A stretch of 64,000 bases of DNA from Marsupella aquatica (GCA_973895155.1 OZ316897.1:2991416-3055415); one strand, 5' to 3'; positions 1 through 64,000 are shown, numbered from the stretch's first letter. Made by a program: numbers and translations. The notes: a model not told the origin generated them from the letters alone.

Positions 1-372
1 TGAGATGAGAAAAATATAAGATGTCAAGGTGAGGAAAAGATGTCAAGCCAGGTGAGGAAAAGATGTCAAGCCAGGTGAGAAAAAATTTCCAAGGAAATAA
101 AAAGATGTTAAGGAGAGACAAGATGTTGAGAAAAACAAGTTATGGTGAGATATGTCAATGTGAGAAGATATGGCGAGATATATTATTTAGAAAAAGATTT
201 CCAAGCAAGATATAGATGTTGATGAGAGATGAACATGTAAAAATTAGAAATATATTCACCCATTACCCAATTGGTGGACATTTAAAATGGCCATTGACCC
301 TCTTCGCCATGAAATAAGTAATGTTTTCAAGTTGGGTAGGGTATGGGCAGGCTCAGGGCAGCTTGGGCAGAA

Positions 373-554
373 AGTTAAAATAAAAATTAGTGTATGGGTA
401 AATCTCTTGATGCTAAAAAGTTGTTTTATGATCATGGGCTAGAATTTGCTCCTTTGTGTTTCTAGTTAAAATAAAAATTAGTGTATGGGTGTATCTCTTG
501 ATGCTAAAAAGTTGTTTTATGATCATGGGGTAGAATTTGCTCCTTTGTGTTTCT
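373..554. repeat. Tandem duplication, 91 bp x2
   Basis: agttaaaataaaaattagtgtatggg...cctttgtgtttct at 373-463 and 464-554, few mismatches. Confidence 0.9.
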
Positions 555-3033
555 CATTTTGGAAACAGACTATAAAATTTTTGGCAGAATAAAACATTAT
601 AATGTTTGATATGGTAAACCAATAAAGTTTTTGGTTTCCTCGTTTTCTTGACCAATGTTATATTTTGCTAGCTTTTTGTCTATTTCTGTCATTCCCTTTA
701 TACCAAGGAAATTAAAAGTAAAAGATAGAAAGGTAGAAAAGTAAAAGGTACATACTTTGTTTTTGAATCCAACTATTTCTTATTGGCTGAACTTGAAGTT
801 CAGCTTTGTGGTGGGAGCCCAAAATGGCTCCAAACTTTTTTTCTGAGCATACGTTTTTTCCACATAAGTTTTCTCCACATATGCTTTCTCCACATACTTA
901 TAGAGGCACACAAATATACTTTAGTCACAATATACTCATTCTAACACTCTTTAGTTTGTATGGAGTACTCAAGATCAAGACAAATTGAAGTACACAGAGT
1001 ATATTGTATTCAACACAAATGAAAGTACATTAAATGCTCCCCCCTCAATGTACGTGTGTACTTGATTCTCTCACCATTTAATGTCTTTGTCTTTTAATTA
1101 TCATAATTTCTTAATGCTTTTATATATCTCCCTTTGGGTCCATTTGGGACCAAAGTCACCTTGAAAAGGTACGATTCTTAAAGGGGCTTCCTTTTTGTTT
1201 TTGGGTGAAATTGGTTACCTCCAAAAGATTTTTAAAGGGGCTTCTTTTTTTTTAGAAAAAACGATGAGTAAGGAGCATGCCCTATGGTTGACCTCATTAT
1301 TTTATTTTCTTTGAGAATTAAAACAGATAGAGAATCAAGGGTATTTTAAAGAATGGGAAAATCAAAAAGAAAAAAAGAGACATTTTTATTTTTTGGCCCG
1401 GATGGAGGATTACTTTAAGGGGAGAAATAATAAGGGTTTAAAGAATTTTTTCTTTAATTGCTGAGAGGTTTAAGGGTATTTAAGGGAGAGATTTTCAAAA
1501 TGGTCTTTGTTTATATTTTTTTCTTGCTAGAGGGGGCAGACACTAGTTGAGTGTATCGAACAAGCTAACCCCTATTCTATCTTAGAAGTGGGGAGCGATG
1601 GATGGTTTAAGGGTCTTTTAAGGGGAGGAACAATGAAGACAAAGAATGGAGAGATTTCAGGTTTTATAAATCTTTCCTTTTTCTTGCAAGAGGGGGGTCA
1701 ACATCAAAACAAAAAATGTGTTTTTATTCCTTTTGTGGACTTCTCACTCATTTTTCAACATAGATATAGATTTTTATTTGAGTAATTCTAGAAGAATGGG
1801 TGGGTGTGCTTTTAATTAGGTTAGGTATGATATTAATTAGTCGATAATGAAATTAGGTATGACATTAATTAGGAACTTAGAGATGATTAGCATAAAAGAG
1901 AGAGTTTCTCAGTTCATTCTCCTCATTCTCTTCTCTTCTCCTCTCATTGCTTATTCTTTTGCCTTTTTGTGGCCAAAGCGACCTCATAGGCATTTGCTGG
2001 GGCAAGCCGTGCCATAAGCATTGCTTGCAACCTACCATTTGCCTAGGTGGTCGTGGAGGGTCGCGCTCGATCATTAGGGTCGTTCATAGGTAGTTTTCTA
2101 TCGTATTCTCTTGGACTAGTGCGAGTTTGCTCTAGCCGGTGGTAGCAATGACCTAGTCATTTGCTACAGACCTGCCTATAGTCACTTAATCTAGTACATT
2201 TGGCCCGACATTTGGATGCAACTCTTTTTTGTTGGAGATATACTTTGGCTTTGTGTTATCATCGATGAAGTGTTCTGTTGTCATCGATGAAGTGTTCTCG
2301 ATGCATACAATGCTTGTTGCTTGAGAAATATTTTGCCGACGAGCGTGTTCATCCTTCAGATGCTGGTTTGTATATACATCAACGAAAGGTTGACGATGAG
2401 AGGAGAAAAAGATTAAATTCTTTATGATTTATTTCAGATTAGGTGGTGGACGATGTAGGGTTAATTTAGGTTAGTCTTTTAGATACATTTAGGTTTTGAT
2501 ACATGTTTTTCTCTTATCAAATAAAATTCCATGTATGAATTCTATTTCAAACTTATATTATTTTGAGGTATCATATTATAATGAATTATCTTTTCCTTGT
2601 ATGTATTAATTTTTCTCAAATTTAAATGCAACCCCAACTTATCATGTTTTTGTACTATTGCGAGTCAAATTTGGGTCAAAGCATTTCAGGACCCAAGTTT
2701 TGAACCTGAGACCCTCCCCCTCACGAGAGTGATCACTATGTTTCATTCATGTATTGATGACAATAACTAATCAGTCACAAAATTATAAAGAGTAGTCCAG
2801 CTTTTGTGACCAAACCCCTTTGGTCACGGGCATTTTTTATTCTGCACTCATTGCATTCAAAGAGAATTATGGGTAGTAAATTGTCAAGGCCCAGAATATT
2901 AGTTATGAAAACAATTGTCAAGTGTGAGTTAATCAAAGAGGGTGAGGAGGTACAGACTGTACTCTCACCATGGAAGGTACTCTGTACCAGCATTCAAGCC
3001 AGGGCGAGCCAGGTGGGGTGAGTCAGCGTCTAT

Positions 3034-3179
3034 CCTTGCCACCCAAGGGCAGGACGGTTCATGCATGGCACCGGTGGGACTGCATGTAAAAGTTGGGATT
3101 GCACCTTGCCACCCAAGCGCAGGATGGTAAAGCTTTATGCATGGCACTGGTTGGACTGCAAGTAAAAGTTGGGATTACA
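3034..3179. repeat. Imperfect tandem duplication, ~70 bp x2
   Basis: ccttgccacccaag...aaaagttgggatt starts at 3034 and 3104. Confidence 0.85.
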
Positions 3180-3306
3180 TGTCAGTCGAGACCCTGAAGA
3201 GGGAGCGAGCACAAAGGGGAGGGAGTCAACTTCAGGCACAACCCAACGGGAGGCTGAGGCTACGTTGCCTGGGGCAAGGGCATAGTCATCGGCAGCGGGA
3301 GTCAGC

Positions 3307-3342
3307 TGGGGTGGGGTGGGGTGGGGTGAGGTGGGGTGGGGG
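3307..3342 (+). repeat. (GGGGT)n tract, potential G-quadruplex
   Basis: Six G-runs of 4 or more separated by short loops. Confidence 0.7.
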
Positions 3343-6015
3343 CTGAGCATTGTTGAAACTCCCTCGCCCAACTCCCTTGTGAGTTTCTGGGTCGGCGAGG
3401 GCCCGTAGACTCACCACCTTGGGCTCTCAATCTTAACTAAGTAATATGCGGAGCAGGTGTGAACGCTTGAAGGTTGACTTTTATAGATTTAGAACTAATA
3501 TTACCGGTAACAAGATAACTTTTTATAGAAAAATAAAAATAACAAGGGGTAAGAGGAACGGGGTCACAATTGCAGGGGGGTTCACTAGTTTTACTTGGAC
3601 TGAGGGCCAAGGGACTCGTGAGGGAGTCGGGTGAGGGAGGGACGGACTTGTGAGGGAGTAGGGAGAGAGGGAATAATCATAAAGGAAAGAAATCTAGAAG
3701 GTTTGACCTCTGACCACATAAGTTTTTATTAGGAGGTGGGGAGGCAGCTTTTTGGAGGTTTGTTGTTATAATTTTGTTTTTACAAACTAAGCCACACTTG
3801 TTTTGGGGCTGCAGGTTTGTTGTGTGGTGGAGCTTTTTTTCTTTGGGAACGTACAACATTTTTAAGGTGCAACTATTTTAGTTGGTTGTCGCTTGTATGG
3901 AGGCACATAGAAAAAGACTTGATGGGGACCCTCCTGGGAAACATACCCCTGACGAGACCCTTCGTTTGAAATGGACTCCCTCCAGCTAGCCCTCGGTCCC
4001 TATAGCCCACACACATTCCCTGCCACCTAGCCTCTTTCACCCCTGCACAGTTCCATAGTCAACAAGCATAGTGTCCTGTAGCTGTTGTCGCTGCAAGTCT
4101 ATTTTTAAAAATTTGTTCATTTTTCCTAGAATGGTGAATGACACTTGGTACACTGAAGTTGAAGATTCTAAGAATATTTTTGGTATAATTTTTAGATGAA
4201 TGTTTTGCTATGCTATCTTTCTAGATTTAAGGCGAAAGGTCAAATTTTGGAAAGAAGGTATGTGGCTAGGTGGGAAATAAACAAAAAAAACACTGATTTA
4301 TTTAACCAAAATGGCTCATACATTTTTAGTGGGGTTGCAGAGTGGAATTTTGCACAATGGCTGATCAAAACAATTAGGGGGAAGGGCAACTTTGAGACAC
4401 CCTTAGTGCTGAGTAGTGTCTCTATGGGTCAGAACATCCATTGGGAAAAATGAACCCGAGGGCTTTTGGTTTGAGATGGGGTCACAACACCTGCCCATGA
4501 GTTAGCTCAACATTAATAGGGCACCAACCAATTTTAAGTGTGGACAACACTCAGTGCACTGACTGTACGATTATGCAACCCATAGCATTCTGGGTGCAAA
4601 AATCACTTGGGACTGAGGGCTACTTAGTTTGAGATTTCCTAGTGCAACCCCATAACTTTCCCACCTGCCTTCCTTTGTTGCCCTCCCTTTGTAGGACACA
4701 AGGAGGACTCTAGGATGTCAAGAGACATGGTATAATGTGGTGACCAGAAGAAGGGAAGGGAGTGTTTTTTTAAGTGCAAAATTGTGTCAAATACCACTGC
4801 ACAAGAAAGTATTATGGGCTTCTGGAAGAAAATAGGAAGTTTTTTTTCGAACTTTCCCACCTAGCCACATACCCTATTTGCCAGAATCTTACAGTTTTCC
4901 TTTATTCTAGGGAGAACAATGTTCACAGATTAATCTAAGATGCTTACATAAGAAATATTTTCAGAATCAATCTTCTGAAACACCAGGTGAGATTTTTCCA
5001 CTATTGGATAAAAAGAAAAAGCTTAAAAAGTAGTCTAGTAGGGAGACTATGGCTGCAGGGTACTATGCTGGCCGACTATGGAACTGTGTACTAGTGGCTA
5101 AAGAGGCTAGGTGGCAGGGGATGTGCATGGGCGGCAGGGACTGGGAGTCTCAGGGAATCCATTTCAAAAGAAAGGGCCTCCTCAAGGGTTTTCTTTTCCT
5201 TGGAGGGGCCCCATCAAGTCTTTTTCTCTAGAGATGGAGGGTGGTTAATTATTATCTTGGGCCTCCTTGACTCAGTCTCTTCAGTCTCTCATCACTGTTG
5301 GATCCCTCTTGAATTGCTGTACTGCCCTTTCTCCCTTTTGCCTTCCTTTCCAACCCTCTCCACACTGCCTGACCATGCAACATTTGCCCATCTGCCCACA
5401 CCTCCACCCGCAACTGACTCTATGCCCATCTGACCCCACCCTACATGGTGTCTGCCCTTCTTCCACCCTTTTCTCTCTCCTTCTGCCCGTATGTACTTTG
5501 ACTCCCCAACTCCTTGCACCCAACTCCTCCACGGGCCTCTCTAATATAATTCAGATTACTTTGGCCTGCAGTCTGGAGGTTGGAATGTTACATGGAAAGC
5601 GTCCAGTGGAGCCATAACCCATGGAACAACCATTCTTGAGGGCATCAAAGATGTAGTGAGCCCTAACACATGAATAGTACACAAAGTGTGCCCACTTCCT
5701 TGAGCAGCCCAGCAAAAGGTCAATTCTGAGATTTACTACAGTAGACTGCCACTCGATTTTGGCATAAGACATACCTTACCACTTAAGTTTATCTATTTAA
5801 TATCACAATGCCACTATTTTTGTTTGTGCCTTAAGAGAATTAAGCCATTTATCTCCTTTGCATTCAATGGATGTAATTGCATCCAGATTTACCTTGGTCT
5901 CCCTCAAGGTAATTTGGATGACCCATGGGTCAGTTGACAGAGGGGTGGGTCAGTGGTCCCATCCTCCCATCCTACTCCCAGTCTCTGTCTAGAGCCAGCT
6001 TGTCCCTGTGCCTCA

Positions 6016-6095
6016 ATCCTCCTGCTGAGGGTGGTCAAAGTCACCTTCAGGAGACATCCTCCTGCTGAGGGTGGTCAAAGTCACCTTCAGGAGAC
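6016..6095. repeat. Perfect tandem duplication, 40 bp x2
   Basis: atcctcctgctgagggtggtcaaagtcaccttcaggagac at 6016 and 6056. Confidence 0.95.
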
Positions 6096-6282
6096 GGGAG
6101 CCGACTGATTGCAAATCTAGATGCAATGATGGCCGTTAGATGTGAAGGAGCAAACCTGGGTTAAGCTTCTCAATCAGCCAACAAAAACAGTGGCGTGGTG
6201 ATAAATCTAAAAACTTTCAGTGGCAAGGTAGTATTATGTCCAAAAAAAGTGACAATCTAATAAATCTCAGAAGTCCTATGTT

Positions 6283-6420
6283 GCTATGGTCGGAGAACTT
6301 CCTTAAGCTGAAACTTTTGGGGACAGCCTCAACCTCTCGCTTCCTTTGGAGTCATGGCCGATGTTAATTTCGGCGATAACCAATTCATAGGCAAATTGTC
6401 GAAGACTTCCACTCAAACGG
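6283..6420 (+). pseudogene. Internally deleted fragment of a GH3 beta-glucosidase gene
   Basis: ctcaacctctcgcttcctttggagtca is identical to 23378-23404. Translates [21 protein letters not shown] joined to ADVNFGDNQFIGKLSKT (intact gene: [22 protein letters not shown] ... [17 protein letters not shown]). Confidence 0.85.
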
Positions 6421-6654
6421 GATGCAGCCCGATTTGAGTCAGCTTCTGTATTAAAGCAGAGAAGGAATTTTCGTCGTCACCAGTTGAGGATTGGTTCAGT
6501 AGCCATGGTTGATGAGCACTACCTCTCCCGTTATTTTCTCAAATACCTCTCCCCTGACTCTGCCACTTTCTGGAGTCAGAGTTGCTGCAAAACTTCCCAA
6601 TAATCTTTTCTAGTCTTTGGTATTGGTGGCGTTGGATTATTACATGTTCGGGCG

Positions 6655-9163
6655 ATGGATACTATGGTTCTGGGGCTAGGGCATAGCGGTAGTCAATTAG
6701 GCTCTTCATTGCTCTCTCCTTGCAATAAGAGAGGTTCCTTTCCTTCTAGGAATCTGGCTTGTACACAAAGCGTGTCCCCTGTTTTTGTGACCAGCTTGAG
6801 CTTCTTGCCGGAGCATCAGCAGAGACTCGCGGTTCTGAAAATTGGAGTACAGAGGAGGAAGACGGATCTATTTGGTTCTCAAGCGAATTTGATAGTTTCT
6901 CGTCAATCGGATGCCAAAGTTGCTGCCGACCATCCCGAGGTCGTTGCCCGCTTGTCTAGCATTAATAAGCAGGTGAGTTTTACTCTTCTCTCCCTCTCTC
7001 TCTGTCTCTCTCAATTTCTTCGACTCCTGTTGACTTTCTAGGCAAATTGTTGCTCGCTGCAAATTCCTCCCCCTCCCTCTGGCAGTTCCTGGAGCCAGAG
7101 TCGCTGCAAAACGTAGGGGAATGTTGAGCCAGATAATCTTCTGGCCATGTCGGGAATCGTCTGAATCATTGAATTGGCTGCCTCCGTCTTCTCTTCTCAT
7201 GACGATATGGTGGCAAGTTGTATTGACAGTCGCTTGAACAAACGAGCACTTGTCTTCCTGCGATGCCTCTCTCGCTTAGTGCGTCTTATGACGGTAAACT
7301 TCGCATAGAATGAGTAAAATTTGCTTCATTATTGCCGCAAGCGTGTTGGGATTTCTCAGGGAGCTTGCCAGATGACGATCAGAATTGTCGTTTAGAATGA
7401 CAACATTTATAGTGAGCAGTAAAGGGCGACCGTCCCTTAACTCGAAAATAAATTGCATACCTGACGGAATTCAATCTCCGGGTGGTAGAGTCAGGAGGTT
7501 CCAAAGTAGATTAGCATGAATTCAGCATACTAAGTGAGGTGGGTAAATACGCGACTACCTTGCACTACACCCTAGCTGTCACTAGAAGCAGATGAATTGG
7601 AATACCATACCAACGACCAAGTGCAGAAACCCTAAATTTTTAACACGCCTGATGTGACCCCAACTACCTCTGGAAAAGACTACGGGATATGCCATATACA
7701 ACTATCAAAGTCAGATGCAATTGTTGTCATCATCCACGTCTGATACTTGGGCTGCAAGGTTAGCATGATTCAGAACGAGGATGATCCGTTAGGTTCCCAA
7801 ATATCCGTTTCTCTGAGTGTATCAAGTGCAGGTTTTGGTGTAATCGGCGTACGCATAGAGACATAACACATCCTGTCCATTCTGTTCGAATAGGCAGTGT
7901 GTACGTACCGAGGATCTTACTGCTCAGAGGACTGGAGACAAGCACTTGTGACTTGTTTCGCAAAGTAATGGGATGTGTTTACATCGTAGCTGCACAATGC
8001 CTAGATTGTTCAAGAACAACGACCTGGGTAAGGCATAAATTTTGCAGGATGCAACACATTGACGGAACTAATTCTTGCAATGTACAGCACCAGTATTTTC
8101 ATCACATCTGCCATTGTCAACGAACAGAGCAAGAGACAGAGCAAGGAGAAGGTTGAATCTTCAGTTAGCTGCTTTATCCTCATGTTTTTCCTTTTTGATT
8201 TTATGCCATCTAGATTCTCTCCCGAGTTTTCTTCTATGGAGCTCTTCGCCCCTTGGCAAGTCTTATTAGGCATTTTGAATACAAAATGCTCGGTTATAGA
8301 ATCTTAGAGACATGAGAGAGTTTCTGTGATTTGATGTACAGTGTTTCTAATTAACTCGCTCTCGATCTCCCAGCCACTGTAGACGAATCGGAAGAATCAT
8401 GGGGAGTTCAATTTGCCATTGCAGCTTTAAGGTTCTACAAAAGTAAGTACTTGGAAAATCACTTAGGGTCTCCTATAAGAGATCAAGCTCCTTATGTAAA
8501 TTATGCAGTGAGCACCATTTTTGAAGAGGCACCTGATCTGCATGGGGAACCTTATTTGTACTGTGAGCTATCATGCTCCTATTTTTTTCTAAGTATCATT
8601 TCTTGTCTCGAAACCACTCGTTAAACAAATTATTATGGATTTTTCGTTCTTTGTTAGTTTTTGATTGCTGTTGTCCAATAGGTCTGGCAAGCGCGTCTAC
8701 ACCCCTAGATTTAACAGTTGTGGTTTTCTGTAAATCAGGGGAGATATCACCGCTTTTACCAGGAAGCTGCAGATATGTCCCAACGTGTAGTGAGTATTCC
8801 ATGCAAGCTTACAGGACATATGGCGTTTTGAAAGGAACCGTCCTAACGGCTTGGCGACTCGCTCGTTGCAATCCATTAGGTGGGTGTGCGTAATTGAATG
8901 TTCACTAAAATTAGTTACAGGGATGTCTCTGTCATGCCTGTTCCGTCTAAGCTGGAAGATCCATCGAAGGGAATACAACTGTATTCTCAACTGGGACCCG
9001 CAGATATGTTTGGTTGATTCCAAGTATTTTTCAAGTAGACGACAAGTGTCTTGCGAAATTTCCTCTGCAACACAGTTACTAATTCTTTTCTGCTTTACTG
9101 GCAGGTGGCAGCGGATTTGATCCTCCTCGCTGGTTTGGTGAACCTAAACCACCGTCTTTATAG
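6655..9163 (+). CDS. Plastid-type membrane protein insertion efficiency factor (YidD/UPF0161 family); exons 6655-6972, 8088-8151, 8374 (or 8383)-8442, 8739-8879, 9105-9163
   Basis: Spliced motif ALRFYKREISPLLPGSCRYVPTCSEYSMQAYRTYGVLKGTVLTAWRLARCNPLGGSGFDPPRW. GT-AG introns with compatible phases; Ser-rich transit-peptide-like N-terminus. First two exons less certain. Confidence 0.88.
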
Positions 9164-9484
9164 TTCAACGGATTGACTAAGAAATTGCTGACTTCGGAGA
9201 ACAGGTGATGTATACCAACATTGTGGGAGTTTCAGGCCCTTGTCAATTATTATGTTTTCGGCCATAAGCTAGACCAAGTTTGAAGGGGTTTCCCCAGGAA
9301 AGTGTCTAGTTTGCGCCAGACTAGGAGGGTTTGGATCGTTGCACTGCATAGAGTTATTCCTCATCCATGGGACTCGTAGGTAGTTGCAGATCACGCGATG
9401 TACAGGCGTTGGGACAATTCTTTTGATATTTTCTATATAATTTGAATAGCCTTTTGCCTGTATGCAATCAAACAAAGCATCAGT

Positions 9485-9703
9485 ATGTTTCCTTTGGATG
9501 ATCAATGTGTAGATAGTGTCAATGGAGGTCGTCCCACGACGGTGTGGCTCAGGTTGTACAATGTCCCTGAACAGCTGGGGTTCATGACATCTCGTGTTGT
9601 CAAAGAATTTGCTGACATTCATGGGTGTACTCCTCAGCAAAGCGGAATAGACAATATAGAGTCTTATCTAGTACATTATTACCCAGGGTCTCTTCACAAG
9701 TAA
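9485..9703 (+). mobile_element. Possible decayed LINE ORF1 fragment
   Basis: TVWLRLYNVP resembles the plant L1 ORF1 PVWVRLxxLP motif; no RT nearby. Confidence 0.3.
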
Positions 9704-11799
9704 ACCTGCTGAAGAGTTTGGCCTTTGATGGTCTTTCTGGTGTGTTATTCAGCTTTGGGTTTTTGGGCCGTTTGACCTTTGCATTTGCTCGAAGTGCAGT
9801 TGGCCTCTTCTTTGGCTGTGGGATGGGGTACTTGGGTTTGCACTCTGCTATCTGGAATTGGTTTGTTCAGGTTTTATTGATCTATTTAAATAAATAATGT
9901 CTCCTCATGTAATGATTGTTCTCCTTCTTCACACTGGAAGACAAACTCAAATTGGATTCAAATTGAGATATTAGTTTTTTTTACCAAGAGACATGTAATG
10001 GACAAATCTCAGAATTCCTATGCATTGCTTGTGATGGGCATTCGATTTCATAAGTATAGAATTATACAAAAGAGAAAGTCTTGAAGGAAGGATTTCGTAA
10101 GTATAGAAAAATACAAAGAGTCTTGAAGGAAGCTTGTGATGGGAATTCGCTTTCATGAAGTATAGAAAAATACAAAGAGAACAAGTCTTGAAGGGATTTA
10201 AGATCCAACGAAGAAATCTTGATCATTCTATCTTTACTCTATGCTCCCAAACCAGGAGGCCTTTCCTCGCTCTCCAGGGAGTAAGATACAATACTGTTAT
10301 CCCGGTTCTCACAAAAAATAAAATTACAATATTGGAACCAACTGACAGAATATTTGTAGAAGGGGTTTGGAACCTTGAAAGACTTTTGTAATGCAAATTT
10401 AAGGAACATTCTAACCAGTTTGATGTCAACAATGACTTCGCAGGGCATAATTTAATTCTCATATTAAAAATCAGAAACATGAGAATAATATTTTGGAAAA
10501 TGATCTCCCATGGACCAATCATGTGTATCATACAACCCCTATGGACCGTGCAAGTCTCACACTTTCACTCATATTTCTGATCCTTCGTTTTTTTCCAAAG
10601 AAAATAGTTCAATAGCAAAGTTTGACGGTTAAGATGTCCGTTGAAATCCAGTGGAACCTGCTCTTTTTAGGCTCCTTAGCAGCAGCATGGAAATGTGTTT
10701 CAAACCAGTCTAATATTTCTGCTTTTCATGTATTTCCACATCATTCACTTGTCCACACTTTGCACTTCCCAAACTTTTTGAGTAGCTAATTTTGACATTG
10801 GATATCCAAAGGAATCAGAGTTGTGGTTTTGTCATAAACCACTTGGATACATCCTTTTAATAAACCTATTATCTCAAATTGTATTGGGAATTGAGAGATA
10901 TATAAAGTTCTAAAGAGGAGTGTCTCGTCGTCTTGTCAAAACTAAAGCCAGGATAGCTCACCATATTTAACACAGTGCTCCCGTGGATTGCATTTTGGTC
11001 GTCCATGGGAGTTTGGGGCCCATAACTTGATGACTATAAGTCCAAAAATCATTCTTAGTTTTGCAGCAAGGCAACAAGAGAAGTAGGAAACTTCTAAAAA
11101 AGGCAAGCCCAAATATTCATATCAACACAATGAAATTTAATGTAGTAAAACTTTACCCCTCTACACCCTATGATGAAAAACTCAACCAAAGTGACCAAAA
11201 CTTCAATGTCACTTTCATGGAAGTGTAGCTTACCTACTCCACTAGCACATCCCCAAAACTAAATATATTACAATATATTGATATCATGTTATTACAATTA
11301 AACTCAAGGTGTGCAAAATGTGGTGCATGGGTGTTTCAAAGACCAACCTTGTAGTCCATGGGGGTCCCCAATTCTTTCTTGTCACATTTCTCTCATCCGT
11401 GTAATTATTATGTACTATATGAGCAGAGAAGATAGTTTGCCGCCATCTATCCAGGTTGCAAAAATGTTCAATTTCCCAATATGTTCAATATCCACTTAGG
11501 TAATGACTGTGGCGAGCCCTTTTCTTTTCGCTCATATAGCACATATTACACTCTAACGACTACGGTATCGACTCTCTCACGACAAGGGAACTGATATATG
11601 ACTCCTCCTGTAGGTTTCTTCCATAGCTTTTGCTCGACTTCCTTCCGTCTCATTCCACGCGATACGACTCACGGTGCATTCGCTCTTCTTCGTTAGTTTG
11701 TGCTCGAGTTCGTTTCCCGCATCCGTCCGCACCCGAGGACGACGACGACGACGACGCACGCTGGATTCACATTGTTGCGTGTTCAGTTTTCGAGTTTAG

Positions 11800-15814
<4,015 letters not shown>

Positions 15815-18800
15815 CTGGTGCAATAAGTGAGGAACATTGGCAGAGGCGAAGTGCTCGTTACTGAGGAATGAGCGGAAGCGAATCCGTGTGAAAGAATCCG
15901 ATGTTGCATAAACGCATGAGGTAGCGCATGACCTTACCTGGTTTCATCTAAGGTTATTGTAGCATATATTTTGCTCTGTTTCCTGTGTGGTTGGCTTGCC
16001 AGTACTGAGTGTTCAGCAGCTTTGGAGCGTCGTGTCAAGTCAGGAACAGTGGGCACCGGTTGCTCATAAAAGAGTCTCAACTTCATTTCATGTTCTTGAA
16101 GCTGTTAGGCATTCTTTATATGGCAGTGGCATTTTGCTCTTTGTCACTCGCATATCCCGATTAAATCCGCGTGTACATTACTACTATTCGATCAGTCAGT
16201 CAGTGACTTTTAAGGGCACGAGGCTCAAGTTGTACTTTTGGACTGCGGTATACAGTAGACTGGAACCACTTTTCAACTCAAATTGGGATTAGAGAATGTA
16301 GTTGACTCTGGCATCGCTGAGTGATGAGCCAGGGCGTGTATGAATAGAACTTGAATATTCAAGATTAATCTTTGTCGTTGGCAGCCTTTCGCTCTCAAGA
16401 CTGAATCACAAGTATACTTCCTAGACGGCTTACTTTCCGCTTACTTTAAAGTAAGAATTTTCTATCGTCAATGTGTGTCCATGGACTTGACGTAGTGAAA
16501 AGCCTCTGCAATAAGCCATGTCGCCGTGGGCCTCACATCCACCGCATGTGACTGAAATGAAGAGTGGGAGCACCAGCCACGCGGATATAAGACAGCTTCG
16601 AACTGCAACGACTTAAACCGTAGTGTTCGTACGAGCCTTCCAGCTTCAACCTAAGCACACTTGACAAATCTATTCATTAACACAAGTAATAGAAATGACC
16701 CTCAAACACGTTACTTGCTGGTCTAGCAGCTTTTTTGGGTGGACCCCAGGTTTGCTGACCTGCTCCAAAGCTTCCTCTTCTGTGTGCTCCCCAATAACTT
16801 TCAGGAAGTCATTTCCCATCCTCCCGAACGCGGAGAACAAGAGGAGGCCGTTGTAACCTTCAGGAACATAGAATACAGAATTCAATATTGATAGGATTGC
16901 CTTGCAAGGAAAGTGCCGTAAGGAGTATTTCACCAATGGGCCTATGATCTGATCAGAGTAAATCTCATTCTAATCACATCACTATAACTATGAGAACTCT
17001 ACACATTAAGCACAGCATCATAGGTAAGTACTGCAACGCGCAGAAGCTCACAAAAAGTCCATTTGTTTCTATGATGGGCGTAAGTCCTTTTGGTGGACAT
17101 GTGACGTATGTTGGGTGTATGGCCAGCATGTGTAAGAGTGTCCGAGCCACTGAGGGCTGTAGACAGATAATAGTGTTGTTTGTTCCCATCTGTCCCTCTG
17201 TGTGCAGGGAGCAACAAAGGATGACAAGAGAAATAGTTGTGTGATGGGAAATTGCGGGGTCAAATTAAATGTTCCCTGTGAGAATGCAGGGTGACAGGGG
17301 ACCACAATGTTTTAGTGAAGAGAATATACATTTTCCATGACAAGTAACGAACACGGGATGGTCCATTTTCACTCAACCTTGCTGCAACTAATATTGCACA
17401 TTGTTGACACTCAACTCAAATTAACTCTGGATCTTTCATATGCACTGATGGACCTGGCTCCTTCCCACTATGGAATAGAGACCTACACATGCCTCCCTGC
17501 CATGAAAGGTGGAGCTATGGTCTACTCCTAGTCCCCAAATATGTCAATAGGTGCCTTGTCTTTATCAACTTACTATGTGAAGGTGCGTTTGTTGCCACTT
17601 CCCATTATGTGGGACGTGCCTCCTGTCTTGAAATCTTTTTTCAAATGGGGCTTCTCAAACCTAAAGGGTTGCAAAAAGATGTGTTTCCTTGCATACGTGG
17701 GTTGCATACTTCTTGTGAATAAACGTACACTTAACCTCTTGGGGTCTTGAAATGTTTATTCAAATGGGCTTCTCAAAACCCAAAAGGGTTGCAAAAAGAT
17801 CCACAGTCCAAAAACCAGTCACAAGTGGTAAGACAAGTTGTGAGTCTGCCACTTTACTTCCCGGAAAACCTGTGTGACTGTGAGCTGGAGCTAAGACTAA
17901 GAGGTTTGAGACTCCTAATAATAATCTGTCTCAAACCAGCTGACCCATGACCGGAATGCTGCGGGCAGGTCGCAAGTTGACAATCTGGTGCTCCCAAAAA
18001 ACACTACCACACTTGGGCAGTCAGTGCACTGGCACTTGGGCCAAGTGCCAAGAATTGGTCTGTGCAAACACATCAGCATCTTTCCAAAAATGATGGTGAT
18101 GCAGGTAATGGAGGACACTTAGTACCAAATGCTTGGCAACCCTGTCTGGAAATGATTTATGATTTTGTGCTTAACTTAGTAAACCAACAAGTAAGTTCAT
18201 CATACATTTGTGGTCCAATTACTACTTTGCTATGGTCTTGCTTTCAGTTTCGCTAGATCCTTTCTTTTCGGCGGCTAAATTGGGAACAATTGGTAAAAGA
18301 TAAGTTGCTTGGGCCAATCAATGCTTTTTGGGAGGAGTCTACTCCCATCCTTCGTAAAGGCAAAGAAGGAAATCTACAAGCCATGTCTGGCCTTCCGTGG
18401 CCCTTCGGACCCACAAAGTGCGTAGCACTCTATGTCTAGTATGGTGCACTCGGGCCCATAGGGTTCGTCTCTTAATAAGGAATATATCAAATGTCTCTTG
18501 ATAAGGAATATATAGAACACCCGCGAGGCAAGTTTTCTTGTTGTATAATAGTATTCTTATTTATGATTGTAAAGTATTTTTTATTTTGCCGAACCCATGC
18601 ACCAGAAAACCTTTTGGCTCTGTTTTTGGAGCAATCTAAAGGTAGGTGCTTTGCCGCCCCTTACAATATTTGAGTGTCATATCCAAAAAAAATTGTTTTG
18701 AAAAAATGGAGTGCGCTTCCATCCATATAACACTTATAGAACCATCTGGCCATTAGCTGGATTTTGTAGCAAATTCTATTTGTTTTTGCCGCTTTAGGCT

Positions 18801-20048
18801 GTGGGGCCTACCTACTAGCCCTAATAGGAGTGGTTGTGACCCGTCTCAAACCAAGAACTCCTCGGGCTAAGTTTATCCAAGTTTATCCAAAAGTTGAATT
18901 TGGATCTACAGGATTACAGACAAATTTCCTGCAGCTATTGACCAAAGCAAACAGGAAAATGGTTGGTTTGAGATGCTATAATAGGGCATCTCAAAGCCTG
19001 CCTTAACAAGATAAGTAACTGCTGTAACTCAGTAACTCCTGTAATTCCTGTAACTCAAACTGTAATTCCTGTAACTCAAGTAATACCGGAACTCCCCTAA
19101 AAGTATAGGAGCCAATCTTCGACTATACTAAAGAAACCCCCCTGGCTCAGTACTTAACCCTGAATTTTCGTGCAACTTTAGATGGAAATCGATCGAGTAC
19201 TCAACTTTAGATGGAAATCCTGAATTAGAGTACTCCAGAACTCTAAAAGACCCTCCAAGTACCTAAAGTATTGCATGGATGGATTGTTGGGTTGTCGTTG
19301 CAGCTACAATGGACCGTAATACGTGCACGTCACGATTTACACCTGTGCAAAATGCGCTGAACCGGCTAAGTATAAATATAAAGTTTTGTTCACAATCTTC
19401 TTCAGGGGAGACGTCCCGATGCTCATCGAGCTTTTAGAGTACTGTATAGAACTTCTGTTGTTCGTATCTACAACATTGAGCCTAAACGCTGGATCCTACA
19501 TTTGTCCGTTGCAGCCTGAAATCAAATTAAGATAGAATGCTCTTCTGGTGCTCTGTCCAGATCGTCGCTCTCTCTCTCCCTCTCTTGTCTATCATTCAGC
19601 ACTCTACAATTTATTGCATCGAGCTGTTGTTGAGTTCCAGATTCCCAAATTCATTGCCGTCTCTCTCTCTCTCTCTCCCTCTGTCCCTCCCTTCTTCATT
19701 TTTCAGCAGTAGTACAATTATTGCATCGAGCTGTCCCTGAGTTCCCAATTCGCAATTCCCAATTCATTGCCGAGAGTCAACTCCCAACTAGCGAAGGAGC
19801 TCAGTCTGTTCCTGACGAGAGTTCACGAAGAAACGCGAACATTTTCACTTCAGCTTTCCTGCTTGCTTGCTGGCCTATTAATCGAGGATCGTTGCAGCAG
19901 CGTGCAAGCAAGCACGACCGGGAACAACAAGCAAACAGAGAGACAGTGTCCATTGTTGGGCCCCCCTTGAGACAGTGTGCATTGTTGCTCCCCCTTTTTG
20001 TATGTTGGCTATTTGAATGGAATTCATGTGGTTATTTCGAGACGAAAA

Positions 20049-20098
20049 CAAGCAAGCTGAGAGATTCACCAAGCAAGCTGAGAGATTCACCAAGCAAG
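20049..20098. repeat. 21-bp tandem repeat x2.4
   Basis: caagcaagctgagagattcac repeated. Confidence 0.9.
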
Positions 20099-21823
20099 TA
20101 GGCGCAGGAAGAAAGTTTGACAGAGAAACCTTCTGCTCTGACTGATAACGGGCATCACCCAGGCATGACATTAGGGTCCATTTACAGCTTGCTTTTCAGT
20201 AGTAGGGGTAACCAGTATTATCGGAGAATATTCAAACAATTTCGTAAAGTCCATCACGGTTCGGGTGGTCCATGGGGACATCAGGGACACCCTGAAGGTC
20301 TATCTATCCTGGGATTACTTTCCAACAAACACCTAATTTTTGTATTGATGTGTGTATTGTTCCTAGGCTTTACCTCATGAACCTAGGCATATTCCGGCCT
20401 GGCCTAAAGATTCTCAAATTTGAATGGGAAGGTTCAATTGGTAAATAGTCAGGCAGACAATTTTGCAGAGTAAAAGTGAACTCATTTGCAGAGTAAAAGT
20501 GAACTCAATATTTCAAAATTTCATTTGGGGGTTACCCTCATTAATTCATTCCCACTTGGGGACAATAGGGAGTGTCAAAGCTCTCCTGTAAAATGTTACC
20601 GCTTAATTTTTTTGGATGTACCACCCTTATGGGAGACGCATACTGGTCACCCATAAGGATTGGCTGTAAGTTCATTTTATGTCCTGAGCAGTAACTCAGG
20701 TACAATTGTGCTTTGACACACCCTAGCTAATGGGTGATAACCTCCTAAGGCTCACGGCCCTCGGGATTACATACCATTAGGGCATGTTAGGCGGGTGTCA
20801 GAACAGTGCCGTAAGCTAAGTCTTATGGCTGAAAGGTTTTGGTTGTATGTCGCCCTCCAGACATGCCCTGTTACCCCTAGGCCCACCACGCCCCGACCCC
20901 CCCCCCCCCCCCCAAGAGGGATTACTATACTCACTACAGTACTAAACCAAATAAATGTAAGGGGTCGGGTGTTAAAAGTTGGGAAAGTTGAATTATTTCG
21001 AATATGAATTTAAGGGTTGAACCTTCAATTTCAAATTGTGAAAAACAACGAGCATGCTCTCACAAAATAAATAAAAATACAACTATCACTAAAACAAATT
21101 GGGCATTGTGAGTAGGTGAGATGGCTTCTCTACAACGGGAACTAGTCAATCATTGAGTGGCAAATTGGTTTTCATACTTGTTTCTACTTCCTACGTGTTC
21201 AAGGTCAGATGACAGCTCTATAAGGGGAAGTCAAACATTGAGACTGTGCCAAAGTGGTTGTTGCCACTGCATTCCTACGTGTTCGAGCTCATCACTTTCC
21301 TCAGTCTCCAAGGGAACGAGAGACTATACTGACTGTGGAATGGATTGATCCAGATCTGAAAGCATTCCAAGCTTTTGATTCGAACACAGTTGCTTGTACG
21401 TCACAACGTAGATGTGCATCGCCTACACACAACCTCCATCTCTACTACTGATCGAATCGTTGTGAGAGTGAGTTTTAAATTTTGAGTGTGTTTTCAGGCG
21501 GGGTTCCAGGTCAGATCGGATATTATGTGGATCAGATCAAGGCGGCGAAGCAGGGTCTGAATGTGTTCACTTTGAATCTATTTAACTCGAAACGAGAGTG
21601 AGTTCCTTTCATTGCAATGCTTGACAGGATGATGCTCGATTGACTAAATGCTTGCTCAAAGCCTGTCTCGTCTCCATCATCCGATTTGCATTGCTATCGC
21701 CTCAGGCTGTCCCATAATTTTCTCCCGGAGGCTGAGCAAGATACTAATTATTTAGCGATAAGGAAGATTTCTTAGGGGGGAAGCAGTGAGCTAGAGGAAA
21801 GGGGAGCTGGCTGCATAGCGAAC

Positions 21824-23689
21824 ATGGCTGTGGGCACTGCTGTAGCAATCCATGTAGTGCTGCTATATTTGCACATTGCAATTCCTGGACTAGTAGGCTA
21901 CGAGCTGTACAAGGATGCAAGCCAGCTCACGGAGGCGAGAGTACAGGATCTCATGGAGCGGATGACATTGGCTGAAAAGATTGGGCAGATGATGCAAATC
22001 GAGCGCACGGTGGCTACCAATAATCGTGTACACAAGTACATGGTGGGAAGTGTGTTAAGTGGGGGAGGCAGTCATCCCAAGCCGAACAGCGTTCATTCAT
22101 GGCAGGAAATGGTGGACGGGTTCCAGAAGCAAGCTATGTCTACGCGGCTGGCAATCCCCATGATATACGGTGTGGACGCCGTTCACGGTCACAACAACGT
22201 GATTGGAGCCACAATTTTCCCTCACAATGTCGGTCTGGGAGCGTCAAGGGACCGAGATCTGGTGAAGAGAATCGGCTCAGCTACAGCTCTCGAGGTCCGA
22301 GCGACTGGCATTCAATATGCGTTCGCTCCCTGCATTGCCAACTGCCGAGACCCGCGCTGGGGTCGCTGCTACGAGAGCTATGGCGAAGACACGGATCTGA
22401 TCCGGAACATGACTGATATTATTCTGGGTCTTCAAGGAGAACCCAATATCGAGGCGGCTGGAGTTCCTTTCCTCCAGGACCACACGAAGGTGGCAGCTTG
22501 CGCGAAGCACTACGTGGGAGATGGAGGGACGACGGACGGGATCAATGAGAACAACACCTTGATTGACTACAACGGGTTGGTGAATATCCATATGGCTCCC
22601 TACGTCGATGCAATTGCCATGGGAGTCAGCACTATCATGATTTCGTACTCGAGCTGGAACGGAATCAAAATGCACGCCAATGAGTTTTTGATTACTGAAG
22701 TTCTCAAAGGGCAGCTAGGTTTCAAGGGATTTACCATCTCAGATTGGGAGGGACTCGACCGAATTACCAGCCCTCCGCTTGCCAACTACACCTACTCTGT
22801 TCTTGCTTCAATCGGTGCTGGCCTTGACATGATCATGGTTCCCTTTGACACTGAAGCCGCCATTAATAACTTGACCATGCTCGTCAACTCGGGATACATC
22901 TCGATGGAGAGGATCGACGACGCTGTGGCTCGGATTTTAAGAGTGAAGTTCTCCATGGGACTCTTCGAGAGCCCCTACACTAATAAGTCTCTCAGTAACG
23001 AACTGGGAAAAGCTGAGCACCGGGAATTGGCAAGAGAGGCAGTGAGGAAGTCTCTTGTACTGCTGAAGAATGGCAAGATTCCAACAGCAAAACCGCTTTT
23101 GCCTTTGAGCAAGAGTGCCCGAAAGATCATCGTGGTGGGAACTCATTCAGATGACATTGGTCTGCAGTCTGGAGGTTGGACTGTTACGTGGTATGGGTCG
23201 AGTGGAGCCACAACCCCTGGAACGACCATTCTTGAGGGAATCAAAGCTGCAGTCAGCCCGGACACAGAAGTAGTACACGAAGCGTGCCCACTCCCTGGAT
23301 GGGCAGCCAAGCAGGAGGCCGATTATGCTATAGTGGTTGTGGGAGAACCTCCGTACGCTGAAAGTAGCGGGGACGATCTCAACCTCTCGCTTCCTTTGGA
23401 GTCAATTTCCACCATAGAAAATGTCTGCCCAGAGGTAATGTGTCTGGTAATCCTCATTACTGGAAGACCAGTGGTCTTCGAACCTTACGTGCCTTTGGTC
23501 GATGCGTTGGTTGCAGCGTGGTTACCTGGCACTGAAGGGAATGGTATAGCCGATGTTATTTTCGGTGACCACCAATTCGTAGGCAAATTATCGAGGACGT
23601 GGTTCAAAACTGTCGACCAGCTTCCCATGAATGTGGGAGACAAACATTACGATCCTCTGTTCCCATACGGATTCGGGTTGACATATTAA
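21824..23689 (+). CDS. Secreted GH3 beta-glucosidase / beta-D-glucan exohydrolase, single coding exon, 621 aa
   Basis: Hydrophobic signal peptide; [45 protein letters not shown]; nucleophile ISDWEG; acid/base region GEPPYAE; C-terminal [11 protein letters not shown]. Confidence 0.97.
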
Positions 23690-25966
23690 ACAGCCGAATG
23701 CACATAGGCAGAGAGACCATCACAGCACTGTAAGAGAGAAGAATTACGCGAGGGAGTTGGAAGTATATTGCAGGTAAACCGGAATTAATGTTTGAATTTG
23801 GGAAATTATGCACTGTAACGAAATGTTATTTCTCAATAAAGTTGTGAGCTCACGATGTGTGCATTAGCATGTCTGTCACGGTGTACTGCAAATTCAAGTC
23901 ACTCCGAATAGTACGTTGTGCCCATTGACTCCCAGTTTTTCTCTGCAATAGTCAGGTACACGAAAATTCCTGTCGTAGAAATAAGCTCGAACTTTACCCA
24001 CCAAGCCGAATCATCGTTTCTGCCTAGCGCAAGATGACACAGTTAGCAGAATTAACTCGATATAAGCTTTCTCATTACTCATATTACCTCGGCGATGCTA
24101 AATTATCGATCCCTGTGCTTCTGTACATGTTTGAAGCAACTCCGATTTGTAGCCAGAGACTCTCTCCCTAATTTGACCAGATCCGTCTACTTAGAAGCCA
24201 ATTCAGTTGGCAACGTCGTATAATATGCATGCAACTCGATAGTGGAAGGCACGTACTATGCATCATTCTTGAAGCTACCCATTCACAATTTGATCGCCAT
24301 TCAGCAGCAGCTGCAATAACTTCAAGCTCGACAGTCGCATAAGTTGCGCATACTAGCTCACAAAGCTGCAGCTCAGCAAGTCAGACAGCTGGGGACTCCC
24401 GCGTACCCTTTCCCTAATCTAGCTCAGGACCAGATGTATACAACAGAAGCCTGCAGCTAAAAATAGCTGGAGGTGTCCCACTATCATGTCTGAAAGTTTG
24501 CGGATGCTCTTTTCATGTTGGAGGGCCAAAGCAATGGGCCACAATTACGTTGATGGAGCCAACTTGCAATATACTGTACATGCATGATGGAGTTCCCCTT
24601 TTCTTTAGGGCACTTGGAGGGTGATTAAAAGTCAAGAAAAATATTCTGACGTTACAACAAAAACAAAGAGAGAAAGTTAACTGATAAAGTAAATGATCAC
24701 AAATCAAATTATCACTAAAATAAATTCATCATTCTGTGCAGGTCAAGTGGATTCTCCGTAGAGTGTAGCATGTTCATCCTGAAGAGAGGAGAGAGGAACT
24801 ATGCTCATGACTGGCATGGATCTGGTAGATCTAGCTGGCTGGCGTTTCCATTCTAATTTCTGAAGTGGCTGAGCTGCTCTTATAATTTCTGAAGTGGCTG
24901 AGTCTACAGTGTGCACTATCCTTTGTGCTAACGTATTGATGTATTCAATTCTAATTATATAGTTAATACCATTTTGCACAACCTTTCGTCTTCCCTGCAG
25001 CTTTCAAATGCCAATTGAAAACAAGTAAAAACCAACTATGTGGAGTCCAAGAAAGAGGCTAACAGTGTAGACTGTATTAGTTTGAAGTATTAGATTTGAT
25101 AGAAAAATGTAATTTTGAATAGAAGTGTAGCCCCTATGCTTAAGTCTAGCTGCACTTGTCCCCTCATTTAGATGAGATACATTAGCAGATCTAGCCCATT
25201 GGTGGGGATGTTCAGTGGAAGTGGTGTCAACATGAGTGACTTGGCCAGACAATAGACTGAACAATATGAGAAGTCAGAGAGTAACCTTGACAAGTGAATT
25301 TCAAGCCAGGAGTGGAGCTGCTGGGAGAGCAACAAGTTTGGTGTGGAAAAAGTGCACAATGGCAACTTCAGGTTCATCTCATGGATAAGACAGAATGTCA
25401 CTATAATCCAATGGCCAGGCTCATCTCATCGTTAAGACAAAATGTTACCATAATCCAACCACCAGGGAGGCTCCCTGGTGGTTACAAAAGATTATTTAAA
25501 TAAAAATTGCAAGTTATAATAAATATCATTAATTTGAAAGCACTTTCGTTTGCTGCCACACGTTTCATTTATTACATAGGATGGGACAAGAGAAAAGACC
25601 ATGAGATGAGGGAGAACAAGATGAGATGGGAGAGGAAGGAATTTGTCCCGTTCCAGTTGGAAACTCTTTATTGAGAGCCCTCTATGTGACTTCACAAGTT
25701 TCTTTGTACTAGATATTTTTGCAAGATTTACGTAAATTGGCATATTTTTTTTTCTGTATATAAACTTTCTATTCCGAAAGCTTCTTGCCCAGACTGACTA
25801 AGTGACTTCGCCCATACCATGGATACAACTAACATTCGTGCTTTGGAAGAGCTGTGAGTATAGTTTTCATGGTAATGTCCCCACCCTCTCATGACCATAC
25901 ATTCTCTGGTATAATTATATATATAACTGATAACTGCAAAGGAAAAAAAATGCTTAACTTGGAGAT

Positions 25967-27115
25967 ATGATCTCAATGGCCAGAAATTCAATCAAGGGGG
26001 AAAACAAAGGTCAAAAGAGGGAAAACCAAAGACTGAGTAAGAAAACCCAAAAACCTGATCGGCAAAAGAACCAAAGCAACATGATCCCAATGGCCAAAAA
26101 CTCAATAAAAAGGGGGGAAACAAAGTTCCAAAACAGGGATAACCAAAGAGTCAAAAAGCCCAAAAACCTGAAAGGGAAAAGAACCAAAGCAGACATGTAT
26201 CCCAATTGCCAAAAACTCAATAAAAAGGGGGAGAACAAAGGTCAAAAACAGGGAACACCAAAGAATCAAAAGGCCCAAAAACCAACCAACTGGCTTTGAT
26301 CAGTTGGCCAGGGGATTACCTAGAACCACAAGGTCCCTGTTCAATCCCCCCTCCACATGCAAGGGTTGTGGCATGTGTGTGTGGGGAGGTCCCTGTTCAA
26401 TTATCCCCCCTCCACATGCAAGGGTTGTGGAGTGTGTGTGGGTGGGGTGTTGTGGTGGGAGTCCTTGTTTCTCCTTAGTCCCTGGCTGGTTTGATTTGGG
26501 GCTCTGGTTCAACCCTCTTTCCCTCCTGATCTGGGTATCTCTTGGATCCCTGGGTATGACCCCCTTGTGGGCAAGGAGGTCTCACCGGGTCTCTCTAGTA
26601 TCCCCAGGGTATGACCCCCTTGTGGGCAAGGGGTCTTCCCTGCAGAGGTGCATGCTCCAGAGTTGGTAGTCTATTATGTGTTGGATGGGTCAGCTTTTGG
26701 TTTTAAAGGCCAAAAGAAAAAGCCCAAAAACCCAAAAGGCAAAAAAACCAAGAGAACCAATTAAAGCTCAAAGTTCAGCCTGTCCCACCATGTCCATCAT
26801 GAGGCCCTCTCTTCTGCGGGTTTAGAGGCTGTACTACTTTCAGATTCCTTCTTATCACATACCCACTGTATGGGACCTTGTCGGTCCTTGATCACTGGCC
26901 GGTCTTTGGGAGTGTGCTGCTCCTGTTGTAGTTTCCAAATTGCTTGTTTGGTTGCCTTTCCAGGGCCCAGCTTCTTACCCACTGTATGGGACCTCGCCAG
27001 TCCTTGATCACGCCAGTCTTTGGGAGCATGCTTTCGGAGTGTGCTGCTCCTGTTGAAATTTCCAAATTTCTTGTTTGGGTTGCCTTTCCGTGGGCCCGGC
27101 TTCTTACCTGGGTCC
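25967..27115. repeat. Block of stacked imperfect tandem repeats, probably the interior of a non-autonomous element
   Basis: ~115-bp A-rich unit x3 (25967, 26081, ~26196); ~57-bp unit x2 (26331-26440); gggtatgacccccttgtgggcaagg x2; ~115-bp unit x2.3 (26860-27115). Confidence 0.75.
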
Positions 27116-28306
27116 CGGCACATCTACCTTTGGTCCCCCTAGGTTGTTGTCCTCTTTTTGGGGCACCCCCCTTTTGTATGTTGGCTAATTGAATTGATTT
27201 TTTTGGTTTTTTCAAGGAAAAAAAAAAGAAAAGAACCAAAGCTCTAATGAGCCACTTACTGAAACGCTGGGAAGGAGGTATTTTATAATGCAAGCAAACA
27301 AGTATTTTGTTAGCCATGAGAGTGTTGTTAGCTACACACTAGTGATTTTAAATTTCTTTTGCTTTTTCTGCCTTTCATATATACTTTCATATATAATGTG
27401 TTCATTTATGTATCCAGATGGCTAGCAAAAAGAGGCGTCCCAAAAATGTATGTTATCAACCACTTTCTTGTTAGCGAGGCGATTGGAGATAGAAAAATCA
27501 GGGTCATGTGAGTAAAAAAAATTAGTGTCGCTGGGAAGACCTCCGGGGTGAAGAACATAGTCTGTCGCTCGCTTACAATGGGTACCAATTTTGTCCATCC
27601 CTTGTTCCTTGACGAGACTCTGTGTGTTTCGAGTGCATGCCGTCCTTAGTAGTTCATGAATCAATCAATCAATCCACTTACTGCTGTAACGAATGATTCT
27701 GTCGCCCCTCCCAATTCTGTGCCTTCCGACCCCTTTCGAACATTCGATTGCTGTCTATCTTCGCAACCTAGACGAGAGTAAAGGTTGCCGTCATCTGATG
27801 ACCTCTGCCCTGGCGGACATTCTGCTCCACCGAGCTAATAAGATAATCTCCCTTGGCCACCTGCCCCATTCCAAATGTATGCTGCTGACATTTCGTGTAA
27901 TCGCTTCAACGAAAGGAATAGAGACGTTGCTGTCTTCAATCGTTTGGATGAGAATCACTAATTTTCACTTCGAATGGGGTTGAGTAGTTTAGTAATCAGC
28001 ACCGTAGTCTAGTTCAGTTCCGGTCCAAGCTGCAGTGGAGCCGTCCGAGACTTGTCATTCAAGATCTGGAAAACGAGCCATGTGGTCATAATCATGTTGG
28101 AGTTGTCGTGGAAACATTCTGGGGTGTGCCATGAGCTTGAACGAGCTATTTACTGTTCCAGAGGCGTCATCAGTACAGTATTGGGCTCGTCAGTTTGTGC
28201 ATTCTGGAGAGAAGAACTGTGGAGAATGGACTCTTTGGATAGTTTCTAGCTGATAGCCGGTTCTTTAACGGTCATCTGGGCTCACGGAATAGGATCGAAG
28301 ACGAGC

Positions 28307-31300
28307 ATGGATCCTCCCTGGAGCGCCATTCGGCTGATTCGATGGGCAATACTGTTTCTATTGCTACTGTTTCCTCTGGACGGTGAAGCGCAGCAGCTCT
28401 GGCCACAGCCGCAAGTGCTCTCTGTTGTCACAGGCGGTCAGGCGCTTGTCCTCAGCGCGAGATTCACAATCAATGCCCCCGACCAGACTGAAATTCGCTC
28501 AGCTGCAAGGCGCTACACGAGGCTGATCAAGAAGGAGCGATGGCTGCCGATGTCAATTGTCCTGGGCGGACCATCAGTGGGCTCGAAATCGACCCACGAG
28601 TCATCATTCTTAGAGAGCTTAGAGGTATCGGTGGCAAACCGCAGTGCCGATCTTCAGCACGGCGTGGACGAATCTTACAAGCTCGTCGTGTCCAGCTCTC
28701 CGGTGAAGGCTGTGCTCACGGCGCAGACAGTATGGGGCGCCATGAGAGGATTGGAGACGTTCTCTCAGCTGGTGCGCCGTGAAACTGGCCATAGAGGCAA
28801 CGCTCGTTTGATTATCGACAGTGGAGTGGTGATCGAGGACTATCCGCTATACCCTCACCGCGGAGTGCTGTTGGACGTGTCCCGCAACTTCTACTCCGAG
28901 AAGGACATCAAGAGGACGATTCGGGCTCTCAGTTACAACAAACTGAATGTGCTGCACTTGCACATCACTGACTCGCAGTCCTTTCCTCTGGAACTCGAGT
29001 CCGAGCCGGCGCTGTCTCGTGAGGGTTCTTATCGTCCTGATTTCATCTACACGAAGAAACAGATTGGGAAGCTGATTGGATACGCCAGGAATTACGGTGT
29101 TCGCCTCGTTCCAGAAATTGACACTCCGGGTAAGTAAGGCCTTAATGCCAATGCACAATAATTGATAGGACATCGCATTCTCTGGCTTGCTCTGGTATCA
29201 TGGCTTGTCAACAGATAGGACGGGATTATTTAGTGGCTTGATCAAAATAATAAAGCAAGTCAGCTCAATTTCATCCAATTGAACCCTGTCTACACTGAAT
29301 GTAAAACCGGTCTATCACATTTTGGTTCAGCCTAGTGAAAGAATTGAACTCCATTTGAATCGTTCTTTGAGACATTTGGGTATGGAACCTCTGTTCCGTG
29401 TTCTACATACTCTGAACGGAGACTCCACACCACAGTTTCTGAGGAAACTTTGAGTGGCCAACTGTAAGAAGCCGGCTAATGTTACTGGAAGATGATCTCT
29501 GCGTACAATGGGTATTCAGAGAATATCAAGGGCATCTTGTTAGTTTATCAGAGCGATGCTTGTAGCGTTGTGCTTGAATAATTTGGACTAAAGAAGATTG
29601 AAGAGGATTGCAGTACTGTCTATGGCCCCTGTCCTTTGGCAGCTGGGAATGTCAAGGACTCTAATCAATCAATCCAATTTGTATCTAGCCAGGTCCATTT
29701 GCAGCTATGGACGTAAATTGGGCGATGATTTATGAGACGGCTGTTTTTTAATTGTGCAGGACACGCTTTGTCATGGGGCGGGGCTTACCCTGAAGTTGTC
29801 ACATGCATGAACAAGTTCTGGGCCGCAGGATTCGCTTCAGAACCAGGAGCAGGGCAGCTCAATCCACTCCTGCCGAAAACGTATGAGGTAGTCAAGAATG
29901 TCATCACAGAAGTGGCTTCTCTCTTTCCAGATGGCTTGTACCATGCTGGAGGCGATGAAATCAATGCTGCCTGTTGGATGGACGACGCGACTGTGCGGGA
30001 ATACATCAATTCATCCAAAGCCCCATCCAATGACAGCGCTCTTGGCGATCTTCTGACAAAGTAAGTTCGGCGCTATCTTTTCATCTATGCAGTTGAATTG
30101 TTCCCATCGTCCAAGAGTTTCCTCTGCCACAATGCAATGCAATGCAATGCAATGCAAGTGAGCAAAGTAGCAAATTTCAGGTTTGGTACGACCCATCGTC
30201 AATCTTTCTTTTTAAAAGGAGGGGCATAAGCCTCTCGATAGCACAGCCAGAGGGCAACAGCCGGCAACGCAGCGACCCAAAAGCCCCTAAAGAGAACCTA
30301 ATCTGGTCATGAGACATTAGCGAACCAAGTACCCATCAATCGTAGCACTAGAAATCTCCTGAGGAACCTTTCCTGTTCTAAATGGTCATCTTCAGGAAAA
30401 TTGAGGCCATGTTCATAGGTTCAGCTGAAAGCCGTCCTAGAAGAATTGTATCCAGCACTTCTGTTTGACAGGAATCAATTAACAAAAGCAACACACAGAA
30501 GTCACTGATGCTTGCGAATGTGGACTTTGTGAGCTTAGTGTTTCCGAATTAAATGATCCCATCCAGCATCCAAACAAACTGTTTTGTTTGTTTTCCCTAA
30601 GGTTCACATCAGCTAACGGGCTAGAATCATCGATGTCGAATCCATCTCACGCAGATTCATCAAAGAGACGCGTACTTACATCGACGCGCAGAAGAAGACT
30701 GCTGTGTATTGGGAGGATGTGTTGCTGGACGCTAAAATGAACGTGAGCGCATCCGTGCTACCGAAGGAGACGACCATTTTGCAAACCTGGAACAATGGAC
30801 CGATCAACACTAAGAAGATCACACAAGCAGGGTATCGGACGATAGTCTCGTCTTCCGATTTCTATTACCTGGATTGCGGCCACGGTGGATGGGTGGGCAA
30901 TGACTCGAGGTACGACCAGAACTTCAACGACGATTCGACCAACACGTTCAACTATGGTGGCGGGGGAGGGTCATGGTGCTCGCCGTTCAAGACGTGGGCC
31001 AGAATCTACAACTACGACATTGCGGTGAACTTGACGAGCCAGGAGGCTGCGTTGGTGATGGGCGGGGAGGTTGTGCTGTGGTCGGAGCAAGCAGACGGCA
31101 CTGTTTTGGACGCCAGACTGTGGCCCCGGAGCTCAGCGATGGCGGAGAGTTTGTGGTCTGGAAATAGGAATCCCTCCAATTCGACAAGGAAGCGCTATGC
31201 AGACGCCATTGTTCGCTTGAACGATTGGCGCTACCGCCTGGTTAAGCGTGGTATTGATGCTGAGCCTCTACAGCCGATGTGGTGTCTGAAACAGCCGGAG

Positions 31301-31318
31301 ATGTGCTATCTCTCGTAA
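28307..31318 (+). CDS. GH20 beta-hexosaminidase (HEXO2-like), ~595 aa; exons 28307-29129, 29760-30060, 30655-31318
   Basis: Signal peptide; [40 protein letters not shown]|H; catalytic HAGGDE; [31 protein letters not shown]. Splice phases are consistent. Confidence 0.96.
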
Positions 31319-31905
31319 CGGCTCCGACATAGACGATTCCTTTCATTCACTTAGTGATCCGCAGCTGTATCCACATTCAGCTACGGACTCTTCATCCCCA
31401 CATTTCACTGCGCCTGAGATTGATTGAGGTCAGTTCCGTTCTGGCCAACAGGCAAGATACTAATCGGATGCGCGAATATGTCCAGTGGATTCCTCCCATT
31501 TTGTAAATTTGTGCTCCGAAATTGAAGATCCCTTTATAAGACTTGTTACACGACCGAATGCGTCATTCTATCCTAACACGACTGTGAACTAACTCATCTA
31601 CTCGAGACAGGTATGAGAATCTACTCGTTGCACTTCGTCTTTGCACCAATTCATTCAGCTTTTCTATTTCCAACATTGTTGAAACATTCACAAACCTCCG
31701 GTGGAAAATCCTGTCTCCAAATTGCCTCTCATTGAAAGTTACAACTACACATCTACGATTTGCTATCTTAAAAAATACTTCCTTTTAACAAATTCTTTCT
31801 CACCTGCTCTTCGAGTATGGAAATCGGAAGAAATTCTCATTCGCCAGAACATCAACACCTGTGCAGTTGCGTGGAGGGCTGACGGAACATTCGATAACTT
31901 CCCTT

Positions 31906-32121
31906 TAATTAAAAATTGTTGTCTTAATGCTGAAAGAAAGACCTCTGCCTTTCTGAGTCGCTCTCTTCTTAACCTTTCGAAAAATCCTCTGCCATTTAAT
32001 CGGGCGCTCTCATTCTGCCAGAAAGTACTCCGCGTATTTGATTTGCTCTCTCAATATGCTGAAAGGAAGGCCTCTCTGCCTATTTGAAGCGCTCTCTTAT
32101 GCTGAAAGAAAGTCCTCTGCC
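31906..32121 (-). repeat. Degenerate ~43-bp minisatellite (about 5 units) straddling the stop codon of the SHIPPO-repeat gene
   Basis: Plus-strand units end in ctctgcc at ~31949, 31993, 32080 and 32121; atgctgaaag(a/g)aag and gctctc recur. Confidence 0.7.
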
Positions 32122-32697
32122 GAAAGCGGTGGACAAGTCCGAGTAGCTTCCGGGTCCGGGATTCATGTCTTGCTGGCTCACCAGCGCTCGCACTTTGGGA
32201 GCGATGGAGAAAGATGGCCCTGAGTTCTTCATGCTCAGATCGTAAGTACCGGGCCCCGGAGAATAGCTTCTCTCGGTCTTTCTCAAGCTGGATCTCGATC
32301 CCATACTGAATGACGGGCCCCCTGGCTTCATGTTGGCAACGTTGTAAGAGCCAGGGCCCGGGAACCGTGAGATTTTGTTTGCAGCACATGTGGTGTATGC
32401 CGAATAGTGTCGACCATTGTCCGGTGTTCTCTTGCCGCCATTGAGGTATTCTTGTGACTGCTCCCACAATTCGTTGTCGTTGTGGTACTCCGCCGAGACA
32501 TCATGGTCCTCATGCCGAGACAGCCGAGATCGCGGGTAGAGTGGCGTCGTTGGTTTCGATAGAGCAGCTGTTGGTTGTTGAGCGCTGCCTCCTAGATGTT
32601 GGTTCTCGTCTTGGTGTTGTCTGACCCTTGTGGAGCTCGGGGAACCGGCCGGAGGAAGGGGCCCGGCGAGCTTCTGTTGAGTCGGTCTCCCTGCCAT
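32080..32697 (-). CDS. ODF3/SHIPPO-1-like (sperm-tail PG-rich repeat) axonemal protein, 205 aa
   Basis: Three PGPGxY repeats (FPGPGSYNV, SPGPGTYDL, NPGPGSYSD), each followed by a (P/L)SFS(M/I) segment. Confidence 0.8.
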   Translation of the reverse strand: MAGRPTQQKLAGPLPPAGSPSSTRVRQHQDENQHLGGSAQQPTAALSKPTTPLYPRSRLSRHEDHDVSAEYHNDNELWEQSQEYLNGGKRTPDNGRHYSAYTTCAANKISRFPGPGSYNVANMKPGGPSFSMGSRSSLRKTERSYSPGPGTYDLSMKNSGPSFSIAPKVRALVSQQDMNPGPGSYSDLSTAFGRGLSFSIRERFK

Positions 32698-35018
32698 TGT
32701 TCTACAGTGATGACTCTAGAGAGTTTGCACCTCGTGTCCAACCTCTGTGAATTCTCTGACCGACAGAATTGACGAGCTTAAATTGCCGTGGTGGGGATTG
32801 AAGGTCGAATAGCCAGAAAAGGGTGCTGCCATACGAGGCTTCCACTAAGAAACCATCCATTCATCAGTCACACTTGAATCAATCGACAGACAAAGGTTTC
32901 TTCTGTTGTCAATGATCTTGAGTGAAGTAAAGCTGGCCCCTTGCTGTAGATGCGGTGAAGCAATTCAACTGGCAGATCAGTTGAGCGTTTCCGAAGATTC
33001 TTGAAACGCTCCACATTGGTAGCCTTCGGTGCTCTCGAATGTGATTTGCTCTCCAGTATCCAGCATGGAAGCACGGGTCACGAGCCGTATGGCGAGAATT
33101 GTTGGAGTAATTTTGCTGTGCTCCGCCTGGTTAAGAGTGCGCACGGGTGTGAGAGTGGGAACGTTGAGTTGAGGGATAGGAAGAGGAAGAGGCCAACCTC
33201 CATTTTTTGAGGGAGCCTGTTCTGATCTTTCAGCCCAATCCTTACACTACTCCGTAAGAGAGCACCGAACTGTCGAATTTGAGTATGTTGAACAGTTTCT
33301 CATACAAATGTCTCATAATCTCCGGCTTCAATTGAGGATGATGGATCACGCCTAAAATGCGGAGAAGCATGGGTCAGTCACAGACATCAGCCGAGAAAGT
33401 AATTGACATCATCAGGATAACGGAGGACGGCTGCAAATTCGTGTTTTGCTACCGGAGGCCCTAATTCGACTCACAAAACTTCGTCTCCGTGCCAAGAAAC
33501 GGTGTCGTGGGGAGATATGACTAGTCCCCATGCTTGTTTGTGTACCGGGGAGTGACAGAAGGAAAGCAGAGTCTGAAGGCATTCGTGGCGGAGCGGTTAC
33601 AGTGCTCATGGTGTCCCGTGAGCTGTGCTAAGGTCAGCTGAAAGGACAGCCAGCAGAACAATGGGGAAAACAACTCAAAACCGATGAAAACAAAGCTGGA
33701 GGGCATAAAGTTGAACATAACATTTCTCGCAAATCGGTTCTCGGACAACCAAACGGAAACGTGGTTATGATCTCGGTCAGGGCTGCTAAATAAACATGTC
33801 ATCCTGAGTGATCAATCTCAAGTTTCTTTGTTTCTTGACAACACCTGTCGAGCATTCGTCCAAAGACTGATCGAGGGCATCAGGTGTCTCTCCTCTCCGC
33901 TCCTCCTCTCCTCTGCTTTGCTTTATGAGAACAGGAATTTATTTAATTTGAAGAACGGAGGTCGCGGCGTTGTTGATTAAGAAGCAGCGAAATCGAAGTT
34001 TGAATGTCCTGCCGTAAGGCGTTCGCCACGCTAGTTTGCTGAAGTCCCAATCGACTCCGGTTCCCGAAAGTCGAGATCTCGTACTTTACTCCTTGCAATG
34101 TACTACGTCATTCATGTGCTTTTTGAAACAGATCATTTCGAAGCTTTAGCAAGAAACACCCCGAATTTGCTGCCAACTGCTTGGTTTGCCAGTCACACAT
34201 GTGTGATGCGTTTATTCTTTGTATTCATCTAATCACTTCCATTCACCAGGCCTGGCAGCCGTGATGCAATTCTTCAGGAATTGCCAAGAAGAAAGTGAAC
34301 TTCAAGAAGTGGATCATCGTAGAAAGAGTGCGATTGAAACAATTCATAATCTAGAGAACTAGATCATCGTTCAAAAACGTGCACTTGTAATAGGTTATTC
34401 CACAATGAGAAGTCCTGTCAGACTTCAGTCCTTTCAGTTGACTGGTAGGGTGATTTCAAACCATGGATCTCGTCTTCTACGCATGCGACCTTCCCCAGAA
34501 CTGGCTTAGTCCACGTAACCAAGAAAGACTTCAGGATGCTTCCCACATCTGAGTCTTCAATTGTGAAAAATACTCATTTAAGCCTTTGTACATAAGAAAC
34601 ATTTCTTGACTACTGATTCAACTGTAGCCTGAAGCACTTCAGTGCCGAAAGTTCCCGTGATCCAGAGCTTCCAAGATCATGCATGGAAACATACTATATA
34701 TCCTACAGATGCCAATACTAGCATGTAGAACAGACAGACACTAAAGTTGTGAGACGTTGAAAATATTCCTGATTTCTAATAGCAGAATTCGACTCTGATT
34801 GGGACCGACCTAAATTTTAGACTTCCAGCGTCAATTCATGTCCTGAGTTTCAAGTCCCTGTCGAAAATTCGACAAACAACATCTCACTATAACCAAATTT
34901 CTTTCTCTGCTGAATACAGAGCTTCCTCAGAACACATACATACAAATAGACAATGAATCAGACGAGCCGCTGAATGATGTGAACACGGTTCCCATGCACG
35001 AAACAGGGCGAGCACGAC

Positions 35019-35552
35019 CTAATTCAGTTCTTCTTCTTGATGAGTTTTGATGGTCAGGTTCGATCGGGGGTAGGCAATGCACGTGAGAAGGAAGCCTTCC
35101 GCCTTCTGGTCATCGGTGAGCATGCTGCCCTCGGACTGATCCACTTCGCCCTCCACTATCTTCCCCGTGCAAGTCGCGCAGCTGCCCGCCCTACAGGAAT
35201 AAGGGATATCCAAGCCAATCGTCTCCGCCGAGTCCAAGAGGTACGCATCATCCGGAGCATCGATCTCGAACTCTCCTTCGGGAGTAATGAGCTTGACCTT
35301 GTACGTCGCGTTGCAGACAACTCTCCCTCTCCTGTTGCTCGTCACTTTGCTCGAGACCTCCAATCTCGCTACTGCAATCTTCCCTTCCGCATCGTCATTG
35401 CCTGCGACTGCGAGACGTGTGACAGAAATCCGGCCGCGTGGGAAGGAATTCGTTTTCGCCCCAATCCAATTCTCAGAATTCTGAACAGCAGGCCCTCGAG
35501 GACCGGCCGAAGAAGCAATCAAGCAACCTAGATTTGTAGCTGACAAAGCCAT
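35019..35552 (-). CDS. Plastid [2Fe-2S] ferredoxin with long transit peptide, 177 aa from ATG 35552
   Basis: Mature start [12 protein letters not shown]; CRAGSCATC...LTC cluster ligands; C-terminal THQEEEL; cleavage-like RVVCN/A; no introns in CDS. Confidence 0.95.
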
Positions 35553-35939
35553 GATTACGAAATTTCTAAACGGAGCTGATCGAATTGGAATCAACGGAAG
35601 CTATTCAGAACAGTACCAATCGTAAGTGTATTCTCTGTTGCTTCAGATGAAACCTGGGCGACACTAAATTGACCCCAATTCGTGCTGTGGATCGATGAAC
35701 TTGAGAACAATTTCACAGCGCAACTTCGCATCTGGGCAGAGCTCGGATTGTTTACAATAGTTCAAGCGAATCTGCATGAACCCAGTTCCCCAGAAGCCCA
35801 GATGTGACGCGACGTCTCAAGACCCTGGTATGGCCTGATCAGACAAGGGCCAGAAGGTGACTCGACAGGGGTGTGTCAAGTGCACAGGGACCTTAAATCA
35901 AGGGCTTAGGGTGACTCAACCTGGGTGTCCCACTGGTAA

Positions 35940-36225
35940 GTATTTTTTTGTGATTCGCCATGTAGAGGAAGGTCAAATGGTATAGGATAACGCCAGTCTG
36001 GTCTGGGGTATTTTTCAGTGATTAGCCATGTATAGGATAATTATGGCAGTCTGGTCTGGGGTTACTCACCTTGGTCTGAGGTTACACGCCTTTAACCTTG
36101 TGACCAGAAAGTAAGTAAAGAGTAAGTAAAACCTGATCAATGGCTGGTCTGGGGTTACTCACCTTGGTCTGGGGTTACTTGCCTTTAACCCGATGACCAG
36201 AAGGTGAGGAAAACCTGATCATTGG
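35940..36225. repeat. Interleaved short direct repeats
   Basis: ctggtctggggttactcaccttggtctg...gcctttaacc...tgaccagaa x2; gtgatt(c/a)gccatgta x2. Confidence 0.7.
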
Positions 36226-39200
36226 CAAAAAAGCTTTTTTGAGCTTTCTTGGAGTAGAGTTCATGCTAGAACCCTTGCCCAGACCTCCAATGTAGTTGGT
36301 AATTATTGTCTGGACTAAGGTCACTTCTAGGCAAAAGATTATGGAAATAGGAGGTACCTCTCAAAATGGTTACACACAAGTAACCTGCATTCAGTACAGA
36401 AATTACATTGGGGTGGGGGGGGGGAAGCTGGGGAGGATTTGTAGGCTTTAATCCTGTGTCCAGAACCTAAGTACAAGCAATCTGAGACAAGTTGGTCTTT
36501 TGGGGGTCTCTCCATTTCACTCTTTCCCCCCTATATTGGGTTTTTTGCCTTGGGGATCTTGTCTCCAGATTTGGAGTTGTCTGGCAGGAAATCATTTCTG
36601 AAAGTGTTGGGAGCAGGGTTGTAGACTAGAATTCGAGCCCATACTGATGTTTTGGTGTGTAAGTTTGGTTAGGAAAAAGGTTCTCTGGCTCTAAATTTTG
36701 CAACACTAGATATGAGAAAAGGAACGTCGACTAGAAGTGGTTCTGCACACAATTTTGATTTAGGAGCAAATGTTCCATAGACTTTAATATTAAGCCCAAA
36801 TGTTTGATACACTTTTAAGCCCCTCCTCTATTATATTGTCATCTCAGACGCATGCAATTTACCTTACTAACATTGTTCACCACAGTTAGTGTTACTCACA
36901 CTAATTGCATCACCCTTAAATTTTGTAGTCTTGTATAAAATAGTGAGTCACATTATCTTTGGCATCACTCTAATTGCAGTTCACATGAAGACAAACGTTT
37001 TGTCACATTGTATTGCTCTTGTCAGAGTTGAATATCAAGGGCACACGGAGAATCACAACACACAACTGAGATTCACTGGCAGTCAATAGCACTATGAGGG
37101 AAAACAACCATGTTTGGAGGGTGATGCGCTTGGCTCTGGATCTTAGTCCCCAAGGGAAAGCATGGAATGTGAACTGAGACTCCAAGGAATGAGGACTCTC
37201 ACTACTGTGAACATCAGGCTTTCAATAGAATGTAAACAAGTAACATCAATCTTTATGCAAAAACGTGATCCTGTGTGATTTGACATGCTTCTGAGGGGTC
37301 TCTCGTTGACTGCAATTTTTCTTTCTTCAAAGTTTCATTGGCCAGTAATTATGAAGTGTGACTTAACATAGGTAATTAGTGTGATTCCTGACATTCAAAT
37401 AAAAGTCGTGCACAAACTAAGTACGAGTCCCTTTAATTTTGGTGTCACACTAATTGCTCACTCACACTAGTTAGGGTGGACAGTGTAACAGAACGCCCAA
37501 TCAAAGTAACAGGCAGGTAGTTCCAAAGTAAGAGGACATTATCATTTTGTCTCATTCAAATTATAGAAATTTGTGTGCACAACATCGTCAATATCCTCCA
37601 TCGTCGAGAGATTCCTGAATAAAGTCGTCAGGGACTGTATTTTGGAGAACACCCTTGTTGAAGGGAATCACCCTACACATCAGATTGTCTCATTCTGACT
37701 TTCGAAAAGATTCATTTTATGTTGGGCACAAAGTCCATCAACGCACTATTGGGGAGATCTCCCAAATAAAGCCCTCCAGGTCAGAGCCCAAGGAAAATCT
37801 ATTTTGGAGAAAGAACACTCTCCTCAGGGGGTGGTACTCATCAGATTAATCAGGATTTCTGAAAACCCTGAGCCCTAAACCATGAAGATATGTGATAGTT
37901 TTTGTGATAAAATATATCAAACTGCCAAAGAACAAAGAGTGACAAAATACCTGTAGTAGACACGAGACCCAATAACGGTGGCCAAACAAGAGAAGCAACT
38001 TCAATATTGTCTGTGCATTGCACGATAGATTCCGTAAAAAATGTCTTTGCGTAATTAAAAGATGTAGGTTGCACAAAAGAGATTGCTGCAGAAATGATGT
38101 TGTTATGCAAAAGATGACTTGAAGGAAAATACCTCATTCTGTAGAAGAAGTTGTTGCAAGTATAATTAAAAGAGCTAATGCATAAAAGAGTTCATTCCAC
38201 AAATTAAAGAGATTGTTGCATTTCGAGGTTCATTGCACAATAAGTTTTTGCATACTGAGAGCCCCCATAAAGACATTGTGCAAAAGGTGCAGTTTAGTAA
38301 TTAAATTGCGAATGTTGCCCAGAAGAGGTTGGAGTGAAATAAAAACATAGTCAACATTGAAAAGGGAGGGAAGTCTTTACCTCTTTTCAGCAAATAAGTG
38401 TCATACTGGTGGGGGGTGGAAGGGGTGGATTGAAAACCAGGGGCAAGGTTTAGGGTTTAATCCTCCTCCATTCCCCAAGGATATATCCTCCTCCATTCCT
38501 CGAATTTCAGTTTGGTCGAGCCTCCCCCTACCCATTTTGCTCCCCAGTCTTTACTTGAAACAACAACATCAGATTTTGTAAGCCAATCACAGGGAAAATC
38601 TATGAGACTGTTTATTATAGTTTTTGATGTTGCCAGAGTATAAGCCAAGGGGAGAATATAAATGAATTTTCCCTTTGGTCCTGGTTTACAGTACTCTTGA
38701 ATCTCTGGGCCCTACAGTCAAAACGCCTAAATAATTTATCATTTACAGTTGGATAAAACTGTCTGCAGACACTTTTCCACGGGATCTTTGTTGGATGGTA
38801 AATTTACACAAGCCTGAATCTTTCCTTGACGCTAAACGTCAAAGCTCCTCAGACTACCACTCTGAAAACAAGCAAGACAGATTATAGTTTTTGATGCCTC
38901 TCTGCCATCTGTCCGTGACCAGGGAAGGATGACAAAGGGGACAGGACAAATATGAACAACGGGCCCCAAAAGCTTGATAACCTATTGGAATGTTAGATTC
39001 CATAGAAAAGGGATCACAAACACATTGAGTTGAATAAATGTTGTTTTTTTGTAAATAAGAGTTTTAATTTGAGCAGGTGTTGATTCTGAATCTAGTTTTG
39101 TGGATTCTATGCTAAATTCATAGGGTCTTAAAAAGAATCTATATTTATGTAAAGATCTATTAGCACACATTTCTACCCATATAGGATCAGCAGCTAATTT

Positions 39201-40125
39201 TTTTAATCTTTCTCTTAAAGTTTTTTTTTATTGATTTCATTTTGGAAAAGGCCCAAACAACAACATCACCTTCGTGACATGGACCAAGCTTTCCCTGTTG
39301 GCAAAACAATGCACATCAATAGATAGCATGTCAACTGATTCAGGTCAAAGCCAGGAAGAGAGAGACATGGTGGCCCAAAGAGGAATGTGTAGCTTACCCA
39401 TAGCATCCAAGTCTATTCCTGTTGCCCTTTGTTGGCAATTCTGAGAATTAGTTGGTACAGAATTGTGAATTGACTTTCATTGGGAGTTCAGTTTCAGTTG
39501 TTGGTTCCCCACAAATTCATATTCACCTGGCCAATAACTCTCTGAAAACCTGGGGGGTTCGTTTCCACAAAAATGGTACATCATGTGCAATGAATGATAG
39601 GGTCATTTTATTGGTTCAAAGAGAAGACTTAAAAAATTTCTCAGAAGAACAATAGGGTCTTTTAAATCCAATTTTGAGACTATGTAACATTTCACTAACT
39701 CTGGAGATTCTTTTGTCCAAAGTTGAAGAATGAAATTTCCAAAACATTCATTTCAAAAATCCAAAAACGTGATCTGAAATTTCCAAAACCCAAAATTGAA
39801 GTTTCCAAAAGCATACTTTTAAATTTCCAAAACCTAGTCCATTGGATGAATTACGAATTCAAAGGCAATGAAAAAAGTACTCCTTCAAATGAATGACTGA
39901 AATTACTCTTTATAATAAATGGGGCACTAACAGTGGTGCCGTACATATATTTTGATATATATCCCTTCATGGGACTTCATAATTGTTGGGTTTTTTGCTA
40001 ACTACAACATCGTCTTCAATCGGCTAAAGTGACTACAAAGTTGACTAGACAACTACACCTATTTGACTAGACAGCTACACTAATCATATCAAGAATATCT
40101 TTGAACTAACAAATGAAGGATAGCT

Positions 40126-40235
40126 TCGTCACAGACACCTATTTCTCCTCCTTCCTAAACTCTGTCCATCTTCCAAAACCTCGTCACAGACACCCATTTC
40201 TCCTCCTTCCTAAACTCTGTCCATCTTCCAAAACC
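40126..40235. repeat. Tandem duplication, 55 bp x2
   Basis: tcgtcacagacacc...ccatcttccaaaacc at 40126 and 40181. Confidence 0.9.
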
Positions 40236-40427
40236 CCTGCCAAAGCCTCCCCTCTCCCCTCTGCGTTCCGCCATAGTCCAATTGTGTCCGCCTTCAAGCC
40301 AAAACGACTCCTCTGCTCCTCTCCTCTGCTATTGGGCCAAACCGAAAGGAATGATTCCAGGGTTGCGCATTGCCCTTCACCCCTCCCTCCAAATGGGGCT
40401 AATTCTAATCTATATGAAACATATTCA

Positions 40428-41429
40428 CTAAATTCTATCCGTAATCTGAAGTACTAAGTCCTGCCTACTCTTTACTCCTATGTTTATTCTACAGAATTTT
40501 GACGTTTGTCTGTGAACTTCGCTGACTACTTTCACAAACTCCCTAAAATTTGTGGCGAATAGCCCATGCGCAGCTCCTAGGCCTTTTGCGCATTGATTAG
40601 TTTCATGCTCAGTGAAGTCTTCCTTACGAGACATCCACAATATGATCTCTATGTGCCGAGGAGTAAGTTCTGAAGTTGTCAGTTGGAGAACATCATATTT
40701 GCGCACTGGCCACGATGCAAAAAGCGAATTAGATTCCCCAAACCCCTGCAGTTGAGTGTATATCTATTGATACTGTTTCCATTTTGGAGTGTTTCGCCAC
40801 AAATACACACGCACATCTCTTGCCAAGGCCAACTCCTGCAACACTGGTTGAAGTTTGTTGCTTATAAACGTATCTGCAAGGAGACCATTATTATTGCCGT
40901 TGAAGCAATCACAAAACAGCATCGAGTATTCGGGGTTAAAGAAACTTCTGTGAGGTAAATCATCAAGAAGGATGGTGTTGCTGTCATTATAAGGTGCGCT
41001 TGTCCGATCTCCATATAAAACGAGGTAATCCCAAATATTTTTCAGTAATTTCACAAAGCAATTTTTCCCTTTGTTTCTTCCAGCCCCATAAAATATCCCA
41101 GTCGACAAGGCTTCCGCTTCAGTTCTCACAAAGACAAATCGATGCTTCTCGTTGGGAAACACTTTCTCCAAAATCTCATGCACATTATGATATACGGCAC
41201 AGGCCCATATCCCCACATCAAATGTCTGAAGACACCATTCAACGAAGCGCCGCATTCCCGGTCTTACATAGATGATTCTATTCTTTAGAAACAATGTCTC
41301 CCCGTTTTCAGTATTTATATCCCTAAGAGACTTTGCTCACACTCCCGATATTTGCACAATATGTAAGATGACATTCATGTCAAGTACGAGCAGTTTACGA
41401 GGAACGGTGTTTTGTATAATAGTTGCCAT
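40428..41429 (-). pseudogene. FCP1/NIF-like HAD phosphatase, intronless, with premature stops
   Basis: From ATG 41429: RKLLVLDMNVIL..*..YVRPGMRRFVEWCLQTFDVGIWAC...NTILLDDLPHRSFFNP. In-frame TGA at 41337-41339; TAG at 40764 is followed in frame by ORF 40428-40706. Confidence 0.8.
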
Positions 41430-41576
41430 ATCGTATGTTACAATATCTATAGAGTGATGAAACAATAAATGACAATCAATATCGTAAAGTCAATGCAAGA
41501 GCGTAACATCAATTACGATGCCTTGCAGCGTATGGAAGTTTGACGATAACATATTCCACACGAGAATCGCGTAGAT

Positions 41577-42635
41577 CTAACTCAAATGGTGACGATAAAG
41601 GCTTAGAACAATATTCCTCCTTTCAGCATCCATGTCCTCGGCTTTGAAATCAATAGGCTTCTCCCTACTCCGGTAATCGGCAAATTTGATGACAAACACT
41701 CCGCAGTTGTAGTCATCGGTTTGAAGAGGGATGTCTTTACAACAATTTCTCGGCCATGACAAAGCATTCAGTTCCTTATGAGTTCTGAACATGGCTTCAT
41801 CATCTAGATATCTTGCTAGGTTCTCAAGAACTTCAGGGTTATCTCCGTGCAAAGAATCCAAATAGTCCAGTTTCCTAAGACCCATGTCGATGATGACCAG
41901 TGCCCAATGGTTATGTCCCTCATGAATAGGGACCATGACCATCTCTACATCAGTTAAAAAGTACTCCAACTTCGAGGTCCAAGTTTGAACATTGTCATAC
42001 TTATATCCACCTCGAGCAAGTTCCGAATAGAACCAAGTATCAAAAATATGAACCTGTGGGAGGTCGGTACCCGCGGATTCTGCTCTCGAAGCAATCAGAC
42101 CAAAATAAGCATTCAGAATTTCATAAGTTATCCATCGCTCGGGACCTAGACATGCCATCTCGCGACGAGTTATGACGCATCCAGGCACTGATTGTCGACA
42201 AAACTAAATCCTGATCCATGTTAGGGTTGAGGCAAAAGTCTATCGCCACATCATTGTTCAGGTTGAGAGAAGTGTGAAAGAGTGAATTGGCACCTGCCTT
42301 ATTTGCAGGCTCCACTGCAAGTTCCACGGCAACATTATCGACATGTCCGATGACGGGCTCGACCTCGCATGGACCCTGATTTTCTGCCCAAGTATGGGGA
42401 GGGGATGGATTGACGATGTTAACGGCCTCTTGAACTCCAGTGACAACTCGAAGGTAATCGGAAGGATCCTCAGACACAACCGGTGCAATATCATTTACAA
42501 TTGAGTCCACCTCGCCAAACGACCCCACACGAGGCTCGCGTAGAGATAGAGGGATCCCATCATCATTGTGTTCTTCCTCCACAAGAGGTCCTTCGGAACT
42601 CCCTAAGTGGTGGATCAGTCTTTGCGCCTCACCAA
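41577..42635 (-). pseudogene. Ulp1/peptidase C48 SUMO-protease-like gene, frameshifted near 42200 and 5'-truncated at the repeat starting 42636
   Basis: CLGPERWITYEILNAY, HIFDTWFY, VPIHEGHNHWAL, YLDSL, PLQTDDYNCGVF (H-D-Q-C intact). Upstream acidic ORF 42121-42582 overlaps in another frame. Confidence 0.88.
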
Positions 42636-42790
42636 CTCGGGGGGGTCACTTCCACGGAAGTGCCACATCACGTGCGATGAAGTATAGGGCCATTTAATTG
42701 GGTTCAGCGGAAGACTTCCGAAGTTTGGTGGAAGAACAAAAGGGTCCGTTTTAATTGTTGGGATGCTCTAAAGAACAATAGGCATTTTTT
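42636..42790 (+). repeat. Second copy of the left ~150 bp of the 44323-44651 element
   Basis: ctcgggggggtcacttccacggaagtg.cacatcacgtgcga.gaagtatagg...ggaagacttcc.aagtttggtggaagaac shared with 44323-44480. Confidence 0.85.
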
Positions 42791-43649
42791 ATATGGGACA
42801 TATTCCACGGAAGGTGTCCAGGAAAGTTAGGGAATTTATTGCCATATGTTCATGTGACACGCATCATGTTTAGGTTGGACCACGTGTCTCCTTGTAATTG
42901 CAACACGTGGTTTTAGGTGGTACATATGATTTTTTGCTGCAACATGAATGTTTCAATTTTTGCCCTATTGTAACCAAACTTTTGTCCAAAAACTATATTG
43001 TGAAGGATTTCAGTTTTTGATTTATTGGGACGGGGTCTAAAGTGGGTTAAGGGACCCTCGGGGGAACAATGATACCACTCAGGGTTTGTGAGGGCCGTCC
43101 ATGTTTAGGGTTTAAGATCGAACGGTTAATAATGGCCCGGGTGGCGGATTTAGAGATGGGGATTGTGGGCCCGAGGATGGGGGAGGACGCGCGAACATTG
43201 AGTTTCAAACTCAATGTTCACTTTCTTTGTGCAAATTGGGAGGGCTGCGTTGCGCTGCCGTGACTCTCTTTGTGACAATCGAGAGGGCTGCGCTACGCTA
43301 CCGTGACATTGGAGGATCTTCAAGTTTAATTTCTTCGTGACAATCGGGACTGCGCTGCGCTGCCGCGACTTTGGAGGATCATTCGACTGCGTTGCGCTGC
43401 CGCGACATAGGAGAGGACCGAGGAGAGGATCGGGGTAGACTGAGTATTGCTGTTGCCACAAGTTCTGGTGCGAGTTTTCAGAGGAGGTACATTGTCGAGG
43501 CCGACTGTTACTTGGTTTGGATCGAGCTTGATAGAAACTGATCAGGTTTCCACCATAGCTTTTTGCTTGTTTCCTTGCGTACTGCTTCTTCTTATGTTTC
43601 TTTCTGATATGTGTTAGGAGGATGACAACGCTACAGAGAAAGGTTGGTG

Positions 43650-44262
43650 GAAAGCAGGTGATGCTCCTAGCTTATGTGGCCCCTTGGAGGTTGCTCCTCT
43701 TGCAAATGCTGCAGCACATTGATGTCAATTGCTATTTGTTTGCTAGCATTTCCTCTTTGCCTACGACGTGGTCTTTTCGTTTCATTCCAGAGGAGCTCTA
43801 GTTGACTGAGGAGGTCGGGACGACTGTTGTTGGTGCGAGTTCAGAGGCTCTCCATGTTCTTTGTGAGAAATCAAAGGTTGATTGCTGTGCGCTGCTGCAA
43901 GCTGGAGCTGTAGTCAACTGTGGAGGCCACGAGGACTGCTGCTGCCATGGTTTTAGAGGTCCGTCCATTCTCTTTGAGACAATTGGGAGGACTGCTGTTG
44001 CGGCAAGTTCAGAGGGCGGAAGGACTGTTGCTGTGCAAGTTTGGAGAGTAGGTAGACTGTGGAGGCGTGTGGAGGTCGACTGCTACTTGGTTTCAGACAC
44101 TACTTTACAGAGCTCGGATTGGCAGAAAGAAGGTGATACTCTGAGCTTCTATGTCCCCTTGGAGGTCGCTCCTATTGCAAATGTTGTCGCACATTGATGT
44201 TGCTATTTTTTGCTAGCATTTCCTCTGTACCTGCGATGTGGTCTTTCCTTTCATTGAAGAGG
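43650..44262. repeat. Diverged direct repeat, ~140 bp (43650-43795 and 44125-44262)
   Basis: ccccttggaggt.gctcct.ttgcaaatg.tg..gcacattgatgt...tgctagcatttcctct in both. Confidence 0.8.
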
Positions 44263-44322
44263 TCCGAAGGGCGATGCTGGCTGGATGTCTGTTGTTGTCT
44301 GGTTCTTTAGTTGCAAGGTTGA

Positions 44323-44651
44323 CTCGGGGGGGTCACTTCCACGGAAGTGACACATCACGTGCGACGAAGTATAGGCCCATTTAAATGGGTGTGGCGGAAG
44401 ACTTCCAAAGTTTGGTGGAAGAACACATAGGGCATGTTTTATTGATTGGTCGACTTTAAAGAACACATAGGCCTATTTAATTGCAAAAAATACTTTCTAT
44501 AAAGTTTTTAGGGGTTTTTTAATAAAAAATGACAAAATTTTAAGAAAGAAAGGGCTTTGCAAAAAATAATAATTTCACTTTAAAGTTAGGGGGGTCAAAC
44601 CCTAAAACGTCGCACGCGATGTATGGCCCTCCATATAGTGACCCCCCCGAG
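44323..44651. mobile_element. MITE-like element with ~44-bp imperfect TIRs
   Basis: Left end ctcgggggggtcacttccacggaagtgacacatcacgtgcgacg; reverse complement of right end ctcgggggggtcactatatggagggccatacatcgcgtgcgacg. AT-rich interior; flanks aaggttga / ggggttga (6/8). Confidence 0.7.
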
Positions 44652-45140
44652 GGGGTTGAGCTACGTGATATTGCTTGCAGACAGACGCGGACCCAGAAGG
44701 GATGCTTGGTGAGGGCGGAAGATAGAAGGAAGTGTTTGATCTGCCAGGTTAGAATCTATCACTCCTGTGAGTTTGTAATTGGAAGTTTCCATACAAACAG
44801 AGTCTATGTTGTCACAGTCACAAGCCTATGTGCTTGCATTGCCTTGAAAAGAGCCACCCTGAAATCCAGCTTGTTCAGTTATAGAAGCTTCTAAAAAGTT
44901 GCACATCTGATCCCCACTCGCATTGGCAAGATTGTCCATTTAGAACTCAGCAAGAGACATCGGTGCTTTCTTGGTGAGTGCTGCTTGGTTGGTGATCGAT
45001 GCTTGATCTTTGTTGTGATCGGTGCTCGGTGCTCGCCATCCAAATCAGATCCAATGCAATCCTGCACTGACTGTGCTGTGAAGGTAAGAACATTGCTATT
45101 CATATAGCAACTCTTTTTGTGGGTTCCAAAGTGAATGAAA

Positions 45141-45600
45141 TTTTGCTAACTATGTTTACTTGTAGCTTGGCTTAGCAGAATGCACATAGTTAGCAAAAAA
45201 CTGATAGTCTCTCAGGGGGGGTCTACTATCAGAGTTGGAACATGTTAGCAGACAACGGGGTATTTACAAACGATAGGAAACAGCAAACAATAACAGAAAA
45301 TAGAAACTGGTAACAGGAAAATGAGTGGTAATGTTTTTTGAAATTTTTTTGAGAAAAAAAAAGTTTTTTTTTTTTTCAAAATTTTATTTTATTTGCTAGC
45401 GCCCAAAGCTAGCCAAAAAATGTTGTAACTTAGATTTTTTTGGAAAATGAAACTTTTTAGAAAATATTTTGACATGGTTATTTTTCCTGGTAACAGTAAC
45501 TTTTTGCTGGTAATAGGAAAAAATTTCCTGGTACCAGTAAACCTGTTTCCTATTTACTGTCACGCGTGCCATACCTGCAGAAAACTGATAGTAGAGAGAC
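45141..45600. repeat. Cluster of nested inverted repeats upstream of the BRCT ORF
   Basis: Perfect 15-bp IR ttttgctaactatgt (45141-45155) / acatagttagcaaaa (45184-45198); tctactatcag (45222) / ctgatagtaga (45585); ataggaaacag / ctgtttcctat. Confidence 0.7.
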
Positions 45601-45966
45601 AAACCCTCGGACTATGAAAGAAAGCTTGTTTGTCAATGTGATAGAGAACCTGGTTTTTTTTACCTGCGCAGTTTATTTAACCTGGCATTTTTGTTTTTCA
45701 AAGCATTTCTGGTGAGACTGCAAAGAGTGTCACAGTGAGAGAGTTTGCGCGCGGTCCTCATTCACTTTCACTGTACTAAGCTTTTGGTGTATGTTGAGAC
45801 TATTGATGTTTTATTGAGCTTTTTGTTGTGTGTGGGACTTGTGCAGGGGTTTTGTATTGAATTATCACAGAGCAGCAATTCTAAGCATCTGTTTGGAGGA
45901 TTCAAGTAAGCTTCATTTTGTTGCAGAGCAGCAGACGGTTTCTTATAGTTTATGGTTTAGTGTACC

Positions 45967-46371
45967 ATGAGTCGTAGACAAGCCATTCCACAAAAAGCCA
46001 CACCTAGTTCAGTATCAAACCCCATTTTCCAAGGCGTGAATGCCATCTTAGTTCAAAATGGATTTTCCAAAGCTCGTTTTCAAGTCTTTCACAAAAAGCT
46101 GATAGAACGTCATGGTGGACAATGTGATATTCTATCCACCAAGACCACTCACATTGTTGCCGATTCATGGAAAGCAGTCCTGTCCACATGGTCCTGGTCT
46201 GATGTGAATCACTTTGTTCAAAATCAGGCAATGAAAGTTGTCTCATTTGAATGGATGTGTGAATCCTTAAAGGTAGGGGTACGTCTGCAAGAAGGCCCTT
46301 TCAACTTAATGTTGACTGAGGTAGAATCTGAGGCTCACAATACCAAGAGGAAACTAGAAATGATTAAATAG
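45967..46371 (+). CDS. Stand-alone BRCT-domain protein (Pol-lambda N-terminal-like), transposon-associated
   Basis: IFQGVNAILV...LIERHGG...STKTTHIVA...VVSFEWMCESLKVGVRLQEGPF matches the BRCT consensus (F.G, GG, THxV, WxxxS). Confidence 0.82.
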   Translation: MSRRQAIPQKATPSSVSNPIFQGVNAILVQNGFSKARFQVFHKKLIERHGGQCDILSTKTTHIVADSWKAVLSTWSWSDVNHFVQNQAMKVVSFEWMCESLKVGVRLQEGPFNLMLTEVESEAHNTKRKLEMIK

Positions 46372-46709
46372 GATGAGGCAAATGCCCTTTGGCAAAGTGT
46401 AAACTTGATCATACCAAAACGCAGGTGTATATAGGACTGGTTACGTTTTCCAAGTGTATCCCTGTGTTTGGTGCAGTTTACATAATAAAGACCTGCTTGT
46501 CTGATGCAAATGTTTGCATATAGGAGTCTGTCTATTTTTGGACGCTATCTACTCTGTATGTTTGTTTGATACTTGTATGCATGAAATATAACTTCAACTC
46601 CCTTTCTTTCTTGCAAGGATCAATTGGTAGAAGTCGGGAATTGGGGAGGTTGTGTTCAGGCCCTTGCTAAGGTCAATCCCGATACCTTGTTTGTTGTGGC
46701 CTTGTCATT

Positions 46710-47099
46710 TTGTTGGAGTGGGCACAATCTGTGTGTACTGCACTGAAGATGGTTGTCACACGTAGTGTATTGTCTGAGTACCATCGACAGAAGGGTGAGC
46801 GCTTTCGTGTGAAGATGATCCATTCTGGGATCGTGCCTACAGACTGTGCTGTGACCTGGGGCTATCCATCTGTGCCTCGCAACCATTACCGGAGGCTAAG
46901 TACATCCCCACCAGCCCCAAACAGTATCCGTCTAGTTAAACAGACAGATGGGGTGCTGGATGAGGACCGTGTCTTCTTGGAGGCTTGTCTCCATTGTCAC
47001 ACCCATACATGTGATCGTTGTAGGGGAGGTGACTCTAACATAGTGCAGACTTTTGCACAGTACATGGCAAGAATGTCGTGGGGTGGTTGCCTGGCATGA
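46710..47099 (+). other. Unassigned ORF or decayed coding segment between the BRCT and PHD genes
   Basis: 129 open codons, co-oriented with neighbours; CLHCHTHTCDRC motif; no family recognised. Confidence 0.3.
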
Positions 47100-47367
47100 A
47101 ACACCTGTCATTTCATCAATGATTGTGTCTATGGTGGGACATGTCCAGGTTCTGCCCATGATGGTGATGCACACTCAAGTTGTTGACTTCTGATTCTGCA
47201 TTGCTCACATTGCAGGATGGATCAAAGGAGCCCACAGGGAAGTCATGCCCCTGGTGGTGCCTACTGGCTATGATTGCTGGTGGACTATCGCTCCTTCTGG
47301 TACATCACATGCCTGCCCCTCTGCCTGCCCCTAATTTTTGAAGGTAATTTTGCAGATCTTGTTCAGC

Positions 47368-48067
47368 ATGACACACATTGCTCGTCAGTTGCTGGATCCA
47401 AGATTTGGGCATAGGGAGCACCTTCGTATGGATCCCCCTTGCTGTTTTGAATGTGATGAGGGAGGAACTGTTTTGTTCTGTGATGACCCTTGTGGTCGCC
47501 ATTTTCATTATGTAGTTGATGGCCACAACCCCGATGAGGAAGATGGCCATGGACCTACATGTCAGCGGATTGTCATTTCCAGAGGTCATGATTGGGCTGC
47601 AGCTTGGCTTTGTGACCTCTATCAGCAAAACAGAGGAAGATGTTTTGGTTGTGGACTCCTTGGCAGAACCTTGAGACCCACCACAGACGAGCCCCTTGTG
47701 ATCCAGTGTTCTCATGATGACTGCTACTCATTTTACCATGTGGGTTGTCTTCGGACACTTCTGCGATATATTGGGGGAAATGCCTTTCACCCGCCATCCA
47801 GATAACCCTGATGCACATCCCGATGCTCTTATATGCCCACGACATTACTGTGAGGTCTGTAAGGAGTATCGGGAGGGCATTTGGGATTTTGTCCAATGTC
47901 GTAGATGCCCTCGTGCATGGTGTCGTGATGAAGGACCAACAACAGACAAGCACTTGAGGAGAAGGGTGAGGGGCCGAGACACCTGGGACATTGGACAGTG
48001 GCGCATGATTTACTGTACTTGCCATGTCATCCCAGAGGGTTCTGATATCCCAAGTACCCATGACTAG
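47368..48067 (+). pseudogene. Stand-alone EDM2/NSD-type composite PHD finger gene, frameshift near the G-run at 47773-47777
   Basis: CFECDEGGTVLFCDDPCGRHFH...RCFGCGLLG...QCSHDDCYSFYHVGC | ICPRHYCEVC...QCRRCPRAW...MIYCTCHVI. Confidence 0.85.
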
Positions 48068-48147
48068 ACCAGCATGACTGCTACTAATTCCACCATCTTA
48101 TAACTTGAACCTTTTTTGTAGTGGACCCATAAGACAACCTAAATTAT

Positions 48148-48385
48148 ACTTAAATATTTGGTTGAATGCTATGGATCGACTTAAGTATTTGGTTGAATGC
48201 TATGGATCGACTTAAGTATTTGGTTGAATGCTATGGATTGACTTAAGTATTTGGTTGAATGCTATGGATCGACTTAAGTATTTGGTTGAATGCTATGGAC
48301 TTAAGTATTTCGATGAATGAAATGGACTTAAGTATTTGGTTGAACGAAGTGGAAGTTTGATGAACTGAAATGGACTTAAGTAAGT
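48148..48385. repeat. 31-bp minisatellite, about 5 near-perfect plus degenerate copies
   Basis: acttaagtatttggttgaatgctatggatcg at 48148, 48179, 48210, 48241, 48272; no spacers. Confidence 0.95.
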
Positions 48386-48535
48386 TTCATTGACTACAAT
48401 AGATTGAGTGTTCAAATGACATTGTGAATGGTTGACTTGAGTCCTGATCTTTTTCCATGTCTGTCCATTGTTGTATGACAGGTTCATGTACCTAATCCCT
48501 ATCCCTTACTTTCACAGCCTGTATAACTGTCCATC

Positions 48536-51500
48536 ATGGCACACCTAGGCATGAGCTCTGTCAGATTGGTAGAAAAGGGTGAGGAGGGAGGAAAGCCTGA
48601 TACGCCAATCTGTGTCATGTCCTTCAAAGAAGGGCAGACTCTGGCAGATTTTTGTCTGAAATGTGTTGGTGCAATAGAGTTTGACTTTGATTTTTGGGAT
48701 GAGAGGTTGCCTGGTCGAGTCCGACGCTTTTCAGAGAAGACTGTTGGGGTGACTGAACTTCAAGGGACAATTTATGTGATTGCAGAGTTACCCTCAGTTG
48801 CCTTGCCTGCTGAGAGGGTCACTATTGGTTCCTCTCATTCATCTGCTGCCACTGTGTCCAATGTGGCAGGCACAACTCCATTGTCTCAAGGACAAACACA
48901 AGGGGTGCCAGTACAGGCTACTGTACAGCCTGTCACAGGCTCCTTTGAGTCTCACCTCAAGTCTGAGGCTGCATCAAAGGCCTGGAATGATGAGTGGTTG
49001 AAGCTACGATCCTGGGTGAACCAGAAGGGCTTTGGTGAGCACAAGTGGAAAGTGCGAACATGGGATGAGGGAGGGGAGTGTCGAGGTCATCTAGAATGCT
49101 TAGAGTGTAGGGAAACTTATGGGAATGCAGCCACTTCACAGGTGCTCAAGTCCATCGCAAATTGCTTTAGCAACTTCAAGACAAAGCACCTGACCAACCC
49201 TAAACACAAGGAGAACTAATGTAAGCGAAGGGGTTTAGCTGGAGCTTTGGTGACGGCTGCTGACACTATACAGCAACCACTGTTTGATCATAGTATGCAA
49301 ATAGGGGCTGGTGTGGAAATAGTTGGAAAGTTGAATGCAGAGGTAGGTGGCGTGGTAGAAGTGTTCTCTATCACACCATCTCCCACTGATCCAACATTTG
49401 CACAGAGGTTATTCCTGTTTAAGGTTAGATGTACAGTCTGTGGCAAGCTACATACTGACATGTGCCCTAAGAAATCCAATTTGGAACACAATTTAAGGCA
49501 ACACCTTGTCAGTCGAGATCATATGGATGCACTTGAGAATGTCATCACCAGTACCCAGGCTGCACTGAGGGCAGGGAAGAAGGGGAGACCAAGGAAGCCT
49601 GATGCTCGTGATCTGTTTCCATCTCAAAATTCTATTCTGAATTTCTTTAGAGAGGACAACTCTACTGTAGGGAGCAGTTCAGGCAGAGGTGGGTTGTATT
49701 CCTCCGTTGAGCCAAGTTTAAGTTTGCTTTGTTGGGGCCTGTGGGAGTTAGAGGTCAAGTGGACAGGGGATTCTATGGCTGTGAAGGGCATACTTGATGA
49801 TCAAGAGGGAGGGAATGTCTAGGACTGTGACCGTACCACCTGTGCTGAGGTTTTCAATGTAACTAGCCAGTCAGTTGTTGGTATACAGGGTTGTTTTAGG
49901 CACAAGCAATGTCACAGGGTGTCCATTAATTAATGGAGGTGGTTTTCAAAACCTCACTTGCACTCTATGTGATTCAATAAAATGTGAAGATGATTTTTGT
50001 GGCAGGGTGCACAGGGAAGCGGAAGCATTAGTGCAAAGAGGAGACAGCTGTCAGGACTACACAGGGTGGGATAAGGTTGGCATACTTGACCAAAACCGAA
50101 CTGAGGGAACATGTTGGTAACCTCAACACTCGCTTTAGGAAACAGCATTGACTGTTGGCACAACAGGCTCAGAAAATTTGTGCCTTGAGTGTTAGGCAAA
50201 AGAAGCTAGAAGATTTATTAGGAGTAGCCCATGATAGGAAAGATTTAAGACTGTTTCTGAGAAATATTGTGAATGGACATAGGCGTGGTGCTTTTGGTGG
50301 CAAGGAAGGGTTGTGGGATTTCCTGACAGATGTAGCTAAGAACTTGCAGAGAGTTGCTAAGGGTTATCGATACACTAAGAGAACCAAGGCCTTTTCCCAA
50401 GCCATGTTCCAGTTTGGAGGTAGACAAGTGGCTCATTATTTCCAGGCAAACCTAGGTGGTCCAGGTCTGAAGACCTTGAAACGTGATAGAGCAAAACTAC
50501 CACCCTTTAGAGCTGGCATTCGAAAAGAGATATTCCAGGAGGTGTGCAGAGTACTATGTGCATCAAAGCAGTCACTTGGAATTTCAGGAGATGTACCAGT
50601 AATGTTTGCTGAGGATGAAACAAGGATAAAAGAGAGACCCGGGTTTGTGTTTTTGTCTCTGTAGTAAATTAGCTTGTTCTTTTGAATGTGTTGGATGAGT
50701 TTGCACGTCATGAGCTGATGTGTGTTTTGTATTGTGTGTGACAGATGGGAAGCTAAATATGACACCCTCATTGGTTTTTGTGGCCCCTTAGAGGAGCACA
50801 CATGTTCTTTTGGCTTGGAAGTACTGGTTGGAGCAGGTACTAAAGGGTATGACAAGATTGTAAGTACTTTTGAGCAATATGCCAAAGGCATGTATGCTAG
50901 AGTAATCATTGTCAATCCTCTACATGCAAAGATGCCTAAATTGGCATTGTGTGTTCTACCAACATGTAACAAGTTTAGAGCTCCCTGGGTAAGAGAGCAT
51001 TGGGTGCAGCTGAAGTCCATGTGGAACACACATTGCAGAGACAGTGTTGGTTCTTTGTTGGGCCATGCTAGTGATGGTGATGCTCGTCGTAGGAGATTGA
51101 TGATGGAAGATTATACTGCTGTGAATGGTTCCTTTCCTAGGTATAGTGTAGGATGGGTTGGGTGGCAATACTCAGTGTCCATACTTCCGAATTGAGATCT
51201 ATATGGTTTTGGAGACCAAGACCCACCTCACAATGGCAAGAAGGCAATTAACCCATTGGACCGAGTGTTTGCTATGTTAGTTCTTGGTGATCAGCATGCA
51301 TCTTTGTCATATGTCACATCTGTTTATAACCATTATGCAATTCATGAGCATGGTTTGCATTGGGATGATGTGAATAGGACAGATAGACAAAATTGGGCTG
51401 GCCCACAACGAATAGCTTCCAGGAGAGTGCAGGCCTGCCTACAGCATATGTATGAGCAACGAGATGTTCGTCATGACAGAAGCTTTGGGACCATGATATA

Positions 51501-52962
51501 GAGGTTTGTGCAGACTACATGGATATTTTCTTCTCTGTTAAGCACGACCTAAGAACCCGTGTTGTCTTGGCATCAAAGGTATCTTGGTTCTTCCAATTGT
51601 GGAGGCTATGGTTGAGGTATGGTGATCATTTTGTGACAGGGAATGCTGGATCTATCACAGAGAAGAACATGATTTCTGTGCAGGCTTTCCATGATATCAA
51701 CATGTCTTGTCATTTTGTAGTATTGTTAATCTATGCCTTTCGGGACAAGTTCCCATATCTGCAAGTTCCATTTCACTTGTTGGGATCAGATTGTTGTGAG
51801 ATATTTTTTAGCAAGGTAGGTGGCATGAGTGGCCATGAGAGAAATTATGACTTTGGATCTCTACTGGACAGTGTAGTGGGACTGAATCAACTAGCTGAAT
51901 TAGAGTATGGACCAGAGGGATTGAAGATACGTCGATCACATGATAAACAGGATCATGTTTGGGCAACTTTACATCCTTTGGATGAAGGAGAACAAGCTCC
52001 AAATTTATTTGATTACTCTGCAGTTCAGACTAATGAGCTAGTTGTTGATGCTCTAAAGGAAGGTTTGCAGGAAGCAAAGGATTTGTTGTGCAAGCTGAAC
52101 ATGTCACCAAGGAGTTCTTTGCCAGCAGCGAAAAGACGATGGTGGGTTCATCCTTGGGAGGTGGAGGCAGAGACTTGGCCGGATACAAGTGTCATGAAAG
52201 AGGCTGTGTTATGTGATGATGCTGAAGACACAATTGAGCATCGATCTACTATAGGCCCTAGACCTGAGCCCCCAATTGGAGAGTTTCTAGAGTTTGAAGA
52301 TCCTGAAGAAGATCTCAATCGGATTGATTCATGGGACACTCTGGACAGTCAGGATTGTATTGAGCCACTAATAGTTGATGATTGTTCGATTGAGGTGGAC
52401 ACTAACCCATTTTGTGAGATGGAGACACTAGGACATGAAGTAAGGCATGTCTTGGCTGGAGTTCAAGCAGACTTAACTGATGTGTAGACACCCGGGTCAG
52501 TAGTGTCTACTATAACTTATGAGGGAAGGACTATCTACAAGTCCACTCCTGTGAGTCAATTGTGCTGCAATCCTTTTATGTCAAAGGATAGGCTAACTAG
52601 GATAGCCCAGAAGACCTATTACACTACTGGGAAGGAGAAGGAAAATGGTGACTCTGTGACTTGTTTGGTTGACATTGGTACTGATATAGCAGTTTTGTTT
52701 GAGTCTGCTACACAGGTTGGTCCTTCTACCAGATCATCCAAGTCAAAGAAGAGGAAGGGAATATATAAAGGGCCTATTGTTGACGCAACATCTGCAAAGA
52801 AGGAATATTGGTTGGGTAGGATTGAGTTTATGATATAGAAGAATGGCTCCCATTGGGTCAGACGTCAGAAAGCAATAGATCTGTTGGACAGGCCTGTACC
52901 TGCAGTTGGACAGAGTGGAAGTGTGTGCCGCTTGCAGTGTAATTGGTACAAATCTATTGGTA
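48536..52962 (+). mobile_element. Decayed large DDE transposase gene, P-element/THAP9-like, interrupted by CACTA at 52963
   Basis: ORF pieces join across stops and frameshifts with one probable intron (50643-50744). Ordered motifs MFAEDETRIK, GHASDGD, DQDPPHNGKKAIN (DxxH), DDVNRTDRQNW, GSDCCEIFFS; N-terminal CxxC...H...H fingers. Confidence 0.65.
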
Positions 52963-53790
52963 CACTAGTAGAAACCGGGGGGTATTTAGACCCCATTAAA
53001 CGACTATTCAGTACCGTATAGGACTTGGAAACGACTGGGAAGGACTCCAGTCCTTTATAGGACTGCGAGTCGTATGTTTTGTTACTATAATCAACTGAGT
53101 CCTTTATAGAACTGGTTTATAAGTCGTTTAATAGACTGGATTTTCAGTCTATTTTAGTCTTTGTGTGGGTAGCTTTGGTGAGTCGTTTTCAGTCTTTTAT
53201 GGGCTGAGATGGTGAGTCGTTGGGAACGACTAAAAAGGTTATGGAGGGTAGTCTTTAAATATACTTTGTGGGGTATGTATAAGTCTTTCATGTCAACTGG
53301 ATATGAGTGATGAAGACCCCACTATATTACTTGGAATGAACCCACTCTTGTGCACAAATAACATATTGCATTCATGTTTTATTGTGTACTTGGAATGAAC
53401 TCACTCTATAAGTTCACCATTCATCATGTTAACATTAGAATACATAGTTTCAGAAAGCCATCTTCTATACCATGTACACTAATATGAATTCACAGATTCA
53501 AACTTCATAGACTACAAAGAAGGTCACAAAGTATTCCTCTATACCATACACACTAATACTGAAATGATACAAAACAGATTCAAGTATCATAGACAATCAC
53601 CATAGAGCCATAGTTTGACATCAATCACTTGTTTCATACATACAGAATTCAGAAATATCAATGTCACACACAACGGCTCCTTCATCCTCTTTACCAAATG
53701 GAAAAATTGGTACAGATATTTCTTGGATCTTTCCAAGGCAATGTCAAAATGTGACACAATTCACATGATTCTATTTACACTTGCATTCAG

Positions 53791-56700
53791 TCACTGCAGA
53801 CTAACACACTCTGATGGCCAAAGCACAAGAGATCCTACTGCATCTGCAATTATTTCCTGAGGTGGATCATCGTCTCTATTCGGAAATGGCAAATTACAAT
53901 CAGATACAATCACTGTAGTCAACAACACTACTACATGGTCATCCGGGACCACTTTGCCATGGAATTTTGCATGATCCGGTCGCAAAATGCATGTACCCAC
54001 ACATACCTGCGAGTCATCCTCCCATGATAGAAGATTATGGACTGGCTCTGCTGTGGCTATCACCTCCACCTTACCCTGGCTGTTTTTCTTGGCTTTCCTG
54101 GGTGGCTTATACATGACATTATTCATACCTTGGTTGCGAGTCATGACTTTGGCACGAGTGTTTTGTGCTGGTGATCGAGAATTGGCTACACTCTTCTTCA
54201 AAGAATCTGCATCCATATTTGACACTTCTGATTGTGTAGCAGGATTTCCTTGCGACATCATCTCAGTATCTGCCAACATTGTACTTGCTTCAATTGAAGC
54301 ATCTACAATCTTACTTGCATCCAATGTTGCTCCCAAGTTTCGACGTCGCTTCACCCTGCTCCCACTTGGTTGAGAGTCTGTCAACTCTGCATCAACTACA
54401 ATTCAGTGTCATGTCCAACATAAGTCAATCACTCATCACATGTGCTAAATGTACATGTCACCAACCACAAAGTTGTCACTATCTCCTTACCATTATGAAC
54501 AGCCTTCTTCCCCTTCTTTGCCATTGCCATATGCTCCATGTCTGCTTCTATTGATCAATAAACACACCACAATATTCAAGTTGAATCTATTAACCACTGA
54601 ATTGTTTCTCAACGTTCATATAGAGGAATTTAAAGCATCAGCTTACCTGATACCTCCTTGGCTATGGTCACTAAGGCACTGGGCACATCTTCTTCATTAT
54701 TGCTCTTTGAATCACCTGATACATCAATCATGATGTCACTTCAGATCCCAGTTCATCCAACCAGTTCTTACAGAAAAGATTACCTCCAACCGGCTTAAGC
54801 TTCACAAAACTCCATGCACTTTTCAAATGTAATGTACTGGATCATAGCAGGTTACCTGTCTCAGCAACCTTCTTGCCCTTTTGCTTACTGATTACAGGGT
54901 CCTTCTCTGCCTCCACTCTTCCTGCATTCAAACCATTCACTCAATTCATGAAAACTTACTTCTAACATTTGAACATAGGACACAATGAACAATGGGCCGG
55001 TGTCATTTCCATACCTGTGTCAGATTTGCCAATTCCCTTTTTTGTTAACAAGGGCACACTTTGTACAATGTTGCCCTCATTGTTTGGTTGGGAACCACCC
55101 AATTTTTCAATCATAAGCTTGAAATTAGATTCCACTGATGCAAGAAGGTTCGCTACAGATGCCTCCACAATATCCAAACGATCAGCCAATTTACTTTCCA
55201 CTCGAGGGAGTCCACACTCTAATGACTTCAACCGTTCACACATCTCTGTGAGTGTTGTAACAGTTCCCTGTCATAACACAGCTTACATATCTCAGATAAC
55301 TGTCCCCAAGAACTGGTTGCTTACTTCCTACTACATTTCTTTCTGATGCTCAAGGCCAAATAGTCACAGAACATACATAATTACAACATAATCACCTGTT
55401 TGGAAGTCACACTTGTCACCTCACTCCTGTGTTTCATGAACTCCTCTCTCACTTCTTATGCTGATGGTTCTTCACCTGTCAATTTCTTCTGCAGTCCACA
55501 TCAACATACATATGAATGAAACCAAGTGTTGATTGTCAATGAAAATGTAATAATGGTAGCAAGATGATAAGTTTGAGGCTTACTATCAGGCATGTCACTG
55601 CCTTACCAATTGTTCTTTCACTGGAGCATAACTTCCTCTCCCAGCCTGTGAAAGGTGTTTCACTTTGCCTCGAGCATTTGACATCAGTTCACTCTTGCTC
55701 TGTCCAGCCTCCGACATGAACCCTTTGATTAACCGTGTCCATTGATCCAGTTCCAATGATGGGGGTGGTGGCATTCTCCTGTTAGAACCATTGTCTATCC
55801 ACATCCTTTTCAACCTATGCCTCTCTTGTTTCAAAATCCTCATTGCATAATCTGATATGCAATCTTCAACTGGGCCCTTACCATCATTACCAACATAGTC
55901 CCACCGTTCAAGAATGTCCTTGCAGATAGCAGCCCAATCAGCTTTGTTCTGACTCCTAAACTGTGTAATGCTCAAATCTAACCAACGCAATACTTCTCCT
56001 CTTAGGTCAGAATGCCAACGGTTCTTACCATCACATGTGGGAGTTATCCAACCTTCGGAATTCACTTCTACTTTACCAAATTTGTTACTATCTCCTGCCT
56101 TGGTACTCCCTGAAGCGCTACTAGGTGTCCCTCCACGGCCTGGTGTCCCCCCACGGCCTGGGGTCCCTCCACGGCCTGATCTCCCCCCACGGCCTGGATT
56201 GCATTGTCCAAACCTCCCTGGAGTCCCTGCACATTTACAGGATCCATTTACAGTCACTTACATTAGGTAAGTATGAATCATAAATCCTGCTGCCAAATAT
56301 ACACTGGACTTCAGAGCAATTCTGCAATGACCAAGTTACCTCTCCCTTGGCGCATAGATGGTTCTGGACCACCTGTCCTATTGCTTTGTCTTGATGAATT
56401 AGGGCCGTTTCTCCCGCCTGTGAATGATTGCCGCCTATCTAAACGTGGATAGCCTTTGTTGTTTTCGTGATTGTCCCAATCAGAGTCTGCATACCAACAG
56501 GTACATGCCACACTCATGGACCTGTAAGATAAACTCTTTGCCCTAGCTACACATCAGATAAGTCCATATTGAGCTAAATCTCTGCTACCATCACAAAATC
56601 ACTAGCACAAGGCACTTACTTGTCCAATCATCCTCCTCACCTTTCCATTGCCCTCTGTACCCGTCTCTACCACGCTCTGGGTGTTCATATTCATCCCATC

Positions 56701-56962
56701 CATCTTCTGCTCCATCATAGTCATCATCATAATTATCAGGCGTCCCTTGCCAATAACTCTGGCTCCTTCTAGGATATGGATTATGTGATTTCTCTCTAGC
56801 TGCCCACCTACCTGGGACTTGATGAGGGCCTTGTGCATCCTGCATAGGTGCATTTTTCTGTGAGCCCCCTGCATCTGGGTCTCCATCCATATCCAATCTT
56901 TCCTCTTCACCCCACTCTCCAAGCCCCATGTCTGTCTCCATGTCATCACCCTCTTCCCCCAT
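53791..56962 (-). mobile_element. CACTA TnpA-like multi-exon gene(s); exon structure not resolved
   Basis: 55595-56257 ERHRLKRMW...PPPSLELDQWTRLIKGF...KSELMSNARGK...GRGSY (Ptta/En/Spm-like); 53791-54384 FHGKVVPDDHVVV...LPFP...DAVGSLVLWP (TnpA C-terminal-like); acidic and GGTPGR-repeat exons. Confidence 0.72.
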
Positions 56963-57139
56963 AGCTTCTGCACAGCACCCACAACCAAACAGGGAGAATT
57001 AGCACACTAAATTCAAAGTATCAATCAATTTCATGCATATCCAACTATCCTAAATATCATTCCAGGCAGCAATTCCCGTTTTGTGACTCTGTGCAGGTAG
57101 TCATCCTCAACCTCATACTTGCCAATCGCCAGCTGTTGC

Positions 57140-60100
57140 CTATTGCAAATCATCAACCTCATCATATTCCATTTGCCCAGGTTCATCATATGTCTCTCTC
57201 AATGTTAAGGGGATGTAGTCAGTCCCTGCCCGAGTTGGAAGTACAGTCTCATGACTAGGATGCTCAAATGCAGCATGGTCATCCAAACTGAACTCTACTT
57301 TACTTCCATCCATCCGCCTGTTCCGTGCTTGGCTATGGCATACCACCCTCCAGCCATGTGACTCCTCCACATCTGCAAAGAAAGCCTGTTCAACTTGGCT
57401 AGGGAAAACAAAAGGCTCAGACCATTCTGGTACTCTGGACCTAAAATTGGCCAACAAGAACCCATCATGATCACGCTTCATGGTGGCCCTTGGTCTCTGC
57501 CACTCTGATTTCACCCATGATCCCTTCATCAATATCACTGGGACACTTGTGTTACCATAATTCAACACCCAAATGTCGGTCAACTCCCCCACGTAACCCA
57601 TCTTCATCCACCCCCTCTGTTCTTCAGAGGTTCTCTGCTCAAACACAGAAATCAAACCACAATCATATGATACACAATGGTCACCCTGCTCATCCCTCAC
57701 TCGATAATGATTTCCATAAGCTCTCATCTGTTTGTAGGTCAGAATAGACAATCGTGGTGGCACAGATAGAAGATACAAATTCTTCTCCATATCTGGGTGA
57801 TGTCTACTATGCTCTCGAATTGTCACCCGAATCCACTGCTCGAACTGTGGGAAGGGATCCTGCTGCCCAGAGTGTGCAGCTTTTTGCATATCATATTCCC
57901 TGCAATATGAGGTACAGGCATAGTTAGGTCTAAACAACACATGACAACCTAAGATCACCCTTGGAACAGACAAGAAGCATCACAACAAAGGCAAGTCAAT
58001 TCAATCACTCACCTCCACCATGGTTGCATAGGCTCTGTGTTTGCCAGCACATATGAATGAGCCTTGTCTCGAATCGCAACAGGCAGCTGAACAGCACGTC
58101 CCACACCTTCAACAACCTCGCCACTCACTCCATCATCTTCACCAGATTCCAAACTCTTGTCATAGCTTCACCAGACCCAGCCATGTACTCTGTTAGGAAT
58201 CCCAACGTCTCATCCTTAATGTACCCCAATGCCATGGAAGCCTCTGGCCTGTAGTATGTTCTCACATGACCTTTCAACAACTTCATGTATCGCTCCATAG
58301 GGTACATCCATCTGGTACTGACTGGCCCATACTGCCCTAGCTCTTCTACCACATGGATTAGGAGATGAGTCATAACATCAAAGAAAGCAGGGGGGAAGTA
58401 TATCTCCAAGTCACAGAGGACATAAGCAGCATCCTGCTTCAACTGCTCCAATCCTTGGGGATCCCACACTTTCACACATATACGGCAAAATACATTGCAC
58501 AGTCGAAGAATGACATTACCGACTGGTTTCTGCATGAGACCTCTGAGGCATAGGGGCAGAATGTGCTGCATCAACACATGGTAGTCATGTGTTTTCATAC
58601 TGCCAAGTTTATTCTTTGTAATATGCTTCTTGAAGGCACCAGCATAGCCAGAGGGCACTTTCAGACAGCTCAATCTATACAAGAATGTCTTCCATTCATC
58701 CTGTGTGCACACATAGGGAGCTTGGAACTTGAGAAGTACATTGGGATTGCTTGCATGGGGCTTCAACCAAAGGTGAGGGCGAATCCTCTTCTGTTGCATA
58801 TCAGCTCGAACTGCTCCTGTATCTTTCTCACCCGACAAGAACTTCAGCAAGCTCTCACAAATATTTTTCTCAATGTGCATGACGTCCACATTGTGTTTGC
58901 TGGGCTCGAATTCCTGCACTCCACAAAGCAAAGAATTCAACAACAGAAACACTAATTAACCACATAGGAGGATTGTAACCAACATCAATCCACCATTGCT
59001 CCAATCTAAAATTGCAATCATACAGGGGCTGGAGGCTAAGTACATTACCCTCCAGTACTCCAACTCCAAGTCCATCAAGGTCTGTCTTTTCACACCGTGT
59101 TTCACCACTGGATCCTCAGGTTCTCGATCAGTGGCACTTCTCTTGTCCCAATCAGCCTTCCTGGCTGCCCACCTCAGGACTTGCTCTCTGGTGACCCTCT
59201 GTGGTGGGCCACGAAGCTCTGTTTTGTTGTTGAAGTGTGCAATTTGAGACCGTGTGTGCCTGTAAGGATGATCAACAGGCAGATACCTTCTATGCCCCTG
59301 AAATTTCATACTGTGCAGGGCATGCGACCACTCACTTGTCACATTTTTCCCACATGGTGTGCACCCCACATAGCCCTTTGTCACTCGTCCAGATATGATG
59401 CCATGGCCTGGGTAATCTGCTATATCCAGCAAACAAATTGCATGCAGTCTAAAGGGGCTGGGTCGAAGAAGCCCCTTCAGAACATCATGGGTTAACACCC
59501 CTTCTATCCACAAAGTCTTCCACTCTTCCACTGCTGGAGCCAACATGATATCTATGAATTGCTCGGTCATAGAAGCTGGTCCAGGGATTAACAGCACCAT
59601 CATGACAAAAAACCTCTTTGTAGTCATCCATGGGGGAAGGTTGTAATTTAGCAGCGTAACCGGCCAACATGAATAACGGTTGTTTTTGTCTCCAAATGGG
59701 TTTACTCCATCCAGTGATAGACCAAATCGAAAATTCCGCTTCTCTGCAGCAAACTGTGGCCACCTCTCATCAACAAATTTCCAATGGTTGGAATCTCCAA
59801 TGTGACGCTGCAGGCCATCACTGCTCTTGTTATCAGGAGTCCATGTCATCAGCTTGGAAATGGCAGGGCATCTAAACAGACGTTGTAGTCTAGGAATGAG
59901 AGGAAAATGACGAAGAACCTTGGCAGGGTGTGTACATTTCCCTACATTCTTGTACCTGTGCTTACCACAATGAGGGCATGTCAATTTATCTGCATGCTCT
60001 TTGCGAAAGAGAACACACCCATCAGGGCATGCGTCAATAGACACATAGTTCAGCCCAAGGTTAGACATCAATTTCCTAGCCTCGTACATATTTTTTGGAA

Positions 60101-60839
60101 TTGAATTACCATCTGGTAACACATTTTGGCGTAGGAAGGTCAACAACTCTGTCACAAATATATTGGGAACATTGTGATTGCCACAGATGTTCAACAACAA
60201 CACGACAAAACCCAGCTTGGAGCAGTTCGACCCCTCGTAGATAGGAATGCAAGCTTCTTTGATGTGTTTGGGGCCCCCAAACACCCACTCCCTCTCTGCT
60301 GCACCTTCCCCAATGTCAAAGTCAGGTTCAGCTTGGCCGTCGCCAATATGTGGCTGCGGTTCATTGTCGTCTTCTGATTCCACTGTGTCGTAAAAAGCAT
60401 CAAGGTCTTCAAAAATCTCTTGAACCATTCTTGGGACATCCATCCCACCGTCCTCAGTGACTGCCTCTGCATCTCCATCTTGGTCATCCACGTTCTCATG
60501 TTGGACCCCAGGACCATCCTCTGCATAGTCTATGTCCTGCTCTACGTAGTCTCTACGCCTAGCTGTATTAGAATCCACAAAGTCAGCTCTCCACTCTTCA
60601 TCAGAGGAGTCTTCTTCTGCTGGTACATTCCAAACCCTCCACCGAGGGTGCCTTTCATGCCACAGCAGGTGAAGGTGCACAGTGTTCAAACTCAACGACT
60701 TGAATCCTTGGCACTGTGTGCATGGGCATCTCATCCTCCTACTCCTACCTTGGGCGGCCCGGGCTTGTTCACGCATCCACAATTTAGAATCATGATGCCT
60801 AATCCTAAATGGGTTGTGAAGAGGCAACCTTGGAGCCAT
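57140..60839 (-). mobile_element. CACTA TnpD/Tnp2 transposase; introns near 59044-58916 and 58011-57903, probable frameshift near 58145
   Basis: CPCTQC; IDACPDGCVLF..CPHCGKHRY; LRHFPLIPRLQRLF; LSLDGVNPF; YNLPPW; DYPG; DVMHIEKN; KTHDYH; FFDVMTHL; WMYPMERYM; GYVGELTDI; EPFVFPSQVEQAFF. Confidence 0.95.
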
Positions 60840-61165
60840 CACTATACACACGCACTCAGCACCCTGTCATTTTATTATGCAAGTGAAAAATACACTTCCT
60901 GTTAAGGATTTCACCCCCGACTGTACTTGCCAAAATACGTAATGTTCCAAAAAAACAAAAAAACAAAAAATATAGGTGCCTGAGTCATGTACCTATTCTC
61001 AAGTGAATGAGACAAAATTCCTAAATGTTTGAGGGTGTCAACTCCTCCGCTGTCCTCACATGTACTGCCTCTGCACGTACATCCATGACCATATCAGAGT
61101 CCAATCATGTATAGTCATAGACACAGGTGCCAGGTGCGAGACCGGTGTGAGATGTCCTCCTCTTA

Positions 61166-61735
61166 CTACCACATCAAATACGGATACCAATCCTGTTGTC
61201 GATGCCACTCAGCCCTGAGGTACTCAGGCATGTACATTAAGTCATCAAGGTCTAAACCCTGCTCATGCCATGGTGGTCTTCGATCCGTGCCTACAAGCAG
61301 TGGCAGCAGTGCCCTCCATGGTGCACATGTTGCTACCAAGTCCCTCCACTGGGTACTAATTAGTCTATATTTGCAGATATCTTGTGCGCCAGACACCACA
61401 AGAACCCTCGGCCAGACATGTGTAAGAACTATATCATCTGCCAAATCAGGCAACAAGGAACCACCTACAGCATCGTGCTTGTCTAACTCATCTGCTGAAA
61501 AGTAAATGTCCTCTTCCGACTGTGCATCCTCATTCACCACAGCATTCACAACACATCCAAGGTATGTAGGCATTATCTCGGATGGAGCTACACTCTGTCT
61601 GGTTACCAATCCACACAAGTAAGCCCAAGCAGTAGCCATGCACGATGCAACCCGTAGGAGGACCCTACATAGGGCTTGACGGTCTGGAAGAGGCAGCATA
61701 CCCACCAAAGTCTTCAACCAAACAGAGCCCAGCAA
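61166..61735 (-). CDS. F-box-like motif protein, CACTA cargo (first ATG 61699)
   Basis: SLLPDLADDIVLTHVWPRV...YRLISTQWRDLV resembles the plant F-box consensus LLPGLPDDxxxxxLxRV...RxVxxxWRxL; no kelch or LRR follows. Confidence 0.6.
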   Translation of the reverse strand: MLGSVWLKTLVGMLPLPDRQALCRVLLRVASCMATAWAYLCGLVTRQSVAPSEIMPTYLGCVVNAVVNEDAQSEEDIYFSADELDKHDAVGGSLLPDLADDIVLTHVWPRVLVVSGAQDICKYRLISTQWRDLVATCAPWRALLPLLVGTDRRPPWHEQGLDLDDLMYMPEYLRAEWHRQQDWYPYLMW

Positions 61736-61875
61736 GTAGATTCACAGTCACACCCCACGCAGCAGGAAACAACAATCACTTCAACTGTGACCAACCATGA
61801 CAAGATGAGTTAGTTCAAGGATCACATTTATTACAAAATTGTGATTTATACAAAAATATGAGGGACTCCTACTCC

Positions 61876-62739
61876 TCACTCTCTCCCACCTTTGCTAAGC
61901 ATACATCTCCGCTGAATCTTGGAGGGCCAGGCCTCAAAAATATCAAAGTCCCAAGCATTCTGTCGCTTCCCTCTAGCTGCTGATTCCAGAAGCCAATCAG
62001 GGGAAAGCACCCAAAGATTGTTGTTCATGACAAAATCACGCACTGTTGTCTTAAAGAATTTTCTGCATATTTTCATGTATGACAGACCTACAACATGAGT
62101 GGAGGTTTCTGTTAGACTCTCCTCCACTGTCCCACCTAGCTCAACAACTATAGACTTGTACAGTCTGCACTTAGTCTCCCCAATTCCTTCTTCTGCAAAT
62201 ACCACACTGAACCCCTTCATAATGGTATTTCTCTCCTTGCCATGCTCATTCAATATAGCATCTGCACGCATAGGATGGTGTCCTATGTTGACAACAGGTC
62301 CATATTGGACAGAAGCAAAGTTGGGTTTCTCTGCCGCTGCTTCATAGGCTTCCTTTTCAGCCAAAGCCTCTGCAGTGGCCTCCTCACTCTCCCACAACTC
62401 ATATTGCTCAGTACTCTGTACACACCTATGTTTAACAGAATCGGTCAGCCAAGAGACTTCAACTACTTTTAGACCTTGGTTGGTAATGGCAGAATCAATG
62501 AAGGACCATGATCACTTGTTCATCACATCCAGCCATGTCCCCGCAACAACATGTGTAGTCTGTGGAGTGATGTCCTTGACTTCAGTCCCATGGAACTCTG
62601 AGAATCGTTTTTGTACGATTGGCCAACTCACTTGGGTGAACCCATAGTGGCCAGGAATCAAAATGGCTTTGATTCCAGCCAACAGAGGCGGGTGGTCAAC
62701 CTTTGTACGTTTCCTAGAGGCCATGTACACACGGGCCAC
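61876..62739 (-). pseudogene. Tandem-BRCT gene (ATG 62724) with one in-frame TGA at 62512-62514, CACTA cargo
   Basis: ORFs 62512-62739 and 61876-62397 share a frame. Read-through gives BRCT1 (LLAGIKAILI..TTHVVAGTW..VEVSWLTDSVK) and BRCT2 (MKGFSVVF..ELGG..STHVV..LSPDWLLESAARGKR). Confidence 0.85.
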
Positions 62740-63322
62740 CTAATCACTGCAGACCAGAAGATAATGCGTTCACCTGATAATCGGAGGGCCCTTAAAATGT
62801 TGCGTTTATAACTTGGTCCAGTCCAGTCGTCTGGTGAGTCTCTGCTCCGATTCCAAACGGGAGAAATATTGGGACAAACGTACTAGACACCTGCAAGCAT
62901 GCACCTCATACTTTGAATATGTGCCTTCACAATATTGAAGGTGACAAGTGCAATTGTTTTGTGATGCCACATACAGATGTTGTAAATGGGCAGACATTCA
63001 ATGAGAATACAAAATGTTGGTACACTTTAAGGGAATTCTCGCAAATTAAATAGCCTTGTAACTTATATGCTCATAATGAGAAGTCCTGATTTAATTTAAG
63101 CAGTGTCATGTAAGTCGTGATCAAAATGATTGCAGAGTTAAAAAAGTTCCTAGAAGGCTTAAGGGGAGTTTTTGAAGGCATGTACCCAGGAACAAGTAAT
63201 GAACTTAGGGTACTTGTTGCCTAAGCATCCTCTCCTACAGAGGTCCTTCTTCTCAAAATTAGAATGTCTGCAATCTCCAAGGTATCCACATCAGGTGCAC
63301 TATGCATGTACATTATTCAGGT

Positions 63323-63961
63323 TCAAAGCCAAGAAATGTGATCTCTCATGGGAGTGTGCAAAGTAGGATCTATGGCATGGCGATGACAATAGAAGATCCA
63401 TCGATCAACACCATGTGCAGAGTGATCATAGATGTGTCTGTCACAAGCATAGCCTTCTGCTTGACGCTCCTTCAAACAATGAAAGTGCCACATGGTGGGA
63501 CACCTAACACAGTGGACTATGTCCACCCAGAAATCTTCATCGTGCTTACCACATGCCTTGCACTTATGAAGTGGGCAAGCTGTGGCAAGATTGGGCAAAC
63601 ATGAAAAACAAAAGAACCTCACACAATATCTGTCAGGGCATTTCCTAACAAGTGGTGGAGCATCAACAGAGCCCTCATAAGACCCCAACTTCCCACACTG
63701 TGCACACTTAGCCTGCTTCTCCAAACAATCAGTGCACATCCAGCCTCCCTGGTGTGCTGACGGGAGGCCCACCCCTGGACAGTTGTTTTCTGCAGCAAGG
63801 TCAGACTCCGGGTTGAGGTGGAAATGCCTCATGCAAGGGCCCTCACATATGGCTAAGCCACCACCATCGTCACAAATGGCACAACAATGAGCTGCCTTAT
63901 GGAAAATCTGACTTGCGGAGAAGTTACTACCATCTGGCCCAACTACACCTGTGTTGCTCAC
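63323..63961 (-). CDS. Stand-alone EDM2-type composite PHD finger protein, CACTA cargo; 5' end uncertain
   Basis: CAICDDGGGLAICEGPCMRHFH...CTDC...CAQCGKLGS...CPLHKCKAC...CVRCPTMWHFHCL...IFYCHRHAIDPTLHTPMRDHISW. Confidence 0.88.
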   Translation of the reverse strand: MSNTGVVGPDGSNFSASQIFHKAAHCCAICDDGGGLAICEGPCMRHFHLNPESDLAAENNCPGVGLPSAHQGGWMCTDCLEKQAKCAQCGKLGSYEGSVDAPPLVRKCPDRYCVRFFCFSCLPNLATACPLHKCKACGKHDEDFWVDIVHCVRCPTMWHFHCLKERQAEGYACDRHIYDHSAHGVDRWIFYCHRHAIDPTLHTPMRDHISWL

Positions 63962-64000
63962 CTCTGTCCCCCGCTCGGATTTTAGGGCGTGCCATGCCTA

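What the first reader, a model, noticed from the sequence alone, without database searches (positions are those of the whole stretch)
45967..63961. Two unrelated DNA transposons carry the same accessory module: Pol-lambda-like BRCT plus EDM2-type composite PHD
Seen: upstream of and co-oriented with the P-like transposase (+) are BRCT (45967), an unknown ORF and a composite PHD (47368). Upstream of and co-oriented with CACTA TnpD (-) are a composite PHD (63961), tandem BRCT (62724) and an F-box-like ORF. The BRCTs align beyond generic consensus: TTHIVADSWKAVLSTWSWSDVNHFVQNQAMKVVSFEWMCESLK vs TTHVVAGTWLDVMNK*SWSFIDSAITNQGLKVVEVSWLTDSVK. The PHDs share the full Cys/His skeleton. Gene order differs and the DNA is too diverged for a recent local duplication. 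Known: EDM2 reads H3K9me2 in the ASI1-AIPP1-EDM2 complex that promotes full-length transcripts through heterochromatin; the Pol lambda BRCT engages NHEJ factors. Inference: an old, selectively maintained cargo cassette exchanged between transposon superfamilies, for anti-silencing, targeting or repair control, analogous in role to MULE VANC proteins but made of different domains.
Basis: partly seen in the sequence, partly recalled or inferred. Interest (0 to 1): 0.93.

Follow-up and report, generated by a model that had tools for sequence, protein, structure and literature searches.

The report
Two transposon types carrying BRCT/PHD genes
In this liverwort-type genome a P-element-like and a CACTA cut-and-paste transposon, lying end to end, each carry their own small genes for a BRCT protein and an EDM2/NSD-type triple-PHD histone-reader module; relatives keep these genes under selection, so they are transposon equipment, but whether one transposon passed them to the other is unresolved.

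Summary
Module A (+) holds a BRCT gene at 45967, a Cys/His ORF and a triple-PHD gene at 47338-48067, followed by a decayed transposase at 48536-52838. Module B (-) holds a triple-PHD gene at 63961, a tandem-BRCT gene at 62739-61876 and an F-box-like ORF, followed by the CACTA TnpD gene.

A CACTA terminus at 52963 shows that the CACTA element abuts or cuts the 3' side of the other element.

The second transposase matches no Pfam or PDB entry. Two collinear parts resemble P/THAP9 RNase-H families in the ESM Atlas, so I call it probably P-like.

The cassette travels with each transposase:
- An independent contig (L013, about 72% DNA identity) has the P-type PHD gene directly upstream of the transposase N-terminus. 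Both show the same dS (0.89 and 0.88) and low dN/dS (0.22 and 0.30).
- A distant CACTA (L008) has PHD, then two BRCTs, then TnpD.
- CACTA-type PHD genes give dN/dS of 0.24-0.39.

The claim of exchange between superfamilies is only partly supported. The BRCT scores favour one TE-borne family. The PHD tree joins the two types weakly (86/69, long branches), and an alternative host origin is not rejected (AU p = 0.24).

"Pol-lambda-like" is weak. Both copies in this window are broken, and function is untested.

The scan reported both cassettes earlier on other DNA of this genome.

The parts
45967..46425 (+). P-type BRCT gene (single BRCT). The ORF 45967-46371 ends at a stop that other copies do not have; homology to P0001 runs on to 46425.
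   Evidence: Pfam BRCT E 1.6e-4. It is 61% identical to P0001. tblastn of P0001 reaches 46425. Position 46369 reads T>C in contigs of X2, X3 and X6.
46671..47099 (+). Cys/His-rich ORF of unknown family between BRCT and PHD (inner start MVVTR...). It is probably frame-damaged near 46720-46738.
   Evidence: No Pfam hit. Diverged contigs of X3, X5 and X6 lie on it, with small insertions at 46720-46738. A small ORF sits at the same place in the Logan contig.
47338..48067 (+). P-type triple-PHD gene, split over two frames by 4 extra bases at 47766-47769, with a C>Y change in finger 2.
   Evidence: PHD_NSD 1.2e-7. It is 57-66% identical to P0018/L007 and L013. The 4 bases are 'left out' at 47766 in other copies. 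Leaving them out gives one frame. dN/dS is 0.22 against L013.
48536..52838 (+). Decayed P-like transposase gene. Eight ORF pieces (T1-T8) lie in three frames with in-frame stops. There are two BED-like CxxC...H...H motifs at the N-terminus, and candidate catalytic motifs AEDET, SDGD and SDxCEIFFSK.
   Evidence: ESM Atlas neighbours carry TNP-like_RNaseH_N, Tnp_P_element, GBD, RNaseH_C and THAP9_C. Relatives occur in Calypogeia fissa, Riccia sorocarpa and metagenomes. No Pfam or PDB hit.
52963..53300 (+). Low-coordinate terminus of the CACTA element (CACTAGTAGAAACC...), followed by subterminal repeats. It marks where the P-like element is cut or abutted.
   Evidence: Seven of the 19 ACGACT/AGTCGT sites in the window fall within these 338 bases. 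The terminus occurs only once in the window.
53791..56257 (-). CACTA second-gene (TnpA-like) region: ORFs 56257-55595 and 54384-53791.
   Evidence: Weak Transposase_24 match (E 0.014). Homologous to the L008 ORFs that carry Transposase_24 and DUF8039.
57140..60851 (-). CACTA TnpD transposase in three ORFs (631, 275 and 277 aa).
   Evidence: Transposase_21 1.1e-59, DUF4218 1.6e-27, DUF4216 1.8e-5. It is 45-57% identical to the L008 transposase.
61166..61735 (-). F-box-like ORF between the BRCT gene and TnpD. It is not shared with the P-like element or with L008.
   Evidence: F-box E 0.081 only. No hit in any locus.
61876..62739 (-). CACTA-type tandem-BRCT gene: one 288-codon frame with a single stop at 62512-62514.
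   Evidence: Homologous to the intact 271-aa tandem-BRCT gene of L008.
63323..63995 (-). CACTA-type triple-PHD gene. A 212-codon open frame starts at a GTG; the ATG that matches relatives lies at 63995 in another frame (1-nt frameshift after codon 11).
   Evidence: PF23011, PF22908 and PF23004 match in order. It is 82% and 75% identical to P0014 and P0015. N-terminus comparison. dN/dS 0.24-0.39.

Best explanation
The stretch holds two dead cut-and-paste transposons lying tail to tail.

- One is a probably P-superfamily element. It runs from an unmapped left end upstream of 45967 to 52962.
- The other is a CACTA element. It runs from its terminus at 52963 to beyond the window end.

Each carries, upstream of its transposase and in the same orientation, its own lineage-specific stand-alone genes. 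These are a BRCT protein (single BRCT in the P-like element, tandem in CACTA) and an EDM2/NSD-type triple-PHD module without the rest of EDM2. The genes belong to the elements. They are linked to the same transposase in diverged relatives, have diverged by the same amount as the transposase, and are under purifying selection.

Shown: anatomy, linkage, selection, and decay of both copies in this window.

Inferred mechanism: the PHD protein reads histone H3 tails at heterochromatic, H3K9me2-type chromatin, as the homologous EDM2 module does. The BRCT protein acts as a phospho-protein or DNA-end adaptor. Together they would help a cut-and-paste element either to stay expressed in, or to integrate into, silenced chromatin, and to have its double-strand breaks repaired.

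Origin:
- About 50% that the two cassettes share one TE-borne origin, meaning a transfer between the superfamilies before the CACTA-type linker deletion.
- About 35% that they were captured independently from host genes.
- About 15% some other history.
For: Domains and homology between the modules.

CACTA terminus and subterminal repeats at 52963.

P-like link:
- L013 has the P-type PHD (63-66% aa identity), then the T1 homolog (63%) 300 nt downstream.
- A Logan contig has BRCT (61% identity), an 82-aa ORF, a PHD_NSD gene, then a 258-aa ORF cut by the contig end.
- PHD and T1 show equal dS (0.89 and 0.88), with dN/dS of 0.22 and 0.30.
- Several distinct diverged contigs of three coded organisms lie on BRCT, the Cys/His ORF, PHD and T1. 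They lack this copy's stop at 46369 and its 4-nt insertion at 47766.

CACTA link:
- L008 has PHD, tandem BRCT, Transposase_21, DUF4218, DUF4216-like and TnpA-like genes in that order, at 38-40% PHD identity.
- dN/dS is 0.24-0.39 among winB, L014 and L015.

Shared origin:
- The P-type BRCT scores 54-67 bits against CACTA BRCT1. Two CACTA BRCT1 domains score only 48 bits against each other. The best solved BRCT scores 27 bits or less.
- The maximum-likelihood PHD tree joins the two types (86/69).

EDM2's PHD-bearing protein binds H3K9me2-marked chromatin (PMC7529245).
Against: - No TIR or TSD of the P-like element was found, so 'inside the element' rests on recurrent linkage and not on mapped ends.
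- The CACTA 5' end lies outside the window.
- 'P-like' has no alignment-based support. There is no Pfam or PDB hit, and two AlphaFold models came out at pLDDT about 43.
- Four groups of related P-like loci (L001-5, L006, L011, L012) show no BRCT or PHD upstream. L009 is a CACTA with PHD but no BRCT. The cassette is therefore optional.
- The PHD evidence for a shared origin is weak. The long branches meet. The P-type goes to a liverwort host family when the CACTA type is left out. AU p = 0.24. Signature columns split 5 to 5. The linker deletion is not shared.
- No host BRCT set could be searched.
- No RNA data were available, no binding test was possible, and the complex prediction gave no verdict.
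Confidence: 0.6

Rival explanations
1. Independent capture (convergence). The P-like element took its PHD module from a liverwort host gene of the 550-770-aa family with a C-terminal triple PHD, and took its BRCT from a host BRCT gene. The CACTA lineage did the same separately. The shared content would then reflect a common selective need, not exchange.
For: - With the CACTA type removed, the P-type PHD attaches beside the liverwort host family, and the branch separating them from the rest has SH-aLRT 92.
- A constrained clade of P-type plus that host family costs only 2.4 lnL (AU p = 0.24).
- The P-type shares the motifs DPPxC, CPRHxC and VQCRRCP with that family. It also keeps the PHD2-PHD3 linker that every CACTA-type PHD lacks.
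- Raw scores of either TE type against host PHDs (90-120 bits) exceed P-type against CACTA-type (65-77 bits).
- Gene order and BRCT number differ between the two elements.
Against: - The maximum-likelihood tree joins the two TE types (86/69).
- Exclusive signature columns split 5 to 5.
- The P-type BRCT is as close to CACTA BRCT1 as CACTA lineages are to one another, and shares a TTHxVA..W..V...WSW stretch with it.
- Two separate captures of the same two domain families, each trimmed to nearly the same borders, is less parsimonious.
Confidence: 0.35
2. The 45967-48067 genes are not cargo of the P-like element. They would be host genes, or the remnant of another CACTA element, that merely lie upstream of it here.
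For: The left end of the P-like element was not mapped. The region 45600-45999 carries few diverged contigs. Several related P-like loci lack the genes.
Against: - The same PHD-to-transposase junction occurs in L013 at about 70-75% DNA identity, with equal dS for both genes.
- The Logan contig shows the same BRCT, small ORF, PHD, next ORF order.
- No CACTA transposase remnant lies anywhere else in the window.
- The P-type proteins form their own family, about 30% identical to the CACTA type.
- All three genes are multi-copy and decayed, like the transposase.
Confidence: 0.05
3. The genes are functionless captured fragments, like Pack-type cargo, carried passively.
For: Both copies in this window are broken. 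Relatives lack parts of the cassette. No expression data were available.
Against: - dN/dS is 0.22-0.39 over dS 0.4-0.9 in both families, similar to the transposase itself.
- Intact ORFs occur in diverged relatives (P0001, P0014-P0019, P0024, and the 271-aa BRCT gene of L008).
- The zinc ligands are conserved (22 invariant Cys/His/Gly/Arg/Tyr columns).
- The layout is kept between CACTA lineages whose PHD proteins are only 38-44% identical.
Confidence: 0.07

Closest known systems
EDM2 (ENHANCED DOWNY MILDEW 2) of plants and NSD-type composite PHD modules
   Same: The same three-finger module (Pfam PHD-1st_NSD, PHD_NSD, PHDvar_NSD in order). The best non-TE matches are EDM2-like proteins of 1,200-1,300 aa and bryophyte 'EDM2 isoform' proteins.
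   Different: The TE proteins are only the PHD module (about 190-250 aa). They lack the RFD-like N-terminus and the C-terminal parts of EDM2. They sit on very long branches. The CACTA type lacks the PHD2-PHD3 linker, and the P-type lacks the H-x-H-C of finger 3. Histone binding is untested.
VANC anti-silencing proteins of VANDAL (MULE) transposons (from my own knowledge)
   Same: A transposon-encoded accessory protein, separate from the transposase, proposed to act on host chromatin for the element's benefit.
   Different: There is no sequence relationship. The superfamilies and domains differ. VANC activity is demonstrated, whereas here function is only inferred.
CACTA/En-Spm elements (TnpD plus TnpA)
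   Same: Element B has Transposase_21, DUF4218 and DUF4216, a TnpA-like second gene, a CACTA terminus and subterminal repeats.
   Different: It carries extra PHD, tandem-BRCT and F-box-like genes ahead of TnpD. I found no paper describing this in the library that I searched.
P element / THAP9 transposases
   Same: ESM Atlas neighbours of two collinear parts carry TNP-like_RNaseH_N, Tnp_P_element, GBD, RNaseH_C and THAP9_C. The D, D, E-like motifs fall in the expected order (triad positions in PMC8230255).
   Different: No Pfam or PDB sequence match and no THAP domain were found; BED-like zinc motifs stand in its place. The ends and TSD are unknown. The host is a land plant. Upstream accessory genes are not a known P-element feature.
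BRCT domains of DNA polymerase lambda and REV1
   Same: These are the best solved matches: Pol lambda BRCT to the second BRCT of L008 (E 7e-4) and REV1 BRCT to the P-type (E 5e-5).
   Different: Scores are only 22-27 bits, well below the 42-67 bits among the TE BRCTs themselves. No polymerase domain is attached.

Membership tests
CACTA/En-Spm superfamily (element B) | TnpD-type transposase (Transposase_21 with DUF4218 and DUF4216) | tested here: met
   E 1.1e-59, 1.6e-27 and 1.8e-5.
CACTA/En-Spm superfamily (element B) | Termini beginning CACTA, with subterminal short repeats | tested here: met
   One terminus lies at 52963, with 7 of the window's 19 ACGACT/AGTCGT sites in the next 338 bases. 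The other terminus is outside the window.
CACTA/En-Spm superfamily (element B) | 3-bp target site duplication | not testable with these tools
   The second end lies beyond base 64000.
P superfamily (element A) | RNase-H-fold DDE transposase homologous to P/THAP9 | tested here: inconclusive
   No Pfam or PDB hit. Atlas neighbours carry PF21787, PF12017, PF21788, PF21789 and PF22824 at scores 0.93-0.96. The AlphaFold models were too poor for a fold search.
P superfamily (element A) | N-terminal THAP DNA-binding domain | tested here: not met
   No THAP hit in T1 or T2. Two CxxC...H...H motifs are seen instead.
P superfamily (element A) | Terminal inverted repeats with 8-bp target duplication | tested here: inconclusive
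   The one candidate pair (44837/53743) has no matching flanks, and its right arm lies inside the CACTA element. The right end is probably displaced beyond the CACTA insertion.
EDM2 orthologues | Composite triple PHD of the NSD/EDM2 type | tested here: met
   Copy B matches three models in order. Copy A matches PHD_NSD above the cut-off and the other two below it. The profile search retrieves EDM2-like proteins.
EDM2 orthologues | Full EDM2 architecture (RFD-like N-terminus and long C-terminal region, about 1,200-1,300 aa) | tested here: not met
   The TE proteins are 187-247 aa and consist of the PHD module only.
EDM2 orthologues | Binding to H3K9me2-marked chromatin | not testable with these tools
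   Known for EDM2 (PMC7529245).
Pol-lambda-type BRCT | Specific similarity to the Pol lambda N-terminal BRCT above other BRCT families | tested here: inconclusive
   Pol lambda is the top solved hit only for the second BRCT of L008 (E 7e-4). The P-type's top hit is REV1 (E 5e-5).
BRCT domain | Match to the Pfam BRCT model above the gathering score | tested here: met
   A scores 22.3 and B2 scores 36.5, both above the 21.3 cut-off. B1 scores only 13.9. L008 scores 36.3.
Selected transposon accessory genes (as opposed to chance neighbours) | Linkage to the same transposase in diverged copies, plus purifying selection | tested here: met
   L013, the Logan contig and L008. dN/dS 0.22-0.39.

The most novel reading that the evidence does not exclude
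Cut-and-paste transposons of two unrelated superfamilies in liverworts use the same two-protein toolkit: a reader-only EDM2-type PHD protein and a BRCT adaptor, possibly with a third Cys/His protein. The toolkit was passed between them or acquired convergently. It acts on H3K9me2-type heterochromatin, either to counter silencing or premature transcript termination, or to steer integration and break repair. That would make it a transposon-borne chromatin system built from domains different from VANC.
Probability: 0.3. Interest if true: 0.85.

Novelty: new variant of a known kind. Interest (0 to 1): 0.68.

Why it matters
Few transposon-encoded proteins are known to act on host chromatin. VANC of plant MULEs and the chromodomains of chromoviruses are examples. 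Here two unrelated DNA-transposon superfamilies keep the same pair of host-like modules under selection: a reader-only copy of the EDM2 PHD module and a BRCT adaptor. This points to a general need of cut-and-paste elements in a heterochromatin-rich bryophyte genome.

The pair also gives a testable handle on several questions:
- What marks does the EDM2-type PHD module read?
- Does a reader-only version compete with the host complex of ASI1, AIPP1 and EDM2?
- How are excision breaks handed to repair?

If the P-like identity holds, this is also an unusual case of a P-superfamily element with accessory genes in a land plant.

Tried and rejected
- **Transposase identity by Pfam and PDB.** Pfam scans (E up to 10) and PDB sequence and profile searches of the second transposase found nothing.
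- **Structure prediction.** AlphaFold2 on two transposase parts with shallow alignments gave pLDDT 42.6 and 43.5. This was too poor for a fold search, so none was run.
- **Ends of the P-like element.** The candidate TIR pair 44837-44856 / 53724-53743 was rejected. It has no matching target duplication, and its right arm lies inside the CACTA element. No TIRs were found in L001 or L006.
- **CACTA-like motif in L008.** A CACTAGCAGAAACC motif at L008:12360 looked like a homologous CACTA end. It lies inside a coding region that aligns to window 54126-53803, so I dropped it.
- **Metagenome scans.** Three attempts found no locus. The P-type PHD and BRCT alignments were scanned, with no confirmed relative.
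- **Homology search with BRCT_A.** One hit only.
- **Cys/His ORF against L007.** The ORF upstream of the PHD gene in L007 showed no significant similarity.
- **Earlier findings by sequence.** Blank.
- **RNA evidence.** No RNA run holds the stretch, so expression could not be checked.
- **Complex prediction.** The PHD and BRCT proteins of L008 gave no verdict (score 0.00). This is not evidence for or against binding.
- **dN/dS against the most distant copies.** L007 and L009 are saturated.
- **Joined gene models.** Inside scripts, the two PHD_A frames were joined with X for the tree. For dN/dS, the 4 bases that other copies lack were left out.

Full report
**What is in the stretch**

The window is from a bryophyte, most probably a liverwort. 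Bases 1-36,000 hold ordinary host genes: a CDC5-type Myb gene, GH3 and GH20 glycosidases, a sperm-tail SHIPPO-repeat protein and a ferredoxin. The closest named relatives of the transposon proteins come from Calypogeia fissa and Riccia sorocarpa.

From 45,967 onward the + strand carries, in order:
- a BRCT ORF (45967-46371);
- a Cys/His-rich ORF with no family (46671-47099);
- a triple-PHD gene spread over two frames (47338-48067);
- eight ORF pieces of one large gene (48536-52838).

On the - strand, reading from the window end, lie:
- a triple-PHD ORF (63961-63323);
- a tandem-BRCT gene (62739-61876), which is one 288-codon frame with a single stop;
- a faint F-box-like ORF;
- a clear CACTA TnpD transposase (Transposase_21 at 1e-59, plus DUF4218 and DUF4216);
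- a TnpA-like region.

The two modules are homologous as proteins. BRCT_A against the first BRCT of B gives 34% identity (E 1e-15), and the PHDs are 28-33% identical. They share no DNA similarity. The observation therefore stands.

**How the two elements sit**

At 52963 the + strand reads CACTAGTAGAAACC. The next 338 bases hold 7 of the window's 19 ACGACT/AGTCGT sites, together with four copies of AGTCCTTTATAGGACTG. This is the low-coordinate terminus of the CACTA element, whose other end lies beyond base 64000.

The CACTA element therefore abuts or cuts the 3' side of the other element at 52962. The right end of that other element is not in the window. The nesting also shows that the two families meet physically.

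Upstream of the BRCT gene lie two small, very abundant repeats:
- One is at 44315-44651. An empty site (44314 joined to 44652) is seen in three runs.
- The other is at about 45257-45575.

I could not map the left end of the P-like element. The one inverted-repeat candidate fails.

**Is the second transposase P-like?**

No Pfam model and no solved structure matches it by sequence. Two AlphaFold attempts were too poor to use.

The support for a P-like identity is of three kinds:
- The ESM Atlas places the part equivalent to T4-T5 next to clusters carrying TNP-like_RNaseH_N and Tnp_P_element (score 0.93).
- The Atlas places T7 next to clusters carrying TNP-like_RNaseH_C, GBD and THAP9_C (score 0.96). 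The two parts fall in the correct order.
- Conserved AEDET, SDGD and SDxCEIFFSK motifs stand where a D, D, E triad would be. The P/THAP9 triad is described in PMC8230255. Matching these motifs to that triad is my inference.

There is no THAP domain. Two BED-like zinc motifs occupy the N-terminus.

It is certainly a multi-copy gene unrelated to the CACTA transposase, with relatives on many contigs. I call it probably P-like.

**Do the small genes belong to the elements?**

For the P-like element the evidence is as follows.
- A contig from another run (L013; 75% and 69% DNA identity in the PHD and T1 parts) has the P-type PHD gene followed 300 nt later by the T1 homolog (63% aa identity).
- A second contig, for which no DNA was served, lists a BRCT gene (61% identical), an 82-aa ORF, a PHD_NSD gene of 247 aa, and then a 258-aa ORF cut by the contig end.
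- Between the window and L013 the PHD gene and T1 have the same synonymous divergence (dS 0.89 and 0.88) and low dN/dS (0.22 and 0.30). They have therefore evolved as one unit under purifying selection.
- Contigs of three coded organisms laid at 80% likeness or more show several distinct diverged sequences over BRCT, the Cys/His ORF, PHD and T1. These copies lack the stop at 46369 and the 4 extra bases at 47766-47769. Leaving those 4 bases out gives one frame across all three fingers.
- No CACTA transposase remnant lies upstream.

For the CACTA element:
- A 13-kb metagenome contig (L008) whose PHD is only 38-40% identical has PHD, tandem BRCT, then the transposase and the second gene.
- Three closer PHD genes give dN/dS of 0.24-0.39.

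The cassette is optional:
- L009 is a CACTA with PHD but no BRCT.
- Four groups of related P-like loci (L001-5, Riccia L006, L011, L012) show neither gene upstream.
- The F-box-like ORF is found only in the window's CACTA copy.

**Both copies here are dead**

Copy A has a stop at the end of the BRCT gene, indels near the start of the Cys/His ORF, a 4-nt insertion and a lost zinc ligand in the PHD gene, and many stops in the transposase.

Copy B has one stop in the tandem-BRCT gene. Its PHD frame starts at a GTG. The ATG that matches relatives (MAR...) lies 34 nt upstream in another frame.

**Exchange or convergence?**

A profile search of 1.84 billion representatives found 488 relatives of the PHD module. 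They fall into these groups:
- CACTA-type stand-alone proteins;
- two P-type proteins (P0018 and P0045);
- a bryophyte host family of 550-770 aa with the module at its C-terminus (Calypogeia, Riccia, and Physcomitrium 'EDM2 isoform' proteins), which is conserved over its whole length;
- long EDM2-like proteins with an RFD-like N-terminus.

The careful maximum-likelihood tree (53 rows, LG+C20 PMSF) joins the P-type and CACTA-type, but only at UFboot 86 and SH-aLRT 69. The tool warns that two long branches meet.

Several results weaken that join:
- With the CACTA type left out, the P-type attaches beside the liverwort host family. With the P-type left out, the CACTA type attaches deep in the tree.
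- Forcing the P-type together with that host family costs 2.4 lnL (AU p = 0.24).
- Signature columns split evenly. Five are shared only by the P-type and the host family (including DPPxC, CPRHxC and VQC). Five are shared only by the P-type and the CACTA type.
- All CACTA-type PHDs lack the PHD2-PHD3 linker that the P-type and host proteins keep. The P-type therefore did not come from within the sampled CACTA group.

The BRCT genes point the other way:
- The P-type BRCT scores 54-67 bits (34-36% identity) against CACTA first BRCTs.
- The two CACTA first BRCTs score only 48 bits against each other.
- Any solved BRCT scores 27 bits at most.
- The P-type and CACTA first BRCTs share a distinctive TTHxVA..W..V...WSW stretch.

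No host BRCT set could be searched, so this is suggestive and not decisive. My odds are about 50% for one TE-borne origin with transfer between the superfamilies, and about 35% for independent capture.

**How it may work (inference)**

EDM2 binds H3K9me2-marked chromatin and promotes full-length transcripts through heterochromatin (PMC7529245). A reader-only copy could do one of three things:
- tether transposon products to such chromatin;
- compete with the host reader;
- guide integration.

A BRCT adaptor could link the element's double-strand breaks to repair factors. Nothing here tests these ideas. No RNA run was available. The complex prediction for the L008 PHD and BRCT proteins gave no verdict, which is not evidence either way.

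**Comparison and novelty**

I found no paper in the searched library that describes CACTA or P-type elements with such genes.

The scan itself has reported the CACTA cassette several times, and the P-type cassette once, on other DNA of this genome. This window is thus a further, decayed instance.

What this window adds:
- the direct juxtaposition of the two families;
- a test of the exchange idea, which comes out unresolved for the PHD genes and mildly favourable for the BRCT genes.

I rate it a new variant of a known kind, namely transposon-borne host-derived chromatin genes. Interest is moderate to high.

Noticed in passing
window 44315-44651 (partial copy at 42635-42792): A short, very abundant MITE-like repeat with the ends CTCGGGGGGGTCACT / AGTGACCCCCCCGAG. 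Contigs of three runs join 44314 directly to 44652, which is an empty site, so the insertion is polymorphic or recent.
   Followed up: partly
window ~45257-45575: A second short high-copy repeat just upstream of the P-type BRCT gene. Many contigs end at both borders.
   Followed up: no
window 40764-42582 (-): Ulp1-type protease ORFs (Peptidase_C48, 1.9e-33) next to a NIF/FCP1-like phosphatase ORF (6e-9), directly beside the transposon nest. They could be cargo of yet another element.
   Followed up: no
window 46671-47099: The Cys/His ORF between the P-type BRCT and PHD genes has an inner start reading MVVTR.... The scan's notes describe an 'MVRTR' Cys/His protein family in CACTA cassettes. If the two are homologous, this would be a third gene shared by the two transposon types. 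The CACTA copy of that ORF would lie beyond base 64000.
   Followed up: no
proteins P0022, P0026, P0027, P0042, P0048, P0076, P0041, P0103: A bryophyte host family of 460-770-aa proteins with the EDM2-type triple PHD at the C-terminus and a conserved N-terminal region that has no Pfam match. It occurs in Calypogeia fissa (pairs about 95% identical on different chromosomes), Riccia sorocarpa and Physcomitrium patens (annotated there as an EDM2 isoform). It is a possible source of the P-type PHD.
   Followed up: partly
L009:3648-5691 and L010: A related CACTA element in which the PHD gene is followed directly by TnpD, with no BRCT gene within the 5.7-kb contig. Cassette content therefore varies between CACTA lineages.
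   Followed up: partly
L011:103-2103: A 666-aa ORF with no Pfam match lies about 3 kb upstream of a P-like transposase relative that has no BRCT or PHD genes. It may be a different cargo gene or an unrelated neighbour.
   Followed up: no
window 48536-49822: The N-terminal part of the P-like transposase has two CxxC...H...H (BED-like) motifs where P/THAP9 proteins have a THAP domain.
   Followed up: no
window 48148-48228 and 48272-48344: An 81-nt direct repeat (84% identical) in the spacer between the P-type PHD gene and the transposase. Some other copies differ here by joints or insertions.
   Followed up: no
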